Below are positions 1 to 64,000 of a stretch of DNA of 64,000 nucleotides, in pieces. Under the pieces are notes generated by a model. It was not told the origin of the DNA. It was given only the letters and a program-made list of their open reading frames with translations, and did not search any database. This DNA is from Arenicellales bacterium (GTDB lineage Bacteria; Pseudomonadota; Gammaproteobacteria; Arenicellales; Poriferihabitantaceae). The DNA is taken from assembly GCA_965231865.1 (NCBI GenBank), contig CBDDOJ010000001.1, positions 509,359 through 573,358 on the forward strand. Direction: 5' to 3'. The position numbers were made by a program, and so were the translations under genes. Each line of letters opens with the position of its first letter. Position 1 is the first letter of the stretch.

Positions 1-1
1 T

Positions 2-1249
2 ATCGTTGAAAGCGAAGAGAAGATACCCATCGCACGGTACGGGACCTCCAACATTGCGAAGATGAAAGAAACCTATCGCCGGGGGCTCAGCCATCGGTAC
101 GGTTCTCTCATGCAGGCCATTGCCGGCATTCATTTCAATTTTTCCCTGCCCGATTCCTTCTGGGAAGCCTGCCTGGATGCCAACGACGATGAGCAGATGC
201 GAGATGGCAAGTCGGATCGCTATTTTGCGTTAATTCGCAACTTTCATCGCCATTCCTGGCTGAGCAGCTACCTGTTCGGGGCCTCCCCGGCGGTTTGTCG
301 GACATTCCTGGTCGGCCGGGAGCACAAGCTCGAAGATTTCGATGCCCACAGTTTTTATGCCCCGGATGCCACTTCGCTGCGACTCAGCGGACTGGGATAT
401 ACCAATGAAGCACAGGACCAGGTCGGCATCAGCTATGCCGGGATCCGGGAATTTACCAACTCTCTTCGCCATGCCATCCAGACCCCGCACCACGAATACG
501 AAAAGATCGGCGTCAGGGTGAATGGCGAATACCGGCAGCTCAATGCGAACCTCCTGCAGATTGAAAATGAATTCTATTCGTCCATACGGCCCAAGAGAGT
601 GGCTGCTTCGGGAGAAAGTCCCTCCCGTGCCCTGCTGCAACGCGGTGTCGAATACGTCGAAGTACGCAGTGTCGACCTGAACCCGTTTGAACCCATCGGC
701 ATACACGCCGATTGTGTGCGGTTTTTCGATATGTTTCTGTTGTACTGCATGCTCTCGGAAAGCAGGGAGATGAGTCAGAAAGAATTCCTGCTCACCCGGG
801 AAAACCAGAAGACCATGGTCATGGCGGGCAGAAACTGCGATGCCAGGATTCTCAAATCCGACGAAAGTATCCGTGCCAGAGATGAAATGGTCTCCATACT
901 TGATGGCATGCAGCCCATCGCGACACTGCTTGATCAGGTCAACGGGTCTGACGACTACCGGACCACCATGGAAAAACAGCGGGCCAAGGTCCAGGACCCC
1001 GGCTTGACTCCTTCGGCCAGAATCATCCAGGGCATGGTTGAAGACAATCTTTCGTTTTATGAATTTTCCATGCAGGCCTCCGTCCGCTCGGAACAAATAT
1101 TCAAGCAGAGTACCCTGGACCCGGAAGTGAATGCCCGGTATGAAACACTGGCCCGGGAATCCCATCTAAAACGACAGGAAATCGAAAACAGCGACACACT
1201 TTCCTTTGAAGCATTTTTGGATGACTATTTTCAACGCCAAAATGGTTGA
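2..1249 (+). CDS. gshA: Glutamate--cysteine ligase, C-terminal part (5' end upstream of window)
   Basis: The frame is open from nt 2. The translation ...IPIARYGTSNIAKMKETYRRGLSHRYGSLMQAIAGIHFNFSLP... matches the conserved proteobacterial GshA core (E. coli ...IPIAQYGTSN...YGALMQTISGVHYNFSLP, from memory). Stop at 1247-1249. Confidence 0.88.
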   Translation: MVESEEKIPIARYGTSNIAKMKETYRRGLSHRYGSLMQAIAGIHFNFSLPDSFWEACLDANDDEQMRDGKSDRYFALIRNFHRHSWLSSYLFGASPAVCRTFLVGREHKLEDFDAHSFYAPDATSLRLSGLGYTNEAQDQVGISYAGIREFTNSLRHAIQTPHHEYEKIGVRVNGEYRQLNANLLQIENEFYSSIRPKRVAASGESPSRALLQRGVEYVEVRSVDLNPFEPIGIHADCVRFFDMFLLYCMLSESREMSQKEFLLTRENQKTMVMAGRNCDARILKSDESIRARDEMVSILDGMQPIATLLDQVNGSDDYRTTMEKQRAKVQDPGLTPSARIIQGMVEDNLSFYEFSMQASVRSEQIFKQSTLDPEVNARYETLARESHLKRQEIENSDTLSFEAFLDDYFQRQNG

Positions 1250-1505
1250 CGGCCCATCCGTCAACCACCCATCCTGTCCGCTGGTCCGCACGTTTCGGGG
1301 CACTTGACCGGTTGGGGAAACCGGGGGTGCGTTATTCACCCGGGGCGAGTGCCCCTTGAGAGAAACCGGAAAATATTCGGCAAATCGCCCCAAAGTATCC
1401 GGGTTATATCTCCATATAGGTATTTCCAGGTTTTACTCCAACTCTTGATAATCAACTCTGCTGGAATCAGCCCCATTTTTAACCCCTACATTTTCAGGAA
1501 ACACC

Positions 1506-2675
1506 ATGAACGACGATCGACAACCCGATTTCAAAACCAGAGAGGTCCACGCTGGTGTACGGCCAGACCCGGTAACCGGAGCAATTCTTACGCCCATTTA
1601 CCAATCCACGACGTATGTTCAGGAATCCGTCAACAAGTACATGGAAAAGGGGTATTCCTACAGCCGCTCGGGGAACCCCACGGTAACGGCGCTGGAAGAT
1701 CGTATCACCGCTCTGGAAGGCGGTGCGGGCAGCGCCTGTTTTGCCACCGGCATGGCGGCAACCAGCGCAACCATGATGGCCCTGCTCAATGCCGGTGAAC
1801 ATGCCGTTCTGTCCGATGTGGTGTATGGCGGTACCCACAGACTGTCCACCAAGGTACTCTCCAGATTCGGCATTGAGTACAGTTTTGTCGACACCTCGAA
1901 TGCACAGAATGTCAAGGAGGCCATTCAGGACAACACAAGACTGATTTTTACGGAAACTCCAGCCAATCCGACCCTGAAGCTGACCGATATCGCCGCGGTT
2001 TCCGAAATTGCCCAGGCCCGTGAAATTCCCCATGTCGTCGACAACACATTTTTGACTCCCTATTACCAGCGGCCCTTGGAACTCGGGGCAGACGTTTCCC
2101 TCCACAGCACCACCAAATTCATGGAAGGACACAATGTGTCCGTAGGCGGGTCCATTACGGCGAAAGAGGAACAGATGCTGGAAGACATCAAGTTTGTACG
2201 CAACTGCCTGGGTTCCAACATGTCCCCCCAGGTCGCATTCTATACATTACAGGGATGCAAAACCATGAGTACACGGATCGAAGCACAATCCGCAAATGCC
2301 CGCAAGGTGGCCGAATTTCTGGAGACCCACTCCATGGTAGAGCGGGTGGCCTATCCCGGCCTGGATTCATTCCCGCAAAAAGAACTGGCAGACAGGCAGG
2401 CAAGCGGTCATGGGTCCATGCTCTGGTTTGAAGTCAAGGGGGGAGTGGAATCCGGCAAAAAACTGATGGATACCCTGCAATTGTGGAGTCTGGCCGAGAA
2501 TCTCGGTTCCGTTGAATCCCTGGTGACGCATTCCGTGACCATGACCCATGCGGACATGCCCCGCGAAGAGCGAATGGCAGCCGGAATCACAGACGGACTC
2601 GTGCGTTTGTCTGCCGGGCTGGAATCAGCCGATGATCTGATTATTGACCTCAAGCAGGCACTGGACGGGCTGTAA
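1506..2675 (+). CDS. Cys/Met-metabolism PLP-dependent enzyme (cystathionine beta-lyase / gamma-synthase / sulfhydrylase family)
   Basis: 389-aa ORF. The N-terminus (TREVHAGVRPDPVTGAILTPIYQSTTY) and the PLP-lysine region (SLHSTTKFMEGHN) are typical of the family. The exact reaction cannot be decided from sequence alone. Confidence 0.8.
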   Translation: MNDDRQPDFKTREVHAGVRPDPVTGAILTPIYQSTTYVQESVNKYMEKGYSYSRSGNPTVTALEDRITALEGGAGSACFATGMAATSATMMALLNAGEHAVLSDVVYGGTHRLSTKVLSRFGIEYSFVDTSNAQNVKEAIQDNTRLIFTETPANPTLKLTDIAAVSEIAQAREIPHVVDNTFLTPYYQRPLELGADVSLHSTTKFMEGHNVSVGGSITAKEEQMLEDIKFVRNCLGSNMSPQVAFYTLQGCKTMSTRIEAQSANARKVAEFLETHSMVERVAYPGLDSFPQKELADRQASGHGSMLWFEVKGGVESGKKLMDTLQLWSLAENLGSVESLVTHSVTMTHADMPREERMAAGITDGLVRLSAGLESADDLIIDLKQALDGL

Positions 2676-2923
2676 CCGGCGGCTTGGAGCGGCAAAATTC
2701 AGCCGCCACTTTGATGAAGTGACTGTCTCCTGCCAGCAATGATTGTTTCCAACTGGAGGGGAAAGGGGCCCGATAAGGCAATCCCCAGGTAGATTCCACC
2801 AGACACTATCCGCCTGGTACAGGAACAGAACGATACCCGTGCTGGCCCCGGTTTGTTGCCGGGAAATTGGTTCCCGACAGACTTTCATTTCTCATTGCAC
2901 AAACTGATATACTCCAGGCCAGC

Positions 2924-3215
2924 GCCCTCGTAGCTCAGGGGATAGAGCGATCGCCTCCTGATTGATGAAATACGGGCACCGGAGCAGGAAACTCTCCGTG
3001 TGAATCTGCTCAAATTCGGTGAACCCTTCCCGACCCTGTCGGTGGCAATACCGAGCCAAGCCTGGGAATACCAGGAAGGTGTAGAGACTTGACGGGCAGC
3101 ACCTACGGGATTGACCAGGGTGAAGAGAAAGTCCAGGCCACAAACTGAACAGGTAGCGAAAGCTATAGTGGTATGAAGCGATAGGTCGCAGGTTCGAATC
3201 CTGCCGAGGGCGCCA
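2924..3215 (+). tRNA. tRNA-Arg (anticodon CCU) interrupted by a group I intron in the anticodon loop
   Basis: I read the cloverleaf directly. Acceptor GCCCTCG (2924-2930) pairs with CGAGGGC (3205-3211). D arm is GCTC-AGGGGATA-GAGC. Anticodon stem ATCGC (2950-2954) pairs with GCGAT (3178-3182). Variable loop is AGGTC and the T arm is GCAGG-TTCGAAT-CCTGC. Discriminator G is followed by an encoded CCA (3213-3215). Joining 2959 to 3176 gives the anticodon loop CUCCUAA. Confidence 0.88.
2960..3175 (+). ncRNA. Group I intron (small IC3-like, no internal ORF) within tRNA-Arg(CCU)
   Basis: 216 nt. The 5' exon ends in U (2959) and the intron ends in G (3175). Core strings CAAATTCGGTGAA, GGCAATACCGAGCCAAGC and GAAGGTGTAGAGACTTGACGG closely resemble the Azoarcus tRNA-Ile group I intron core (from memory). 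There is a P2-like hairpin CGGAG-N9-CTCCG (2980-2998) and a GAAA-capped hairpin TAGC-GAAA-GCTA (3154-3165). Confidence 0.82.
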
Positions 3216-3389
3216 ACACAACGTATTCGGACCTTTTCGATGTTACCAATTTGCGTAGATGTTTTTCTGCCGCGAATTCTACTTGCAAGTTTGGGGGCAT
3301 GCGAATGAGGCTGTGAGCAGCATGTTTCTGATAGTGAACAACATGCATTAAATAAGTTTGCTAATAATAAATTTTTGCGTCAACCGGCA

Positions 3390-4370
3390 TCACTGAACCG
3401 CAACCGCTTGCGGGTAGATGACGGAATTGCGCAAGACGGTCGCAGGGGGGTAAAAATCGACTGCTTTGGCGACATCCATATTCACCATAAAATTGAAACG
3501 TTTGAGTGTTTCAATGGGAATATCCCTGGCGGGGGTGCCCCGCAGGATTTGCGCCGCCTTGAATCCCGCAAAATTGCCGACCAAATAGTATTTGCTGACC
3601 AGGCCGACCAATGCGTGACCGGATTTGACCGGCCCCTCGGTAGCCGAAAAAATAGGCAACCCCAATTCCCGGGCAAGATCCGCCAGCAACGCCCCATTCG
3701 AAATCATGTAGGAATCCGAGGGCAAATAGAAAATATCCACCCCGGTTTTCACTGCCTGATCGACATACGAGGTCAATTGTGGCAACAGGGGCTGGCTGCT
3801 GTCGATCGCAAACCGGGTCAGTTTGAATTGTCCTGACTCTTCCAGGGTCGATTGAAGCTTGCTCACCTGCAATTGCGAGTTTTTTTCTTCCTGGTTAAAA
3901 AAAACAGCAATATGCGAAAATTCGCCCAGGTCCGCGATCGCATTGAGCTGTGTGGTCAACGGCACCAGGTGAGAGGCCCCGGTCAAATTGCGGTGGTGTT
4001 CCTCGAACTGGGTGACCAGGCCGGCACCGATTGGGTCCGAAACAATATTGAAGACCAAAGGGATATCACCCAGGTTGTCGCCCGCGGCCTGCGAACCCGC
4101 CACGGACAGCGACACGGTTGTCCCAAACGTATAAACCAAATCGGGTTGCTGCTGCCTGATTTGTTCAACAAAGCCCGGCACCACGGTTTTGTCCTTGTTG
4201 GCATTGGCGATCACGAACTCGATGTTCAGGTCTTTTTGTGACTGCAGGTAATCCATAAAACCCTGTTCCGCATCGGTTTCACCGCGCCATAAAACCATAA
4301 ACACGGTTTTCTGGTCCGCAAAACTGACCGTGGAAACCAGCAACAGCAACCAGATGACCACCCTGCTCAT
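3390..4370 (-). CDS. Periplasmic substrate-binding protein (ABC_sub_bind / COG2984-like)
   Basis: I moved the start to the ATG at 4370 (MSRVVIWLLLLVSTVSFADQ... signal peptide). This ATG overlaps the stop of the upstream gene as ATGA (4367-4370). The body resembles BMP/COG2984-type binding proteins. The longer track ORF (to 4466) overlaps the upstream CDS. Confidence 0.75.
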   Translation of the reverse strand: MSRVVIWLLLLVSTVSFADQKTVFMVLWRGETDAEQGFMDYLQSQKDLNIEFVIANANKDKTVVPGFVEQIRQQQPDLVYTFGTTVSLSVAGSQAAGDNLGDIPLVFNIVSDPIGAGLVTQFEEHHRNLTGASHLVPLTTQLNAIADLGEFSHIAVFFNQEEKNSQLQVSKLQSTLEESGQFKLTRFAIDSSQPLLPQLTSYVDQAVKTGVDIFYLPSDSYMISNGALLADLARELGLPIFSATEGPVKSGHALVGLVSKYYLVGNFAGFKAAQILRGTPARDIPIETLKRFNFMVNMDVAKAVDFYPPATVLRNSVIYPQAVAVQ

Positions 4371-7054
4371 GATGTGACCTCCACGGCTTTTCGGGGAAAA
4401 AGAGTCACAGCGGCCAGGAATGTCAACATGATGACCGCATTGATAAACAAAAATCCCGCAAACCACAAAAATGCCACATTGAAACCCAGGGCGGCAATCA
4501 ACAACGCCGCCAGTATCGGTCCCGCAATATTGCCCACACGCTCTGTCATGCGGTAAATACCGATCACCTTGCCCATCGACAACCGAACATCATCCTGCAT
4601 CAGTTCAGTCAGCAACGAAATTTGAGGCGCTACCCCGATGGCATGCCCAATTCCAATGAGCATGATCGCGAGCAATACCCCGTGTATGCTTGGAATCAGG
4701 TACAGGGCGACCAGGGCAATGCCGGCCATCAGGCCTCCCAGACAGATGAACAGTTTCTTTTGGTTGTAATGATCCACGATCCGGGCACTCAGGGGAGTGA
4801 CCAGAATGATCGCCAACCCATAGGCCATCAGAATACGGCCAGTGGAAGATTGCGATTCAGCCAGGTTCAGCTGCATGTATAAAGGCACGGCGTAATACAG
4901 AAAACCGGTCAAGGTGATTTTTGCGGGGATGGCGGAAAACAGGGTGATGGCGATGAAATACCGATTTTTCATCAGTATTGTAAAATCCCGCCAGGCCAGC
5001 TTGGTCGGCGGCGTATCGGATTTCTCCTTGTTCGTGAAGAACTGTGCGACAAATAACGCAGAAACGAGGGACATGGCAGCCGACAAATAAAACGTGGCAT
5101 CAAAGCCGATACGATCCGCCAAAATTCCACCAATGGCTGCCCCACACAGCAACCCGGAGAAAAACCCGGATAAAAAGGTCGCCATTCCCTTGGTTCGGTT
5201 GGATGAATCGGTGTTGTCCGTAACCAGGCCCTGCGCGGTGATAAAAACGATGGCATAACCAATCGCGGTAAAACAGCGGACCACCAGCAGGTGGTAAAAG
5301 TTGTCCACAAAACCACTGGCGGCCAAGCCGACTGCGGTAAGCAGGGCCCCGATGATAAATGCCTTTCGCCGACCCACATTGTCTGACCACTGGCCCGCCA
5401 TCGGCAATGACAGGGCCCAGATCGCCATAAAAGCGGAAATCGGCAGGCTGATGACCATCGATTTGCTTAACCCGGCGATGGGTTCATACATCGATTCCAC
5501 ATAAATCGGAAAAAACGACAGGGACATGGATTCGGAAAACACCAGCAGAAACAGGGGCGGGCGAACAAAGTTCAGACTGCTGCTTTTCAGCACCCTGGTT
5601 TTTCCGGTTTTATCCTCTGTCCCGGTGACCCGGCTTCGAAGGTTGCCCAGTAACTGATTCAATTTATGACCGAGCATGCCCACTTCATCCTTGAAACTGA
5701 TATCCATAACCTGGCTGAAGTCACCACGAATGGCTTTTTGGATGATCCGCTGCAGGGAGGTCATCGGCGTGGTGATGGTATAACTGACGATAAACAGGAT
5801 CAGCTCTCCCGCCAAAAGCCCTGCCACCGCGATCACCGCCAGAATGTCAAAGGAGATTTCTTTCAGGCTTTCTTCCATCACCAGTGGATCGATGCCAATC
5901 ACCACATCCGCAAGCCCCTCACCCTGATAGAGGATGGGATAACGATATAGATTGAATTGCTCCTCCAACGGTTTGGACGAAGGAATGTCGCCGCTTTGAT
6001 ACCGTAACTGACCATCGCTCATTTGAAGTGCGATCAACTGTAAATCGGGCTGGGTGGACTGCAGGGCCTGAAACTCCTGCTCCAACCCCCGAATGCGATC
6101 AAACGGCACGCCTATCTCCAGGAGATAATCGATATTCTCAGCAATCTGGCTGGAAATCTCCAATGCCTTTTTTTCTTCCTGCGGCCTGAGTTCCTGCTTG
6201 AAAACATCCAGCTGCAACCAGGCACTCACTACCGTTGCGACAATAATCAACGTAAGCGTGGTTCCCAGAATCAACCAATTTCCCTTGGCCTTTACATCTT
6301 CTGCCTTCTCCTGCTCCGGAATCGATTTCCCCTGATACAGCTTTTGCAGGGCCACCACCTGTTGTTCCGTTTGGGTGGCGGCTGTTTTTCGCGTCAACCT
6401 TGATTTCTGACCATCCTGGAGTTGCGAAAGCGATGTCAGCATGCGGGAAAGACTGCGCAGGGTCGGACGCAAAATGAGATAGATAATCAGCAGACCCGCC
6501 AAAATGGCCACACCAATGACCATCCCGGCATACTGGGCTAGCCTTTCGGTCACACTGCGCTGGAAAGCACTGTATTCCGATTGGTCATAAAAAAGAATCA
6601 GGTGTCCTTCGGTCTGGTCAAAGCTGTTTGTCAGCGCCATGCTGAATACCAGCTGGTCATCCAGCTCAACCGCTTCTCCCGACACCGGGGCCTGCTGCCA
6701 CTGAAGCAGGACTTTTCTCGCCAACTCCGTATCCCCTTGCTCAAACAGCACTTCAGACTGGTTGTTGACAACAATCACCGCATTGATGAACTCATCCGAC
6801 TCCAGAGCCTGGGTCAGCAAGGCCCCGATTTGAGTCTGCTCATTCAGCTTCAGCCCCAGTCCCAACCCATATTCCACCGCAAACCGGGTATCGTCAAGCA
6901 CGATTTGCACGCGATTCTGAAGTAGCTGGCGGTAGTTTTTCTGGAAGGTGGAATAGTTTAAAAATGAACTCAAAGCGACCGAAAAGACCAGAACCACGGC
7001 AAGTGCAAGTGCAAGTTTATTGATCAGTCGATTCTGGAATTTTACGTGGGTCAT
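4367..7054 (-). CDS. Dual-sensor / HAMP-like domain fused to a 12-TM MFS permease (895 aa)
   Basis: Predicted TM helices lie at ~aa 12-33, 174-195, 259-281 and 401-425 and flank two extracytoplasmic regions. A HAMP-like segment sits at aa ~426-476 (TTPMTSLQRIIQKAIRGDFSQVMDISFKDEVGMLGHKLNQLLGNL). The MFS core runs from aa ~497-895 and carries motif A, GQWSDNVGRRKAF. Confidence 0.75.
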   Translation of the reverse strand: MTHVKFQNRLINKLALALAVVLVFSVALSSFLNYSTFQKNYRQLLQNRVQIVLDDTRFAVEYGLGLGLKLNEQTQIGALLTQALESDEFINAVIVVNNQSEVLFEQGDTELARKVLLQWQQAPVSGEAVELDDQLVFSMALTNSFDQTEGHLILFYDQSEYSAFQRSVTERLAQYAGMVIGVAILAGLLIIYLILRPTLRSLSRMLTSLSQLQDGQKSRLTRKTAATQTEQQVVALQKLYQGKSIPEQEKAEDVKAKGNWLILGTTLTLIIVATVVSAWLQLDVFKQELRPQEEKKALEISSQIAENIDYLLEIGVPFDRIRGLEQEFQALQSTQPDLQLIALQMSDGQLRYQSGDIPSSKPLEEQFNLYRYPILYQGEGLADVVIGIDPLVMEESLKEISFDILAVIAVAGLLAGELILFIVSYTITTPMTSLQRIIQKAIRGDFSQVMDISFKDEVGMLGHKLNQLLGNLRSRVTGTEDKTGKTRVLKSSSLNFVRPPLFLLVFSESMSLSFFPIYVESMYEPIAGLSKSMVISLPISAFMAIWALSLPMAGQWSDNVGRRKAFIIGALLTAVGLAASGFVDNFYHLLVVRCFTAIGYAIVFITAQGLVTDNTDSSNRTKGMATFLSGFFSGLLCGAAIGGILADRIGFDATFYLSAAMSLVSALFVAQFFTNKEKSDTPPTKLAWRDFTILMKNRYFIAITLFSAIPAKITLTGFLYYAVPLYMQLNLAESQSSTGRILMAYGLAIILVTPLSARIVDHYNQKKLFICLGGLMAGIALVALYLIPSIHGVLLAIMLIGIGHAIGVAPQISLLTELMQDDVRLSMGKVIGIYRMTERVGNIAGPILAALLIAALGFNVAFLWFAGFLFINAVIMLTFLAAVTLFPRKAVEVTS

Positions 7055-8049
7055 AGGCTCAACCTGTACTTGGTTTTTTAAAGATGCGATGGATGCTGTT
7101 TGAGCACAATACTGTATCTATATGACATGAAGCTGTATGACATGGACTATATGATGGTCTGGTTTGGGGGGCGCCATAAGGCTTGACCGAATACTTTTCA
7201 GTAGCGTCCTCGCTCTTTTCTTTTCAAACCAACAGGACATCACCATCCAAGTACCTGATTCAAGAAAATGAACGCATTCAACCTGGTATCGCGACCCCAT
7301 CACAATACCCATGTGCTCCAGGTACTCAAACCAGTCCATCAACAGAAGGACCAAATATCAACAGGACCCCTTTTGCGGATTTGTCCTGTAGAATCCTGCT
7401 GCCATCACCAGAATATCGTTTCCTGTGCCGGATAAAACATCAAAGTAAGTTTCCTGGTCACTGATCGATACACGCTGGCCCTGAACGAGGGGTACTGCGC
7501 CGAAGGAAATCATGGATAGGCATCTGAACTTGAGTGCCGACTACACTTGAATTTTATTTGCAGGGTTTGATTCTATCCAGATGTACTTCAGATATCAATG
7601 AATTATATTAAATGAGAATCTGGACAGATAGCGGCCTGATCCGGGTTCATCCCTTTGGATGGGGTTGGTTGATGTCGGGTCGTCCTGAAACAGGATATCC
7701 GTATCCACAGGGGACCCATCGTCTTCAAAAACAGGGGGCTGTCATGTTATTTGCGTTGCTCCCGCGCCCGATTCGACCGCGGAACACGAATCCAGCGAAA
7801 ACAGTCCCGCTGTTGTGATGAGACCGGATTCAGGGTTGCAACCTGCCCCGATGCCCGAACAGAATACGGTTGTGGCGGGCATATCCTACAAGCTGGACAA
7901 AAAGCGGCATCCACCACCGTATGGGTCGCAACACTCCAGTAGATGCCGGTTTTGGCCTGTTCCCGTGGTCCCGGGAACGGATTTTCCACTGCGGAAACCG
8001 GCCACCCCGCCATCACCACTCAAATGACCGTTTAATTGGGTTGGCGCGT

Positions 8050-8077
8050 TTGCATTGATTGGCCTATGTTTTATACT
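8050..8077 (+). promoter_or_regulatory. Candidate sigma70 promoter for the cyclase gene (TTGCAT-16 nt-TATACT)
   Basis: TTGCAT at 8050-8055 and TATACT at 8072-8077 with a 16-nt spacer, about 80 nt upstream of the ATG at 8159. This is a pattern match only. Confidence 0.3.
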
Positions 8078-8158
8078 CATTGTAATCTGAAATGAGGAAC
8101 AGGGGCCCGTGAGGGCGGAGAGTTTCGTGAGTGCAGACAAACCGTCACAGACAATATT

Positions 8159-10000
8159 ATGACCTTTCGTATTAAACTGATAATCTCCCTGGTTGGTCTG
8201 GCCATCATCCCCTTGATTTTCGTCTCCCTGGTTCAGTTTAACTTTTCATCCAATGAAATCAAAAAACAGACCCGGGCCGAAGCACAAACGATTGTTACAA
8301 AAATCGACTATGAACTCCAGCAGTTGTATCGACACGCTATATTTACCCTACGTGGCATCAGTGAACTGGATGCCATCGAGTCCAATCTCACTCCCTTCCC
8401 TTCAGACACCCTGCGAAATGACATTGAAGCCCTGCTCGACAGGTCGTTGAGTATCACTCCATTGTTTGCGTCCTACCAGATTGTGGATAGCAATGGAAAC
8501 CAGCTCTATAAATCCTATCGAGACAAATCCATCAAGATCAAGTATCTCCAGAACCTGCATGATCGCACCTATTTCAGTCAGGCGATGAAAACAGGGAAAG
8601 GGGTCATTTCTGAAATTATTATTGCCCGGACAACCAAGAAACCCATTGTTATCCTCGGCCACCCGATACTGGACAAGGAAGGGAAACCTCTGGGCGTGGT
8701 ATCCGGGGTAATCGATTTCCAGGAAATTATCAACCTTATCAAGGCTTTGAAGGTATCCGAAGGCGCCTATCCCTTTATTACCTCAAAAAATGGACTGATT
8801 CTTGCCCATACCAACAATGACATGGTCGCCAAAAAGAATATTTTTGAGATAGCCATTTTTTCCCCTGAAGACAGGGAGACCGTCACCACTGCCAGTGAAG
8901 GGTTTGTCAGCTATACCTACCACCCGGTTTTTGACAGCCCCCATGCACAACCGGATTCCATTTCATTGGAACATTTTCTCTATTTCCTGAAAAGTGAATC
9001 GGATCATTCGGTCATCTATTACTCCATCCCGAAATCCGATTTCTTCCAGACGATCGACAAAATAAAAATAGTGATTGGTTCCGTCGTGGTGATTGTTTCC
9101 ATTCTGTTTGTACTGATCGCTGTCTTTGTTTCAAGAAAAATTGAAGATGCGCTGGAAGAAGTTCGGCTGGCCAATATCAAGACAGAAGAGAAAAACAAGG
9201 AACTCCATACCCTGGCGAACAAGCTCGCAAAGTACCTGTCACCGCAACTCTACCAGTCCATTTTCTCGGGGAAAAAGGATGTCAAGCTGGAAACCTACCG
9301 CAAAAAATTAACCGTCTTTTTCTCGGATATTGAGAATTTCTCATCCATAACAGACAGTATGCAGTCTGAATCACTGTCTGATTTATTAAACGAATATCTC
9401 AATGAAATGTCCCGTATTGCGATTAAACACGGAGGAACCATCGACAAGTATATCGGCGATGCCATCATGATCTTTTTTGGTGACCCGGAAACAAAGGGCG
9501 AAAAAGAAGATGCCTACCATTGCATTGCCATGGCCATTGAAATGCGCGAAGCCATGAACCATCTTCAGGGATTATGGACCTCCAAGGGCATTACCACTCC
9601 TCTTCGAATCAGAATTGGAGTGCATTCCGGCTATTGCACGATTGGCAACTTCGGTTCTGAAGAGCGCCTGGATTATACGATTGTGGGGGGATCGGTGAAT
9701 CTGGCCAGCAGGCTCGAGTCACATGCCAATGTCGACTCAATCCTCATTTCCCACGAGACATACGGCCTGATCAAGGACCGTATTCTTTGTAAACTGCGGG
9801 GAGAGATCACGGTAAAGGGCATCGCGTACCCGGTGAGAACCTACGAGGTCATCGACTTCATAGAGGGGGCCCGGGACCACCAGAACTATACCGTGAACAA
9901 CAAAAGACTGCGGTTATCCATCAACATCGGCTCTCGTGCCGACAAGGACAAGGTGATCTCTGAACTGAATGAAACCATTGCCCGGATCAAGCATTCGTGA
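8159..10000 (+). CDS. Membrane-bound Cache-sensor class III adenylate/guanylate cyclase
   Basis: N-terminal TM, then a periplasmic Cache-like region (aa ~40-300) and a second TM. The C-terminal cyclase homology domain reads KLTVFFSDIENFSSITD...GGTIDKYIGDAIMIFFGDP...RIGVHSGYCTIGNFGS. Confidence 0.85.
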   Translation: MTFRIKLIISLVGLAIIPLIFVSLVQFNFSSNEIKKQTRAEAQTIVTKIDYELQQLYRHAIFTLRGISELDAIESNLTPFPSDTLRNDIEALLDRSLSITPLFASYQIVDSNGNQLYKSYRDKSIKIKYLQNLHDRTYFSQAMKTGKGVISEIIIARTTKKPIVILGHPILDKEGKPLGVVSGVIDFQEIINLIKALKVSEGAYPFITSKNGLILAHTNNDMVAKKNIFEIAIFSPEDRETVTTASEGFVSYTYHPVFDSPHAQPDSISLEHFLYFLKSESDHSVIYYSIPKSDFFQTIDKIKIVIGSVVVIVSILFVLIAVFVSRKIEDALEEVRLANIKTEEKNKELHTLANKLAKYLSPQLYQSIFSGKKDVKLETYRKKLTVFFSDIENFSSITDSMQSESLSDLLNEYLNEMSRIAIKHGGTIDKYIGDAIMIFFGDPETKGEKEDAYHCIAMAIEMREAMNHLQGLWTSKGITTPLRIRIGVHSGYCTIGNFGSEERLDYTIVGGSVNLASRLESHANVDSILISHETYGLIKDRILCKLRGEITVKGIAYPVRTYEVIDFIEGARDHQNYTVNNKRLRLSINIGSRADKDKVISELNETIARIKHS

Positions 10001-10006
10001 ACAGGT

Positions 10007-10050
10007 CGCTGTGCCGGGCCTTTCTCCATGGAGAAAGGCCCGGCACAGCG
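10007..10050. terminator. 44-nt perfect palindrome between convergent genes (probable bidirectional terminator hairpin, no U-tract)
   Basis: CGCTGTGCCGGGCCTTTCTCCATGGAGAAAGGCCCGGCACAGCG equals its own reverse complement. It lies between the cyclase stop (10000) and the AOR stop (10070). Confidence 0.55.
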
Positions 10051-10069
10051 GACAACCATACGGGCTGCC

Positions 10070-11890
10070 CTAAATGCCCAGTTCAGACAGTTTTTCCCTG
10101 CTCGGCACGCCTTCTTCTGACCAGCCGCGAAATCGGTAATATTCCGGCAGCATCACTCCGATTTCCGCTACACCGCCCTTGTTGAATCCCTCTGGCGCAG
10201 GGTCTTCAAGCATTCGGGGCGGCAGGGTATCGTCTTTCCTTCCCAGGCCGGCCTTCAGGTTAAACAGCTTTTCAAGATTCCAGATCCGTTCACCGGTCAG
10301 GCGAAGCCTTTCCACATCCCATTCACCGGGCAAATCCGCATTGATCATCCTTGCAAAATCCTCGTATCCCCAGGTCCCGGTGGTGAACAGGCAAAGCCCG
10401 GATGAATCCACCATGGAAACAAAGTTCTGGGTGACTGCACAGGCTTCGGCCTTGCCCCGGGTACCCGGATCTTCATAATCTTCCGCAAATGTATCGTGAC
10501 GCAGATGGCATGCACCGCGATTGCTGGTGGCATACCCCAGACCCATGCCCTGCATGGCGCGTCCGTCATAGCCCGCAAATTCCTGCCCCTTGGCCACCAT
10601 GGCCAACTCTGGATGGCCATATTTCTCGCACAGCAATTTCGAACCCAATCCCAGCTCCTTCCCGAATCCTTCATATTTCCCCGTCTTTTCCGACATCACC
10701 ACCAGTGCTTCAGCGCTGCCAAAACGAAGATCTATTCCATCCGTCTGCCGGGAGGTGATCACCCCCATTTCATACAGCTCCATTGCGGCCGCCAGGGTGA
10801 CGCCAAAAGAGATGGGGTCCATTCCATGTTCATTCATCATGAACCCGGCAAAAGTCAGTGCGTCCAGGTCGTCGACCCCCACAACCGGTCCAAAGGCGAA
10901 GGCCGTTTCATATTCCAGCCCCCCCGAAGCCACATGGTATTCCGGGCGGTCCCGAACGCTGAAATGCCCGGGGTCGATCTTTGAAATCCGCCCGCAGCCA
11001 ATGGTGCAGCCAAAGCAGGCCGCATTTCGAATCAGGTTGGTATGCCCGTTTCGATGTTGTATGGTGACTGATTTATGATTGATTTTCCCGGCACCGTCAA
11101 ATTTAACCTTGCGAAAATTTTCCGTGGGCAAGCCGCCGAATTCCTGCATGCTGTCCAGCATGGCATGGGTTCCGTAACGCATCAAGCCCCGTCGATTGCT
11201 GCTCCCATGCAATACGGCATTCACTTCCTTCACCACTTTCATGAATTCATCCGGGTGATCATCCCGAACACCAATGGTCCCCCGGGCAGCAATCGCTTTG
11301 AGGTTCTTGCTGCCCATCACCGCCCCCACGCCGGAACGCCCCGCTGCCCGGTGCAAATCATTGACCACACAGGCGAAACGGACCTGGTTTTCCCCGGATA
11401 CCCCGATCGCCGCCACCTTGATCTGGGGGTCCTGGTGTTTCGTGTGCAACCATTCGTCGGTATACCAGACCGTTTTCCCCCAGATTTCATCCGCCGGCAG
11501 AATCTCCACTTTATCGTCACAGATATTGAGATAGACCGGTGTTTCGGACCTGCCCCGGATGATGAGCAGGTCATACCCTGCAAATTTGAGTTCTGCACCA
11601 AATTTCCCGCCGGAATTGGAACAGGCAATGGCTCCTGTCAGGGGGCCTTTGGTGACCACGGCATATCGACCACTGGTGGAGGCCATGGTGCCCCCCAGCG
11701 GTCCGGTGGCAAAAATCAGCACATTGTCCGGGCCAAGGGGGTCCACTGCAGGATCCATTTCCTCGCTGAGATACTTCGTTCCCAGCCCCCTGGAACCCAG
11801 GTAGGCATTGGCCCACTCCATATTCAGCGGCTCAATGGAAGTGGTTCCGGCGCTCAGGTCCACACGCAATACTTTCTTTTGCCAACTCAT
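10070..11890 (-). CDS. aor: Aldehyde:ferredoxin oxidoreductase family (tungstopterin / 4Fe-4S enzyme)
   Basis: 606 aa. The N-terminus KVLRVDLSAGTTSIEPLNMEWANAYLGSRGLGTKYL and the overall length and composition are characteristic of AOR-family enzymes. Confidence 0.88.
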   Translation of the reverse strand: MSWQKKVLRVDLSAGTTSIEPLNMEWANAYLGSRGLGTKYLSEEMDPAVDPLGPDNVLIFATGPLGGTMASTSGRYAVVTKGPLTGAIACSNSGGKFGAELKFAGYDLLIIRGRSETPVYLNICDDKVEILPADEIWGKTVWYTDEWLHTKHQDPQIKVAAIGVSGENQVRFACVVNDLHRAAGRSGVGAVMGSKNLKAIAARGTIGVRDDHPDEFMKVVKEVNAVLHGSSNRRGLMRYGTHAMLDSMQEFGGLPTENFRKVKFDGAGKINHKSVTIQHRNGHTNLIRNAACFGCTIGCGRISKIDPGHFSVRDRPEYHVASGGLEYETAFAFGPVVGVDDLDALTFAGFMMNEHGMDPISFGVTLAAAMELYEMGVITSRQTDGIDLRFGSAEALVVMSEKTGKYEGFGKELGLGSKLLCEKYGHPELAMVAKGQEFAGYDGRAMQGMGLGYATSNRGACHLRHDTFAEDYEDPGTRGKAEACAVTQNFVSMVDSSGLCLFTTGTWGYEDFARMINADLPGEWDVERLRLTGERIWNLEKLFNLKAGLGRKDDTLPPRMLEDPAPEGFNKGGVAEIGVMLPEYYRFRGWSEEGVPSREKLSELGI

Positions 11891-11972
11891 AATCGTTCTC
11901 CATCTTGAACAGGAATTATTTTTGATACCGATATCATCCTAAAATTCAGAAATTTATTCCAGTACCCGACCC

Positions 11973-13739
11973 TTACCATATCCATAAAATCATCGGTACC
12001 GACACCCCTACGATCACAACATCCAGCGGCAATCCCATCCGCCAGTAATCCCCAAACTGGTAGCCGCCCGGCCCCATCACCAGGGTGTTGGACTGATGCC
12101 CGATGGGAGTCAGGTACGGGGAAGCAGCACCCACCGCCACGGCCATGAGCAACGGGTCTGCGGACATGTCCATGATTTCTGCCAGACTGATTGCCAACGG
12201 CGCCATGAGAACGGCGGTAGGAGAATTGTGGATCAAATCAGACAGGATCATGGAAATCACCACCAGCATACCGACCAGGACCCACAACGGCGCATCCAGG
12301 GCAACATAATAAATGCTCTGGGAGATCAGTTCTGTCGTGCCGGTTGAATGCAGCGATTCGCCAATGGGAATCAGGCATCCAAGGAGAACGATCACCGGCC
12401 ATTCAATACTGCGGTAGGCATCCCGCAGGGAAATGGCCTTCATCAATACCAAAACCAGACAACAGGTTGCAAAAGCAAGGGGAACCGTCAAAAGACCGAA
12501 CGCCGCCGCAAGAATACCGCTGACAAACACGGCCGGGATCAGGTACGCGCTGCTGCGCAGCCGCCGCTTGTGCGCTTTTCGGGTCAGCACCATGCAACCC
12601 AATGCCTTGACGGCCTGCCCCAGGGTCTTGTCCACACCCTGCAGCAACAGCACGTCTCCGGTTTGGAACCGGACCTGTCCCAACCTGAACATGGGCGTAC
12701 CGCCCTGCCGGGAGACCCCCAGCAGATTGATTCCGTAGCGGGCATGCAGCTGCAGGTCACGCATGGGAGACCCCTCCATCACGGAGTTGGGCATCACCAG
12801 CACTTCCATCACCCGGAGTTCCTCGGACTGCAGCATTTCACGGGTCATGACATTGTCTCCAATCTGGACGAGGCCCGGGGATGCAAACAGCGGCTGGAAG
12901 GACTCGGAATCCCCCTGCAAAATCAGAATATCCTCCTCAAGGATTTTTTCGGCGGTGGAGGGAGCCAGTCGGTTCCGTTTGTGCCGGATAATCGCCATCA
13001 CCGTGATTTCGTTTTCACAGACCTGTTCCAGGTCTCCCACCGTGGACCCGACCAGCGAGGAACCGGATGCCACCTTCACCTCGGAAATGTAGCGGGAGAT
13101 ATGGAAACGGTCCGTTGATTCTTCGGTGTCCTTGGAGGGGATCAACCTCCACCCTATGAAAATAATGAAGAGAAACCCGACCACCGCCACCGCCAGACCC
13201 ACCGGCGTGAAATCGAACATCCCGAAGGGCTCGCCCAGACTTTCCTGGCGGATCGCGGCAATAATGATATTGGGGGGGGTGCCGATGAGGGTAATCAGGC
13301 CACCGAGCAGGCTGGCGAAAGACAATGGCATCAGGATCGTGGAAACGGGCCGCCCGGCTTTCTTGGCATCACGGATACTTACGGGGAGCATCAACGCCAA
13401 TGCACCCACGTTGTTCATGAACGCTGACAGCATCCCGACTACCCCGCAATTGGCCGCAATCTGACCCGTGGAACTGCGCTTGGTACCATCCAGGAATCGC
13501 AGCAACACTTCAACCAGGCCGGAATTCTGCAATGCCCGGCTGATAACCAGGACGCAGGCTACCGTGATGACCGCGGGATGGGAAAAACCGGTAAACGCCC
13601 TGTCCGGCTCCACAATTCCAAGATAAACCGCTGCCATCAACGCCATCCCTGCGACGACATCGTATCGCCAGCGATTCCAGATAAACAGGACAATAACCGC
13701 TCCAAGAAGAGCAAAAAGACTGATTTGATCGGCATCCAT
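11973..13739 (-). CDS. SLC13/DASS-type anion permease with central TrkA-C domains
   Basis: 588 aa. Polytopic N- and C-terminal halves surround a soluble central region of two TrkA-C-like repeats (aa ~210-390). This is the typical YfbS/CitT-like architecture. Confidence 0.78.
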   Translation of the reverse strand: MDADQISLFALLGAVIVLFIWNRWRYDVVAGMALMAAVYLGIVEPDRAFTGFSHPAVITVACVLVISRALQNSGLVEVLLRFLDGTKRSSTGQIAANCGVVGMLSAFMNNVGALALMLPVSIRDAKKAGRPVSTILMPLSFASLLGGLITLIGTPPNIIIAAIRQESLGEPFGMFDFTPVGLAVAVVGFLFIIFIGWRLIPSKDTEESTDRFHISRYISEVKVASGSSLVGSTVGDLEQVCENEITVMAIIRHKRNRLAPSTAEKILEEDILILQGDSESFQPLFASPGLVQIGDNVMTREMLQSEELRVMEVLVMPNSVMEGSPMRDLQLHARYGINLLGVSRQGGTPMFRLGQVRFQTGDVLLLQGVDKTLGQAVKALGCMVLTRKAHKRRLRSSAYLIPAVFVSGILAAAFGLLTVPLAFATCCLVLVLMKAISLRDAYRSIEWPVIVLLGCLIPIGESLHSTGTTELISQSIYYVALDAPLWVLVGMLVVISMILSDLIHNSPTAVLMAPLAISLAEIMDMSADPLLMAVAVGAASPYLTPIGHQSNTLVMGPGGYQFGDYWRMGLPLDVVIVGVSVPMILWIW

Positions 13740-13945
13740 GCGGTGATTCTTACATAATTTCGCCGTTCAAAGTAGCGGATATATTCCTGCCCGGGATAAA
13801 TTTAAAATATAAGACCCCATCGGGACCGGCGGCCTACAGGCATCCCGTGGCGGATTGTAGAACAACAGGGCAACCATGGACGGGTAGCCATCACGAAGGT
13901 GCAACGGCCCCTTTTCTACCCTTTCCCTGTCCAGTCCGCAACGCT

Positions 13946-14506
13946 CTAGACCTCCCCGAACAAAAAGAACTGCCCAGCGCTGTAAACCCCTGCCCGGTTT
14001 TCACGGATTCCCGCTTCAGGGTCTGCTACCAGCAGATTGGCCAACTCGTAAAAAACGGAACGAACAATCTTCGCTTTCAACCCGTCTCTAACCATGACAT
14101 AGGGCGATGGCTCCTGGTTTTCCGGGTCCACGGTAACGATTATCGGGTGATCCGCATCCGCCAGTACGACCTCATCCATGTTGGTCCGGAAAAACAGTTC
14201 CTGGTCCTTCCCGTTTCCCCGCACCTGGAGTTCCACTGCGGTAAACGGGGCATCTTCAACCTGAATCCGGTATTTTACGGGCGGGGTAACCAGGTAGTAT
14301 TCCCTGCCTTCAAGGCGCAAGACAGTTGAAAACAGTTTTGAGATACGATGCCGCTGGATCGGGGAATCCTGATAAAACCACTTTCCCCGGTGATCGATTC
14401 TCAGTCCGATATCAACGGATTTGGCCGGATGCCATTTCTCTACGGGTGGAAGTCTGAAGGCATCCAGTTCGTTGAACAGATCCTTGATGTTCAGTACGGA
14501 ACTCAA
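13946..14506 (-). CDS. DUF1285-like protein (TTG start)
   Basis: 186-aa ORF. The pattern W.Y..SPI.R..I.KLFSTVL..EG.EYYLVTP..K..I.VEDAPF recalls the DUF1285 family. There is no ATG option, so the start is TTG at 14506. Confidence 0.55.
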   Translation of the reverse strand: MSSVLNIKDLFNELDAFRLPPVEKWHPAKSVDIGLRIDHRGKWFYQDSPIQRHRISKLFSTVLRLEGREYYLVTPPVKYRIQVEDAPFTAVELQVRGNGKDQELFFRTNMDEVVLADADHPIIVTVDPENQEPSPYVMVRDGLKAKIVRSVFYELANLLVADPEAGIRENRAGVYSAGQFFLFGEV

Positions 14507-14534
14507 CGATTTTTATTGGGCGATTTTTATTGGG
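14507..14534. repeat. Perfect tandem duplication of a 14-mer (CGATTTTTATTGGG x2)
   Basis: 14507-14520 and 14521-14534 are identical. They sit between the hrcA stop (14573) and the DUF1285 start (14506). Confidence 0.9.
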
Positions 14535-14572
14535 CGGGAATGCGCAGCCTGGCCCGGTGGCCCGGGAATGAA

Positions 14573-15649
14573 TTACTGGGCATTGTTGGCACTGAGTGCG
14601 CTGCCCAACAGTTTTGCCGTAACATCCACCACGGAGATCACTTCATCATATTGCATTCGGGTTGGGCCAATGACCCCCAGCATCCCCACCTTTTTGTGGT
14701 CCATTTCATAGGGAGCCACGATCACGCTGCAATCCTTGAATGGCTCATATCCCGATTCCTCGCCAATAAATATATTGACCCCCTCGGCGAACATGCTTTT
14801 TTGCAACAGATCAAACAGCACCTGCTTGGTCTTGAACATGTCAAACAATTTACGCAACTTGCTGAGTTCCAACAACTCCGGGATGGACAGTAAATTGTTT
14901 TCACCACTGACCAGTACGCTTTCGGTGGCCTGGAAATCATCGTCGAAAAGCTGGCCGGCCATCTTGACGGCGGTACGCATTTCCCGGTGCATGCTCCGGT
15001 GGTCCCGACGCATATGCCTCAGCAACTCCTCCCGCACCCTCTTGAGGGACCTGGTGCTGTACTCTACATTGAAATAATTGGCCGCCTCGGTGAGTTCGGA
15101 TTCGGTATATTCACGATGGGCAGTGAGAACCTTGTTCTGGACCTGTCCATCATTCGTCACCAGGATCGCGAGAACGCGCTGATCAGACAATCTCAGAAAC
15201 TCAATCTGCTTGATCTGCACAGCGCCCATGTCCGGCATGGATACAATGCCGGCAAATGAAGTGATTTGAGACAGCATTTCAGTGGCTCCGTACAGAATGC
15301 TGTTGATGCTGTTCACACTGTTCGGATCCGAGATATCACTGAATCTTTCCGTCATTGCACTCAGGGAGTGACTGTCCATCGGCCCGATTTTCAACAAACC
15401 GTTGATAAAAACCCGATAACCCTTGATGGTCGGCACCCGGCCGGCTGAAGTGTGGGGAGCGTGAATCAATCCATAGTCCTCCAGATCCGCCATGACATTG
15501 CGGATGGTTGCCGGACTGAGCGAAAGTTCCATTTCCTTTGCCAGAGTACGGGACCCGATGGGAGTACCTTCTTCGATATGACGACGAATCAGTCCCTTGA
15601 GAACCAATTGGGCCCGTTCACTCAGCCCCAGATCTTTTGCTTCAGTCAT
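14573..15649 (-). CDS. hrcA: Heat-inducible transcription repressor HrcA
   Basis: 358 aa. The N-terminal winged-helix region reads LSERAQLVLKGLIRRHIEEGTPIGSRTLAKEMELSLSPATIRNVMADLEDYGLIHAPHTSAGRVPT. Confidence 0.9.
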   Translation of the reverse strand: MTEAKDLGLSERAQLVLKGLIRRHIEEGTPIGSRTLAKEMELSLSPATIRNVMADLEDYGLIHAPHTSAGRVPTIKGYRVFINGLLKIGPMDSHSLSAMTERFSDISDPNSVNSINSILYGATEMLSQITSFAGIVSMPDMGAVQIKQIEFLRLSDQRVLAILVTNDGQVQNKVLTAHREYTESELTEAANYFNVEYSTRSLKRVREELLRHMRRDHRSMHREMRTAVKMAGQLFDDDFQATESVLVSGENNLLSIPELLELSKLRKLFDMFKTKQVLFDLLQKSMFAEGVNIFIGEESGYEPFKDCSVIVAPYEMDHKKVGMLGVIGPTRMQYDEVISVVDVTAKLLGSALSANNAQ

Positions 15650-15796
15650 TCAAACTCGGCGATGGGTGGGTAGTACTGAAAAACTGTGAATACCATGCGA
15701 ACGCTACCAATCCAGCCGCCATTCTGTCAAGATTCTTATGAATTTTATTCGGCAGATACAACCTAATGTATAATGCCCCTTTTGATCTGTGCAGCA

Positions 15797-16663
15797 ATGG
15801 TGAAAATCTCTAAAGTCGGTCTTTTCGGAAAATTCAACGACAACAGTGTGGCAGATGCCATTACCGAGGTGAAGAATTTCCTGGAAAGAAAACAGCTGTC
15901 TGTGCTCCTTGGCAATACCACCGCAGACAAGATCCAGGGAGACCGCATAGACAACTACGACGGCCCGCTGGGAGAACTGATTGATCTGGCCATTGTGGTG
16001 GGAGGAGATGGCACCATGTTAAACGCCGCCCGCCTCCTGTCAGATCATGCCATTCCCGCCATCGGTGTGAATCTTGGCCGCCTGGGATTCCTGACCGATA
16101 TCAGTTTACACGAACTGGAACCGAGTTTAACCGCCGTCCTGGAAGGAAAGTGTTACGTGGAACTCAGGACGATGCTGCAATGCCGGGTGCTGGAGGAACG
16201 AAAGGAGATGTTTTCCGGTATTTCCCTGAACGACATCGTGATCTCCAAAGGCAATTCCGGACGTTTGATCGAATTTGAAACCCGCGTCAACCGCCAGTAC
16301 ATTGCCCATACCCGCAGTGATGGACTCATTCTTTCCACCCCGACCGGGTCCACGGCGTATGCCCTGTCCGCAGGGGGGCCCATCATTTCTCCGGGATTGC
16401 CGGTCATCAGCATGGCCCCCATTTGCCCGCATACCCTGAGCAACCGGCCCATCATTCTCAATGAAAACGACGAGGTAGTGATCTCTGCCCTGAAAGTCCG
16501 GGAATCCAACGCCAACCTGATCCTGGATGGTGTCATCAGTTATCACCTGAACGGCAGGGAAACCATCACGGTACAACGGGCACCCAAAAAGTTGCGAATG
16601 ATGCACATGGAAGGGTTCAACTACTTCGAAACTCTTCGCTCAAAACTCGGCTGGACCGGTTGA
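15797..16663 (+). CDS. nadK: NAD kinase
   Basis: GGDGTMLNAAR and the NDIVI...G and TPTGSTAYALSAGGPI motifs are present. I prefer the start at ATG 15797 (MVKISKVGLFGK) because the track start at 15773 lies directly on a TATAAT-like hexamer (15766-15771). Confidence 0.9.
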   Translation: MVKISKVGLFGKFNDNSVADAITEVKNFLERKQLSVLLGNTTADKIQGDRIDNYDGPLGELIDLAIVVGGDGTMLNAARLLSDHAIPAIGVNLGRLGFLTDISLHELEPSLTAVLEGKCYVELRTMLQCRVLEERKEMFSGISLNDIVISKGNSGRLIEFETRVNRQYIAHTRSDGLILSTPTGSTAYALSAGGPIISPGLPVISMAPICPHTLSNRPIILNENDEVVISALKVRESNANLILDGVISYHLNGRETITVQRAPKKLRMMHMEGFNYFETLRSKLGWTG

Positions 16664-16698
16664 GCAGGCCTTCCCAACCCCCTGCGCATACCCCGGAC

Positions 16699-18363
16699 AT
16701 GATTGACTGGCTTGAAATAAGGCAATTTGCCATTGCCGAACACGTTGAACTGGAGTTCGATGACGGTTTTACAACGATTACAGGAGAAACCGGTTCGGGG
16801 AAATCCATCCTGATCGATGCCATCGGGATTCTTCTTGGCCACCGGTCGGATACGAGTTATCTCCGGCACAACCATGACACGGCTGAGATTCAGGCCGGAT
16901 TTTCCCTGACCCCGGGCCATCCCGCTTCAGCGTGGCTGGACGAACAGGGACTGAACAATGAACAGGAGTGCATACTCCGTCGTATTCTCCGCAGAGGAAA
17001 ACCCAGCAGAAATTATATCAATGGTCATGCGGTCACGGTTTCACAGCTCAGGGAGATTGGCCGGGAACTGGTGGATATACACGGCCAGAACAAACATCAT
17101 TCCCTGCTCAGGAAACCCGTGCAGCTCAATCTGGTGGACAGCGCATCCGGAAATGATGCATTGCTGATCGACCTGCAGGAGTGCTACCGGGCCCTGAACG
17201 ACATTGCGGCCCGGATTGACCTGTACCAGGACCAGAGCCAGACCGCCCGGCAACGGGCTGATTTGCTGAAATTCCAGATTGAGGAACTCAATGAACTCTC
17301 CCCCCGGGCCGACGAGTGGCCGGTTCTTGAAAACCGGCACAAAAAGCTGAATCACCTCCAGGAACTGCTCAGTGGCGCCCGGTCCGCCGCCAGTGCCCTG
17401 GTTGAGGATGACCAGGACAACGTGGCATCACGATTGGCACGAACCACCCAGCAGCTCGAAGTGTTGTCCGGATTTGATGACAGCCTGAGGCCCGTGGTAC
17501 AGATGGTGGAAGAAGCCAGGATTCTCGTTGAAGAAGCGGCCAGCCAGCTGAGTCCGGTCTATCAGGACAGCGACGTTGACCCGGATGAAATCGCCGGAAT
17601 AGAGAAGAGAATGTCTCTTTATCATTTCCTGTCCCGAAAACACCGCGTCCATCCCGGAGAATTGTCCGCTCACCTGGACGACATGAAAGAGGAACTGGAG
17701 AGATTGACAGACCCTGAAAGTGAATTGACGCGATTAACGAAGCGGTATCAATCCGAGTCCCGGAAATACAGGGCCATCGCTGACAAGATTACTGCAAATC
17801 GCAAACGAACATCCCGCCATCTCGGCCAGGCGGTTACTTCCATCCTCCAGGAACTGGGCATGGCAGGGGGGAAATTTGAAATTCTCCTGCTGCCCGCCGA
17901 CCCGGACCGTTTTACACGATATGGCAATGAAACAGTGGAATTTGTCGTTTCCACCAACCCGGGGCAACCGCTGCAGCCCCTGCGCAAGGTCGCATCCGGG
18001 GGTGAACTGTCCCGAATGTCCCTGGGCATTCAGGTGGTTCTCGCCAACAAAGCCCGGGTGCCTACACTGATATTCGATGAAGTCGATGTTGGCATCGGCG
18101 GAGAAGTGGCCCATGTCGTAGGGCAAAAGCTGAAGGAACTGGGGAAATCGGCACAGGTGATCTGCATCACGCACCTGTTTCAGATAGCGGCCCGGGGAGA
18201 TTCCCATTTCTGCGTGGTCAAGCAGGGAAACAAACAGGTCGAGACCCAGGTCCGACAACTGTCGGAAGAACAGCGGATCGAAGAAATTGCACGCATGACC
18301 GTCGGTGAAAAAATTACCGCCCAGTCACTGGCACAGGCCAGGGAGATGCTTGAACCATTATGA
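16699..18363 (+). CDS. recN: DNA repair protein RecN
   Basis: I prefer the start at ATG 16699 (MIDWLEIRQFAIAEHVELEF...). Walker A is GETGSGKSILIDAIG, followed by a coiled-coil middle. The C-terminal signature is ASGGELSRMSLGIQV...LIFDEVDVGIGG. Confidence 0.9.
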   Translation: MIDWLEIRQFAIAEHVELEFDDGFTTITGETGSGKSILIDAIGILLGHRSDTSYLRHNHDTAEIQAGFSLTPGHPASAWLDEQGLNNEQECILRRILRRGKPSRNYINGHAVTVSQLREIGRELVDIHGQNKHHSLLRKPVQLNLVDSASGNDALLIDLQECYRALNDIAARIDLYQDQSQTARQRADLLKFQIEELNELSPRADEWPVLENRHKKLNHLQELLSGARSAASALVEDDQDNVASRLARTTQQLEVLSGFDDSLRPVVQMVEEARILVEEAASQLSPVYQDSDVDPDEIAGIEKRMSLYHFLSRKHRVHPGELSAHLDDMKEELERLTDPESELTRLTKRYQSESRKYRAIADKITANRKRTSRHLGQAVTSILQELGMAGGKFEILLLPADPDRFTRYGNETVEFVVSTNPGQPLQPLRKVASGGELSRMSLGIQVVLANKARVPTLIFDEVDVGIGGEVAHVVGQKLKELGKSAQVICITHLFQIAARGDSHFCVVKQGNKQVETQVRQLSEEQRIEEIARMTVGEKITAQSLAQAREMLEPL

Positions 18364-18842
18364 CCGGAACCGCCCATACAGTACGAGACCGCATTCGCCC
18401 TGCCCGCCTGGAGGATGTCAACGAAATCTTCCGGCTGTTACAATTCTACAGCAACCGTGGTATCCTTTTGCCCCGTCCTGAAAGCGATATCTACCATTCT
18501 CTGCGGGACTTCTATGTCGTCAAGGCCCATGGCCGGGTGATCGCCTGTGCGGCATTGCTGATTTACACCAAAGAGCTGGGCGAAGTACGAAGTCTGGCGG
18601 TGGACCCGCAATACCAGAACCGGGGGCTTGGATACAAGCTGGTCAATCAACTCGAGGAGGATGCCCGGGGCATTGGCCTGACCAAACTCATGGCGCTGAC
18701 CTACGTGGTGGATTTTTTTGAAAAGCTTGGCTTCACGGTGGTGGAAATGAACCAATTGCCTGAAAAGGTATGGGGAGCCTGCATCAATTGCCCCAAATTT
18801 CAGCGCTGCGATGAAATAGCGGTATTGAAATATTTAATTTAA
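18360..18842 (+). CDS. GNAT-family N-acetyltransferase (small ArgA-like)
   Basis: The acetyl-CoA motif VDPQYQNRGLGYKLV is present. The ATG overlaps the recN stop as ATGA at 18360-18363. Confidence 0.8.
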   Translation: MTGTAHTVRDRIRPARLEDVNEIFRLLQFYSNRGILLPRPESDIYHSLRDFYVVKAHGRVIACAALLIYTKELGEVRSLAVDPQYQNRGLGYKLVNQLEEDARGIGLTKLMALTYVVDFFEKLGFTVVEMNQLPEKVWGACINCPKFQRCDEIAVLKYLI

Positions 18843-18889
18843 AATCGCACCTGCGGCTCATCCACTCTCAACCATTCCCAAACAAACCG

Positions 18890-19255
18890 ATGCTCATCAT
18901 GTTCATCCCGCGTCAAGATAAATGGATTGCTCATGGCCTGTTGACGGCTTTGAAAAATCATTCGATGTTGGTTGCAGTGCTGACTCTCAGCCTGTTTCTG
19001 GGCGGATGCATCTACAAACCAGATCTCCAGCAGGGCAATGAAATCACACCGGAAATGGTCGCCCAGCTTGAAATCGGCATGACCAAACGGGAGGTCATCC
19101 GGGTGGTGGGCACCCCTTTGATCACCGACCCCTTCCACAAGAACCGCTGGGACTATTACCATGCCATACTGGACGGGAAAACGGGGGAAGTCACTTCCCA
19201 GCAGGTCACACTGTTGTTTACGGAAGATATTTTGAGCGCTGTCAAGCAGAAATAA
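18890..19255 (+). CDS. bamE: Outer-membrane assembly lipoprotein BamE (SmpA/OmlA)
   Basis: Lipobox LFLGGC, followed by IYKPDLQQGNEITPEMVAQLEIGMTKREVIRVVGTPLITDPFHKNRWDYY. The true start may be the internal ATG at 18965. Confidence 0.8.
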   Translation: MLIMFIPRQDKWIAHGLLTALKNHSMLVAVLTLSLFLGGCIYKPDLQQGNEITPEMVAQLEIGMTKREVIRVVGTPLITDPFHKNRWDYYHAILDGKTGEVTSQQVTLLFTEDILSAVKQK

Positions 19256-19323
19256 AACCGGGCACCGGCACCGCCCCGGTCCCTGTGCGTGTTTTTCCGT
19301 TGCAGGCGTTTCGTCCCCGGTTG

Positions 19324-20337
19324 CTATGGATTGGCCACCGCGATAATGGCCATGCAGTCACCCATTTTTACGAGCCCGGGAAAATGACGACCGGCCAGCA
19401 CCCCCCCGCGCTGTGCGCGGTACTCAACGGGGGCAACGCCAGTACGATCCGGCATCCAGACCCGGGCAACCACATCGCCTTTGGCCAGGGGAGCGCCAAG
19501 GTCTGCGGCCGGCTCGATGAGGCCCTCATGTTCGCTGATGACAAAACAGTCACTGTCCGGCATTTCCATTTCAACCGTTGGACCCAGTAAGAGTTGCCCA
19601 TCCAGTATTCCGACGTGAACCAGAACATTGTGCACCCCTTTTTTTGCGATGGCCACGGATTTTGTCGTCGTGGTTCCTCCACCACCGAGTTCCGTGGATA
19701 TGAATGTCTTGCCCTGATTTTCCACCGCGGTGTCATACATTCCCGTATCATCAATTTCACGAAAATGCATGGAATAGGGCGCATTGAAGGCTCTCATCAC
19801 CTCAACACATGCTTTTTGCTGGTCCTTGTCTGCCAGCACATGAGCCGCCGCGAGGGGTAAAAACTCAAGTGTTTTCCCCCCCGAATGGATGTCGACCACG
19901 ACATCCGCCATGGGAACCAGCGTGCGCATGAAATAGTCGGCTATTTTTTCGGTAACGGTTCCACCGGGATTGCCGGGAAATACGCGGTTCATGTTTCCGT
20001 CGTCAATGGGGGAATTTCTCCATCCCGCACGGAAAGCAGGATAATTGAAGGCCGGGACGATGATGACACGCCCTGCAAGGTCCCCGGGGTCCAGGTGCAA
20101 GGCCAGATTCTGCAGCGCCACCGGGCCTTCATATTCATCACCATGATTCGCCCCGGTCAGCAACGCTGTGGGGCCCACACCGTTTCGTATCACACAGATG
20201 GGAATCATCAGCGACCCCCAGGCAGAATCATTTCTGCTGTATGGCAGTCGCAGAAAACCGTGATGTGCGCCATCGCGGTCAAAGGGAATGGTTGATGTGA
20301 TGGGATTGTCTTGCATCATGGCCGGTACCTCTTTCAC
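19324..20337 (-). CDS. doeB: N-alpha-acetyl-2,4-diaminobutyrate deacetylase-like (succinylglutamate desuccinylase/aspartoacylase family)
   Basis: 337 aa. AstE/AspA-type zinc site context (GANHGDEYEG...HSGG). It lies immediately downstream of a DoeA-like gene. Confidence 0.72.
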   Translation of the reverse strand: MKEVPAMMQDNPITSTIPFDRDGAHHGFLRLPYSRNDSAWGSLMIPICVIRNGVGPTALLTGANHGDEYEGPVALQNLALHLDPGDLAGRVIIVPAFNYPAFRAGWRNSPIDDGNMNRVFPGNPGGTVTEKIADYFMRTLVPMADVVVDIHSGGKTLEFLPLAAAHVLADKDQQKACVEVMRAFNAPYSMHFREIDDTGMYDTAVENQGKTFISTELGGGGTTTTKSVAIAKKGVHNVLVHVGILDGQLLLGPTVEMEMPDSDCFVISEHEGLIEPAADLGAPLAKGDVVARVWMPDRTGVAPVEYRAQRGGVLAGRHFPGLVKMGDCMAIIAVANP

Positions 20338-20352
20338 CAGAATAATTCGGAT

Positions 20353-21549
20353 TCAATCAATGACAATTAAGTCGCGTTCCACGTCGCACAGCCTCTCGCC
20401 ACCCCGGTCGGTCACCACAAATGACTCGGAAACCGCGCAACCGAAATGGTCCAGCCAGACTCCGGACTGAAAGTGGAAACACATGCCTGCCTGCAATTCC
20501 GTTCGGTCTTCCGGTCGCAGGCTGCATGTCCGTTCTCCCCAGTCCGGCGGATAACCCACTCCCACCGGGTATCCAACCCGACTCTCTTTTGTGATTCCGT
20601 TTCGGTTCAGCACGGCTTGCCAGACCGCTTCAACGGATTCGCAGGTATTGCCCGGTTTCGCCTGTTCGAGGCCTGCATCCACGCCTTCAACAATTACCCG
20701 GGCCAGTTTCCTTATTTTATCAGGGGCCTGGCCGATGTGTACCGTCCGGGCCAGCGGTACATTGTATCGCCGTCTAACTCCAGCGATTTCCAGCATGACC
20801 AGAGCGTTGTCCGGCAACGGAGCATCCGTCCAGGTCAAATGCGGCGTACTCGTTCCTTCATTGACCTGAAGGAGCGGGCAAAATGAGGAATAATCCCCGC
20901 CGAAGCCCTCCACGCCAGATGCCTGGGTTCGATAGATTTCAGCGATCACTTCGTTTTGGGGAACCCCGGCACGTATACGGGCAATCGCTGCGTTCATCAT
21001 CCGGGTACTGATTTTCCCTGCAACACGCATCAACTCCACTTCCTTGTCGGACTTGACCAATCGTGCCCAGTTGACCAGGTCCCCGTTGTTCGTGATGCCG
21101 GCATCCGGCAGCGTACCGGCCAGGGTTGCATGACATCGAGCGGTAAAGTAGTGGGCATCCATTTCAACCCCGATCCGGGAGTTCCCCCAGCCCCGCGACC
21201 GGATGAAACCCGCCAATTCCTCATACGGGTGGTTGAGAGGGTTCTGCACCAGGCTTTCGGAAAATGGAAGGATGTGGTCATTCGGCAGGTACGTGGTGAC
21301 CTCCGCGGCCCTGGCATCCTGGGCACGGCCAAACCAAAAAGGCGATTCTTCCTGCAAATGCACGAGTACACACTGGGGAACATAGAATGACCATCCGTCA
21401 TACCCGGTCAGCCAGCACATATTACTGGGGTCCTGGCTGATGATCAGGTCATAACCGGCCCGTTCCATGCGCTGTCTGACATCCTGCACACGGGCGGCGT
21501 ATTCCTCGCTGGGGAAGACTTTTTCAAATAGGGGGGGAAGGGTATTCAT
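20353..21549 (-). CDS. doeA: Ectoine hydrolase-like (M24/creatinase-type)
   Basis: 398 aa. The N-terminal region ...DLIISQDPSNMCWLTGYDGWSFYVPQCVLV... matches my memory of DoeA/EutD. The C-terminal half has the M24 pita-bread fold. Confidence 0.78.
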   Translation of the reverse strand: MNTLPPLFEKVFPSEEYAARVQDVRQRMERAGYDLIISQDPSNMCWLTGYDGWSFYVPQCVLVHLQEESPFWFGRAQDARAAEVTTYLPNDHILPFSESLVQNPLNHPYEELAGFIRSRGWGNSRIGVEMDAHYFTARCHATLAGTLPDAGITNNGDLVNWARLVKSDKEVELMRVAGKISTRMMNAAIARIRAGVPQNEVIAEIYRTQASGVEGFGGDYSSFCPLLQVNEGTSTPHLTWTDAPLPDNALVMLEIAGVRRRYNVPLARTVHIGQAPDKIRKLARVIVEGVDAGLEQAKPGNTCESVEAVWQAVLNRNGITKESRVGYPVGVGYPPDWGERTCSLRPEDRTELQAGMCFHFQSGVWLDHFGCAVSESFVVTDRGGERLCDVERDLIVID

Positions 21550-21565
21550 GATCAGGTATCAATAC

Positions 21566-22558
21566 TCAGGAATTAATGGTCAGGCCCACTGAATGTGCTT
21601 CCGCCCGTTTGCTGGCAAACGCTGCCACCGCGGTATCCTGCACACCGGTACCGGTCAGGTCGCAAATGGTGATTTCTTCTGGAGTCTGCCGTCCCGGGGC
21701 ACTGCCGGCAACGATATCCCCCAGTTCCGGATACACGGTTTTTTTATTTACGGTTCCGGATTCAATGGCATGGTGAAGCTCCCCCAGTTTTTCGGTTTGT
21801 GACTGCCGGTCGGGCACATAAATATCTGTCCTCGACAGGCACCCGGGATCCAGCTCGTTCTTGTGCGCCTGATCAGAACCCATCGCGGTAATGTGCTGGC
21901 CGGGCCGCAACCAGTCACTCATTACCAGCGGGGTTGCGGAAGGGGTGGTGGTGACGACCACCTGGGAGAGGACAACCGCCTCCTCCAGGTCAGGGGCCGC
22001 TTTCACGGTAATCCCCAGTTTTTCTGACAGTTCACGGGCGGCCGCTTCCGCTTTTGGAAAATCTCTCGCCCAGATCCTTGCCAACCGGATTCGACGGACC
22101 AGGCACAGGGCTTCAAGCTGCAGGCGGGATTGCTGGCCGGCTCCAAGGATACACGCCTGCTCCACATCGGCTGGAGCAAGATGGCCCGCGGCCACCGCCC
22201 CCGCAGCCGCTGTACGCACGTCCGTCAGATAACCGTTGTCCAGCAAAACGGCCTGCAGCATCCCGGTACGGACCGAAAACAGCACCATCAGGCCCGTCGT
22301 GCTTGGCAGGCCCTGTTTCGGGTTGTCGAAAAATCCCGGGGATATTTTGATTGCAAAGCTGTCGAATCCCGGGACATAGGCGGTTTTTACATCCACTTCA
22401 CCGTTGAATTCCCGGATGGCCATGGAAAGAATGGGGGGCATGACCACCTTGCCCCCTGACAGCGCGGCAAAAGCCGATTCAATACAGTGAATCGTCTCCC
22501 CATCCAGGCGGACAATTTTACGGAGTTCCTTTTCGGTCAGAATCTTTAATCCGGGCAT
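21566..22558 (-). CDS. eutC: Ornithine cyclodeaminase / mu-crystallin family (EutC-like)
   Basis: 330 aa with a Rossmann motif ILGAGQQSRLQLEAL. Its position between eutB-like and doeA-like genes supports the call. Confidence 0.75.
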   Translation of the reverse strand: MPGLKILTEKELRKIVRLDGETIHCIESAFAALSGGKVVMPPILSMAIREFNGEVDVKTAYVPGFDSFAIKISPGFFDNPKQGLPSTTGLMVLFSVRTGMLQAVLLDNGYLTDVRTAAAGAVAAGHLAPADVEQACILGAGQQSRLQLEALCLVRRIRLARIWARDFPKAEAAARELSEKLGITVKAAPDLEEAVVLSQVVVTTTPSATPLVMSDWLRPGQHITAMGSDQAHKNELDPGCLSRTDIYVPDRQSQTEKLGELHHAIESGTVNKKTVYPELGDIVAGSAPGRQTPEEITICDLTGTGVQDTAVAAFASKRAEAHSVGLTINS

Positions 22559-22566
22559 GGGTAAAT

Positions 22567-23574
22567 TCAGGCTTCTGGAAAATCAATGTTTTCACCGGAG
22601 ATGATCCGATGGTGTAGGTTCATATCTATATTCCCGCCACTGGTGAGCACAGCCACCGGAGCATGACTCTTTATTTTACCGGAAAGCAGGGCTGCAATGC
22701 CCACGGAACCGGAACCCTCCAGAATCTGTCGTTCTGACCAATAGGCGTGGCGGATCGCTTCGGCAATCTCGCCCTCGGAAACCACAATCAACTCATCAAC
22801 CAGCTTTTGTACAATTGAAAACGTCAACCGGTTGTCCAGACCGATGCCTCCTCCCAGGGAATCCGCAATGGTCGGCAGTTCCTCAACTTCCACGGGGTGT
22901 CCGGATCGGATGCTCTCATACATAGCGGCTCCACGTTCCATGGAGACACCGATCACCCGGATCTCCGGTTGTGCGGCTTTCAGCGCAATGGCCATCCCGG
23001 AAATCAATCCTCCACCCGATACCGGAACCAGCACAGTCCGGAATTGCGAATTCTGCCCCAACAGTTCCAGTCCAAGAGTGCCCTGCCCCGTGATAATGTC
23101 AAAATGGTCAAACGGCGGGAGCACCGTCATGTGCTCCTCCCTGACCAGGCGGTCCACCTCCACCTGGGCCTCATCCTGGGAATCTCCCACGATGCGCACT
23201 TCGGCACCCTGCAATGCAATGCCGTCTATCTTGTTCTGCGGCACGAGGCTCGACATACAGATTATGCAGCGAATGCCTGCCTGACGTGCGGCATAGGCCA
23301 GCCCACGACCATGATTGCCCGTTGATACGCCAACAACCCCCCGGGCCCGTTGCTCCCTGGAGAGATTCAACACGGCATGGGTCGCACCGCGCAACTTGAA
23401 ACTCCCGGTAGTCTGGTGGTGTTCAAGCTTGAGAAATACCGGCACGCCGGATAACTCGCCAAGGGTCTGAGAGGGCACAACCGGAGTCGTCAGAACCCTG
23501 GGGGCAATCTGGCGCCTTGCCCGCCGGATGTCTACAATGGTCGGCCAGTCCGGCCTCAATGCTTTCTGGTTCAC
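22567..23574 (-). CDS. eutB: Threonine-dehydratase-like PLP enzyme (EutB-like)
   Basis: The PLP lysine context LEHHQTTGSFKLRGA and the glycine-rich loop GVSTGNHG are present. Confidence 0.75.
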   Translation of the reverse strand: MNQKALRPDWPTIVDIRRARRQIAPRVLTTPVVPSQTLGELSGVPVFLKLEHHQTTGSFKLRGATHAVLNLSREQRARGVVGVSTGNHGRGLAYAARQAGIRCIICMSSLVPQNKIDGIALQGAEVRIVGDSQDEAQVEVDRLVREEHMTVLPPFDHFDIITGQGTLGLELLGQNSQFRTVLVPVSGGGLISGMAIALKAAQPEIRVIGVSMERGAAMYESIRSGHPVEVEELPTIADSLGGGIGLDNRLTFSIVQKLVDELIVVSEGEIAEAIRHAYWSERQILEGSGSVGIAALLSGKIKSHAPVAVLTSGGNIDMNLHHRIISGENIDFPEA

Positions 23575-23583
23575 TGTGCTGGA

Positions 23584-24483
23584 TCAGGCTGAATGGCCGG
23601 GTTTTTCATCCTGTTGATGATCAAATATTGAGGTATATCCTTCCGACCAGTCCGGGGGAAGAGGAACCATCATTTCTTCATGGTGCGCAAATTCGGATTG
23701 CACACCGCGTACGAGACGGCCATAGTTTACACTGGGATAGGCAGGTGGAGTATACGGAATCGCGTCTGCGGCACTGTAGGTGACGACAAACGCCGGCCTC
23801 CCCAGTGCACTCATATTGCGGGCAGATCCATGGATGGTGCGGCTGTGGTGAACGGAAAGGGAACCCGGCGGACCCAGCATGGACACTGCCTTGTCCAGCG
23901 CAACCTCCCCCAGGTCCTGATCGGAAATGGCACCCGTCCAGTTTCCCCGGGTGTCGTAGTGCGAAAATATCGGCCCCTGATGGCTCTTTGGAATCACCTG
24001 CAGCGGGCCCTGCCCAGGCCCGGTGGCCTCCAGCATCAGCAGAAACTGCATCGTACCGGCATGGGTGTGGGGATAAAACACAATATCCTGATGCCATTTG
24101 ACTTCCGCTCCCCCACCGGCCCATTTGAAATTCATCATCAGTTCCCGGAACCTGACATTGGGACCCAGCAAGTCCGCTGCAATGTCGGGAATGATGGATT
24201 TCGAACACAGGTCCCAGAATACCGGGGCAAATTCATCCAGATAGGCAATCCGCCGCAACCGGGGATTTTCGGAACTGTGGTCCCGTTCAATGTCCACCTT
24301 CCGGGTGGACTGCCTGCAGTCCCTTGTCTGCTCGACAACCTCCGCCAGGGCACTTCGAAGCGGACCGAGCCATTCATCGCCAATCAGTCCGGGAAATGCG
24401 AGATATCCCTGCCGGTAATAGAATTTTCTTTGTTCCCGGGTCAAAATGGATGGCGGGCGGGACAGGATACTGTCGAGTTTCAT
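23584..24483 (-). CDS. Phytanoyl-CoA dioxygenase (PhyH) family Fe(II)/2-oxoglutarate oxygenase
   Basis: 299 aa. The facial-triad context is WHQD...(H) with a distal HHSRTIHGSARN. The ATG overlaps the eutA-like stop as ATGA (24480-24483). Confidence 0.72.
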   Translation of the reverse strand: MKLDSILSRPPSILTREQRKFYYRQGYLAFPGLIGDEWLGPLRSALAEVVEQTRDCRQSTRKVDIERDHSSENPRLRRIAYLDEFAPVFWDLCSKSIIPDIAADLLGPNVRFRELMMNFKWAGGGAEVKWHQDIVFYPHTHAGTMQFLLMLEATGPGQGPLQVIPKSHQGPIFSHYDTRGNWTGAISDQDLGEVALDKAVSMLGPPGSLSVHHSRTIHGSARNMSALGRPAFVVTYSAADAIPYTPPAYPSVNYGRLVRGVQSEFAHHEEMMVPLPPDWSEGYTSIFDHQQDEKPGHSA

Positions 24484-25328
24484 GGCAACCCCCTGGCCGA
24501 TACGCCATGATCGGGGATGGGGCCCGGCCTGCGCAGCAGTCGGCCAAATCCCTTGATGGACAATTCATGCCCTGCCCATCGCAACGCCTGCCAACACAAT
24601 GCCTGATTGGCCGTTACCACGGGTTTGCCGATTGCCTGTTCGATGGAATCCACGACCTCCACCGCCCGGATGGCAGTGCAGGATATGAACAGTGCATCCG
24701 CTTCGGGGCGATCCGCCTCGAGCGCCGCGTGATAAATGGCCCGGGGTGGAGTTCTCGCCATGGCATCGTTGTCGGCAAACTGAAAACTTGTGAAGGCGGC
24801 AATGCCCAGTCCGCTGTTTTTGATGTAATGGGAAATGGGGGCGTTGACTTCGTCGGTATACGGGGTCAGCACGGCGATATTCCCGGCGCCCAGCAGGCGC
24901 AATGCGGCCAGGGACGCGGTAATGGGGGTGGTCACAGGTATCCCCGGACGGGCACTGCGAATCCGCCCCGCAACGGCGTCGTACCCCAGTACAACCGTCC
25001 CCGAGGTGCAGCTGTAAGCCACCACGTCAAGCCGGGACCCTGGAATCAAAAGGGAAGCGGCGTGGGCCAGTTCCGGCTCCATGGCACGAAGATTGGCGAC
25101 CGAGCACCGCTGTGCATTCGGCACCCGGGAAACAAATACGGCAATCTCATCGCTTGTGCACATTTGATCGAAATCCCGTTCCGTTGCCAGATCATTGGAC
25201 AGGGCAATCAAACCGATTCGATAGCGTCCGGGGCCCTCGTCCAGTTCAACATCCGCCTGTACGGCCAGTGACTGGAATCCATCCGGTTCCCGGCTCTGAT
25301 CAATATTCATGTCCTGTTGTCTGCTCAA
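24480..25328 (-). CDS. eutA: Asp/Glu-racemase / arylmalonate decarboxylase-like protein (EutA-like)
   Basis: 282 aa. The pattern RIGLIALSNDLATERDF...VAYSCTSG...ISCTAIRA is typical of the maleate isomerase/EutA family. Confidence 0.7.
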   Translation of the reverse strand: MSRQQDMNIDQSREPDGFQSLAVQADVELDEGPGRYRIGLIALSNDLATERDFDQMCTSDEIAVFVSRVPNAQRCSVANLRAMEPELAHAASLLIPGSRLDVVAYSCTSGTVVLGYDAVAGRIRSARPGIPVTTPITASLAALRLLGAGNIAVLTPYTDEVNAPISHYIKNSGLGIAAFTSFQFADNDAMARTPPRAIYHAALEADRPEADALFISCTAIRAVEVVDSIEQAIGKPVVTANQALCWQALRWAGHELSIKGFGRLLRRPGPIPDHGVSARGLP

Positions 25329-25746
25329 TTCGTGGTTTGTGGACCGGAAACCAGGAGAACACCGTCAGCCGATGAAATGCAAATCCCCAGCATTCCCTGT
25401 TCTGCACCGTGTCATGGGGCAAACCAGGGTTCCCGCTGGCATCCATGACCCGATTCACAATCCCATCATCGAGTTTCGTCCCGCAGCGGGAAAGTTTTCG
25501 GGCCGGGTTGGCAAGTCATACACCGGATTGTCCTGATACAGCAATTCTCGAACCATCGTTATATAAGACTCTCTCGCGAATTACAATGAATCCGGGGGGA
25601 TGGTTTCCAGTCGTGCGCCAACCGGTACGGATACCCGGTTGCCCCAAAGACATGGTATGGTGAGAATACCCAAGACAATCCACCCTTTGGTGGAACCGAA
25701 ATGTTTACAATCCGATGACGGACAGGATCCTGAGAGAACGAGACCC

Positions 25747-26328
25747 ATGAACATCAAAACCAAGCGGGAAGCTGCGATTCGGACATGCGTCAACCAGACA
25801 CGTGACTTCCTGTCAGAAGGAGCCACCATAGACTCCCTGAACCGGGTAAAGGAAGCGTTGATGAATCTGTGCGCACAATCCCATTTATTCCCCCGGAGTG
25901 ATTTTCCCGTGCCGGACAAAAGACAGAAAGAACGATGTTTCCTCATTCATGAAGACGATAACGGGGACTTCGCGCTGTACGTCAATTCCGCGCTGCCCAC
26001 CCAGACCTATCGGCCCCATAACCACGGAGGCTCCTGGGCGGTCATCGCCGCGGTTGAAGGAGAAGAAAAACACGGGCTGTATCAGGAAGTCACCCCGGAT
26101 ACCGTAAAACTGGTCAATGAAATGGTGGTTAAACCGGGAACCGCGGTATCCATGCTGGAAGATGGCATTCATTCCATTTGCGCCCAGGGGGACCAGCCGC
26201 TGTTGCATCTTCATTTTTATGGGAAATCCTTTGCCAGGCAGGGAGAAAGGACGGAATACGATCTTGAACTCGGCATTGCTGAACACCTGATCATGGGTGA
26301 GCTGGACTACATTGAAGATGCCCGGTAA
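25747..26328 (+). CDS. Cupin-fold protein (cysteine-dioxygenase-like)
   Basis: I moved the start to ATG 25747 (MNIKTKREAAIR...). The cupin metal motif is RPHNHGGSWAVIAAVEGEE...H. It is divergent from the eut operon. Confidence 0.55.
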   Translation: MNIKTKREAAIRTCVNQTRDFLSEGATIDSLNRVKEALMNLCAQSHLFPRSDFPVPDKRQKERCFLIHEDDNGDFALYVNSALPTQTYRPHNHGGSWAVIAAVEGEEKHGLYQEVTPDTVKLVNEMVVKPGTAVSMLEDGIHSICAQGDQPLLHLHFYGKSFARQGERTEYDLELGIAEHLIMGELDYIEDAR

Positions 26329-26400
26329 ACCACATTACCGAAACGATTCCGGAGCGTTTTCTCCAATAGAACCTCAATGAGAAATCAACGATAACAACAG

Positions 26401-28974
26401 ATGGCAAGAAAACAAAAAAAGTCCGTGGAACAGTATGCGCACACGGAGAAGAAGCGGATCAATAACCCACCGGTGGGTCTGGTCACACCACAAACCGACC
26501 CTGATCACGGCACCAGAAAGGAATACGAGTACGACCCGCATCTTGACCCGAAACTGCAGTGGACCGGCAAGGCCGAACAGTCATGTTTTAATGTGCCGAC
26601 CGTAAGTCTGCATGTCCATGAGCGTATTGATCCGAAAACCATCCTTGAAGCCGTCAGGAAAGTGCTTGGAGACCGCCGTCAGGAAAGCCTTTTTGACAAT
26701 CACAAGCCCCTTCGTGAAGCCGTTGAGTTCTACAAACACAAGGATAACTGGAGCAATCGGTTCATTGCCGGTGACAGCTTGCTGGTAATGAACTCTCTAC
26801 TGGAAAAGGAAGCCATGGCCGGCAAAGTGCAAATGGTTTACTTTGATCCGCCTTATGGCATCAAGTATGGCAGCAATTTCCAACCATTCGTCAATCAGAA
26901 CCAGGTCAAGGACGGTAAGGATGAAGACCTGTCTGGTGAACCGGAGATGATCAAGGCTTTTCGGGATACCTGGGAACTGGGAATTCACTCCTACCTGTCC
27001 CACCTGCGTGACCGCCTGCTCCTGGTTCGGGAGCTACTGGATGAAAGCGGCAGTGTATTGGTGCAGATAGGCGATGAGAATGTACATCGTGTGAGCATGA
27101 TACTGGATGAGGTTTTCGGAGCAGGGAATCGACTGGCAACCATAAGCTTTGCGACCACCAGTGGAAGTTCCACGGCATATCTGCCCCAAGTCGCGGATTA
27201 CCTGCTCTGGTATGTGAAAGATACTAATAAAGCTAAGTATCGGCAGCTGTACGAACCCCTCACCCGTACCGAAACTATCGATTACTTTAGTTCATATGTC
27301 ATGGTTGAGCTTGCCGATGGCAGTTGTCGCAAATTAACCGGTGAAGAACGGTTTGACCCGGACCGGTATCTGCCGGAAGGTGCACGAATTTATCAACGTA
27401 CCGGGTTGGATTCTCAAGGGGTTTCTACGACTGGCCGCTCTGAACCTTACGAATATGACGGCAGAACCTTTCGTTGCTCGAAAAACCGGCACTGGTCCAT
27501 TTCAAAAGAAGGGATGGACCGACTGGCTGAACAGGGACGGCTTGAAGCCTTGAGCGGGCAAAGCTCATTGAGGTGGAAAAAATACGAAGATGAAGTGCCT
27601 GGTCGACGCATTCATAATATCTGGCCAGCACAGATGTACCCCAGCAAGAAGAAGTACGTGGTTGAAACCGCGACCAAGGCGATACAACGGTGTATCCTCA
27701 TGACCACTGATCCGGGAGACCTGGTCCTCGATATTACCTGCGGCAGTGGCGCCACCGCTTTTGTGGCCGAGCAATGGGGACGACGCTGGATAACCTGCGA
27801 TACCTCCCGCGTGGCGCTGGCGCTGGCCCGGCAACGGTTAATGACCGCCAGTTTTGAGTATTACCAATTGGCACACCCGGATGAGGGGATCGGCAGTGGC
27901 CTGAAATACAAAACCGTATCCAAAGTATCGCCCAGTATTTTAGCCGGTGATCAACAGGACGCAGAGGTCCTGTATGACCAGCCTTTCGTGGAAAAGGGCA
28001 AGGCACGCATTACCGGCCCTTTTACGGTGGAAGCGGTCCCCGCCCCCTATGTAAAAAGCATGGATGAGATGGACAACCAAGCAGAGCAGGAGAACGCAGC
28101 CGATTTGACCATCGCCCGGACAGGTGAAACCGTGCGCCAAAGCGACCTGCGCGATGAACTGCTACACTGTGGCGTACGTGCCAAAAACGGCCAGCAAATC
28201 ATGTTCAGCCGGGTCGAGGTTCTGTCCGGAACAAGATACCTGCAGGCAGAAGCCGAAACCCGACCGGCCAGCCCTGACAGCAACCCTGTCAGGGAAATCC
28301 CGGTCACGGCGAATACGCCTCTGCGGACCGTGATTTCCTTTGGCCCGGAACACGCACCGCTGGAACCCCGCCAGGTTGAGCTGGCACTGGACGAAGCCGG
28401 AAGACTGCGTCCCAAACCCCAGATCATACTGTTCGCCGCCTTTCAGTTTGACCCGGAAGCGGCCAAGGATATTGATGAAACCAACTGGCCCGGGGTTACC
28501 CTGCTCAAGGTGCAAATGAACGCCGACCTGCAGACCGGCGACCTGAAAAGGAAACGTGCCAGCAACGAAAGTTTCTGGTTGGTGGGTCAGCCTGATGTGA
28601 ATCTGTATCCAATCCATCGGGGTGAAGCCACCGGGAAATGGCAGGTCGAGGTCAGGGGATTCGACTACTTTAACACCAGGACCGGTAAAGTCGAATCCGG
28701 TGGTGAAAATGAAATCGCAGTGTGGATGCTTGATACCGACTACGATGGACGTAGCCTGTACCCAAAGCAGGTGTTTTTTCCAATGGCCGGTCCGAAAGAT
28801 GGCTGGGACACCCTGGCCCGCAACCTCAAAGCAGAAATCGATGAAGAGATGATTGAGGCCTATCGGGGGAACCTGTCCCTGCCCTTTGAACTGGGTGACA
28901 ATAAACGCATCGCCGTTAAAATCGTAGATAACCGGGGCATTGAAAGTTTACGAGTGGTCGATCGATATAAATAA
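26401..28974 (+). CDS. mod: Type III-like DNA methyltransferase (beta-class N6-A/N4-C MTase, 857 aa, long C-terminal extension)
   Basis: Motif IV (VYFDPPYGIKYGSNF, aa ~150) comes before motif I (LVLDITCGSGATAFVAEQWGRRWITCDTS, aa ~440). That order defines the beta class used by Type III Mod proteins. Confidence 0.85.
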   Translation: MARKQKKSVEQYAHTEKKRINNPPVGLVTPQTDPDHGTRKEYEYDPHLDPKLQWTGKAEQSCFNVPTVSLHVHERIDPKTILEAVRKVLGDRRQESLFDNHKPLREAVEFYKHKDNWSNRFIAGDSLLVMNSLLEKEAMAGKVQMVYFDPPYGIKYGSNFQPFVNQNQVKDGKDEDLSGEPEMIKAFRDTWELGIHSYLSHLRDRLLLVRELLDESGSVLVQIGDENVHRVSMILDEVFGAGNRLATISFATTSGSSTAYLPQVADYLLWYVKDTNKAKYRQLYEPLTRTETIDYFSSYVMVELADGSCRKLTGEERFDPDRYLPEGARIYQRTGLDSQGVSTTGRSEPYEYDGRTFRCSKNRHWSISKEGMDRLAEQGRLEALSGQSSLRWKKYEDEVPGRRIHNIWPAQMYPSKKKYVVETATKAIQRCILMTTDPGDLVLDITCGSGATAFVAEQWGRRWITCDTSRVALALARQRLMTASFEYYQLAHPDEGIGSGLKYKTVSKVSPSILAGDQQDAEVLYDQPFVEKGKARITGPFTVEAVPAPYVKSMDEMDNQAEQENAADLTIARTGETVRQSDLRDELLHCGVRAKNGQQIMFSRVEVLSGTRYLQAEAETRPASPDSNPVREIPVTANTPLRTVISFGPEHAPLEPRQVELALDEAGRLRPKPQIILFAAFQFDPEAAKDIDETNWPGVTLLKVQMNADLQTGDLKRKRASNESFWLVGQPDVNLYPIHRGEATGKWQVEVRGFDYFNTRTGKVESGGENEIAVWMLDTDYDGRSLYPKQVFFPMAGPKDGWDTLARNLKAEIDEEMIEAYRGNLSLPFELGDNKRIAVKIVDNRGIESLRVVDRYK

Positions 28975-28987
28975 ACGGGGGAAGACT

Positions 28988-30244
28988 GTGATCAAGCAAC
29001 TGCAACTTCGCAATTTCAGAATTTTTGATGAGGAGGTGACCATCCGGTTTCGTCCAATCACCTTGTTGATTGGGAAAAACAATGCCGGAAAGTCCTCAAT
29101 CATCCAGTTCTTGTTGATGTTGCAGCAGTCGATTGGGTTAAACAGCAAGGCATTTCTGGACTCAAGAGGCGAGAAAGTCGATCTGGGTACATTTTACGGG
29201 CTGAAAAACAGTAATTCCCTCAAACGTTTCCTGGATTTTTCTTTGCATGTGCAGGAGAACAGCAGTCCAAGGAGTCAACTGGGAGCCTATCTGCAAGAAA
29301 AGGGTATCAAATTTTATGAGCACCCTCTCGAATACCAGATCGCCGCCAAGATCTTATACAACAAGCAGAACCTTTTCCAAGGCAAAGATTGGAAGCTCAC
29401 ATTGTTGTCCAACCATCAAACCATTTTGCAACGTCCCACCCCGATTACTGAAAACAGCCAGTTCCTGCAGACTAGTGGAGAATATTCAGTGGAATCTTCA
29501 GACTCAAATCCTGAAGAAATCAGGGAAAACCAGGCAGAACAATGCTGCCTGGAGTCAATCGCGCAGACAATCAGAACAATGGAACATATTGGACCGAACA
29601 GAAGGATGATGCCAAGAACCATCGATACCGGTGAAAACATACCCTCTCATCATGTCGGGAGAAGCGGAGAATATGCACTGCATCACTTATGGAAACTGTC
29701 GAAAAACCACCACGGTCGGTCTGAATTGATTTACCCTCATTTGAAAAAAATTGTGGATATCCAGAATATTACTTTTTCAGAGAAGGGAGATTTAGCCCAA
29801 TGCGAGGCACAGAATGTGAAAACACGGGCACGTACCAATATTGCGAATTTTGGCTTCGGTACCAGTGAGAGCCTGCCAATTATAGTACAAGGCGCAATGA
29901 TGGCCCCCAGAACTACTCTCCTGGTAGAACAGCCGGAAGCCCAGATTCATCCCTCAGCCCAGCTGGAACTGGGCAGTTTCTTTGTTGATTTATGGAAACA
30001 GCGCAAGGTCCATTCCATCATAGAAACACACAGTGCCAATATCCTGTTGAGGTTGCAAAGATCCATTGCAAGAGGGGATTTGAATGCGGATGACGTGTCT
30101 GTCGTGTTTTTTGATGTCGAGAATGAAAAATCGGTCGTGAACAATTTGGAAATCAATGAAGATGGTTCCATAGAAGACGGATTACCCATGGAATTTTTTC
30201 ATCAGGATATCTGGGAAGCCATGGACCTGGAGGTTGGAGAGTGA
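28988..30244 (+). CDS. ABC/AAA-type ATPase with DUF3696-like C-terminus
   Basis: I prefer the GTG start at 28988 after a GGGGGA RBS, 13 nt past the mod stop. Walker A is LLIGKNNAGKSS, Walker B/D-loop is LLVEQPEAQIHP and the H-loop is ETHS. The C-terminal tail ...DVSVVFFDVENEKSVVNNLEINEDGSIEDGLPMEFF resembles DUF3696. Confidence 0.8.
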   Translation: MIKQLQLRNFRIFDEEVTIRFRPITLLIGKNNAGKSSIIQFLLMLQQSIGLNSKAFLDSRGEKVDLGTFYGLKNSNSLKRFLDFSLHVQENSSPRSQLGAYLQEKGIKFYEHPLEYQIAAKILYNKQNLFQGKDWKLTLLSNHQTILQRPTPITENSQFLQTSGEYSVESSDSNPEEIRENQAEQCCLESIAQTIRTMEHIGPNRRMMPRTIDTGENIPSHHVGRSGEYALHHLWKLSKNHHGRSELIYPHLKKIVDIQNITFSEKGDLAQCEAQNVKTRARTNIANFGFGTSESLPIIVQGAMMAPRTTLLVEQPEAQIHPSAQLELGSFFVDLWKQRKVHSIIETHSANILLRLQRSIARGDLNADDVSVVFFDVENEKSVVNNLEINEDGSIEDGLPMEFFHQDIWEAMDLEVGE

Positions 30245-30774
30245 ATGGGCTGACATGTGACTACATTGCGATTGATACAAATGTTTTTCTCCATCTGACC
30301 AATGAAAAATTTAATTCGGATAGACATATACACAAACTATTACAGGTGCCGAAAGAAGGAGAGAACAAGATACATCTTCTGGTCGATACCAACGGGGAAA
30401 TTTTTTCTGAATACGGTCGCCATTTGTTGAAAGAAGAGTTTCTTCAATCCCGACAACGCAAAAATGAAGCCCAGATCATAAAGTATTGGTTGAGATTTGC
30501 GCCCAGAAAACCGATTTCAGTCCATAAAACCGACCAACTGTGGTCTGCAATTTTCAGTATTATCCCGGAGGCCAAGGAAGAGGTTGACAGAATATTTGTT
30601 TATGTGGCCTTCCAAACAGGACGCATATTGATCAGCAATGATCGCAAACACATTGTAAGCCGTCGAGGCCAACTGAAATCATGCTACAGGAATGGTTTCT
30701 GTAGCAACGGTGCAGATGTGATGGATTCCCAAGAGGCCTACAACCGAATCCAGAACACCGGGACTTCCAATTAA
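30241..30774 (+). CDS. PIN-like domain protein (putative nuclease), 177 aa
   Basis: GTG start overlaps the ATPase stop as GTGA (30241-30244). Acidic positions follow PIN-like spacing: IAIDTNVF (N-terminus), EEVDRIFVYVA and LISNDRKHI. The assignment rests on motif spacing only. Confidence 0.45.
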   Translation: MNGLTCDYIAIDTNVFLHLTNEKFNSDRHIHKLLQVPKEGENKIHLLVDTNGEIFSEYGRHLLKEEFLQSRQRKNEAQIIKYWLRFAPRKPISVHKTDQLWSAIFSIIPEAKEEVDRIFVYVAFQTGRILISNDRKHIVSRRGQLKSCYRNGFCSNGADVMDSQEAYNRIQNTGTSN

Positions 30775-30862
30775 GGACCATGTCGAAAAGGCAAAATAAT
30801 GCTAGCATACCGGGGTCTCAAAAAATGCGGAGTACATTCTGCAACATAGGGGGTAAGCCAAT

Positions 30863-31609
30863 ATGGGAACAGTGAAGATTACGCTGAATTATCGGTCAAC
30901 GAACACAGAAAGCGGCCTGATCAGCGCGGACTTTCTCTACCACCAGGCAGGACTGGATCCAGAAAGCAGTCAATGGCTCTATCTGAACAGGGACCACGAT
31001 GTCGACATCCCGCTCCTGCCGAATGACCACCTCATCATCCGTGGTGGAGAGATCATCTTTGCAGATGAGGCCAGCTTTGATATTGGCGAAAACCCCAGGA
31101 TCAAAAACCCCATTTGTTTTCAGTTCAATGACAAGCGGATGGAAGCGGATAAAGCCAAGTTGACTGGCCATAAACTTCGAAAACTGGATACGAAACTTGA
31201 TGCCAGCAAGCTGTTTGCCGATTTGAGCGGGCAGGCAGATGCCTTGGTCCAGGATGACTGGGTATTGGTGGTGCAGGAAAAGGACTGCTATTTTACCATT
31301 CCCGCAGGGAATGACGAAACAATTGACATTGAAGAATGCGCGCGAGCAGACCGAAGACCACCCAAAGGCCAAAAGTGGTACAAGATCAAAATCGATGGTG
31401 ACAAGTATAAGGTGGACCAGTCATCATTGACTGGTCAAGAGATACTTGGGCTAGTGCAAAAAAATTATCAGGAATGGACGTTGAATCAAAAATTGTATGG
31501 CGGCCGACGCAAACCGATTGAGGAAGAACAGACGGTAGATTTTTCACAACCGGGCATTGAGCGATTTGAGACAGTACAAAAACAAGCTCAACAGGGCACT
31601 TGCTTGTAA
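30863..31609 (+). CDS. Multi-ubiquitin (tandem beta-grasp/Ubl) protein, 248 aa
   Basis: An AGGGGG RBS lies 10 nt upstream. Three internally similar ~70-80-aa segments are visible, for example ...KLTGHKLRKLD... and ...SLTGQEILGLV... with ...ISADFLYHQAGLDP... The last segment (KWYKIKIDGDKYKVDQSSLTGQEILGLV) fits the Multiubiquitin family pattern. The C-terminus is ...QQG-TCL. Confidence 0.7.
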   Translation: MGTVKITLNYRSTNTESGLISADFLYHQAGLDPESSQWLYLNRDHDVDIPLLPNDHLIIRGGEIIFADEASFDIGENPRIKNPICFQFNDKRMEADKAKLTGHKLRKLDTKLDASKLFADLSGQADALVQDDWVLVVQEKDCYFTIPAGNDETIDIEECARADRRPPKGQKWYKIKIDGDKYKVDQSSLTGQEILGLVQKNYQEWTLNQKLYGGRRKPIEEEQTVDFSQPGIERFETVQKQAQQGTCL

Positions 31610-31986
31610 TGATTCTTCCTGATGAAGATACGGATTTTCTCAATGCTCAGTATAATTCCCGATGGGAAGAATTGTCGGAGGGAAATACCCACGGCCTGTT
31701 GATCAGGGACTACCCACTGCCTGAAGGGTATACCCCGAAGAATTCCAGTTTAATGTTGCTGATTCCAGACAGCTATCCGGGTGCAATGATTGACATGTTC
31801 TATTTTGACCCGCCGGTCCAGAGGGAGGACGGGGCCGAAATTGAAAGATTATTAGATGAAATTCACTTTGGCCGACAATGGCAAAGATGGTCGAGGCATT
31901 ATGACTGGCGACCCGGAATCGACAACATGTCAACACACATCACCTATGTATCCAATCAACTCAGGTCTGAGATCAATAACGGATAG
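31609..31986 (+). CDS. Prokaryotic E2/UBC-like protein (family-E-like), cysteine-free, 125 aa
   Basis: The ATG at 31609 overlaps the Ubl stop (TAATG). The pattern LPEGY...LMLLIPDSYPGAMIDMFYFDPPV...WQRWSRH fits the prokaryotic E2 family found next to multi-ubiquitin and JAB-E1 genes (from memory). No Cys is present. Confidence 0.65.
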   Translation: MILPDEDTDFLNAQYNSRWEELSEGNTHGLLIRDYPLPEGYTPKNSSLMLLIPDSYPGAMIDMFYFDPPVQREDGAEIERLLDEIHFGRQWQRWSRHYDWRPGIDNMSTHITYVSNQLRSEINNG

Positions 31987-31995
31987 TCCCATTCT

Positions 31996-33396
31996 GTGAA
32001 TCACTCACTGGTACTTTCAGAAAGTCAGCATCAGAGACTCTCTGAACATCTTCATCCCGGGGATGGCCTTGAATCCGCTGCCATTATTCTCTGCCATCAT
32101 GGTCGGGGGGGAGAAGGTCAACTGCGGTTAATCGCCAATGATTTCATCCTGATTCCCGCGGATGCCTGTGAGAAGAGGACAGCCACCAGATTGATCTGGC
32201 CTTTTGCTGATTACCTTCCGCCAGACAAAATCACCGAAATCGACCAGAACGGCTTGTCTGTCATGACCATTCACAGTCATCCAGGTGGCATGGACCGATT
32301 TTCACGGGTCGACAATTCAAACGACAAGTCCCTGTTTCATTCAGTATGCAACTGGTTTGATGACGACAGGCCAAATGGGTCAGCAATCATACTGCCAGAC
32401 GGGAAAATCGTCGCCCGTCTGGTGACAGTGGATGGCCGGTTTATCCCTATACACAGTGTAACGGCAGTGGGCGAAAATATCCGAATCTGGAAACAGTCAA
32501 GGAAAAGCCCGGCTTCGTTGCCTGCGGGATTGCGCGTTGCCCAGACCTTTGGCAAGGGAACTTTCGATCTGCTGCGCAATTTGCGCGTGGGGGTGGTCGG
32601 TTGTTCGGGCACCGGGAGCATTGTCAGTGAACTGCTCGCACGCAACTGCATTGGCACACTGATTCTGGCAGACCCGGATTACGTTGAAGAAAAAAACCTC
32701 AACCGTATACTCAATGCCACGAAAACCGATGCTAAAAACAAGACTCCCAAAGCATCAATGCTTAAACGGGCGATTGCAAAAATGGGCACAGGCGTACAGG
32801 TTGAAGCGTATCAGACACATACCTCCGACAAGGCTCTTATCGAAGTGCTGATAAGTTGCGATGTGATATTCGGGTGTGTTGACTCAGCCGAAGGCAGATA
32901 CCATATTGAATGTATTGCCTCAGCCTACTGGTTGCCGTATTTTGATGTTGGCGTCAATCTTGAAGCCAACTTGGAAGGAAGGATTTTGCAGGCCGATGCT
33001 GTTGCCCACTATATGCACCCGGAAACCACCAGTCTGATGTCTCGTGGCGGCTACACCAGCAATCAGGTTACCGCTGAAACCTGGTATCGCACCGACAGAA
33101 AATACTATGAAACACAAAGAGACGCCGGGTATCTGGCAGCAGTGGGAGAGGACCAGCCAGCCGTTATGTCAGTGAATATGCAGGCAGCGTGCATGGCCTT
33201 TAATGATTTTCTGGCTCGGCTGCATGGATTTCGTCTTGATTGCAATGATGATTTTACGACACAGCGTTTCAGACTGGTACATGGGCATTACAGCCATGCT
33301 GCATCAGAAGAGCAGGCACCCTCTGTTTTTGATCCGTACAGTGGTATGGGAGACCACAGTTTTTTGATTCGAAAGCTAAAACATGATGTTGACTGA
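31996..33396 (+). CDS. JAB/JAMM metalloprotease fused to a ThiF/MoeB-type E1 adenylyltransferase (466 aa)
   Basis: GTG start. The JAMM motif is intact: E (GLESAAI) and HSHPGGMDRFSRVD, which equals H-x-H-x7-S-x2-D. The E1 Rossmann loop is VGVVGCSGTGSIVSELLARNCIGTLILADPDYVEEKNLNRI. Confidence 0.85.
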   Translation: MNHSLVLSESQHQRLSEHLHPGDGLESAAIILCHHGRGGEGQLRLIANDFILIPADACEKRTATRLIWPFADYLPPDKITEIDQNGLSVMTIHSHPGGMDRFSRVDNSNDKSLFHSVCNWFDDDRPNGSAIILPDGKIVARLVTVDGRFIPIHSVTAVGENIRIWKQSRKSPASLPAGLRVAQTFGKGTFDLLRNLRVGVVGCSGTGSIVSELLARNCIGTLILADPDYVEEKNLNRILNATKTDAKNKTPKASMLKRAIAKMGTGVQVEAYQTHTSDKALIEVLISCDVIFGCVDSAEGRYHIECIASAYWLPYFDVGVNLEANLEGRILQADAVAHYMHPETTSLMSRGGYTSNQVTAETWYRTDRKYYETQRDAGYLAAVGEDQPAVMSVNMQAACMAFNDFLARLHGFRLDCNDDFTTQRFRLVHGHYSHAASEEQAPSVFDPYSGMGDHSFLIRKLKHDVD

Positions 33397-33748
33397 ACTG
33401 GTCAACTTTCGGGAAAGATGGCGAAAATATCGAACTCGCTGGGTCGCTGATTTGCCGGAAAAGCCTGAACGGAACACCGCTTATGTGATTGGCGGGCGCA
33501 AGTACCCGTACTATGCTGCAATCACCTGCCCACGAAAAAAGTGCAGAATTATTGTTCACCTTGAAGTTTCTGCGGAGTTCAAAAAAAGATGGAAGCTGAT
33601 TGAACACGATGATGGAAGCATTTCACTGTCACCGTCCATACGTGTTACCAAAGCTCCGTGTCGCTGCCACTATTTTCTCAAGAAAGGAAAAATAACCTGG
33701 GCAGAACCCCCTGTGTTCTTTGTTCCAGCGGAAAACCGTCGATCCTGA
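33383..33748 (+). CDS. DUF6527-like small Cys-rich protein (121 aa)
   Basis: The start overlaps the E1 3' end by 14 nt. Cys pairs are CPRKKC and PCRCH. The C-terminal pattern SLSPSI...C.CHYFLKKGKITW recalls DUF6527. Confidence 0.58.
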   Translation: MMLTELVNFRERWRKYRTRWVADLPEKPERNTAYVIGGRKYPYYAAITCPRKKCRIIVHLEVSAEFKKRWKLIEHDDGSISLSPSIRVTKAPCRCHYFLKKGKITWAEPPVFFVPAENRRS

Positions 33749-33779
33749 CAGCAACCGACTTGTCCTGTTCCGATATACA

Positions 33780-36620
33780 ATGAATCAAACTATCCCCAAA
33801 CTCATTATCAATAGCCCTTATACAGAACCGGAAAAACATTGGTTGTACGATCGGGAAACCCGTGAGTTTCGAATAAAAAACACTCGCCGGCCGGCCGGTT
33901 ATATTCAGGCAACACCCGATTCCCGTGCGTTTGATGACCCTGGCATACCGATTGAAATAGAACTTGTCAATAAAATACGGTCCAGAGTAAAGGCATGGAG
34001 GCAGTCCGGCTATATCGGCGTTACCGGTACCACAAGACGGTTGCTGGAACACTGGCATGACGAACAGGAACGACGGGACAACCGATTTTTCTTTTGCCAG
34101 ATAGAAGCGATAGAAACACTGATCTGGTTGACCGAAGCCCCCGCGGCCGATAGAACGGGAATTACGATTGAGGGCGATGGCGGCCAGTTTGAACGTTGGT
34201 GCAGCAAAATGGCCACCGGCTCAGGCAAGACGGTTATCATGGCCATGCTGATTGCCTGGAATTTCTTGAATAAAATCACCAACTCTGCAGACCCTCGCTT
34301 TAGCAGGAATACGCTGGTGGTAGCGCCAGGCCTAACGGTAAGAAGCCGTCTGCAGGTTTTGTTGCCCGCACATCCTGAAAACTATTATGAAGCGTTCAAT
34401 ATCGTACCAACATCCCTCATGGACAAGTTACGTCAGGGCAAGGTGTTGGTCCGGAACTGGCATGAACTGGCATGGGACACACAGGAAAAACTGGATGCGA
34501 AGGTAAAACGGGGATACTTGCGCTCGGTAGACAAGCGAAAACGTACCGAAATCAGTGCTGAGGTGTATGCCCAACAAGTACTGGGGGAAATGGCAAATGC
34601 TCGCAATATCCTCGTGATCAACGATGAAGCACATCATGCCTGGCGAATCAATCCGCAAGCCACCAACAAGTATACACGGACGGGTTCAACCAAAGACAGC
34701 GCCGAAGAAGCCACCGTATGGGTCGGTGGCCTGGATAGAATTCATGCACAAAGAGGTATTCTGCACTGCTACGATCTTTCTGCCACTCCATTCTCGCCGT
34801 CAGGAAAAAAATCAGCAGAAGAAACTTTATTCAACTGGATTGTGTCTGACTTTGGGCTGAATGACGCCATTGAATCAGGCTTGGTGAAAACGCCCCGGGT
34901 AGTAGTTCGGGATGACAGTCATGTTCAAAGCAAAGAACTGAAATCCAGGCTTTATCATATTTATGCTGATGAAGAGGTCAGGGATGATATTAACCGCAAA
35001 GCGAAAGAAACGGACCCACTCCCTGACCTGTTGCTGAACGCCTATTACCTTCTGGGTCAGGATTGGAAACAGACTCGAAATAAATGGCTTGAGCAAGGAC
35101 ACCCTGTGCCGCCCGTGATGATCACGGTTGCCAACAGAATTGAAACCTCGGCGCGTATCAAGCATGCGTTTGATCACAAGAAAATACTTATCTCCGAGTT
35201 GTGTGATCCAGACAAAACCCTGCAAATCGACAGTAAAGTGCTCCATGAAGCCGAATCTGAAACCGAACCAATGTATATTGGTAGCACCAGCGGTGACGGT
35301 CGCGTGAAAGCCAAGCCCAAGTTGACTAAAAAAGAACAAGCTGAACAGTTGCGTCAAATGGTGGATACAGTGGGACGGGTCGGCGAACTGGGCGAACAGA
35401 TTCACAACATCATTTCTGTAGGCATGCTTTCCGAAGGATGGGATGCCAGGACAGTGACCCATATCATGGGAATCAGAGCATTTTCCAGTCAGTTGTTGTG
35501 TGAACAGGTGGTTGGACGAGGCCTGCGAAGGATCAGTTATGACATGAATGATGAAGGGTTATTTGAACCTGAATACGTCAATATATTCGGCGTTCCCTTT
35601 ACATTTTTACCCCATGAAGGCAATGGGTCGGTACCCGCACCGCCCTTGCCGAAAACCAGAATTGAGCCGGTAAGAGCAAAACTGGCCCACGAAATCGTCT
35701 GGCCCAATATCCTTCGTATTGATCATCAATACCAGTCACGACTTACTCTGGACTGGGATAAAGTCCAGCCACTGGAAATTGACCCTCTCGACTACATTAC
35801 CCAGGCACAGTTGACTGCCATCGTTGATGGCAAACCGAACGACAAAGTGTACGCAGGGATTACCCTGAAGGAAAATACCAGACTGCAAACAGTGGTGTTT
35901 CATGTCGCATCCACGATTTACAACCACGAAAAACCACAGTGGAAAGGCAACAAAGAGTCCTTTCTTATCCAGATTGTCAGGCTGACTGAACAGTTCCTCA
36001 ACTCAGAAAAAATTGTTACCAAGAATGGTTTTCCGCATCCCAATGAAGCTAAAAGAAGGATACTGCTCATCCTCAACATGAATAAAATCATTCAGCACAT
36101 CTGGTCAGCGATACGATCGAAAAACACCGAGAAACTGGTCCCTGTGTTTGACAAAGAAAAACCAATCAAATCAACTTCGGATATGAGGCCCTGGTTTACC
36201 AGCAAACCCTGCGAGAAGCTTGAAAAATCTCATATCAGCCATTGCGTGTATGACAGCGGTTGGGAAGGAACGGAAGCCAACTTCATGGAAAAATCCAAGT
36301 TGGTTGCGTCTTTTGCCAAGAACGACCATTTGGGATTTTCTGTTTTGTATAATTACAATGGCGTTGTTCGAAAATACTACCCGGATTTTCTGATAAGACT
36401 GGCCAATGGCGACTACATGGTACTTGAAGTCAAGGGTCAGGATAATCAGAAGAATCAGACTAAGCGAGAATACTTAAATAAATGGATAAAAGCTGTAAAT
36501 GGACAGGGAGGCTTTGGTCAATGGCATTTTATCGTTTCATTTCATCCATCAGACCTGGAAAGCAAAATACGGAACTGCATGGCACATTCATCGGCACCTG
36601 TCGTAAATGGTGCAGATTAA
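33780..36620 (+). CDS. res: Type III-like restriction subunit: SF2 DEAH helicase with C-terminal PD-(D/E)xK nuclease
   Basis: I prefer the start at ATG 33780 (MNQTIPKLIINSPY...). Walker A is MATGSGKT and motif II is NDEAHHAW. The C-terminal nuclease motif is YYPDFLIRLANGDYMVLEVKGQ. Confidence 0.85.
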   Translation: MNQTIPKLIINSPYTEPEKHWLYDRETREFRIKNTRRPAGYIQATPDSRAFDDPGIPIEIELVNKIRSRVKAWRQSGYIGVTGTTRRLLEHWHDEQERRDNRFFFCQIEAIETLIWLTEAPAADRTGITIEGDGGQFERWCSKMATGSGKTVIMAMLIAWNFLNKITNSADPRFSRNTLVVAPGLTVRSRLQVLLPAHPENYYEAFNIVPTSLMDKLRQGKVLVRNWHELAWDTQEKLDAKVKRGYLRSVDKRKRTEISAEVYAQQVLGEMANARNILVINDEAHHAWRINPQATNKYTRTGSTKDSAEEATVWVGGLDRIHAQRGILHCYDLSATPFSPSGKKSAEETLFNWIVSDFGLNDAIESGLVKTPRVVVRDDSHVQSKELKSRLYHIYADEEVRDDINRKAKETDPLPDLLLNAYYLLGQDWKQTRNKWLEQGHPVPPVMITVANRIETSARIKHAFDHKKILISELCDPDKTLQIDSKVLHEAESETEPMYIGSTSGDGRVKAKPKLTKKEQAEQLRQMVDTVGRVGELGEQIHNIISVGMLSEGWDARTVTHIMGIRAFSSQLLCEQVVGRGLRRISYDMNDEGLFEPEYVNIFGVPFTFLPHEGNGSVPAPPLPKTRIEPVRAKLAHEIVWPNILRIDHQYQSRLTLDWDKVQPLEIDPLDYITQAQLTAIVDGKPNDKVYAGITLKENTRLQTVVFHVASTIYNHEKPQWKGNKESFLIQIVRLTEQFLNSEKIVTKNGFPHPNEAKRRILLILNMNKIIQHIWSAIRSKNTEKLVPVFDKEKPIKSTSDMRPWFTSKPCEKLEKSHISHCVYDSGWEGTEANFMEKSKLVASFAKNDHLGFSVLYNYNGVVRKYYPDFLIRLANGDYMVLEVKGQDNQKNQTKREYLNKWIKAVNGQGGFGQWHFIVSFHPSDLESKIRNCMAHSSAPVVNGAD

Positions 36621-36970
36621 AGATCGCTGATGTCTTTTCGAGTTGGACATAACCAGAGCCGCCGGCACGCACAACAACGTTTACGGATGACTTCCATGTC
36701 TGGATGCTTGATGCATGGGTGCAAAACACCTACAGAATACGACCAACTCACTTTCTCATCTCATATGGCCAACATACTCTCTTACCGGGTTATCGGGAAA
36801 GCTTGACCCTTTACCCGTCAGTAATCTGTCAACCACAATGAGCACACTAAAACCAAATCCGGTTCAGCGGTACATTGCCACCGTTCACAGTTTTTCTCGA
36901 CACTGCATGGGGTCCCACCTAAGCCGATAACATAAGATATTTTTCAACAATCACTTAAAAATCCAAACTT

Positions 36971-39331
36971 GTGGATTTCACTACTGACCCTCTTCTGCCT
37001 CTCAAAACAGCCCCGCCGAAGATTGCCCTGGAAGAAATCAGGTCGGTTCTGGCGCAGCAGTATTCCCTGGATGGCGAACTGAAACCCCTCGGGGGAGAAT
37101 GTGATCAAAACCTGCTCCTTGAGAACGAGGCATCCCGGTACCTGGTAAAAATCGTCAATGCTTCCGTGCCCGATGGGTTGCTGGATCTGCAAACCCGGGC
37201 TTTGCTCCACATTGCGAATGGATACCGGGTCCCTCCCGTACAGAAACTCATTGCAGCCACCGATGGAAGGAGCTGGGTTTCCGGTAAGGACCAATGCGAA
37301 GAAAAATATCGCCTCAGGGTCTTTGATTATCTGGATGGTGTGGCGTTCTTTGAAACACCGGAAGACCCCCGGCTAATGAGGAATCTTGGCCGGTCGCTGG
37401 CCAGGCTTGATCTGTCGTTGAGAGGCTTCTTTCATTCTTCAGCAAAGTATATTTTTGCCTGGGATGTTCAAGGCGTGGACCAGATCTCCGGGCTGGCCGC
37501 ATACGTGGACGATGACAGATCAAGGGTGGCCATTGAACACTTTCTTGAGCATTTTACCGCCCGCATCAAGCCCGTGCTGCCCCGTTGCCGTGCCCAGATT
37601 ATTCACAACGATGTTTCATTTCATAACGTCCTGACGGACCCCGAAAATTCTGTCCGGATTGCCGGAATTTTTGATTTTGGGGACATGATTTTCGCACCGC
37701 TGATTCAGGAACTGGGGATCACTGCGGCCGAAGTGCCCGGAAGATGCACAGACCCATTGTCCCGGTGTGCTGAAATTGTTTCCGGCTATCATTCAATCGT
37801 TCCACTGGAGGACCTGGAATTCGAACTGTTACCCGCGATGATGACTGCCCGACTGGTGCAGAATCTGCTGATCAGCCATTGGTCGAGGAAGGAACTCCCG
37901 TGGAGCGACCGCCGATCCCATCTGGACGGTTGGGATGAAAAGGCACTGGCCATGTTCCGGCTGATGCAATCGACTGACCCCAGGGAACTGGTTTCCCGAC
38001 TCAAGGCCGCCTGCGGTTGCCCTGAAGGGGGTATCCAGGAGGCTGGCTTACCCGAATCTACCCGGTCCCTACTCGCCCGACGAGAGAAGTACCTGGGAAA
38101 CGGACGGTATATCGCGTATAAAAAGCCCCTCAATCTTGTCAGGGGAGAAGGGGTCTGGCTGCATGATCACAACGGAATGGCATATCTGGATGCCTACAAC
38201 AATGTCCCCCATGTCGGCCATTGCCATCCCAGGGTGGTGGCCGCAGTAGCAAAACAAACCGCCGCACTCAATGTCAATACACGCTATCTCTACGGCACAT
38301 TGACGGATTACGCGGAACAGATTGCGCAGACCCTTCCCCCGGGGCTGGATACCTGCTATTTCGTCTCATCCGGCAGTGAGGCCAATGATCTGGCATGGCG
38401 CCTGGCCAAGAACTGGACCGGCAACGATGGCGGGCTGGTATTGTCGAACGCCTACCATGGCATCACAGATGCCGTATACGATTTGTCTCCGGCGGAAAAA
38501 TACAATCCTGATGACATCAAATCCCACATCGCCGAACTGGACGCACCGGATGATTTCAGGGGTCCGTGGAAACGGGACAACCCGGAACGGGGCATTCTGT
38601 ACGCACGGTCCTGTGAAGCCGCGATCGCCCGACTGGCTGCCCGGGGACACCGGCCCGCTGCTTTTTTCATGGATATGATCATGAGCAGCAACGGGATCAT
38701 GCTGCCGCCTGCCGGGTACCTGGAAGAGGTATACAGGCTGGTCCGCGCAGCGGGGGGATTGTGTGTTGCCGATGAGGTTCAGTCCGGCTTCGGTCGGTTG
38801 GGCAAATCAATGTGGGGGTTTGAACTGGCTGACATTACACCGGATATCGTGACCTTTGGGAAATCCATTGCCGGCGGCTATCCCATGGGCCTGGTCGTAA
38901 CCCGACGGGAAATTTCCGAAAAGCTGGAGAAAACCTGTCAGTTTTTCAGCACGACCGGGGGCAACCCCGTTGCCTGTGCCGCCGCCAGTGCGGTCCTGAA
39001 CATCGTTATCGATGATAACCTGGTGCAGCATGCTGACCAGACGGGTCGCATGCTGATGCGCGGTATCCGGGATCTGGCCGAACAATCCCCCATCATCGGG
39101 GACGTTCGAGGCGGGGGCCTGTTCATTGGGGTGGATATCATCAAGGACCCGGTGACCCTGGAACCGGACCCGGCACAGGCGAGCGACCTTGTCAACGCCC
39201 TTCGTGACCGTGGTGTGCTGGTCGGGCTGGATGGAGTGAAACACAATGTATTGAAGGTTCGCCCTCCAATGGTGTTTCGTGCACAACATGTTCAACTGTT
39301 CCTAGACAGGCTGCAAAGCGCTTTACACTGA
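36971..39331 (+). CDS. Fusion protein: aminoglycoside-phosphotransferase-fold kinase (N) + class III PLP aminotransferase/phospho-lyase-like domain (C), 786 aa
   Basis: GTG start. Kinase motifs are IIHNDVSFHNVL and GIFDFGD. The aminotransferase domain begins at aa ~390 and has a PLP-lysine context VTFGKSIAGGYPMG. Confidence 0.8.
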   Translation: MDFTTDPLLPLKTAPPKIALEEIRSVLAQQYSLDGELKPLGGECDQNLLLENEASRYLVKIVNASVPDGLLDLQTRALLHIANGYRVPPVQKLIAATDGRSWVSGKDQCEEKYRLRVFDYLDGVAFFETPEDPRLMRNLGRSLARLDLSLRGFFHSSAKYIFAWDVQGVDQISGLAAYVDDDRSRVAIEHFLEHFTARIKPVLPRCRAQIIHNDVSFHNVLTDPENSVRIAGIFDFGDMIFAPLIQELGITAAEVPGRCTDPLSRCAEIVSGYHSIVPLEDLEFELLPAMMTARLVQNLLISHWSRKELPWSDRRSHLDGWDEKALAMFRLMQSTDPRELVSRLKAACGCPEGGIQEAGLPESTRSLLARREKYLGNGRYIAYKKPLNLVRGEGVWLHDHNGMAYLDAYNNVPHVGHCHPRVVAAVAKQTAALNVNTRYLYGTLTDYAEQIAQTLPPGLDTCYFVSSGSEANDLAWRLAKNWTGNDGGLVLSNAYHGITDAVYDLSPAEKYNPDDIKSHIAELDAPDDFRGPWKRDNPERGILYARSCEAAIARLAARGHRPAAFFMDMIMSSNGIMLPPAGYLEEVYRLVRAAGGLCVADEVQSGFGRLGKSMWGFELADITPDIVTFGKSIAGGYPMGLVVTRREISEKLEKTCQFFSTTGGNPVACAAASAVLNIVIDDNLVQHADQTGRMLMRGIRDLAEQSPIIGDVRGGGLFIGVDIIKDPVTLEPDPAQASDLVNALRDRGVLVGLDGVKHNVLKVRPPMVFRAQHVQLFLDRLQSALH

Positions 39332-39626
39332 CTGACTGCGCTGTCTTCCAGAATCAGCGAAACCAATCGGGGCACCTGGGCCGGTATCAGGCATCTGGAT
39401 CAGTAATCAATCGGTTCGGTTACGATAACCCGTCTACCGTGGAGACCGGGGTGTTTTTCGGGAAGTGGGGGGACCGGCCGTACCGGCGGATCTTCCGGGG
39501 AGTTCATTCGGACATCCCCTGCGGGATGCGCGAGTGCTGAATTCAGCACCGGCCGGTCCCCGGTTTTTCCGGACTGCGGGGCCAATGCACCACCGTATGA
39601 GTCAATGCCAAAGCCGTCCGACCGGA

Positions 39627-40367
39627 TCATGTTATGCAAAACCGAAGCAGGATCATGCCCCCTACCCCGAGCAATACCATGCCCATGGTCTTCTTCAAAA
39701 GTGGGGCAGGCACCCGGTGCACGGCCCCTGCTCCGATGAAAGCTCCTCCGGCCAGAACGACACCGATTGCCAATCCCAGGTTGAGATTCACTTCCCCATG
39801 GATCAGGTTTCCTGCAGTCGCCGTCAAGGCGATGGGAACCTGGATGACCTGGGACAAACCGATGCTGGTCAAGACCGGCACCCGGCGCCAAATCAGGAGC
39901 GGCACCAGCAGCACAGGGCCTCCCGTACCGGTCAGCGAGGAGCCGATTCCGGTAATGAATCCGAACAGGGACAGCGATGCGGCGGTCGGCAGGCTGGAAT
40001 GGTGCGTTCTGTGCGACCCCCCCAATGCATGCATTCCACAGAACAGAACCAGGCAGGCAATGGCGAATTCGAGAATCACCGAAGGAAAAAGCGGCAACAG
40101 GTAAGCTCCCAGATAAGCACCCGGTATGGCACTGGCGCACAAGGCAGTCGCCGGTTTCCAGTTCATGGTGCCATGTCGTGCGAAAACCACCGCAGCGACC
40201 GCCCCGGGAAAGAGATAGGCAAACATGCAGGCCGGAATCGCGGCATGGACCGATTCTCCATCCAGATAGGCCAGCGCAGGCACCAGCAATACCCCCCCAA
40301 CTCCCACACTGCCGATGAGCATTCCGACCACAAGAACCGTCAGTATCAGGATTGGGGAAAGCAGCAT
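39627..40367 (-). CDS. TauE/SafE (TSUP) family anion exporter
   Basis: 246-aa polytopic protein. The N-terminus is LIGSVGVGGVLLVPALAYL and there is an internal repeat ITGIGSSLTGTGGPVLLVPLL. Confidence 0.78.
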   Translation of the reverse strand: MLLSPILILTVLVVGMLIGSVGVGGVLLVPALAYLDGESVHAAIPACMFAYLFPGAVAAVVFARHGTMNWKPATALCASAIPGAYLGAYLLPLFPSVILEFAIACLVLFCGMHALGGSHRTHHSSLPTAASLSLFGFITGIGSSLTGTGGPVLLVPLLIWRRVPVLTSIGLSQVIQVPIALTATAGNLIHGEVNLNLGLAIGVVLAGGAFIGAGAVHRVPAPLLKKTMGMVLLGVGGMILLRFCIT

Positions 40368-40441
40368 AGCGGCCTTTATTTCATGGGTGCTGGAAAATTG
40401 CCGTTCGGTGAGCCATGCCGGCCCGGGACCGGAACCAGGGG

Positions 40442-41443
40442 CTACCGGTAGCTGGCCAGATACGCCGATCCTAGTTCTGCGGACACCCGGGCAAAGTGGG
40501 GTGCCAGTTCCCGGGGTTCAGGCGCTTCAATATGGCTTCCGATCCAGGCAAGCAGCGCCAGTCTGCGCAACATGATAAAGGTATCGATTTCACCGGCATC
40601 GAACTCGGGCAGGTCCCGAATCCTCCGGTATCCCCGGGTCCAGGACGCTTTCAATGCCGGCACCTGGATATGATCTTCCATAAAACTGATACTGGCGGCG
40701 AAATCATACAGATACCACCCCAGTCCACAATCGTCAAAATCGATTAACCGGGTACCTGCCCGGTCAATCAGGAGATTGGCAAGGCGCATATCAGCATGGA
40801 TCAATCCATATCTGTCCGCTCCAGTGCCGAAATCCGTCAACCGGGCGGTCACCGTGTTTTCCACCTGCTCCAGAACCTCCCGGATTTCAGGTGTGACATT
40901 GGGCCCATCCCGCCAGTTTCCCCAGGTAGGGTGGTTCCCAAACACCGTGTCGAGATTCCAGACCAGTCTCTCAAAGGGCTCGGGCCGCGGCCACTGCATG
41001 GAATGCAAATGCATGGTGGCTGCAATTTGCCCGAGTTCTTCAAATGAGCGAACCAGGCCCTGCCCTTCACCGGGTTCTTTTCCTTCGACAAAATGAAACA
41101 TCACCATATAGCGCGGATTGGGCAACCCGTCAACCATACCGGATTGAATAGGGTCCCCATTGCGCCCAATATAAAAGTCCGGCGTGATCACCCTTCCTTC
41201 CCGGGCGAGCGCCCTTGACCACTCCAGTTCACATTCAATCGCCCTGTGTGAATGGTAGTTCTCCCGATGAATCCTCAAAATGGATTTCCAGTGGCTGCCT
41301 TCAACCAGGTACGTCACATTTTCCGACACGTTGATCAGTTTCGCACTGGCGTCATCCGGAACGTCCCACAGGGAAAGGGATTGGTTCGCCAGTATTTCCA
41401 GATGCCCGAGAAGAACATCCATGGAGATGCCGCTATCTGCCAT
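40442..41443 (-). CDS. Phosphotransferase-family kinase (APH / homoserine kinase type II-like)
   Basis: Start moved to ATG 41443 with a GGAGAGA RBS. Motifs are LIHADMRLANLLI and RLIDFDDCG. Confidence 0.75.
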   Translation of the reverse strand: MADSGISMDVLLGHLEILANQSLSLWDVPDDASAKLINVSENVTYLVEGSHWKSILRIHRENYHSHRAIECELEWSRALAREGRVITPDFYIGRNGDPIQSGMVDGLPNPRYMVMFHFVEGKEPGEGQGLVRSFEELGQIAATMHLHSMQWPRPEPFERLVWNLDTVFGNHPTWGNWRDGPNVTPEIREVLEQVENTVTARLTDFGTGADRYGLIHADMRLANLLIDRAGTRLIDFDDCGLGWYLYDFAASISFMEDHIQVPALKASWTRGYRRIRDLPEFDAGEIDTFIMLRRLALLAWIGSHIEAPEPRELAPHFARVSAELGSAYLASYR

Positions 41444-41586
41444 TTTCTCTCCTGAATTCTGTTGTGTTGGTGGTGCAATGACCCAAAAAGATACCATTTT
41501 GTACCCTCTTGAGCAGGTTCAGCCGGTCATTGGTCACCCCTCGCATCACCTGACCTGCCCAATCCGCCCCTGTCCACGTTGCGGGA

Positions 41587-42936
41587 TCAATTTCCCCGGG
41601 TTTCCGGCGGCCTGTTATCCAGCTTCATATCCAGCCAATCCCGGGCTGTCAGGTAGCGGCCAATCATGGGGATAAACCAGCGCTGGTCACCATTGTAGAA
41701 CCTGCTTTGCGGAAATACTCCGTCGAACGGGCTGCTGTAAAGCCGGCTGGAAACGATCTTCCTGGCCACCTGGGTCCCCAGGTAAGTCATATTTGCAACC
41801 CCTGAACCGTTGCAGCCCAGGGCATAGTACAGTCCATCGAGCCGGCCATTGTGAAGCTCCTCATCCAGTGTCAGGGCCACATTGCCGGTCCAGGCATGGG
41901 TGATTTTTGTTTCCCGCAATGGTGGAAACCGCTTGATCATCAGGTCAAAAAGAAACGGGGCCATCTCATCCGGCTCGATGTCCACCCATTTTACCCGGCT
42001 GCCAAAAATCAGCCGCCTGTTGCCCGCGGGCCCGGACAAGCGGAAAAAAGGAGCGATTCGGGTGCTCTCGGCGAAACCATAATTTTCCGGACTCAGTGCT
42101 TCCGCGGCTTCTTCGTCCAGGATTTCTGTCGCAATAATATAGGCACGTATCGGGACTACCCGGCGCCTGAACTGGGGGGTTACCTCCGAGGTATAACCAT
42201 TGGTCGCGACAATAACGTGATTCGCCCACAGGGAACCGCGACTGGTTTGCAGCTGCCAGCCGGATCGGCTTTCCTGGATTTTCTCGACCTTTGCATGGGC
42301 ACATATGGTGACCTGGTGTCGCCTTTCCACCGCATCGAGCAAACCGCCGAAATACAGGGCAGGATGCAAATGCCCTCCCTGGTCCGTCAACAATCCGCCA
42401 TGATAATAATGGCTGCCAATCCCATGCCGGATGGAAACTTCGTCGAGAATCCGGGAATGAATACCCGCTGGCCTGGAGCCAACGGTCAGTTTCTTTTTCA
42501 TCCCCGCCAGATGTTTTCGGGTACAGGCAAGCTTGAGAAAACCGGTGGGACACCACTGACAGTCAATTTTTTCCTCCTGAATAATGGATTCAACCAGCTG
42601 CAGGCCCTCATTGGCGGCGATGACCATTTCATCGAAATGACGTTCTGTCGGCAGTGAAGTAACCAGGGGCACCTTGACCCCGCCCGGCCCGGCAACGATG
42701 CCGCCGGATCGGGTCGAGGCATGATCTCCAGGGTTTCCGCTATCCACAACGCAGCATTCCACGCCCTGTTTTCCCAATTCAAGCGCGGCGGAAAGGCCCG
42801 TATACCCGCCACCGATGATGGCGACAGCCGGGGTATTCGGCAAATCCTTTTTTGGATAGTTGGCCGGATTAAATGCCTCCCACCAAAATGGCCTGGACTT
42901 AAACTCCCGATGGAAGATGCCTTTCCGGCTTCCCAT
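41587..42936 (-). CDS. FAD-dependent oxidoreductase (DAO family)
   Basis: The N-terminal dinucleotide fold is VAIIGGGYTGLSAALEL. 449 aa. Confidence 0.8.
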   Translation of the reverse strand: MGSRKGIFHREFKSRPFWWEAFNPANYPKKDLPNTPAVAIIGGGYTGLSAALELGKQGVECCVVDSGNPGDHASTRSGGIVAGPGGVKVPLVTSLPTERHFDEMVIAANEGLQLVESIIQEEKIDCQWCPTGFLKLACTRKHLAGMKKKLTVGSRPAGIHSRILDEVSIRHGIGSHYYHGGLLTDQGGHLHPALYFGGLLDAVERRHQVTICAHAKVEKIQESRSGWQLQTSRGSLWANHVIVATNGYTSEVTPQFRRRVVPIRAYIIATEILDEEAAEALSPENYGFAESTRIAPFFRLSGPAGNRRLIFGSRVKWVDIEPDEMAPFLFDLMIKRFPPLRETKITHAWTGNVALTLDEELHNGRLDGLYYALGCNGSGVANMTYLGTQVARKIVSSRLYSSPFDGVFPQSRFYNGDQRWFIPMIGRYLTARDWLDMKLDNRPPETRGN

Positions 42937-43448
42937 TACCGATCCTGTACCCGTTGAAGGAGAACATCAGCAACCGTTCGATTGGCAACCGCAATACGGC
43001 GATCAGCCATCATAAACACCGAACCTCGTTTTGTGGAACACCGGTACCGCATCAGGTTGTCTGTTGATCGACTGGGGTATGCAACACCCGGAATGTTTGT
43101 TGATTTGCCATCTCTTTGCTGTCTATCCAATCCTGCCGTGGTCGAACACGGCAGTCCTTGTCCGGCTTCCGAGTTGAGACCGGTTGCTGACCAATAGTTT
43201 GCCAGAATAATGGATTACCCTTCCAACCTCAAGGGTCAGGGTTGTTCAGTGTTGGCAGCAAATAGAACGGTTCGCCATTGCGCAGACGGGTGGCATGAAG
43301 TATTCTGGAACGGGGGCGTGGCCTCAGCCAATTGATAACGACCCCCACTCCCAAAAGCAGAGTGGATGAATCCATCCAGCGAACCGTTTCCCAATCAGTT
43401 CGTTGCACGCTGATTCAAGCCCGACAGAAAACTGATAGAGAGAGAAAA

Positions 43449-44486
43449 ATGAAATTTCAGCTGGCCTACAATATGGAACGCAACAACAGCACAATCCCGA
43501 CCGAGGATGTGATGCGCCATTCACTGGAGATCATCCAGATGGCAGAGCGCGGGGGGTTCCATATTGTCTGGGCGGCGGAGCACCATGGATTGGAAATGAA
43601 TATCGCACCCAATCCTTTTCTGACACTGACGTGGTGGGCGAGCCACACGGATGTGATACGCCTGGGAACAGCCGTTGCGGTTGCCGCGTACTGGAATCCG
43701 ATCAATCTGGCCGGCGAGGCGGCCTTTTTGGATGTGATCAGCAATGGCCGCCTGGAATTTGGGCTCGGTTCGGGGGCATACCAACGGGAATTCGACCGAA
43801 TGCACCCCGGCCTCAAACAGCAGGATGCGTATCGTTACATGCAGGAAATGCTGCCGGTGGTCAAAGCACTTTGGGAGGGTGACCACGAGCACAGGGGCGA
43901 ATTCTGGTCCTTTCCGGCCACCACATCGGTCCCCAAACCCCTGCAAAAACCCCATCCCCCCGTCTGGATAGCGGCCAGGTCCCCCATTACATTTGACTAT
44001 GCGGTGGCAAACGGCTGCAACATTTTGTGCTGGCCCATGTCCCGCCCCATCGAAGAAGCCCGTCTTTACAAAACCCAGCTTGAGGAATCCATTGCCAAAG
44101 TACCCGGGAGCACCCGGCCGATTTTTGCAATGATGCGGCATACCGCGCTCTACGAAAACCCGTCAGGACGGGATTCCGCAGTCAGGGCGCTCCAGTACCA
44201 TATGGGACTGTTCGAGAACCTGTTTCGAAACCTCGACGATGTCATCAATGGGTTCCCGAAACGAATCCCTCTTGAGGACCTGGTGGAGCGTGAGCAATAT
44301 GATCCGCATATGCTGGAGGAAAACCTGATGTTCGGGTCCCCGGACCAGATCATTGCCAAGTTGAAACGGATGGAAGAACTGGGTGTCGATGAATTCATCT
44401 ATCTCGCAAGTATGGGCCAAAGCCAGGCAGAACAAAAAAAATCACTGGAACTGTTCTGCAACGAAGTCATCCCGGCATTCAGATAA
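43449..44486 (+). CDS. Luciferase-like (LLM) flavin-dependent monooxygenase/oxidoreductase
   Basis: Start moved to ATG 43449 (MKFQLAYNME...). The pattern HIVWAAEHHG...RLEFGLGSGAY is typical of the LLM class. Confidence 0.8.
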   Translation: MKFQLAYNMERNNSTIPTEDVMRHSLEIIQMAERGGFHIVWAAEHHGLEMNIAPNPFLTLTWWASHTDVIRLGTAVAVAAYWNPINLAGEAAFLDVISNGRLEFGLGSGAYQREFDRMHPGLKQQDAYRYMQEMLPVVKALWEGDHEHRGEFWSFPATTSVPKPLQKPHPPVWIAARSPITFDYAVANGCNILCWPMSRPIEEARLYKTQLEESIAKVPGSTRPIFAMMRHTALYENPSGRDSAVRALQYHMGLFENLFRNLDDVINGFPKRIPLEDLVEREQYDPHMLEENLMFGSPDQIIAKLKRMEELGVDEFIYLASMGQSQAEQKKSLELFCNEVIPAFR

Positions 44487-44496
44487 CATCACTGCC

Positions 44497-45285
44497 ATGT
44501 CCCGGTCGTCCCATGGCATCGCCTACCAGATGGCTGGACCGGATAATGCACCGGTCATCGCGTTAATCCACGGAATCGGGATGAATCGCCATATCTGGAG
44601 GGATTACGAGCCCGTACTGGCCCAGCACTATCGCGTATTCAGCTACGACCTGCCGGGTCACGGAGAAAGTGCTCCGCCTTCTGACCCACTATCGCTGAAC
44701 CTGCTTGCAAACCAGTTCAGGAACCTGATGGATGAGCTTGATGTACATCGCTGCACGGTCATCGGATTTTCAATGGGGGGAATGATCAACCGTCGATTCG
44801 CCATGGACTATCCGGAACGCACCGATGCCCTCGTCATCCTCAATTCCCCCCACGAACGAAGTCCCGAAGCACAACAACTGGTGGAGGACCGGGTCGCACG
44901 CACTGTCGAAGGCGGATCTGCTGCAACGATGCAGACCTCCCTGGAACGATGGTTTACGCCTGAATTCCTGTCTACCGGGGCTGAAACCGTCGATGAAGTC
45001 CGCAAATGGGTACTGGGCACCGATCCAGCCGCTTTCGCGCAGAGTCGGCAGATCCTGGCTGCCGGTGTCAGGGAACTGGTCCGGCCGGAGCCGCCGATTT
45101 CCGTCCCCACTTTGGTCATCACCTGCGAAAATGATCGCGGCAGCACCCCTGGGATGGCCCAGGATATCGCTTCGGACATCGCGGATGCCAACATCCTGGT
45201 TGTACCCGGACTTCAGCATCTGGGCCTGCTGGAACAGCCTGCACGGTTTCTCGGGCCCATGCTGAAATTTTTGCAGAAGTGTTAA
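44497..45285 (+). CDS. Alpha/beta-fold hydrolase
   Basis: Start moved to ATG 44497. The oxyanion region is VIALIHGIGMN and the nucleophile elbow is GFSMGG. Confidence 0.8.
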   Translation: MSRSSHGIAYQMAGPDNAPVIALIHGIGMNRHIWRDYEPVLAQHYRVFSYDLPGHGESAPPSDPLSLNLLANQFRNLMDELDVHRCTVIGFSMGGMINRRFAMDYPERTDALVILNSPHERSPEAQQLVEDRVARTVEGGSAATMQTSLERWFTPEFLSTGAETVDEVRKWVLGTDPAAFAQSRQILAAGVRELVRPEPPISVPTLVITCENDRGSTPGMAQDIASDIADANILVVPGLQHLGLLEQPARFLGPMLKFLQKC

Positions 45286-45316
45286 GCTAAGCCCTGTTTG
45301 CCATCAAGTTTTTTCA

Positions 45317-47014
45317 GTGCCCGATATGAAACAGTTGTCCGGCGGCCAGGCCGCTGTCAAGTCGCTGCAGACCGAAAATACAAAACATGTCTTCGGCCTG
45401 ATCGGTTCGGCTACCATGGAGATGTTCGACGCCCTGTATGATGCCCGGGATATCCGGTTCATCGGCGTTCACGACGAACGCACCGGCACCCACATGGCGG
45501 ACGGCTACGCCCGTGCCTCCGGCCATCCCGGGGTCATTATCGCTGGACAAAATGGTCCCGGTGCCACCAATCTCGTGACTGGACTGGCGCAGGCCCGAGC
45601 AGCCTTTTCGCCTGTGATTTCCATTGCCGGTTCGCTGTCTTCAGAACATATCTACCGGGATGCATTCCAGGAAGTCGACCAGCAATCGCTGTTTTTGCCC
45701 GTGACCAAAAAAACCTGGACGGTTACCCGGACCACCCGCATACCGGAAATGTTTCGCGAGGCTTTTCGCCTCGCAATGACCCCCCGCCGCGGCCCGGTAC
45801 AGCTTAATCTGCCGAGAGATGTTCTGGCCGATGTCGCGGAGTTTCCCCCATTCCAATCGCCCCAGAGGTACCGGTCACAAAGTGTACCGAGCGCATCGGC
45901 TGATGAAATCAGGCAGGCCGCCGAGATGCTCCGCCATGCAACAAGGCCGGTGATAATTGCCGGTGGGGGAATTAAAAATACCGGGGGATCTGAAGCCACC
46001 CTTGCCTTGGCGGAAACCCTGAATATACCGATCGCGACCGCACCGGGGCATGGAGATGCCATTCCGTTTGGGCATCGCCTGAACGCCGGACAAATGGGGC
46101 CGAGAGGCAATCCGGTTGCATCCCAACTGGCAAAGGAAGCGGACGTGATTCTGGCACTGGGCACACGATTGGGATTCAACTCCACCTTCTATTCCTACGA
46201 CCATATCAACGAACAGGCGAAAATCATTCAAGTCGAACTTGAGCCCACCGCAATCGGGCGCTATTTCCCCGTCGCACTGGGTATCTGGGCGGACGCCTCT
46301 TCCGCGGCAATACAGTTATCCCGGACTCTGGAAGATATGGACCTGCTGGACGACGTGACGGAATGGACTGAAAATTTTGTACACCGCCGGGCGGCCTATC
46401 TCGACAAACGGGATGAGGACGCGGCAATGGATATTCATCCGATCCAGCCCTCAGCGCTTTACAAAATACTTCGCAATGTGCTGCCGAAGAACACGGCTGT
46501 GACCATGGATGCGGGAACCTTGTGTCTGCAGGCAACGGATGCCCTGAATTACTGGGCACCCCAATCACTGTTTACCCCCCTGGATTTCGGTCTGGTGGGG
46601 TTCTCTTTTGCCTGCGGTCTCGGGGTAAAGCTCTCACGACCCGACTGCCCGGTAGTAAGCCTGATGGGAGATGGCGGGTTCGGCATGACGCTGTCCGAAT
46701 TAAGCACTGCGGTCGATCACAATATCCCTACCGTCACAATCGTCATGAACAATCAGTGCTGGGGAGCCGAAAAGGCGTATCAGCGTGATTTTTTTGGTGG
46801 GCGATATATCGGTGCCGATATCAGCAGCCCGCCTTTTGACAAGGTCGCCGAACTCTACGGAGCTGCCGGTTACCGTGTGGAAGCCGTGGAGCACATTGCC
46901 GATGCGGTGGAGTCTGCGTTACATTGCGGCAAACCCGCAGTGGTGGATGTGGCCATTGATCCCAATGCCCTTTACAGTTTTCGACGTGATTCGTTTCAGC
47001 ATCGGGGCGGATAG
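45317..47014 (+). CDS. Thiamine-diphosphate-dependent enzyme (acetolactate-synthase-like large subunit family)
   Basis: The N-terminal Pyr domain reads GLIGSATMEMFDAL...GQNGPGATNLVTGLA. The C-terminal ThDP motif is GDGGFGMTLSELSTAV...VMNN. An alternative ATG start lies at 45326. Confidence 0.85.
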   Translation: MPDMKQLSGGQAAVKSLQTENTKHVFGLIGSATMEMFDALYDARDIRFIGVHDERTGTHMADGYARASGHPGVIIAGQNGPGATNLVTGLAQARAAFSPVISIAGSLSSEHIYRDAFQEVDQQSLFLPVTKKTWTVTRTTRIPEMFREAFRLAMTPRRGPVQLNLPRDVLADVAEFPPFQSPQRYRSQSVPSASADEIRQAAEMLRHATRPVIIAGGGIKNTGGSEATLALAETLNIPIATAPGHGDAIPFGHRLNAGQMGPRGNPVASQLAKEADVILALGTRLGFNSTFYSYDHINEQAKIIQVELEPTAIGRYFPVALGIWADASSAAIQLSRTLEDMDLLDDVTEWTENFVHRRAAYLDKRDEDAAMDIHPIQPSALYKILRNVLPKNTAVTMDAGTLCLQATDALNYWAPQSLFTPLDFGLVGFSFACGLGVKLSRPDCPVVSLMGDGGFGMTLSELSTAVDHNIPTVTIVMNNQCWGAEKAYQRDFFGGRYIGADISSPPFDKVAELYGAAGYRVEAVEHIADAVESALHCGKPAVVDVAIDPNALYSFRRDSFQHRGG

Positions 47015-47237
47015 AAGGGAAGCTACCGATATAGCCTGCCATGTCTGCAACAACTTTCAAGGATGCTCGGCCGGAAGCCGTCGGCGGGTGACATCGGTCA
47101 TTCATCGCTATCCCCCTGACATGGCATGGCTTTTATTTGGCAAAGATATTCTTTGCCTGCGACAATGGATTCCTGGAATGCAGGATGGGTCCGACGACGT
47201 GCAATCATCCAATGACCAACCCGTAGCGGGGGAATAC

Positions 47238-48203
47238 TCAAACAGGATGAATCGGATTGCCGGAAAGGTGTGTGGAGGGATTTCCATTGACATCAACGGG
47301 AATGGACCCGTTCAGAGTCACTCGATAGAATTCCCGGTCGAAATCAGTCTGATAAACATCACGGATAGCCAGGTGCTGGGTTGCCCGGTTGTCCCAGAAT
47401 GCAATGCTGCCCTCTTCCCACCTGAACCGGACGGTATAATCGGCACGAATGCTATGCTCCCATAAGAAATCAAGAAGCACATCGCTTTCGGCGCGGGTCA
47501 GCCCGATGATGTTTTTCACAAATCCCGGATTGGTGTACAAGACATGCTCTCCGGTTTCAGGGTGTACGGTTACCAATGGGTGTTCGGTCATTACCGGATT
47601 TTTCCTGACCATGGCATTGTACGCATCCGCCGTTTCACCCTCGCCACCCTCCGCTTCCTCGAACCGGTGCACCGCCCGCAACGTCGACAAAAATTTTTGT
47701 ATCGCAGGGGACAACCCCTGATAGGCAGCCACCATATTGGTCCACATGGTATCACCGCCGTAAGGAGGCACCACGACCGCCCGAAGGATCGAGCCATAGG
47801 GTGGATTGACTGCCGCCGTCACATCGGTATGCCAATCCGTCCATACCCGCATTGCGGATGGGCGTGCCGCCAATGCAGCACGATGTTTTGTGACGGGATA
47901 AATTTCAGGATAATCGGCATCCACATCGCTATCAAAAACCGCATGGGCAGGCGTTGGTTCGCCAAACCGACGAGCAAACTCAATGTGCTGGCCATGATTC
48001 AGGTGCTGGTTGCGAAAGAAAATGACTTTCCACTGCAACAATGCCTCGCGAATCAGGCGTACTGTGTTCGCCGACAGTGTCTGGGTGAGATCGACCCCAT
48101 GAATCTCCGCACCAATGGAAACCGTCATCGGGTTTACGGTCACCCGGCCTGGTTCTGACCGCATTTTATTTTGGGTAGATCGGGCCATGGAAGCATCCTC
48201 CAA
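47238..48203 (-). CDS. TauD/TfdA-family Fe(II)/2-oxoglutarate dioxygenase
   Basis: The pattern GAEIHGVDL...WHTDVT...GGDTMWTNM is characteristic of taurine-dioxygenase-like enzymes. Confidence 0.85.
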   Translation of the reverse strand: MEDASMARSTQNKMRSEPGRVTVNPMTVSIGAEIHGVDLTQTLSANTVRLIREALLQWKVIFFRNQHLNHGQHIEFARRFGEPTPAHAVFDSDVDADYPEIYPVTKHRAALAARPSAMRVWTDWHTDVTAAVNPPYGSILRAVVVPPYGGDTMWTNMVAAYQGLSPAIQKFLSTLRAVHRFEEAEGGEGETADAYNAMVRKNPVMTEHPLVTVHPETGEHVLYTNPGFVKNIIGLTRAESDVLLDFLWEHSIRADYTVRFRWEEGSIAFWDNRATQHLAIRDVYQTDFDREFYRVTLNGSIPVDVNGNPSTHLSGNPIHPV

Positions 48204-48615
48204 TGGTTGGACTAACTGGTCAACAAGGATTTAATTCGATAATTTCTGTCATGGGAGCATGGCACTTCTTTTGGGACCCTGGACGCAATTCCCACGCACC
48301 TCGACATCACCGGCCGGCCTGGCATTCCAGTGGATGCGTCCATGGATAGCAGATACAGAGTGGGCCCATCGCGTTGGAATCGGGCAATCATTCTGCGCGC
48401 GAAAAAACTTCCAGGATACAATCATGTGCCAACATGTTTATGATATTCTTTGTCCAACTGGTCATGCCTGTTTTCTGTTTTCAGGCTCACACCACCAAAA
48501 TACGCCAGCGAAAATCATAGGGCGGAGATTTCAGATTGTCAATATCAGAGATTTGGATGCAAATAACCGCTGGATATCAGGCGGCCACTCCACTGTAAGA
48601 CCGTAAACTTGATTT

Positions 48616-49707
48616 ATGAATAAGAAAATCCCCCTCCATATGGCCGCTGTTCAATTGGTCAGGCATGGGGGACTCGAAGCCCTTTGCTACCGGGAAGATG
48701 TCCCCACTCCAGTTGCGGGGAATGGAGAAGTTCTGATCAAGGTTGCCGCTGCCGGCATCAATAATACCGATATCAACACGCGCATCGGCTGGTACTCGAA
48801 AGAGGTCCGGGACAGTACCAGCACGGGAGGGGAAACCGGGTTTGGACTGCTTGATGATGAAGATGCCGCCTGGTCCGATGTGCCCATCGCCTTTCCCCGT
48901 ATTCAGGGTGCTGACTGCTGCGGAGTCATTGTAGAGACTGGACAAGGAGTTCATCCCGCAAGGGTCGGTGAGCGCGTAATCGTACGAAGCATGATGCACA
49001 GCGTTGACAGTCCTCCCTTTGAATGCCAAACATTCGGCTCGGAGTGCGACGGGGCATTCGCCCAGTACACAAAGGCCCCTTCTGTGGAAACCCACAAAGT
49101 GGACTGTTCCTGGTCGGATGCGGAACTGGCCTCCATCCCATGTGCCTACTCAACCGCAGAAAACATGTTGCACCGGGCGTCAGTGGGACCCGAACGCATA
49201 CTGATCACGGGAGCTTCCGGTGGGGTTGGGTCTGCAGCTGTTCAGCTTGCCAAACGCAGGGGAGCCCATGTGACTGCCATCGCCAGCGTATCCAAAACAG
49301 ACAGCCTGCTCACAATCGGCGCCGACGAAGTGATCGACAGGAATACCACTGTTACGGATGCCTTTGGAACGGACCATTTTGATGTGGTGATTGATCTGGT
49401 TGCAGGACCGGCATGGCCGTCTCTGCTTGAGGTGCTGAAAAGGGGCGGACGGTATGCCGCCGCAGGTGCGATTGCCGGACCATTGGTTGAACTCGATGTC
49501 CGCACTCTTTATCTCAAGGACCTGACACTGATCGGCTGTACATTCCAGGAGAATGTCGTATTTGAAAATCTTGTTCGCTACATTGAGCGCGGCGAAATTC
49601 GTCCCATCGTGGCCAAGACGTTTCCATTGAGTGATATCCGCAAGGCCCAGGTCGAATTTCTGGAAAAGAAATTTACCGGAAAACTCGTTCTTCTCCCTCC
49701 GGCCTGA
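48616..49707 (+). CDS. Medium-chain (zinc-type/quinone) dehydrogenase/reductase
   Basis: GroES-like N-terminal domain plus a Rossmann motif ITGASGGVGSAAVQLAK. Confidence 0.8.
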   Translation: MNKKIPLHMAAVQLVRHGGLEALCYREDVPTPVAGNGEVLIKVAAAGINNTDINTRIGWYSKEVRDSTSTGGETGFGLLDDEDAAWSDVPIAFPRIQGADCCGVIVETGQGVHPARVGERVIVRSMMHSVDSPPFECQTFGSECDGAFAQYTKAPSVETHKVDCSWSDAELASIPCAYSTAENMLHRASVGPERILITGASGGVGSAAVQLAKRRGAHVTAIASVSKTDSLLTIGADEVIDRNTTVTDAFGTDHFDVVIDLVAGPAWPSLLEVLKRGGRYAAAGAIAGPLVELDVRTLYLKDLTLIGCTFQENVVFENLVRYIERGEIRPIVAKTFPLSDIRKAQVEFLEKKFTGKLVLLPPA

Positions 49708-49803
49708 ATCGAACCCGGAACAGACCATTCCATTCGCTACAAAAGCCGGAAGTCATACCGATCATCGTGGCTGGAACCATGATGCCGGACCCCGTCGGTC
49801 CCC

Positions 49804-50724
49804 TCAACGATCCAAAATCAAACTCATCGATTTCCCAAAGAATACGCTGTCGTCTTCGGCCAAACGTTCCAGTACGTCGAAGTGGTCGGCTTCGGGGACA
49901 TCGTAACGCTCCATGGAACGTTCTGAAGTCGCGTACTGCGCGGCATACTGGTTGGACTGACGCAAAAATTCTGCGGTCTCACCGCCCCCCACTGCAATCA
50001 GTTGCGGGGCGTTTGTTACCGGAGGCTGAAAAACCGGGCTTTGCTCGATGGCTTCCGCTATATCCATCCGGGGACCCTGATTGAGCGAGGTATGCACCAA
50101 GGGTTCCAGTTCAAATACGCCGGAAACCGGAATTCCCCCACGCACAAGCCCCGTCGGCAATGCCGCATTGAATGCAGGCCAGTCCGTGGCCATCATCATC
50201 GCTGTCAGATGGCCACCAGCGGAATGCCCCATCACAAACAGCCTGTCCCTTGAAAAACCAAGGCCAGATGCGTTCAGCCAGGTCCATGCCACCGCCTTCC
50301 TGATTTGTGGTGGAATCTCGCCAATCCGTACAGATGGCGTAAGGCTGTAATTCAGGATGGCCACGGAAACACCGTTCCTGACAAAGGCTTCCGCAACAAA
50401 GCTGTACAGGTTTTTATCCCCGCGCTGCCAATACCCGCCATGGATATACATGACCACGGGGCCGTCCGGGTCGCCACCGGGAAAAAAATCCAGTTTCTCC
50501 CGCTCCCCCTCGCCATAGGCAAGATCCGTTCTCGCCCCGGAACGAAGACGGTATGCTTCACTGCGGACCCTCCAGCCTTCTGCCATATCCGCAAAATCCG
50601 GGCCTCTGCGGGCAACCAGGTTATATTCCGCCTCAAGGGCCTCGGCGCTCATGCCGTTATATACATGCACGGTGTCTCTCCACTGGAAGCAAGGGCTGCG
50701 GTTTGCGTTACAGCGACAGGGCAA
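49804..50724 (-). CDS. Alpha/beta hydrolase (esterase/arylformamidase-like)
   Basis: HGGYW oxyanion motif and GHSAGGHL nucleophile elbow. The true start may be the internal ATG at 50652. Confidence 0.7.
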   Translation of the reverse strand: MPCRCNANRSPCFQWRDTVHVYNGMSAEALEAEYNLVARRGPDFADMAEGWRVRSEAYRLRSGARTDLAYGEGEREKLDFFPGGDPDGPVVMYIHGGYWQRGDKNLYSFVAEAFVRNGVSVAILNYSLTPSVRIGEIPPQIRKAVAWTWLNASGLGFSRDRLFVMGHSAGGHLTAMMMATDWPAFNAALPTGLVRGGIPVSGVFELEPLVHTSLNQGPRMDIAEAIEQSPVFQPPVTNAPQLIAVGGGETAEFLRQSNQYAAQYATSERSMERYDVPEADHFDVLERLAEDDSVFFGKSMSLILDR

Positions 50725-51174
50725 TGCCTTGTCGGTATTCGACGGTCATCATTCGGGACCCAATGCAATCTGTTTGCCCGCATAAAGTCAGTGGTCCCCA
50801 TGGGGAAACCTGCCGGTGTCCATGTGGTTCTATCCTGGTATATCCTGACAGGCGAAACCGGGTCACCAACTGGCCCAATGACGACAGGTCCGGAAGCATA
50901 CCACAGGGGTCCCGGACTCTTCGCCTTTCGATGGCCGATCTGACACAAGTCGGCAGAACCCGGAAGCCATCTGTTGCTTTCTACGGGTCCGGCATCCGCC
51001 TGCCTGCATAAAGTGCCCGGGATTTTCCAATGACGGCGTCATGGCGGTCCCTGTTTACGGAAAACAGGCGGAGTAAATGAACACAGCCCCACCGTGCGGT
51101 ATGTTAAAATCCCGCGCGGTACAGGGAACCTTGCCGGCCCTTGCCCTGAAAATGAAACGGTTCCAACCCTCTCC

Positions 51175-51218
51175 GGAATGAGTACGGAATGAGTATTGAA
51201 TGAGTATTGAATCCCTAT
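51175..51218 (+). repeat. About 3.5 tandem copies of an 11-mer (GGAATGAGTAC / GGAATGAGTAT / TGAATGAGTAT / TGAATCCCTAT) running into the def start codon
   Basis: Read directly from the sequence. Copies lie at 51175-51185, 51186-51196 and 51197-51207, with a degenerate copy at 51208-51218. Confidence 0.85.
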
Positions 51219-51792
51219 GGCAGTAAGAGAAATACTGCAGATCGGTCATCCGGTTCTTGCGACCCGGGCCCGGGAAGTGGATGAAAGCAGCATCCGTTCG
51301 CTGCAAGTACAGAACTGGATTGATGATATGGTTGACACCATGAGAGCAGCCAATGGTGCAGGGATTGCGGCCAATCAGGTTGGTATTCCCTATCGACTGT
51401 TTGTCGTTGAAGTCGAAAACAATCCGAGATACCCCTATAAACCTGTCACCCCATTGACAATCCTCATCAACCCGTCAATCAGGGTTCTCTCCGACAACAC
51501 TTTTGAATCCAATGAGGGTTGTCTGTCCGTGCCCAATCTCCGTGCCAACGTCACCCGGTATCTCGAAATCGCTGTCTCTGGATTTGACCGCAAAGGTGAA
51601 CATCAATCGTTTGAAGTCCGTGGCTATTCAGCCTGCACATGGCAACATGAAAATGACCATCTTGATGGTATTTTGTTTCCGCACAGAGTCACTGACCCAA
51701 CGTCTTTTTGCTCATGGTCGGTATTTCAGGAGTTTCGCCAGGCCGAATTTTCCGAACAGGTCTGTCAGCTTGTCCAGAAATGGGGGAGCTGA
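51217..51792 (+). CDS. def: Peptide deformylase
   Basis: All three motifs are present: GIAANQVG, EGCLSVP and HENDHLDG. Confidence 0.9.
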   Translation: MAVREILQIGHPVLATRAREVDESSIRSLQVQNWIDDMVDTMRAANGAGIAANQVGIPYRLFVVEVENNPRYPYKPVTPLTILINPSIRVLSDNTFESNEGCLSVPNLRANVTRYLEIAVSGFDRKGEHQSFEVRGYSACTWQHENDHLDGILFPHRVTDPTSFCSWSVFQEFRQAEFSEQVCQLVQKWGS

Positions 51793-52069
51793 CCGCTGTT
51801 TTTCCCTGGCCTTGGTTGAAAACCGCATTTGTCCCGCTTTTTCTTCATGGGCAAAATGCCCCAACCCCTGTTTTCAATGACTTCCGGGTCCCTCGTCTGG
51901 AAAGGAGCTTCAATCATTGCCGAATCCGGCATTCATGCATTTTCAAAGAGCATCCGCGATCCGGCAAACCGTGAGCCGTGACCCGCCCGGGGTCATATCC
52001 TGTAGAATCACTCCATCTTCGGAAAGTCATCAAGCACCCCGTTCACCCTGACCCGTTTTCGAATCGAAC

Positions 52070-53074
52070 ATGAACTCATCCACCCAATTCCTGTATCTGT
52101 CACGGGAAACCCTTGAATCGTTAAACATCACTACCGATGAAGTCATCGCGTGCATGGAACACCTGATGCGCGGCCTGAAACAGTCCCGGGTGTGGCATGC
52201 GCCGAAATCGGTGATTCAGCCGGACGACGACAGATATATGATGTCGACACTGTCCGCTGCACAGGACCCTCCCTATCTGGCAGTCAAGTCTGTAGTACTG
52301 AATCCGCACAATACAGACAGGGGACTGCCACAAATAAATGGACTGATTATGGTGCTGGACAGCGAAACGGGTATCCCGGTCGCGGTGGTTGACGGCAACT
52401 GGATAACCGCTATTCGTACCGCCGGTGCCAGTGCCGTAGCCGCCCGTCGTTTGGCACGCCCGGATTCCGAAGTCATGGCGTTTGTCGGCTGCGGCGTACA
52501 GGCCCACAGCCACCTGAAACTGTTTGCTGACCTGTTTTCATTGAAAGAAATTCGTGCTTTTGGCCGGGGCCGTGCCAACCGGGATGCATTGTGTCGTACA
52601 GCACAGGAGATGGGGCTTGAGACGGTGGCAAGCACGACCGCGCATGCGGCTGTGGATAACGCCGACATCGTTGTCTCATCGGTTACGATCACGGCAAAAA
52701 TCGATCCATTTATTGACCCGCACTGGTTGAGGCCCGGTGCATTCATTTCTTCCACGGATATGGCGATTCCCTGGATGCAGGAGGGAATGTCAGCATTTGA
52801 CCGGATCATTATTGATGACCGGGAGCAGGAATCCTCCATGCCGAATCCGATGGTGGATATCCGTCTTGTCAGCGGAGATATAGCAGAACTGGTCAATGGT
52901 GAGGCAGTCGGCCGTACCAGGGAGAAACAGCGTACCGCGTTTATCTTCCGTGGGCTCGCGCTGGGGGATCTGGCATTGGCCGGTCTTTCGGTAGACAAGG
53001 CCCGGGCCAATTCGACAGGAGAAGTTCTTGGGGCATCTTGCCAAGTGTTGCCGATTACAAGAGCGTCCTCATAA
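52070..53074 (+). CDS. Ornithine cyclodeaminase / mu-crystallin family protein (second paralog)
   Basis: 334 aa with a Rossmann motif FVGCGVQAHSHLKLF and family-typical length. Confidence 0.78.
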   Translation: MNSSTQFLYLSRETLESLNITTDEVIACMEHLMRGLKQSRVWHAPKSVIQPDDDRYMMSTLSAAQDPPYLAVKSVVLNPHNTDRGLPQINGLIMVLDSETGIPVAVVDGNWITAIRTAGASAVAARRLARPDSEVMAFVGCGVQAHSHLKLFADLFSLKEIRAFGRGRANRDALCRTAQEMGLETVASTTAHAAVDNADIVVSSVTITAKIDPFIDPHWLRPGAFISSTDMAIPWMQEGMSAFDRIIIDDREQESSMPNPMVDIRLVSGDIAELVNGEAVGRTREKQRTAFIFRGLALGDLALAGLSVDKARANSTGEVLGASCQVLPITRASS

Positions 53075-53748
53075 GAGAGAAAACCGGATTGCACTCTCCC
53101 AATATCCGGTACATCCCCATCGACATGTCCGGTAAAAGCTGCCGTGGAATTGCGGGGACAGAGAGAGGGTCTCCCGTATCCCGTATGCCTTCGGGTCTGG
53201 TATGATTACTGAACGATATCCATTCCGTGGCATAATCGGGCCAAATCGTCCAAAGGGCTGCCTCACCGCCTAAGAACCGGGGTCGGGGAACGGGAGTAAC
53301 CGAACCGGGAGCATCAGACGGACTGGATGACAGCCTGGCAGGCTCCTGTTTTAGCCAAAAAGGTGACCGTACCTGCTGGCCATTTTGATCGACATGGAAG
53401 CCTGGGCCAATCACAACTCATTGCCATGTAAAGGCAGGTTTCCGTCCGGGATGGGCAATGCCTCCAATGACGGAACCGTGGCCAGATTATGCGGACATCC
53501 CCGGCCAGGCCACATTCTTCAGCTTCCAGATTCGTTGGGCGACTCACTCTTTTCTTGAAGAGAGTGAAAAATAAAACACAAAAAAACAATGAAATACATC
53601 AATTATATAATGTATAAAATGATTCAAATCAAAAACGCAGCAGGTGGATCCTTCAGAATATTGACTCTAACTTTCAAGGTGGGCATACTGGTATGGGTAT
53701 TCCGCCCTAAAGTGGGTATCAAATACCAACCACTAACTGGAGTTGTTT

Positions 53749-54183
53749 ATGTCGAATAAGATACTGGTAGCATTAGACGGTAGCGATGGAGGCAAGCGAG
53801 CATTGCAGGCTGCCGCCGCCTACGCCAAATTAACATCCTCTGATCTGGTTTTGACTTATGTCATCGACTGGTCGCCATATAGCTTTCACACCCCCGAAGA
53901 ACTGGAAGAACGGCATAAGCGCCGTGAATCGGAAATTCAAAGGGCGAATGACTTGATTCTTGATACGGAAGCGGGATCCCTGAAGGACTCAGGATTAGTT
54001 GTAGAAACGGTAGTGCGTCACGGAAAAATAGCCGAAACACTCAATGAACTGGCCGATGAATACGGTGTGTCCCAAGTCTATATCGGCCGTCTCGGTGAAT
54101 CCCGTGTACATTCCATGATTTTTGGGAGTGTGACGGCTGCACTGGTGCAATCATCCACTGTTCCTGTGACGGTAGTCCCCTAG
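53749..54183 (+). CDS. Universal stress protein (UspA family)
   Basis: ATG 53749 follows a CTGGAG RBS. The sequence runs KILVALDGSDGGKRAL...GRLGESRVHSMIFGSVTAALVQSSTVPVTVV. Confidence 0.85.
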   Translation: MSNKILVALDGSDGGKRALQAAAAYAKLTSSDLVLTYVIDWSPYSFHTPEELEERHKRRESEIQRANDLILDTEAGSLKDSGLVVETVVRHGKIAETLNELADEYGVSQVYIGRLGESRVHSMIFGSVTAALVQSSTVPVTVVP

Positions 54184-54355
54184 AAGCTTGTCCGAGAACA
54201 GCATAAATTCGGAATTTTTAAAATAGATAAACATTGACATAATCAAATAATTAAAAAAACAAATTTTTGAAAATAATGATCTCTCGGACAGCCTCCCAGT
54301 CAACCAGCTGGAAATATCAAGAACTACTTAAATAAAGAATAAAGAGGAAAAGATA

Positions 54356-55855
54356 ATGAAACGAATCTATTTTTTGCTGGGGTTGTTCCTGTATTCAATT
54401 ACAAGCGCCCATGCGGGCATCGACGAGGCCATTAATGCGGCAACGGCCCCGATCGCTTCTTTGATCGGAACAATCGTATTTTTTAAAATCCCTATTTTTG
54501 GAGCACAGTTGCCAGTGGTTGTTCTATGGCTGGTTGCCGGTGCGGTATTTTTTACCGTTTATATGGGGTTCATTAATATACGGGGATTCAAGCATGCCAT
54601 CTCATTAATCAAGGGGGACTATTCCGACCCGAACAGCCATGGTGAGGTTTCGCACTTCCAGGCGCTGGCCACCGCAGTATCCGGTACGGTTGGGATCGGT
54701 AACATTGGTGGTGTCGCTGTAGCCGTCACAGTGGGCGGACCAGGCGCAACCTTCTGGCTGATCCTGGCTGGTTTCCTTGGCATGTCTACAAAATTCGTGG
54801 AATGTACGCTGGGGGTAAAGTACAGGAAGGAATTTGAAGACGGCCACGTCTCGGGTGGTCCCATGTATTACCTGAGGCAGGGATTCAAAGACCGTGACAT
54901 GGAAGGCTTTGGCAAGTTTATGGGGACCCTGTACGCCATTGGCATCTTTATCGGGGCATTGGGTATCGGCAATATGTTCCAGTCCAACCAGGCATATGTG
55001 CAGCTCAATAACGTATCCGGCGGTGCCCTGGATGGGCTGGGGTGGCTGGTCGGACTGATTTTGGCCGCCGTTGTCTTTTCAGTCATCGTAGGCGGCATCA
55101 AGTCAATCGCGAAAGTAACCGAAAAGATCGTTCCGTTTATGGCTGTGTTCTACTGCCTGTTTGCGATCATCGTCATTCTCATGAATGCCAACACCATTCC
55201 CCAGGTCATTGCCAATATCTTTACGGGTGCTTTCACCGGTGAAGGGGTAGCAGGCGGAGCCCTGGGAGCGATGATTATCGGTTTCCAGCGGGCGGTGTTT
55301 TCAAACGAAGCCGGTATCGGATCTGCATCCATCGCGCACTCCGCTGTGAAAACCAACGAACCCATTACTGAAGGCGTTGTATCACTGCTGGAACCTTTCA
55401 TTGACACGATCATTATCTGTACGATCACCGCACTGGTTATCGGCACTGCCCAGGTAGCTGAACCCGGTTTCGCCGGAGATGCACAGGGAGTGGCCATGAC
55501 TTCTGCCGCCTTCGAGCGTGAGTTTTCCTGGTTCCCCATCCCTCTGGCTTTTGCTGCATTGCTGTTTGCATTCTCTACCATGATTTCATGGTCCTACTAC
55601 GGGTTGAAAGGATGGACCTACATGTTTGGTGAAGGAGAGAGGGGCCAGACCATATACAAACTGATGTTCTGTGCTTTCGTCGCCCTGGGTTGCGTGGTTC
55701 AGCTGGGACCCATCCTTGACATTTCGGATGCCCTGGTATTCCTGATCTGTGTTCCCAACATCCTGGGCCTGTACTTCCTTGCCCCCATAGTCAAACGGGA
55801 TATGCAGTCCTATTTCGCAAGGATCGAGAGTGGGGAAATCAAAAAATACAAATAA
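54356..55855 (+). CDS. Alanine/glycine:cation symporter (AGCS family)
   Basis: 499 aa. The pattern GEVSHFQALATAVSGTVGIGNIGGVAVAV...FSNEAGIGSASIAH is diagnostic of the AGCS family. Confidence 0.9.
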   Translation: MKRIYFLLGLFLYSITSAHAGIDEAINAATAPIASLIGTIVFFKIPIFGAQLPVVVLWLVAGAVFFTVYMGFINIRGFKHAISLIKGDYSDPNSHGEVSHFQALATAVSGTVGIGNIGGVAVAVTVGGPGATFWLILAGFLGMSTKFVECTLGVKYRKEFEDGHVSGGPMYYLRQGFKDRDMEGFGKFMGTLYAIGIFIGALGIGNMFQSNQAYVQLNNVSGGALDGLGWLVGLILAAVVFSVIVGGIKSIAKVTEKIVPFMAVFYCLFAIIVILMNANTIPQVIANIFTGAFTGEGVAGGALGAMIIGFQRAVFSNEAGIGSASIAHSAVKTNEPITEGVVSLLEPFIDTIIICTITALVIGTAQVAEPGFAGDAQGVAMTSAAFEREFSWFPIPLAFAALLFAFSTMISWSYYGLKGWTYMFGEGERGQTIYKLMFCAFVALGCVVQLGPILDISDALVFLICVPNILGLYFLAPIVKRDMQSYFARIESGEIKKYK

Positions 55856-55890
55856 CCGATTAGATACCGGATATTTTTACATTCCATCCA

Positions 55891-55920
55891 AGGCCGCATT
55901 CAACATGCGGCCTTTTTTTT
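55891..55920 (+). terminator. Rho-independent terminator
   Basis: Stem AGGCCGCAT (55891-55899), loop TCAAC, stem ATGCGGCCT (55905-55913), then a run of eight T. It lies 36 nt after the AGCS stop. Confidence 0.85.
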
Positions 55921-56025
55921 CGCCCAACGAATCAACCGGGAGTCGGCATCTGCCAGGAGGGAGACAGCGGAAACCGTTTGGTTTCTGACAACCGACAGGA
56001 ATACCGGCCAGCAGACACCACAGTT

Positions 56026-59000
56026 TTACAGGAAGTTGTCCTTCCTTTCTTCTCCTGTCGTCTTTGAATACTCATCCAGCCAGCAGAAGGTGTTAACCAG
56101 CTTCATCTGCTCGACGGTGCCACACGGAATTTCCAGCAGCCTCGGGCTCACCACCACAACGGCCAGGCATTGTGCGCGGGAAACCGCAACATTCAGGCGG
56201 TTCTTGCTGTACAGGAATTCAATGTGGCGCGGCAGGTCTTCAGCGCTGGATGTCACCATGGAAATCAGAACCACGGGAGCTTCCTGCCCTTGAAACTTGT
56301 CAACAGTGCCAACCCTGGCGTAATCCGGCAGGATGGAGCGCAGATAATTCACCTGCACATTGTAGGGAGTCACCACCAGAATGTCCTCTTCGGTGATTGG
56401 CCGCACACTGCTGTCCTGGTCTGTAAACCCGGACCCAAGCAAGGCGTGATATTTGGCTTTGATGATCTCGCCCTCTTCCACGCTCTTTTGGGAGCAACCA
56501 TCATGCTCGGCAGGGATCACCACAATGCCTTCATTGGGCAGATCAACATCCTGAAGGTCCAGACTCCGCCCGGTAGTGCTTTCATGGGCAGTCAAACGCC
56601 CATCATAAAAGGCATCAGAAATAAATTGGCAGATACTCGGACGCATGCGCCATGTCTGGCCAAGAAAGATACCGCGCTCTGCAGGGATGGTGGAATGATC
56701 CCCCAGCAAAAACTCCAGTACTGACAATCCGGCTTCCCCGGGATGCGTGCCTTGAACGGGCTGGCCCAGCTGCATCTGGTCCCCTACCAGAATGATGTTC
56801 CGGGTGGCCGTTGCCATGGCAACGACATTGGCGGTCGCAACCTGTCCGGCCTCATCAATGAACAGATAATCCAGTTGGCCATGAAAATGCGAACTGGAAA
56901 AGGCCCACGCTGTCCCGGCAAACAGGTCAGCGTCACGCTTCATATTCTCGGTCCTGGTTTCTGATTGGATAAACCGGCCATCAAAAACCGTCTCAACATT
57001 GCCCCGGCTGGCTTTTTTGATGCCCTGGAACTGCACGCCTTGTTCGATGGCGACGTTTTCGACCTTTTTCAGTAAATTATGAATGGCCTTGTGCGAGTTG
57101 GAGGTAATGCCGATCTTTTGGCCACGTTTGATCAACTCCACAATGATGTGGCTGCTGGTGTAGGTTTTACCTGCGCCGGGTGGGCCCTGGATAAAGAGAT
57201 AACTGTTCTCCAGCCCGGCGATGGCTTCCAATGCATCCCGCTGCAGGTCCTGTGAGGCAATCACCCTTTCGCCCGGTTGCCTGCCCTGAATACGCGGCAG
57301 ATTGCGGGCCAAAAGTTCTGTGGCGGCATGTATGGTTTCCGGTGCTTCCAGCACATGGTCAGCATAGCGGTAAATCGCCGCGCGGATGATCCGGCTGTCA
57401 ACGGGTCCCGGCGGGCCAATGGACAGGCTTTCCGGCAACGGATCTCTGTTGGCCCCGCGCTTGATTCTGACGATGCAGGCATTCTCATCAATCCCGGCAA
57501 TGGTGCCTACGCTTTCCATGACGGCGATGTTGATGGCCGGTGTGCCGACCTTCAGCTTGTATTCCTGTGACGGGAAGCGATAGGTGTAAATCAGGGAACG
57601 CTTTTCGGGTTCGGGAACACCAATCCGGTGCAAGCCACCCAGACATTCCGTGTCGTCAATCAGTTCATCCTCAAACTTCTCCTGACGCTCAAAGCTGGCC
57701 CACCATTGCGGCTTGGCTTCCCGGTTGTGAAACTCCAGCAAATGGGGCAGGCGCTCATTGACTGGAGACGGGTCTTCGCCAGTCACACCCAATCGAATCT
57801 GATACTTCTCATATTCGATTTCCCAGTCCTTGCGCTGCAACGCTTCTTCCTCAACCTCTTCAGGCAAACCTTTAAACCACGGTGCATCATCGGGCCTGAG
57901 GAGAAGCAGCCAGTCGCGGAGCAAGTGGGTGGAGACACAGTCCACCTCGTTATAATCGGCAATCTCCTGCAGCAATGTATCGGCACGGGTTTCACGCCAT
58001 TCGTTGTAGACGGCGATGCTGTCAGCTGCCGTTGCCACCGCATTGGCCCGCTTATCCATGTAGAAGGTCTCTAAATTCTTAATGGAATACCCGGATTCAG
58101 AGGTGCGAATGCTCTCACGCACCACCAGATACAGATCGATGAATTTTTGATTGCGGAGCAGATTGTCCAACTGCTCTTCACAGACCGCATAACGACAGGC
58201 CAGCCTTTTGAGCGCAGTGGTTTCATAGTGATTATAGTGGTAGACATGGGCGTGTGGATGCACCGCCAGGTGATCGGCTAAAAAGCCCATGAAACGTTTG
58301 AAGGTTTCTTTTTCTTCTTCATGGTCGTGGGCCCAGAACGGCTTGAACAACTTTTCACCATCATTGGAATAATACACCCCAAACAGATATTCCAGGCCAT
58401 TGGGATATAGCGGATCGCCCTCCATGTCGAAAAACAGATCGCCATCATCCGGCACAGGCAGACGGGTGAAGCCTTTGCCCGGCAGGAAGGGAATAATCTC
58501 GTACCGGTCTTCCCCTGTGGTCGCTTTGTGATTTTGCAGGACCGCCTGTGAACGCAGGCGCAGGAACACATCATGGTTGAGACTGGGGGTCTTGGTGTCC
58601 GGCGTGGTCGCTGCCAGGTCCGCCACGGTATGAATCCCGGCTTTCCGCAGCTTATCCATCTGTGAACGCCGGATATTGGCCACAAGACTCAAATGATCAT
58701 CTTCCTCCCATCGTGCCTTACAACCATCCCGCCATTGGCAAAAATTACAGTGACTGCATGGCTCGGGGCAAGAATCTGCAGGCAAGCGCTGGAGATAGTT
58801 TTCAAAGCGGCCTTTCGCGCAGGTATAGTAATAGAGGAAGTCATCCACACGGAAACTGTGTTTTTCGTGATCGCCTAAAAACAGGTGCATGTTGGCCGGA
58901 CGAAAGCCTTGCAAGTCTGCCAGCAACTCGGAATAAACACACAGTTGCATGATGTGTTTGGGGGCAGGCGTCCGTGCCAGTTTGGTATCCAGCACCTCAT

Positions 59001-59385
59001 AACTGAAATCACCCAGGCCGGAAGGTGTGTCGCATTTAATCAGAAAATCAGCATCGCCCCGCCAGGGCGCAGCAAAGAACGCCGCCTGGTAGATGATGTC
59101 CGCGCCGGATTTCATGGCATCAAGCGTTCGCGCAGCCCGATCCTGGAAATTGCGGCCTTTGGGAATTTCAACGACGATTTTGCCTTCATCCTTCAGGCGC
59201 TGGAGGTAGGCAGCCTCATGCTCCCAGCCTTTCTTCTGCAGCAGCTGACCCACCGTGCTGGCCTCCGTCCTGTCCAGGTCCTCACTCAGTGCCTTGACGT
59301 CAAGAAAGCTGGCATAGTGGCACCCCAAAAAGGTGACCAGGTCCGATGGTGAGTAGAGGACCTGATCGTTACCGTATTGCTGCAT
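56026..59385 (-). CDS. RecB/Cas4-like nuclease + RNase-H-like region + DNA2/Upf1-type SF1 helicase (1119 aa)
   Basis: The N-terminal PD-(D/E)xK region has a Cys cluster (C...CSHCNFCQWRDGC). The C-terminal half carries Walker A GPPGAGKTYT, motif II FIDEAGQ and the later SF1 motifs TVDKFQGQE and NVAVSRA. Confidence 0.8.
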   Translation of the reverse strand: MQQYGNDQVLYSPSDLVTFLGCHYASFLDVKALSEDLDRTEASTVGQLLQKKGWEHEAAYLQRLKDEGKIVVEIPKGRNFQDRAARTLDAMKSGADIIYQAAFFAAPWRGDADFLIKCDTPSGLGDFSYEVLDTKLARTPAPKHIMQLCVYSELLADLQGFRPANMHLFLGDHEKHSFRVDDFLYYYTCAKGRFENYLQRLPADSCPEPCSHCNFCQWRDGCKARWEEDDHLSLVANIRRSQMDKLRKAGIHTVADLAATTPDTKTPSLNHDVFLRLRSQAVLQNHKATTGEDRYEIIPFLPGKGFTRLPVPDDGDLFFDMEGDPLYPNGLEYLFGVYYSNDGEKLFKPFWAHDHEEEKETFKRFMGFLADHLAVHPHAHVYHYNHYETTALKRLACRYAVCEEQLDNLLRNQKFIDLYLVVRESIRTSESGYSIKNLETFYMDKRANAVATAADSIAVYNEWRETRADTLLQEIADYNEVDCVSTHLLRDWLLLLRPDDAPWFKGLPEEVEEEALQRKDWEIEYEKYQIRLGVTGEDPSPVNERLPHLLEFHNREAKPQWWASFERQEKFEDELIDDTECLGGLHRIGVPEPEKRSLIYTYRFPSQEYKLKVGTPAINIAVMESVGTIAGIDENACIVRIKRGANRDPLPESLSIGPPGPVDSRIIRAAIYRYADHVLEAPETIHAATELLARNLPRIQGRQPGERVIASQDLQRDALEAIAGLENSYLFIQGPPGAGKTYTSSHIIVELIKRGQKIGITSNSHKAIHNLLKKVENVAIEQGVQFQGIKKASRGNVETVFDGRFIQSETRTENMKRDADLFAGTAWAFSSSHFHGQLDYLFIDEAGQVATANVVAMATATRNIILVGDQMQLGQPVQGTHPGEAGLSVLEFLLGDHSTIPAERGIFLGQTWRMRPSICQFISDAFYDGRLTAHESTTGRSLDLQDVDLPNEGIVVIPAEHDGCSQKSVEEGEIIKAKYHALLGSGFTDQDSSVRPITEEDILVVTPYNVQVNYLRSILPDYARVGTVDKFQGQEAPVVLISMVTSSAEDLPRHIEFLYSKNRLNVAVSRAQCLAVVVVSPRLLEIPCGTVEQMKLVNTFCWLDEYSKTTGEERKDNFL

Positions 59386-59573
59386 ATTATTTTACAAAAA
59401 CGCCATTACTGCATGGTTATGTCGGCACCCGGAACATTCCGTGCCCTGTCGATACTGTTGAAGAAGATGCCGGGATTGATCTCGAAGCCCCTCAGCAGAA
59501 AATCAATACGCTTTGAAAATGAACTGGCAGCGATTCGTGGCAAGATGGACCGCCTTCTGAAGGAGGGAGCCGC

Positions 59574-59885
59574 ATGGGCAAAAAGAAATCACAAGGCCTG
59601 GCTGTTCGCAATCGCATCGCTGAATTCCTGGTCTTTACCCGGCAGGCCGGAGAAGAAGGAATGGAAGTTCGGTATGGGGAAGAGTCCATTTGGTCAAGTC
59701 AAAAGCTGATGGCCGAGTTATTCAATGTGTACGTCCGCACATCAGCGAGCATTTAGTAAATCTTTGATTCTGGTGAGTTAGATGCGAATTCGGTTATCCG
59801 GAAATTCCGGACAACTGCTTCTGATGGAAAAGCCATCACACTGAGTATAACGAAAAACAGGTTGCAACGCCTTGTGCCGGTTTGA
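59574..59885 (+). pseudogene. rhuM: rhuM-like gene remnant (N-terminal ~90 codons, two in-frame stops, then truncated)
   Basis: The translation ...EFLVFTRQAGEEGMEVRYGEESIWSSQKLMAELFNVYVRTSASI**IFDSGELDANSVIRKFRTTASDGK... follows the RhuM N-terminal pattern. TAG TAA lies in frame at 59754-59759. Similarity is lost after ~59831. Confidence 0.6.
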
Positions 59886-59978
59886 TTTCCGCTCTCACTG
59901 AAGCCGCAATCGGAGCGATGAAAGTACGGTACATATCGCCAGTTCTAATCCCGCTTTGGGTTTCATTGGAACCCAGAA

Positions 59979-60467
59979 TTATTTGGCATTTCTGGCAGAT
60001 TGAATATCGCGTATTTCTTGCGGCCAGGTTGATTTAATATAGTTGAGTATTGAAATTATCTCGTTGTCGCTGAGTATATCTTCGTAAGCCGGCATACCAC
60101 TATTTGGGTTTTCGTAGTCAAACTGTTCGGCTATGCCCTTGCCACCAAGTTTTGTATAGTTGAATAAGGTCTCATCATCATGATGCCAGGTATGGCCTGT
60201 TTCATCATGAGGCGGAGCGGGAAATCCACCTTCAGGGATTGGCGTCCTCCAGTTTGGCTGACCTTCCAGATTTTTCCCATGACAACTTGCACAGTGTTGT
60301 TGGTACAGTTTCTCACCCGTGGAGATAGACAGTATTTTTTCGCTTGAAACAAGAACGGTGGTTGGCGTATCGGGTATAAAAATAACAACGCCGCCAACGC
60401 ACACAATCAGAAGAAGCGCTATCAAGGCGACCATGTTTTTGTTCCCTTTTTTGTGAAATATCTTCAT
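59979..60467 (-). CDS. Membrane-anchored mono-haem c-type cytochrome
   Basis: Start moved to ATG 60467 (MKIFHKKGNKNMVALIALLLIV...). There is a single CASCH haem-binding site. Confidence 0.75.
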   Translation of the reverse strand: MKIFHKKGNKNMVALIALLLIVCVGGVVIFIPDTPTTVLVSSEKILSISTGEKLYQQHCASCHGKNLEGQPNWRTPIPEGGFPAPPHDETGHTWHHDDETLFNYTKLGGKGIAEQFDYENPNSGMPAYEDILSDNEIISILNYIKSTWPQEIRDIQSARNAK

Positions 60468-60539
60468 TTCCAGAGTTCCTGGTCTCAGATTTTGATCCGC
60501 CGCACCGTTAACTGCAACCTTCCCAATCGTAATCAACCG

Positions 60540-60973
60540 TCATGTGTCGGGAAATCGACCGCGATCTTTTCACCTGTTGCATCAGCGATAATTTCCAATG
60601 CGTTGAGCGGGTGCCAAAAGAAAATTTCGATTGGATCAGGGGTTACGAGAGGCATGCTCATGGCAACCCTTTTTCCGTTCACCCCGGAAAGTTCGGGTGA
60701 AAATACCCGGTCTGTTGCAACATTGCCAATGCACCGCTGAAGCCTGCTTCATGGCATTGTCAAACCGAACCCTCACGCGCCGCCCCTTTTTGGCCCAAAT
60801 GGTTGGGCCGGGGTGGAGCCGTTAATCTCCCAAAGCGACGCTGAGCTTTTACCTGGCAAAAGATCAGGGTTGACTGGTTCTGCTCGTAACCGCATGACAT
60901 CCTCTGCAAACGCCAGACAAGGCGTGCCAGGAATCGCCGCGGTGGAAACTGGCAAATAGCGACGTGTAATCAT
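60540..60973 (-). pseudogene. Remnant of a multicopper-oxidase (CopA/PcoA-like) N-terminus, frameshifted and truncated
   Basis: A Tat-like signal MITRRYLPVSTAAIPGTPCLAFA is followed by ...LWEINGSTP...GPKRGGA, a stop, and then in another frame RVRVRFDNAMKQASAVHW. This fits the pattern ING..P.P...G..V.v.f.N......HWHG. Only ~430 nt remain where a full gene needs ~1.8 kb. Confidence 0.42.
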
Positions 60974-61842
60974 GAATGGATCTCCGGTAAAGTGAGAACA
61001 CTGGTCAGAACAGCAGTGATGGAAAGCACGAGAACCACCAGCAGAATCTCAATGCGGACTGACTGGTTAAAATGTTTAAGCGCAGAGGCATCTCCTGCTC
61101 TGAGGGCAGGAACAAACCGTAGCTTGTTGGCAGCCGCCAATCCCAGCAAGCCAGCTACGGTTGCGACTTTAACAAGAAGTGTCTGGCCGTATCCTGTGGT
61201 AAATAAATTCTGGAAAGAACCGACCAACTGACAAGCAAACCATCCGCCTGCGATCAGTAATGTGGGCACGAAAATCGCTGCTGACCTGCCAAATCGATGA
61301 GCGATCTCTCCAGTTGTTGCAATCATTGAAGGATTTGAGCTCAATTGATACAGAGGAAACAAAATTCCGGCCCAAAGGGCAATTCCAACCAAATGGATTA
61401 GAAGCAAAAACCGGAAAAAAAAGTTCGAGACCTCGGTTACATGACCAATTTGAGTGAATGCCCCCAGTACAATCAAACAGCCAATAGCCGTTATGCTCTT
61501 GCCCGGTCTGCCAGTAAAAAGCCCAACCAATATCAGCAACAACCCCAGAACACGCAAAACCAATACGGTCCCAACTGGAGTTTGCCAAAGAATGCCAAGC
61601 ATTTCTCCATCGAATACACTTGCTGCTTCACCGGTCAAGCTTGCTGCAGCTGCGGCATGGCCCGCCGCTGCAGCAACCAACCCAGAAACAGCAAATAAAC
61701 CCGTTATCCGCCGACCCGGGAAACTTGATTTTGCTTTACTGGTTTCAAAAAATATCGAGTAGAAAACTGTGCCGGAAGCAAACAGTGCACCGATGTAGAA
61801 CATGAGTTTTGATGTGATTGAAAAGAAGCTCCAAATGTCCAT
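60970..61842 (-). CDS. copD: Copper resistance protein CopD family (8-TM)
   Basis: 290-aa polytopic protein immediately downstream of copC, with family-typical length and hydrophobicity. Confidence 0.78.
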   Translation of the reverse strand: MDIWSFFSITSKLMFYIGALFASGTVFYSIFFETSKAKSSFPGRRITGLFAVSGLVAAAAGHAAAAASLTGEAASVFDGEMLGILWQTPVGTVLVLRVLGLLLILVGLFTGRPGKSITAIGCLIVLGAFTQIGHVTEVSNFFFRFLLLIHLVGIALWAGILFPLYQLSSNPSMIATTGEIAHRFGRSAAIFVPTLLIAGGWFACQLVGSFQNLFTTGYGQTLLVKVATVAGLLGLAAANKLRFVPALRAGDASALKHFNQSVRIEILLVVLVLSITAVLTSVLTLPEIHS

Positions 61843-61848
61843 GCGAAA

Positions 61849-62205
61849 CTATTCCATTACGGTAAATGTGAATTTACCCTGAATGGGATGGCCATCCTGT
61901 CCAAGAGCACGCCAGGATATGGTGTAAATTCCAGTTCCCATTGGTTCAATTGGTAATGTGAACTCTTTTTCGAACCCCTTATATTTGGAAATATCGAGTT
62001 CAAGAGCTTTATGGTCTTCGTGTTGCATTTCAACTTTAGTCAAACGAATTTTTTTGTCCGCATGGATAGAAACTGATTCAGGGACGTCATCCAACACCGC
62101 TTCATTTTCAGGTATGGTCATTTCGAGATCGGAATGTGCGAATGCCTGCGAAGTCAGAATAGCCGGAAACACGACTATCATGATCAAATTAAAAATTCGA
62201 TTCAT
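61849..62205 (-). CDS. copC: Periplasmic copper-binding protein CopC
   Basis: The signal peptide ends ...QAFA|HSDLE, giving a mature N-terminal His. The C-terminal pattern is YTISWRALGQDGHPIQGKFTFTV. Confidence 0.85.
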   Translation of the reverse strand: MNRIFNLIMIVVFPAILTSQAFAHSDLEMTIPENEAVLDDVPESVSIHADKKIRLTKVEMQHEDHKALELDISKYKGFEKEFTLPIEPMGTGIYTISWRALGQDGHPIQGKFTFTVME

Positions 62206-62232
62206 CCTTGTTCCTTTCGCAGCTTGGTGGAT

Positions 62233-62661
62233 TTAGTGGATTCCATTTGCCCGCTGAAGCTCTCGAACATAGGTTATAACGGTGGATACGTCGGCCCGGG
62301 TCAGCCCTTCAATCGGTGGCATATTACCAAATGGCCAGTGGTGAGCACGAACGCCAAGCGCAGCCGCACGCTGAAAGCTCTCATCCCCGTGGTGAGACGG
62401 TTCATAGATTTTGTGTATCAGGGGTGGAGCCACGCCCTCTTGTCCCGCCGCGTTTCGGCCATGACATGAAGCACATTGTTCTTCAAAAATGCGCTTCCCA
62501 AGCTTCCCTGATGAAGACAAAGTATCCGGTACAGATACCAGTACCATTGCAGATGTCCCGTTATTCTCAGTGATGACGGGTTGCTTTGGGTTTTGCCACA
62601 TAAAAATACCAAGCGAAACCATTCCAACCACCACGATACCAATTACGGCTTTGATATTCAT
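62233..62661 (-). CDS. Membrane-anchored mono-haem c-type cytochrome
   Basis: Start moved to ATG 62661 with a GGAGAAG RBS (MNIKAVIGIVVVGMVSLGIF...). The haem site is CASCH. The 5' part of the 281-aa track ORF overlaps the DUF4396 gene and was discarded. Confidence 0.75.
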   Translation of the reverse strand: MNIKAVIGIVVVGMVSLGIFMWQNPKQPVITENNGTSAMVLVSVPDTLSSSGKLGKRIFEEQCASCHGRNAAGQEGVAPPLIHKIYEPSHHGDESFQRAAALGVRAHHWPFGNMPPIEGLTRADVSTVITYVRELQRANGIH

Positions 62662-62669
62662 TTCTTCTC

Positions 62670-63116
62670 CTAATGGCATGTTTTCCCCAGCGCTTTGAGA
62701 CGCCAGTAGTTGTAGGGGAGCGGTGTAATGAAACCGACAGACAACATGATCGGGATGACCCACCATGTCAGCTTTGCACCGCCGGTCAGCCACACATCCA
62801 CAACATTCATGGCCACCTCCATTGAGATCATGGAAATGAGGGACATACCAATTGCGGTTTTGAAGGCCAGCCGAAATGCCATCTGACGCGAAAGGATGAC
62901 CGTTTCCAGTGCGATAGAGGTTAAAAGCCCGTTGATTATCGCCAGGATCATGATCGCCAGAGTCGACCATGGGATGCCGGTAAACTGAAAAAATGCAATC
63001 GTTCCCAGATCTCCCATGGCGCATCCGAGCAGACACCAGGCGGTGTTTTTCGATGCGGTCCGCCAAGTGTGTGGGCACCTCCAGTCGATCAAGATTGCTT
63101 CAGTCATTGAGGCCAT
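62670..63116 (-). CDS. DUF4396-like membrane protein
   Basis: 148 aa with the motif WCLLGCAMGDLG and four predicted TM helices. It is the first gene downstream of the MerR-type promoter. Confidence 0.68.
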   Translation of the reverse strand: MASMTEAILIDWRCPHTWRTASKNTAWCLLGCAMGDLGTIAFFQFTGIPWSTLAIMILAIINGLLTSIALETVILSRQMAFRLAFKTAIGMSLISMISMEVAMNVVDVWLTGGAKLTWWVIPIMLSVGFITPLPYNYWRLKALGKTCH

Positions 63117-63146
63117 AAATGTATCCCTTGCGTTTGTTTCTCAAAC

Positions 63147-63177
63147 AGAATAATCTTTCCAGTAACTGGAAAGTCAA
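63147..63177 (-). promoter_or_regulatory. MerR/CueR-type promoter: TTGACT - 19-nt spacer with a perfect 9-1-9 dyad - TATTCT
   Basis: On the minus strand the -35 is TTGACT (63177-63172) and the -10 is TATTCT (63152-63147), separated by 19 nt. The dyad CTTTCCAGT-A-ACTGGAAAG occupies 63155-63173. For comparison, the E. coli copA CueR box is CCTTCC...GGAAGG (from memory). Confidence 0.72.
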
Positions 63178-63178
63178 G

Positions 63179-63571
63179 ATGAATATATCAAGTGCATCAA
63201 AAATTGTCCGGCTACCGGTCAAAACAGTGCGGTATTACGCTGATATCGGGTTGGTAGAGCCTGCATCACGCACTGAAGCGGGATACAGACACTACGATGA
63301 TGCCTCCCTTCGAAAACTGATTTTTGTCAGGCGCGCTCGTGAATTCGGATTTTCGATTGATGAATGCCGAGAACTTTTAGGCCTGTACGCTGACGAAAAG
63401 CGTTTCAGTGCGGACGTGAAGAAAATTGCCTCGAAAAGATTGGTAGAGATTGAAGAAAAACAGCGAGAATTGCAGTGTTTGCATGATGAATTGGCGCATC
63501 TTGTCAAGAATTGCCGAGGTGATGACCGGCCAGATTGTCCAATTATTGATTCATTACTGGAAAAATTATAA
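63179..63571 (+). CDS. cueR: MerR-family Cu(I)-responsive regulator (CueR/HmrR-like)
   Basis: Start moved to ATG 63179 (MNISSASKIVRLPVKTVRYYADIGLV...). The C-terminal metal loop is CRGDDRPDC (C-x7-C), as in CueR. Confidence 0.85.
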   Translation: MNISSASKIVRLPVKTVRYYADIGLVEPASRTEAGYRHYDDASLRKLIFVRRAREFGFSIDECRELLGLYADEKRFSADVKKIASKRLVEIEEKQRELQCLHDELAHLVKNCRGDDRPDCPIIDSLLEKL

Positions 63572-63611
63572 ATCGTGTCTGGCAGAGAGTGGCCTCCGAG
63601 CCACTGACCGA

Positions 63612-64000
63612 ACGGTTTGGCCTGCTCACAATGCGATATCTGGGCTGTTTGATACCACCAGGCAGACTGCCCGCCTTCATCTGAAAAATATATTGGAAGA
63701 CAGGGAGCTACTGGACGATTCAGTTGTCAAGGATTCGTTGACAACTGCCTCAGACGAAAAGCAGTACCCGACCAACATGCATGATCCGGATGCCATGTTT
63801 GCTGTTGGCTTCCGCGTCCGTGCCCCCCGTGGTACGCAATTCCGTCGCGGGACCAATACGGTATTGAAAGAACATCGTGTTCAGGGCTTTGCCATGGACG
63901 ATGCTCGCCTCAAGCAATCTGAAAAGCGGGATTATTTCGTTGGGTGGCTGGCTCGTATCCGTGATATCCGGGCACCTGAGAAACGCTTCTATCCAAAAGT
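63612..64000 (+). pseudogene. rhuM: Second rhuM-like gene: lacks an N-terminus and start codon and continues past the window end (possibly decayed)
   Basis: The open frame reads ...TVWPAHNAISGLFDTTRQTARLHLKNILEDRELLDDSVVKDSLTTASDEKQYPTNMHDPDAMFAVGFRVRAPRGTQFRRGTNTVLKEH...IRDIRAPEKRFYPK. This follows the RhuM pattern (..HLKNI...GEL...SV....TA.DGK.Y......D.....GYRV.S...TQFR.WAT.VL.E.....IR.IR.SE..FYQK). Several normally conserved residues are replaced, and there is no in-frame ATG before 63778. Confidence 0.55.

Follow-up and report, generated by a model that had tools for sequence, protein, structure and literature searches.

An ATPase–PIN pair and a ubiquitin-like conjugation cassette embedded in a Type III-like restriction–modification operon: a probable composite defence locus

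Introduction

A locus of eight genes was identified in an Arenicellales bacterium in which a Type III-like restriction–modification (R-M) pair, mod and res, encloses an ATPase–PIN pair and a four-gene Bub (6E/DUF6527) cassette for ubiquitin-like conjugation. The window analysed was a stretch of 64,000 nucleotides (contig CBDDOJ010000001.1 of assembly GCA_965231865.1, positions 509,359–573,358), and the locus occupies positions 26401–36620 of this window. At least nine other lineages carry the eight-gene package, which is thus a conserved composite and not a one-off, and we consider it fairly likely to be a co-inherited, layered defence locus that was built by embedding.

Embedding as a phenomenon and each single module have already been described. 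Defence systems that lie inside Hma, BREX, DISARM and Type I R-M systems have been reported, with embedded genes in 62.7% of the Hma systems (Payne, Hughes, Fineran & Jackson; bioRxiv 10.1101/2024.01.29.577857), and the locus is less surprising because of this precedent. The systems found by such 'guilt by embedding' are same-orientation defence genes nested within a multi-gene system, often an ABC ATPase with a nuclease, and the six same-strand genes between mod and res form an embedded defence system in this sense. However, the Type III-like family was outside that study, the accessible text of which names no Bub or other ubiquitin-like cargo, and the present case further differs in that a particular cargo of two modules is conserved as a lineage. 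Bub has an unusual and well-described oxyester chemistry, published only for the Citrobacter and Escherichia coli systems, and its biological role was still undemonstrated as of 2026. Neither the composite nor a Bub cassette within an R-M operon was found in the literature searched, in agreement with a preliminary description of this DNA, the author of which was aware of no system of this composition.

Results

Organization of the locus

Eight open reading frames with seven junctions, all on the + strand, were read between positions 26401 and 36620. The mod gene (26401–28974; 857 aa) encodes a Type III-like beta-class N6/N4 DNA methyltransferase and is followed after a 13-nt gap by a gene with a GTG start (28988–30244; 418 aa) for an NsnB-like ABC ATPase, a putative sensor or regulator subunit, which overlaps through GTGA (30241–30244) the gene for a small PIN-domain protein (30241–30774; 177 aa), the putative nuclease effector and partner of the ATPase. 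After an 88-nt spacer (30775–30862), which contains a GGGGG ribosome-binding-like site ahead of the ATG, the cassette begins with bubA (30863–31609; 248 aa; a ubiquitin-like protein), which overlaps bubB (31609–31986; 125 aa; a cysteine-less E2 of the Prok-E2_E type) through TAATG. A 9-nt gap leads to bubCD (31996–33396; 466 aa; a JAB peptidase–E1 adenylation domain fusion), which overlaps bubE (33383–33748; 121 aa; DUF6527, a predicted serine protease) by 14 nt, and res (33780–36620; 946 aa; an SF2 DEAH helicase with a C-terminal PD-(D/E)xK nuclease) follows after a 31-nt gap. The preliminary description had counted nine genes, one more than was found here; all seven of its junctions proved correct on the reading of the open reading frames, and its division into three modules and its domain calls were upheld by profile matches and motifs.

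The eight genes are probably co-expressed and travel as one unit, and we infer that they are co-transcribed. The preliminary description had also placed a possible internal promoter in the 88-nt gap. The scan for consensus promoters and terminators gave results no better than those from shuffled sequence, with no match on the + strand of the gap, and the length of the gap is not conserved, the PIN–bubA spacing being 0–22 nt or an overlap elsewhere (L092, L093, L095, L096, L098 and L073); the proposal is thus unsupported, the scan itself speaking neither for nor against a promoter. The GC content is 0.43–0.50 over 29–37 kb, in comparison with 0.54–0.59 in the ectoine-utilisation and aminotransferase genes that flank this region, and a repeat search across the island detected no direct repeats or att-like sites flanking it. 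A 242-aa open reading frame upstream of mod (25600–26328) was considered as a member of the unit and was dropped because it is without a family match and is missing from the other composite loci.

The mod–res frame

On the basis of profile matches and motifs, mod and res are assigned to the BPTD_3080 family of Type III-like R-M pairs. Mod matched PF01555 (2.7e-28) and the PADLOC model MTase_III (2.4e-153), and its DPPY motif (aa 149–152) lies before GSGAT (448–452), so that motif IV is ahead of motif I as in the beta class. The C-terminal extension of about 350 aa, the fold of which is uncharacterised, had no Pfam match; its end, VKIVDNRGIESLRV, is the conserved end of the family and abuts res in the loci with no embedded genes. 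Res matched the NCBIfam equivalog NF046055 ('BPTD_3080 family restriction endonuclease') with 1104 bits against a cutoff of 800, as well as PF04851, and showed a weak match to PADLOC REase_III (7.9e-8). Its motifs GSGKT (147–151) and DEAH (282–285) and the PD-(D/E)xK residues D869, E883 and K885 are invariant in 11 homologues. Membership in Hma was considered and rejected, as no Hma model was among the best 25 PADLOC matches of Mod and Res matched REase_III alone.

The pair resembles the classical Type III enzymes EcoP15I and EcoP1I in the order of mod before res, in the beta-class arrangement of Mod with motif IV before motif I and in the architecture of Res, whose N-terminal part is an SF2 DEAH helicase and whose C-terminal part is a PD-(D/E)xK nuclease. 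In contrast to these enzymes, however, Mod has 857 aa and is larger, its C-terminal region is uncharacterised, the match of Res to REase_III is only weak, and BPTD_3080 is curated as a separate family. No paper on BPTD_3080 was found in the literature.

The mod–res junction of this family is a general landing site for defence and toxin cargo. Among the more than 527 Res loci, 80 were examined, and 69 species-representative loci contained both genes; mod precedes res on the same strand in every one of these (69/69). The gap between the two genes is shorter than 150 bp in 23 loci, and adjacent pairs exist (for example, L103), whereas it is at least 546 bp in 42 loci, each of which holds at least one open reading frame of at least 100 aa in the gap, mostly on the same strand. 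Embedded genes are therefore present in 42 of the 69 loci (61%, compared with the 62.7% of Hma systems), and the preliminary description's premise of a normally adjacent mod and res does not hold in this family; its suggestion that cassettes were inserted into a mod–res spacer is supported. The cargo is defence-like and comprises HepT/HEPN, CAP12/Pycsar-type TIR, PIN, AAA_15/AAA_21 ATPases with partners, Fic and Uma2, as well as M78 with DUF4411, Schlafen AlbA_2 and S8 peptidase. No shared recombination motif was detected at the cargo boundaries in the 60 nt upstream of res in the approximately 85 loci inspected.

The ATPase–PIN pair

As judged from profiles and conserved residues, the inner pair consists of an NsnB-like ABC ATPase of the Menshen/HEC-03 type and a PIN nuclease that retains its D-E-D-D residues. 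The ATPase matched AAA_15 (6.6e-24) and, in PADLOC, NsnB over nearly its full length (2.4e-53), PDC-M55A (7e-48) and HEC-03B partially in two stretches (9.4e-39); its C-terminus showed a weak match to DUF3696 (E = 0.0028, 18.3 bits against the Pfam cutoff of 22), and its nearest plasmid relatives outside the mod–res context are annotated as DUF3696 proteins. It contains Walker A GKNNAGKS (29–36), GFG in place of SGG and Walker B VEQPE (313–317), with hypervariable inserts in the middle.

The PIN protein matched the Pfam PIN family below the cutoff (E = 1.3e-3), and D12, E57, D116 and D134 are invariant in an alignment of 27 homologues. Its AF2 model (pLDDT 84.8) gave VapC/PIN proteins as the top Foldseek matches in the PDB, with a probability of 0.99–1.0 and a TM score of up to approximately 0.6. 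No match was obtained with plasmids or, at E values up to 0.01, with the PADLOC models, and its profile yielded nothing meaningful among the PDB sequences. The family is small, with 250 clusters among 1.84 billion representatives.

In the approximately 15 contexts sampled from these 250 clusters, the ATPase–PIN subfamily was seen only directly downstream of mod, both with Bub and without it (L030, L033, L101, L102 and L104). This distribution bears on PrrC, the latent anticodon nuclease in the EcoprrI Type Ic hsd locus that is restrained by the R-M complex. As in PrrC, a nucleotide-binding regulator would be coupled to an RNase and is found essentially only when embedded in one kind of R-M operon, and this shared confinement suggests that the R-M complex is being guarded. 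PrrC is, however, a single polypeptide that carries an anticodon-nuclease domain and belongs to a Type I system, whereas two proteins with a PIN nuclease are found here in a Type III-like system, and the likeness is one of arrangement. Coupling of the ATPase–PIN pair to the R-M pair is plausible by this analogy, and the PrrC-style comparison made in the preliminary description can be retained as a working model.

Menshen (NsnA–NsnB–NsnC), for which an association with Type III R-M has been reported (PMC12065111), is similar in that a small partner of PIN fold comes after an NsnB-type ATPase with GxG for SGG and an altered Walker B motif. Nevertheless, Menshen includes NsnA (ParB/DUF262), whereas no DUF262 is present in any of the eight proteins, and NsnC is an inactive PIN with a C-terminal effector, whereas the partner here is a PIN alone with D-E-D-D kept. 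HEC-03, which also consists of an ABC ATPase and a PIN protein, has provided experimental phage defence (bioRxiv 10.1101/2024.01.29.577857); the present ATPase matches HEC-03B only partially and its PIN partner matches no HEC-03 model.

The Bub cassette

The four-gene cassette is classed, from its domains and catalytic residues, as a Type I Bub (6E.1/DUF6527) operon in which BubA and BubB are encoded by separate genes. Multi_ubiq, Prok-E2_E, Prok-JAB with ThiF and DUF6527 were all above the Pfam cutoffs, and all of the published Bub catalytic residues are retained in the bubA–bubE products on sequence comparison. BubA matched Multi_ubiq (PF14452, 2.4e-12, aa 173–239) and ends in QAQQG245-TCL; the region ERFET...QAQQG is conserved, with QQG245 in 15 sequences, and is followed either by a tail of 0–7 aa in the split forms or by BubB in the fused forms. 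BubB (PF14462, 3e-32) contains a conserved WSRH (94–97), the S-x-H equivalent to S333/H335 of Citrobacter. In BubCD (Prok-JAB, 2.5e-7; ThiF, 1.9e-26) the residues E26, H93-x-H95, S103, D106, R237 and the crossover-loop Y371 are invariant in the alignment, and there is no Cys at 348–378. BubE (PF20137, 7.1e-15) has conserved CPRKKC (49–54), CRCH (93–96) and SLSPS (81–85) motifs, which conserve the Cys4 and Ser/His dyad candidates C49, C54, C93, C95, H96 and the Ser cluster 81–85.

The cassette thus shares with the Type I Bub systems published by the Corbett laboratory (bioRxiv 10.1101/2024.11.21.623953, 10.1101/2024.11.21.623966) a Multi_ubiq beta-grasp ubiquitin-like protein with a C-terminal Gly, a Cys-less S-x-H E2, a JAB–E1 with a crossover-loop Tyr and a Ser/His protease of the DUF6527 type that has a Cys4 site. 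In the published systems a BubAB fusion is cleaved by BubCD, whereas here the genes are separate with the TAATG overlap and BubA has a 3-aa tail. Fused BubAB was seen in L084, L099 and L100, the latter two being canonical operons outside the mod–res frame. The present cassette also differs in its position inside an R-M operon behind an ATPase–PIN pair and in being regulator-free. Many Bub operons adjoin CapW, CapH + CapP or CapK + CapS regulators (PMC13373217); all of these are absent from this Bub clade, and the more distant L100 has an HTH + M78 pair. A metagenome scan with BubCD gave only 10 loci, and a scan of viral contigs gave none.

Recurrence of the eight-gene order

At least nine further lineages showed the same order of eight genes, at different chromosomal sites and with different flanks, their BubCD being 63–97% identical; the refuting condition named in the preliminary description, that the inner genes occur only here, is therefore not borne out. 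The order is identical in L091, L092, L093/L094, L081–L083, L096, L098 and L073, and L095 has the same order except that additional cargo of approximately 5 kb separates Bub from res. L097 is a cyclic permutation (Bub–res–mod–ATPase–PIN) that keeps mod, the ATPase, PIN, BubA, BubB, BubCD and res; it lacks BubE and has a Res from a different lineage, and the package is therefore not inviolable. The closest Mod relatives of the composite loci are other composite loci. Close R-M backbones (L001, Res 72%; L075, Res 69%) bear different cargo, whereas composite loci with more distant Res (60–65%) retain the ATPase–PIN and Bub cargo.

Discussion

The reading that we favour, a layered composite, would work as follows. 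The frame, an R-M pair of the Type III-like BPTD_3080 family, would be autonomous and holds two cargo modules at its mod–res junction. Host DNA would be methylated by Mod, and unmodified invader DNA would be cut by Mod–Res. As a second line, the ATPase and the PIN nuclease may form a sensor–effector pair resembling Menshen NsnB–NsnC, HEC-03, Septu and PARIS, which would degrade RNA upon sensing a phage product or the failure of restriction. In the third layer, BubA would be trimmed after Gly245 by the JAB domain of BubCD or by BubE, adenylated by BubCD and carried on Tyr371, and then taken by BubB on its Ser-x-His site to target lysines on phage or host proteins, with BubE and JAB reversing the modification. 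That each layer acts against phage and that the PIN protein is an RNase are inferred, as is any cross-talk. In particular, as phage protection by Bub operons was still undemonstrated as of mid-2026 (PMC13373217), the place of Bub as a third defence layer is drawn from its context only.

Two unrelated cassettes could instead have hitch-hiked in a permissive spacer with no functional or regulatory relation or selection for the combination, persisting because their loss would require recombination within an R-M operon that is under selection, an explanation that we regard as unlikely. The junction does accept very diverse cargo, and the N-terminal remnant of res in L095 (13150–13455) shows that recombination at the R-M genes has exchanged cargo. 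Furthermore, in the single-pair comparison with L091, dS was higher across mod–bubB than from bubCD onward, which points to mosaicism, and a 'genomic sink' and selfish linkage are both discussed by Payne et al. (10.1101/2024.01.29.577857). Cargo turns over quickly among close R-M relatives, however, and yet this cargo persists over deeper splits and in different hosts. The catalytic residues are intact in all of the inner genes, and dN/dS is mostly low: the values against L091, from one pair and from short genes, were 0.10–0.22 for most genes and higher for the fast-evolving ATPase (0.47), PIN (0.60) and BubB (0.79). In addition, the modules have been retained in the permuted L097, where mod and res no longer enclose them. 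Long retention of the layered composite could still be partly hitch-hiking, because embedded genes are trapped between two co-selected genes.

The opposite explanation, a single integrated system with obligate cross-talk, appears quite improbable. BubA would be attached to one of the proteins of the locus (Res, Mod, ATPase or PIN), or Bub would respond to R-M activity, arming or restraining the other parts; the models are Cap2/Cap3, which primes the CD-NTase in Type II CBASS, and EcoprrI, which restrains PrrC. Such integration would be consistent with a gene set kept over the full range of BubCD identities (61–97%) and through cyclic permutation, with the lack of Cap regulators in this clade, with the occurrence of the ATPase–PIN subfamily only after mod and with tight junctions in all copies. 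Nevertheless, the modules occur singly elsewhere, as adjacent mod–res, as mod–ATPase–PIN–res without Bub and as Bub without R-M; moreover, L001 and L075 bear other cargo on close backbones, L095 tolerates its additional 5 kb and L097 is without BubE.

PIN proteins are also classic toxins of toxin–antitoxin systems. A role of the inner genes in stress responses or R-M addiction and not in immunity, for example with PIN as a toxin and Bub modifying proteins in the response to DNA damage or in post-segregational responses, would suit this property, the toxin–antitoxin-like cargo at the junction (HepT, PIN and M78 + DUF4411) and the general stress-response role left open by the Bub authors (PMC13373217), but it is very improbable given an ATPase of the defence-associated NsnB/HEC-03/PDC-M55 type and an R-M operon context in which the neighbouring cargo consists mainly of known defence domains.

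The finding adds a Type III-like R-M family, large and highly conserved, to those in which embedding is known. The conservation of a Bub clade inside an R-M operon, by a Menshen-like pair, provides independent 'guilt-by-embedding' support for an immune role of Bub, and the locus is a compact, regulator-free natural construct of 10 kb for testing this role. For a Type III system, the ATPase–PIN pair is a candidate for a guard of the PrrC kind. More speculatively, and with considerable doubt, restriction itself might be controlled by the ubiquitin-like protein, with Bub and the ATPase–PIN guard wired to the Type III-like enzyme and BubA on Res, Mod, PIN or phage anti-restriction proteins switching the response; an integrated system, if true, would give the first biological role for Bub operons and a ubiquitin-like control of restriction. 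The mod–res junction is a ready source of more candidate defence genes, and further copies of the composite are suggested by cross-matches to contigs of 50,257, 24,958, 10,716, 131,192 and 5,860 bp and of 1.93 Mb.

Composite locus and its recurrence

Eight closely packed open reading frames, mod, an NsnB-like ABC ATPase gene, a PIN gene, bubA, bubB, bubCD, bubE and res, occupy 26401–36620 of the + strand; the nine genes of the preliminary description were a miscount, and its seven junctions were all exact. The GC content is 0.43–0.50 over 29–37 kb versus 0.54–0.59 in the flanks and, as the latter encode ectoine-utilization enzymes and an aminotransferase, the locus is an island inside a housekeeping region. 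The island splits an ectoine/hydroxyectoine utilization cluster (doeA, doeB, eutA–C) with an APH–aminotransferase fusion gene [19324–25328 (−) and 36971–39331 (+)], and its downstream flank is shared with comparison locus L091. A 242-residue open reading frame immediately 5′ of mod [25600–26328 (+)], located at the GC transition, matched no Pfam or NCBIfam family and had no counterpart in the other composite loci.

The preliminary description proposed examining whether homologues co-occur in a conserved order, and the identical eight-gene order was indeed found in many loci at differing chromosomal sites. Graded by BubCD identity, these are L091 (97%, at the chromosomal site of the window), L092 (78%), L093/L094 (77%), L095 (73%, with ∼5 kb of additional cargo ahead of res), L096 (67%), L081–L083 (66%), L098 from Pseudohongiellaceae (64%) and L073 from a sponge-associated metagenome-assembled genome (63%). 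Contigs of equal length in the Res, BubCD and PIN match lists point to further copies. In L097 (8848–18806; BubCD 61%) the order is cyclically permuted to BubA–BubB–BubCD–res–mod–ATPase–PIN, BubE is missing, and Res and Mod are of different lineages.

Two independent insertions with an internal promoter in the 88-nt PIN–bubA gap had been offered as a simpler reading of the locus. Such a promoter is not a conserved feature, because the corresponding spacer in other composite copies is 0–22 nt or the genes overlap. A scan for consensus promoters and terminators gave counts no higher than in shuffled sequences, and was thus uninformative, with no + strand match within the gap.

The mod–res junction as a hotspot

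The res gene [33780–36620 (+)] matches the NCBIfam equivalog `BPTD_3080 family restriction endonuclease' with 1104 bits (cutoff 800 bits), and its GSGKT, DEAH and C-terminal nuclease (D869/E883/K885) motifs are invariant in homologues. Highly conserved across phyla (∼70% identity), the family is also very large. Among 80 loci (L001–L080), taken at one genome per species from more than 527 Res loci, mod lies 5′ of res on the same strand in all 69 that have both genes. The two are adjacent (<150 bp apart) in 23 of these, and in 42 they are separated by 0.5–5.4 kb with at least one open reading frame of at least 100 residues, mostly on the same strand, so that the earlier premise of normal mod–res adjacency fails in this family. 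Plasmids show both states: the genes are adjacent in Rhizobium etli pRsp8C3b, and an ATPase and partner are embedded in a Planktothrix plasmid.

Recurrent cargo at the junction comprises HepT/HEPN with a small partner, CAP12/Pycsar-type TIR, small PIN, AAA_15/AAA_21 ATPases with partners, M78 peptidase with DUF4411, Schlafen AlbA_2, an AAA+ ATPase with S8 peptidase, Fic and Uma2. Within L001–L080, HepT with its small partner was counted in seven loci, a 270-residue CAP12/Pycsar-type TIR in six, and M78-HTH with DUF4411 and AAA_21 with DUF4276 in three each. Many junction open reading frames belong to no family, and they therefore form a pool of candidate defence genes. The junction behaves like the embedding hotspots of Type I restriction–modification (R-M), Hma, BREX and DISARM systems (10.1101/2024.01.29.577857).

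Components of the composite

The mod gene [26401–28974 (+)] encodes a beta-class N6/N4 methyltransferase (PF01555; PADLOC MTase_III, 2.4e-153) in which DPPY (residues 149–152) precedes GSGAT (448–452). The C-terminal ∼350 residues (501–857; 27901–28974) are conserved in the family and have no Pfam match; their end, VKIVD-RGIESLK, lies immediately 5′ of res in non-embedded loci.

The ATPase [28988–30244 (+)] is of the defence-associated NsnB type (PADLOC NsnB 2.4e-53, PDC-M55A 7e-48, HEC-03B 9e-39). As in Menshen NsnB (PMC12065111), GxG takes the place of SGG and the Walker B motif is altered (VEQPE). A C-terminal DUF3696 match is weak and below the Pfam cutoff, and the inserts in the middle of the protein are hypervariable among homologues. 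Its 177-residue partner [30241–30774 (+)] has a sub-threshold Pfam PIN match, keeps Asp12, Glu57, Asp116 and Asp134 in 27 homologues, and gave an AlphaFold2 model (pLDDT 84.8) with VapC/PIN structures as best PDB matches. The pair does not constitute Menshen, since NsnA is absent from the locus and the partner, an intact PIN protein, lacks an effector domain; nor does this partner belong to HEC-03. The PIN family is small (250 clusters among 1.84 billion representatives), with all members single-domain and of similar size. ATPase–PIN pairs without Bub genes (L030, L033, L101, L102 and L104) each lie immediately 3′ of mod. The closest plasmid ATPase relatives outside the mod–res frame share ∼25% identity. 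They are distant DUF3696 ABC ATPases on plasmids pAcX50e and pAsa9-like (L105, 6001–8619; L106, 6001–8629), where each opens a three-gene module, outside any R-M frame, that continues with a 177-residue hypothetical protein and a member of the RNA ligase family.

The cassette at 30863–33748 (+) is a Type I (6E.1/DUF6527) bacterial ubiquitin-like (Bub) operon, typical except that bubA and bubB are separate genes rather than a BubAB fusion. BubA ends in QAQQG245-TCL, and the Ser-x-His site is present in BubB. BubCD contains both the JAMM residues and the adenylation Arg, with Tyr371 in a crossover loop without Cys; the Cys4 and Ser/His residues are found in BubE. In the composite clade, BubA measures ∼95–99, 167 or 248 residues (L082, 9323–9610; L096, 9320–9619; L098, 9134–9637; window, 30863–31609), which indicates that N-terminal beta-grasp units vary in number, with the C-terminal ERFET...QAQQG unit always retained. 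More distant Bub operons (BubCD 56–59%) are canonical fused-BubAB operons outside the mod–res frame; one adjoins a Type II R-M system, and another lies between a divergent HTH and M78 pair on its upstream side and Type I hsd genes on its downstream side.

Proposed mechanism and novelty

The anatomy, intact catalytic residues, hotspot and package recurrence are directly established, and from published knowledge of the families we infer the following steps. Mod–Res would restrict unmodified DNA. The ATPase may hold or activate the PIN nuclease, modelled on NsnB–NsnC, for which such control is predicted, and on Septu and PARIS, for which it has been demonstrated (PMC12065111). Given the exclusive position of the pair after mod, in the ∼15 contexts seen out of 250 PIN-family clusters, it could plausibly guard the R-M complex in the manner of PrrC. 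BubA would be trimmed after Gly245, adenylated, carried on BubCD Tyr371, transferred to the BubB Ser and conjugated to targets, with BubE and the JAB domain reversing conjugation. An immune role of Bub is putative (PMC13373217), and a genuine functional coupling between Bub and restriction is considered improbable.

Each module singly and the embedding principle are already known. The preliminary description knew of no system with this composition and, in agreement, a literature search found no description of the BPTD_3080 family as an embedding hotspot, of the conserved mod–ATPase–PIN–Bub–res package or of an R-M-restricted ATPase–PIN subfamily.

Evolution of the locus

The nearest neighbours of composite-locus Mod proteins are other composite-locus Mods. 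Res is mostly congruent with Mod, with exceptions in L001, L075 and L097; two loci with different cargo, L001 and L075, have Res proteins among the nearest neighbours of composite Res. In L095, a remnant of the res N-terminus (13150–13455; residues 3–104, 64% identity) sits between the Bub cassette and the extra cargo (Schlafen AlbA_2 and S8 peptidase), ahead of an intact res, which points to cargo exchange by recombination within res, the homology arms being supplied by the conserved R-M genes. Cargo turns over among close R-M relatives, yet the composite cargo persists over deeper splits, which argues for selection on the combination, although not for obligate interdependence.

Across composite loci, the ATPase and PIN share 34–53% identity versus 60–80% for Mod, Res and BubCD. 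In a single pairwise estimate against the near-identical L091 (window 28988–31986 versus 2759–5756), dN/dS was 0.47 for the ATPase, 0.60 for PIN and 0.79 for BubB, and 0.10–0.22 for the remaining genes; this fits these three being fast-evolving sensor, effector and specificity parts. Furthermore, dS against L091 from mod to bubB is two to three times that from bubCD to the flanking aminotransferase gene, which suggests that the left half of the locus is mosaic.

Follow-up and report, generated by a model that had tools for sequence, protein, structure and literature searches.

An ABC ATPase of NsnB/HEC-03 type and a PIN protein encoded as a gene pair within a Type III-like restriction-modification operon of an Arenicellales bacterium

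Between the mod and res genes of a Type III-like restriction-modification operon, the window (the whole stretch of 64,000 nucleotides of Arenicellales DNA that was analysed) carries a gene for an ABC ATPase and, overlapping it, a gene for a small PIN protein. The direct precedent for this pair is HEC-03, of which it is a distant relative, and the find is thus real but of a known kind. It is probable, at roughly 65%, that the two proteins make a defence module complete in itself, an ATPase plus a nuclease, of the class of HEC-03 and of the NsnB and NsnC proteins of Menshen. Judged from sequence, the observation lies far above chance, because homologues of the ATPase reach E<1e-90 in searches, those of the PIN protein have E-values down to 1e-90, and the ATPase gene is directly 5' of the PIN gene in 31/31 related genome loci. 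A preliminary description of this DNA had proposed a two-gene module of defence type nested in a restriction-modification operon, and independent lines of evidence support this. Its further statement, that the pairing could not be recognised as a named system, has not stood, as HEC-03 is a direct precedent and the interaction of NsnB with NsnC in Menshen is also related.

The ATPase gene lies at 28988..30244 on the forward strand, beginning with a GTG at 28988 that has a Shine-Dalgarno-like run, GGGGGAAG, just 5' of it, and its product is taken to be 418 aa long because the family alignments start at the residue encoded by this GTG. Pfam, PADLOC, BLASTP, AlphaFold and Foldseek together place the protein among ABC ATPases of the NsnB/HEC-03 kind, with a tail that resembles DUF3696. 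Pfam AAA_15 is matched at 1.7e-23, and among the best 25 of the 106 PADLOC models matched NsnB comes first (1.4e-52), with PDC-M55A at 7.3e-48 and HEC-03B, in two stretches, at 4.3e-38; the match to AriA is weaker (2.7e-25) and that to GajA/Old is confined to the P-loop region. Neither 'PDC-M55' nor 'BPTD_3080', the family name of the host restriction subunit, was found in the main text of the literature, PDC-M55 appearing solely as the code of a three-family cassette in a supplement. The AlphaFold model (pLDDT 88.5) has the retron Eco8 effector, Rad50, PtuA and SMC heads as its Foldseek neighbours in the PDB, where a search by sequence alone found just an OLD nuclease, matched at the P-loop, and the earlier attribution to SMC/RecF-like ATPases is upheld by these neighbours together with AAA_15 and the three PADLOC models.

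The Walker A, EQPE..HP and ETHS motifs picked out in the preliminary description were all located and are strongly conserved in 61 homologues. Walker A, GKNNAGKS, occupies residues 29-36 (29072..29095, forward strand), with G29, N31, G34, K35 and S36 invariant, and the place of the ABC signature is taken by a GFG variant, FGFGTSESLP (29849..29878, forward strand), of which G291 is invariant and G289 is found in 58/61. The Walker B and D-loop stretch, LLVEQPEAQIHP, spans residues 311-322 (29918..29953, forward strand); here E314 is kept in 59/61 homologues, Q315 in 54/61 and P316 and E317 in 61/61, the protein having EQ where the canonical dyad is DE. The H-loop, ETHS, at residues 346-349 (30023..30034, forward strand) is invariant in 61/61.

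The C-terminal tail (30077..30229, forward strand) is made up of strands and then a terminal helix, placed at residues 401-413 in the model, with a conserved GLPxEFF in which F403 and F404 are invariant. That this tail resembles DUF3696 had been claimed earlier, and the claim holds in part. The full-length ATPase gives no Pfam match to DUF3696 at E<=0.01, but DUF3696 is the top Pfam match of its isolated C-terminal 90 aa (E 0.0016), below threshold at 19.1 bits against a 22-bit cut-off. It is likewise the best Pfam match in 5/5 tails tested, those of the window protein and four homologues, with E from 1.5e-4 to 0.1, one of the four homologue tails passing the cut-off, and the DUF3696 annotation is carried by more distant plasmid homologues.

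The 177-aa protein encoded at 30241..30774 on the forward strand is the presumed effector. The preliminary description had read the spacing of its acidic residues as that of a PIN nuclease, and both a structure-based search and conservation agree with this reading. An AlphaFold model (pLDDT 84.3, pTM 0.84) predicts a single-domain PIN fold, a three-layer alpha/beta/alpha arrangement, and each of its top 12 Foldseek matches in the PDB is a PIN-domain protein of the VapC type or a related one (VapC, PAE2754, FitB), at a probability of ~1.0 and E of 9e-4 to 6.5e-3, although the TM-scores to VapC are modest at 0.4-0.6. As far as can be read from the alignment, the full acidic tetrad of D, E, D and D is kept at the canonical positions, D12, E57, D116 and D134 (codons beginning at 30274, 30409, 30586 and 30640), and these residues and D49 are invariant in 35/35 homologues. 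D134 follows D116 at a distance of 18 residues, which is the spacing of VapC-type PINs. Further invariant residues, H18, N25, H29, Y121 and S163, lie outside the canonical PIN site.

Sequence models largely miss this family. Pfam PIN (PF01850) matches the window protein below threshold (19.8 bits against 23.6, E 0.0013), PIN families of Pfam are matched at E<0.01 by just 3/35 members, and for the window protein there is no match among NCBIfam models or, even at E<=10, among those of PADLOC. HEC-03A, the PADLOC model of the HEC-03 PIN, is matched by 4/35 members with a best E of 2.4e-5, and hhalign of the family against the HEC-03 PIN is weak (probability 10.7%, E 0.003); taken against the single sequence of a Thermus VapC-type PIN, it is not significant. 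Searched by sequence alone, the PDB yielded nothing meaningful for the PIN profile, the best hit (E 0.17) being to a helical region of PtuA. Among 1.84 billion representative proteins searched with the profile, 263 clusters of the PIN family came up, and amongst the top 150 nearly all are of 105-200 aa, with three of 204-249 aa; therefore there is no space for an added effector domain and the PIN itself would be the effector. What is defined here is a rare stand-alone PIN family, missed by Pfam, NCBIfam and PADLOC, with a dedicated ATPase.

The two genes are translationally coupled and strictly co-occurring. The stop of the ATPase gene overlaps the GTG of the PIN gene in the sequence GTGA (30241..30244, forward strand), as had been described, and this 4-nt overlap is kept in 22/31 related loci. 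Co-occurrence elsewhere was one of the two points on which the preliminary description had staked its proposal beforehand, the PIN-like nature of the 177-aa protein being the other, and the proposal withstood both: all of the 31 loci have the pair together; ATPase homologues are found without a PIN partner at some others (L034, L045). In 23/31 loci the pair sits in a mod/res junction, the carriers being Chloroflexota, Gammaproteobacteria, Nitrospirales, Latescibacterota and a Planktothrix plasmid. At six loci (L008, L012, L016, L019, L021 and L007) it stands alone amongst unrelated genes, the sole trace of Mod or Res at L007 being a Mod fragment upstream, and at a further two (L023, L026) it is accompanied only by the ubiquitination-like cassette considered below; flanks were scanned with Pfam for L008, L012, L016, L021, L023 and L026.

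Upstream of the pair, and outside it, the host gene mod (26401..28974, forward strand) encodes a Type III-like DNA methyltransferase of 857 aa, which matches Pfam N6_N4_Mtase at 2.7e-28 and PADLOC MTase_III at 2.4e-153. It ends in a TAA at 28972-28974, 13 nt before the ATPase gene, and Mod homologues are found upstream of the ATPase at most related loci. Downstream, the reading frame at 33720..36620 on the forward strand encodes a Type III-like restriction subunit, Res, probably translated from the ATG at 33780 and then 946 aa long, the length of an identical database protein (P0301). Because Res passes NCBIfam NF046055 (1104 bits against a cut-off of 800) and Mod matches MTase_III, the host is identified as a Type III-like system of the BPTD_3080 family. 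The nearest relatives of both Mod and Res are in metagenome-assembled genomes of Gammaproteobacteria. A scan of 25.5-37.5 kb for promoters and terminators gave counts equal to those of shuffled controls and hence was uninformative.

HEC-03 (Hma-embedded candidate 03) consists of a DUF3696 ABC ATPase and a small overlapping gene for a VapC-like PIN, embedded in a multi-gene defence system (Payne et al., bioRxiv 10.1101/2024.01.29.577857). The version tested was that of Pseudomonas cichorii ATCC 10857 (WP_025259138 and WP_025259137), which protects E. coli in the absence of its host system and needs both genes to do so, and whose apparent toxicity led to its being plated without IPTG (10.1101/2024.01.29.577857). 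Gene order, overlap and nesting in a multi-gene defence system are the same in the window, and the proteins are of comparable build, with ATPases of 461 aa in HEC-03 and 418 aa in the window and single-domain PINs of 157 and 177 aa. In BLASTP the two ATPases align from end to end (E 7e-20), and the motifs EQPE..HP, GFGxS..LP and E[ST]HS are common to both, HEC-03 having MEQPEIHLHP and a GFGVSQVLP that aligns with FGFGTSESLP of the window. The relationship is nevertheless a distant one, as identity between the ATPases is just 24%, the HEC-03 PIN model misses the window PIN, and the host is Hma there but Type III-like restriction here; the window pair, moreover, is known from sequence. Since its PIN does not match the HEC-03 PIN model, PADLOC would not call the locus HEC-03, yet both proteins can now carry the label of a HEC-03-like defence pair. 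The survey of Payne et al. was confined to Hma, BREX, DISARM and Type I restriction systems (10.1101/2024.01.29.577857). With the window, 'guilt by embedding' comes to include Type III-like restriction systems.

If the pair is a defence module of this kind, the ATPase may oligomerise in the way of the NsnB tetramer, itself predicted, and of GajA, PtuA and AriA, and its C-terminal DUF3696 tails could hold the PIN protein inactive. An infection cue might then alter the ATP-bound state of the ATPase, whose Walker B, with EQ in place of DE, points to a switch that binds ATP and hydrolyses it slowly. The PIN would be released or activated and would cleave RNA, be it tRNA, rRNA or mRNA, as VapC-type PINs do, and this cleavage may arrest either the cell or the phage. 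Embedding in a restriction operon would let the pair be expressed together with the restriction genes and add a second line of defence against phages that get past restriction.

The ATPase might instead be a guard of the restriction system, sensing inhibition of Mod and Res or a phage anti-restriction protein and unleashing the PIN RNase as an abortive back-up in the manner of PrrC or PARIS, and this is possible, albeit with a rather low probability. It would account for the junction of one restriction family being occupied at 23 of the 31 loci across several phyla, with the insertion repeatedly gained or kept even though close restriction systems are without it. Among carriers the divergence of the ATPase and PIN follows that of Mod and Res (Spearman 0.47-0.79), and the value for ATPase and Res, 0.79, is compatible with a tighter tie to the restriction system, although shared ancestry alone can give such a correlation. 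In PrrC, RloC and PARIS an ABC-type ATPase likewise governs an RNA-directed nuclease, and PrrC is found nearly always within Type I restriction systems (Payne et al., 10.1101/2024.01.29.577857). PrrC and RloC, however, are single polypeptides with another nuclease domain and a Type I host, whereas the window has two separate proteins, with a PIN as effector, in a host system that is Type III-like; the AriB of PARIS is a Toprim nuclease, and no PrrC or RloC model is among the best 25 of the 106 PADLOC matches of the ATPase. Against a guard it also counts that the pair occurs with no Mod or Res nearby and that HEC-03 is active in E. coli without its host system.

It is unlikely that the genes are mainly an addiction module, in which the PIN would be a VapC-type toxin, the ATPase its antitoxin or neutraliser, and the benefit the stabilisation of a horizontally acquired restriction island. 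The closest solved folds to the PIN model are indeed VapC toxins and their kin (Shigella VapC 5ecw, Pyrobaculum PAE2754, FitB and M. tuberculosis VapC11), with an acidic tetrad and spacing that agree, and the genes are tightly coupled. The island has a GC content of 0.43-0.50 against 0.54-0.59 in its flanks, HEC-03 is apparently toxic, and PIN genes are seemingly disrupted at four loci (L026, L029, L030, L031). Unlike VapC, however, the window PIN is ~45 residues longer, has extra helices and falls under the Pfam PIN threshold; there is no VapB-like DNA-binding antitoxin gene, the partner being a 418-aa ABC ATPase, and the regulator gene comes first and the toxin second. HEC-03, which of the characterised relatives is the nearest, protects against phages, and the family is nearly restricted to defence contexts.

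The comparison with Menshen raises the question of whether the PIN is instead an inactive adaptor, like the inPIN domains of that system, which would link the ATPase to a nearby effector such as Res or Bub. NsnB is the best PADLOC match of the window ATPase, and both systems have a DUF3696-tailed ABC ATPase with a PIN-fold partner encoded immediately downstream; Walker B departs from the canonical sequence in both, with EN in NsnB and EQ in the window ATPase, and the signature is of the GxG type, GxG replacing SGG in NsnB (Li et al., NAR 2025, PMC12065111). In AlphaFold 3 models of Menshen the DUF3696 tails of NsnB lie around the PIN-like domain of NsnC in 23/24 systems, an asymmetric arrangement of ATPase dimer and effector as in PARIS, Septu and Gabija has been invoked for NsnB and NsnC, and the PIN-like domains bound by NsnB are all reported to be catalytically dead (PMC12065111). 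The invariant H18, N25, H29, Y121 and S163 outside the canonical site would also suit an adaptor. The window PIN, in contrast, retains the D-E-D-D residues lost from all Menshen inPIN families, and their invariance in 35/35 homologues would be unexpected in a dead enzyme; no second domain is found in it or its family members, so that it is a lone domain without the C-terminal toxin of Menshen, and the pair is without Bub at most loci and without Res at several. An inactive adaptor is accordingly very improbable. No DUF262 protein was found in the window operon or adjoining the pair in related loci with scanned flanks, and upstream of the ATPase, where Menshen has NsnA (ParB-DUF262), the window has the N6_N4 methyltransferase. 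For want of NsnA and of an effector fusion, membership of Menshen itself was rejected. An apparently intact PIN, presumably bound by DUF3696 tails, makes the pair a simpler model than Menshen for NsnB-type control of a PIN-fold partner.

Within the host family the pair is an accessory cassette, co-oriented with the BPTD_3080-family system and placed in its mod/res junction. Systems whose Res is 70-71% identical to that of the window (Pricia sp., Bacteroidales) have mod and res adjacent with no pair between them, and such adjacency without an insert is seen across systems with Res of 47-71% identity, whereas the pair is present in more distant ones with Res of 52-59% identity. The ATPase is absent from 39/40 plasmid records with a BPTD_3080-family Res, and in Thermus brockianus the same slot holds DUF3800. 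Given this distribution, and the occurrence of the pair on its own, it is barely credible that an enlarged Type III enzyme has the ATPase and PIN as built-in subunits (for instance a DNA-end sensor and an extra DNA nuclease), despite their lying on the same strand 13 nt after mod, the Mod-ATPase-PIN-Res order at many loci and the correlated divergence with Mod and Res; an obligate restriction subunit is rejected on the same distribution. The junction takes varied cargo: the pair, the pair with a Bub operon, further ATPase cassettes and DUF3800.

The window has a second nested cassette in the same operon, on which the preliminary description had not remarked. At 30863..33748 on the forward strand, Pfam identifies a Bub (bacterial ubiquitination-like) operon, named after 10.1101/2024.11.21.623966, consisting of a Multi_ubiq Ubl (30863-31609), a Prok-E2_E protein (31600-31986), a JAB-E1 fusion (31996-33396) and a DUF6527 protein, now called BubE (33383-33748), all on the forward strand. 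This variant is without the CapH/CapP or CapW regulators known from other Bub operons, and a metagenome scan with the JAB-E1 protein found only three short contigs. No report of an ATPase-PIN pair combined with a Bub operon was found in the literature, and two Bub preprints never mention restriction, methyltransferase, PIN or ATPase. It may be proposed, tentatively and with the odds well against it, that Mod, ATPase, PIN, Bub (Ubl, E2, JAB-E1, BubE) and Res are not independent cassettes piled up but an immune island organised in functional layers, with the pair connected to the genes around it. The pair could in one variant be a guard that fires upon inhibition of the Type III-like enzyme, and in another act with the Bub conjugation machinery. 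Were this true, the still function-less Bub pathway would gain a defence context and a candidate partner, and the co-nesting of pair and Bub is a testable way into the unknown function of Bub. The Bub cassette is directly 3' of the PIN gene in 10/31 loci, and also at L032/L033, L042 and L044. A cultured source of the ATPase-PIN pair (BBD57174 and BBD57173) is available in plasmid3 of Planktothrix agardhii NIES-204.

Mod and Res, the methyltransferase and restriction subunits of a BPTD_3080-family Type III-like restriction-modification system, are the outer members of a single co-oriented gene string on the + strand, which runs Mod, ABC ATPase, 177-aa ORF, bacterial ubiquitination-like (Bub) cassette and Res. 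Mod (26401-28974) carries N6_N4_Mtase and matches MTase_III in PADLOC (2.4e-153), it is followed by the ATPase (28988-30244; AAA_15 and NsnB-type matches) and by the 177-aa ORF (30241-30774) with its predicted PIN fold. The boundaries in the preliminary description were correct, with the Mod stop TAA at 28972-28974, a GGGGGAAG run 5' of the ATPase start GTG at 28988, and the pair translationally coupled by the GTGA at 30241-30244, in which the ATPase stop overlaps the PIN-gene start. The four Bub genes (30863-33748) sit between the PIN gene and Res and encode a separate 248-aa Multi_ubiq Ubl, Prok-E2_E, a JAB-E1 fusion (Prok-JAB+ThiF) and DUF6527/BubE. Res (33720/33780-36620) is assigned by NCBIfam as 'BPTD_3080 family restriction endonuclease' (1104 bits, with the cut-off at 800); its mechanical ORF begins at TTG 33720, overlapping the BubE gene, and the 946-aa length of the identical protein in the database implies a start at ATG 33780. 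The GC content is 0.43-0.50 across ATPase, PIN, Bub and Res (~29-37 kb), compared with 0.50-0.55 in Mod and 0.54-0.59 in the metabolic flanks, a fall consistent with horizontal acquisition; this drop at 29000-37000 points to a different history for the nested cassettes and Res than for the surrounding chromosome.

The domain identity of the ATPase is well established, with matches to Pfam AAA_15 (1.7e-23) and in PADLOC to NsnB of Menshen (1.4e-52), then PDC-M55A (7.3e-48) and HEC-03B (4.3e-38), AriA, GajA and Old being far weaker. Its AlphaFold model, built with 61 homologues (pLDDT 88.5, pTM 0.89), has a terminal helix at 401-413, and among solved structures it most closely resembles the retron Eco8 effector, Rad50, PtuA of Septu and retrons, and SMC heads (E ~1e-11 to 1e-9). 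The Walker A, EQPE and ETHS motifs previously noticed are present and conserved across the 61 homologues, G29, N31, G34-K35-S36 and E346-T-H-S349 being invariant, and at the ABC signature position there is a GFG motif instead. In the Walker B region the sequence is hhhh-E314(59/61)-Q315(54/61)-P316-E317, thus EQ and not the canonical DE. An E-to-Q change of the catalytic glutamate in ABC ATPases still allows ATP-dependent engagement with hydrolysis slowed, so the protein may be more of a switch than a motor. The DUF3696-like tail proposed earlier stands as an assignment, DUF3696 being the top Pfam match in 5/5 isolated tails, although the matches are weak (E 1.5e-4 to 0.1) and the window tail scores 19.1 bits, under the 22-bit cut-off.

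The 177-aa protein is less readily recognised by profile, its match to Pfam PIN (E 0.0013) is below threshold, PADLOC and NCBIfam gave no match, and any PIN Pfam family is matched by only 3/35 homologues. The claim that it is PIN-like is borne out by its predicted structure (pLDDT 84.3, pTM 0.84), for which VapC-type or related PIN-domain proteins make up the whole of the top 12 PDB matches (including Shigella VapC, PAE2754, FitB and M. tuberculosis VapC11), with probability ~1.0 and modest TM-scores of 0.4-0.6, and by the conserved catalytic-type residues D12, D49, E57, D116 and D134, invariant in 35/35 homologues. H18, N25, H29, Y121 and S163, likewise invariant, lie outside the canonical acidic site and possibly bind metal, substrate or the ATPase tail. 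When 1.84 billion representative proteins were searched by profile, only 263 clusters were returned, hence the family is rare; among the best 150 nearly all are single-domain proteins of 105-200 aa, with three at 204-249 aa, too short to carry a further effector domain, which makes the PIN the sole candidate effector. The PIN homologue is apparently disrupted in four MAG loci: L026 and L031 have it split between two frames, L029 has a truncated copy, and in L030 ~1.6-1.8 kb interrupt it. This may reflect either genuine inactivation of a toxic gene or faulty assembly.

Embedded cassettes of an ABC ATPase and an effector have been described in Hma systems (Payne et al., bioRxiv 10.1101/2024.01.29.577857), in a survey that covered Hma, BREX, DISARM and Type I restriction systems, with Type III outside it. 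In the same work HEC-03, an ABC ATPase with a VapC-like PIN, lowered phage plaquing in E. coli with both genes needed, plating being done without IPTG owing to apparent toxicity; the tested P. cichorii genes overlap, the first (322707-324092) encoding a 'DUF3696 domain-containing protein' and the second (324079-324552) a protein of 157 aa (supplement, 10.1101/2024.01.29.577857). The HEC-03 and window ATPases align over their full length (24% identity, E 7e-20) and share EQPE..HP, GFGxS..LP and E[ST]HS, whilst the PINs align weakly by hhalign (E 0.003, probability 10.7%) with the D49/E57 and D116 motifs matched, and the PADLOC HEC-03 PIN model finds just 4/35 members of the window family. The pair is a divergent, un-modelled member of the HEC-03/NsnB-type ATPase-PIN class, with homology to this validated two-gene defence system. 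The earlier observation is confirmed and its reading as a defence-type pair is supported, and membership of an existing class reduces the novelty then implied.

In Menshen (NsnA-NsnB-NsnC), the ABC ATPase is NsnB, which carries a DUF3696 helix and has EN in its Walker B and GxG at its signature; NsnC has an inactive N-terminal PIN-like domain and a C-terminal toxin, and AlphaFold 3 places paired NsnB DUF3696 tails around that domain in 23/24 systems (Li et al., PMC12065111). The window pair is not Menshen, as NsnA and the toxin fusion are missing and the PIN catalytic residues are intact, but it probably works like NsnB-NsnC at the interface. An ATPase oligomer would sequester the PIN via its DUF3696 tails, an infection signal would change the ATP state and release or activate the PIN, and this would cut RNA, leading to abortive infection or growth arrest. 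Transcription of the pair together with Mod and Res may provide layered defence.

In 185,579 species-representative genomes, a pattern scan located 31 loci, mostly from Dehalococcoidia and other Chloroflexota, the remainder from Caldilineaceae, Candidatus Oxydemutatoraceae, Nitrospirales, Gammaproteobacteria, Bdellovibrionales/Oligoflexia and Latescibacterota MAGs. Co-occurrence is strict, the ATPase homologue adjoining the PIN homologue upstream in 31/31 loci, 22 of them with the 4-nt overlap of the window. Mod lies upstream in 23/31 (complete in 22, whereas in L024 a contig edge leaves just its 3' end); the order Mod-ATPase-PIN-Res occurs in ~16 loci and Mod-ATPase-PIN-Bub-Res in six complete ones (L004, L005, L013, L015, L020, L027). 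The restriction genes are missing from two Bdellovibrionales loci with ATPase-PIN-Bub (L023, L026), the truncated contigs of L024 and L031 stop after the pair and the first Bub genes, and at six loci the pair is alone amid unrelated genes, with a Mod fragment upstream in L007; flank scans covered four of these six, plus L023 and L026. A cultured carrier, Planktothrix agardhii NIES-204, has Mod, a hypothetical (ATPase), a 232-aa hypothetical (hhalign 99.6% to the PIN family) and Res on plasmid3. Sampling from the ATPase side gave three loci with Mod and a ~170-aa partner and two orphans (~46-47% identical, no PIN gene downstream), L034 8001-9251 and L045 6001-7242. The L034 orphan is flanked by OCD_Mu_crystall and PhyH genes, similar to the window left flank (21566-24483), and is possibly a decayed remnant in a comparable location. 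In L007 (14623-16785), ~4 kb downstream from the pair, a second DUF3696 ATPase (403 aa, 52 bits) precedes a 316-aa protein without a Pfam match, which may be a Menshen-like NsnB/NsnC pair.

The pair is separable from the restriction system. Res belongs to a very large family (at least 7982 proteins at E<1e-100), and whilst a Res 74% identical to that of the window occurs in the full eight-gene arrangement, sampling from the Res side showed Mod and Res adjacent in Pricia sp. S334 (Res 71% identical) and a Bacteroidales contig (70%), they are also adjacent in Rhizobium etli, a DUF3800 gene occupies the slot in Thermus brockianus, and 39/40 plasmid records with this Res family have no ATPase. From these adjacent Mod-Res genes, the DUF3800 occupant and the orphan and other ATPase contexts, the pair is an accessory cassette, repeatedly gained or lost, with a marked preference for this junction; no description of it recurring there in BPTD_3080-family systems was found in the literature. 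A PrrC/PARIS-like guard of the restriction enzyme would suit that preference and, with the loci free of restriction genes weighed in, is unlikely. A toxin-antitoxin-like stabiliser, which the VapC-type fold might suggest, is more doubtful again beside the plaquing result for HEC-03. That the PIN protein is an inactive adaptor, as the domain in NsnC is inactive, is very improbable with its acidic residues invariant, and an integral restriction subunit is scarcely credible, the adjacent Mod-Res genes of close relatives and the plasmid records speaking against a constituent role. In carriers the pairwise identities of ATPase, PIN, Mod and Res are correlated (Spearman 0.47-0.79), with means of 47%, 42%, 64% and 61% respectively, the ATPase and PIN evolving faster.

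The mod/res junction appears as a cargo slot (L036, L037, L041, L043, L044), empty in R. etli, Pricia sp. and the Bacteroidales contig; in L044 its contents are ATPase-PIN, Bub genes, another AAA_15/AAA_21 ATPase (387 aa) and a 198-aa protein. The Bub cassette follows ATPase-PIN in 10/31 loci, and also in L032/L033, L042 and L044, across several phyla. No description of ATPase-PIN co-nested with a Bub operon was found in the literature, and the terms restriction, methyltransferase, PIN and ATPase are absent from the two Bub preprints. The window operon lacks the CapH/CapP and CapW regulators that have been described in Bub operons. L038 (1-5926) carries a Type I Bub operon (Ubl-E2 fusion, JAB-E1, BubE) with divergent HTH_3 and Peptidase_M78 (CapH/CapP-like) genes, and directly after it a 584-aa AAA_21/AAA_15 ABC ATPase, a second and different adjacency of Bub and ABC ATPase.
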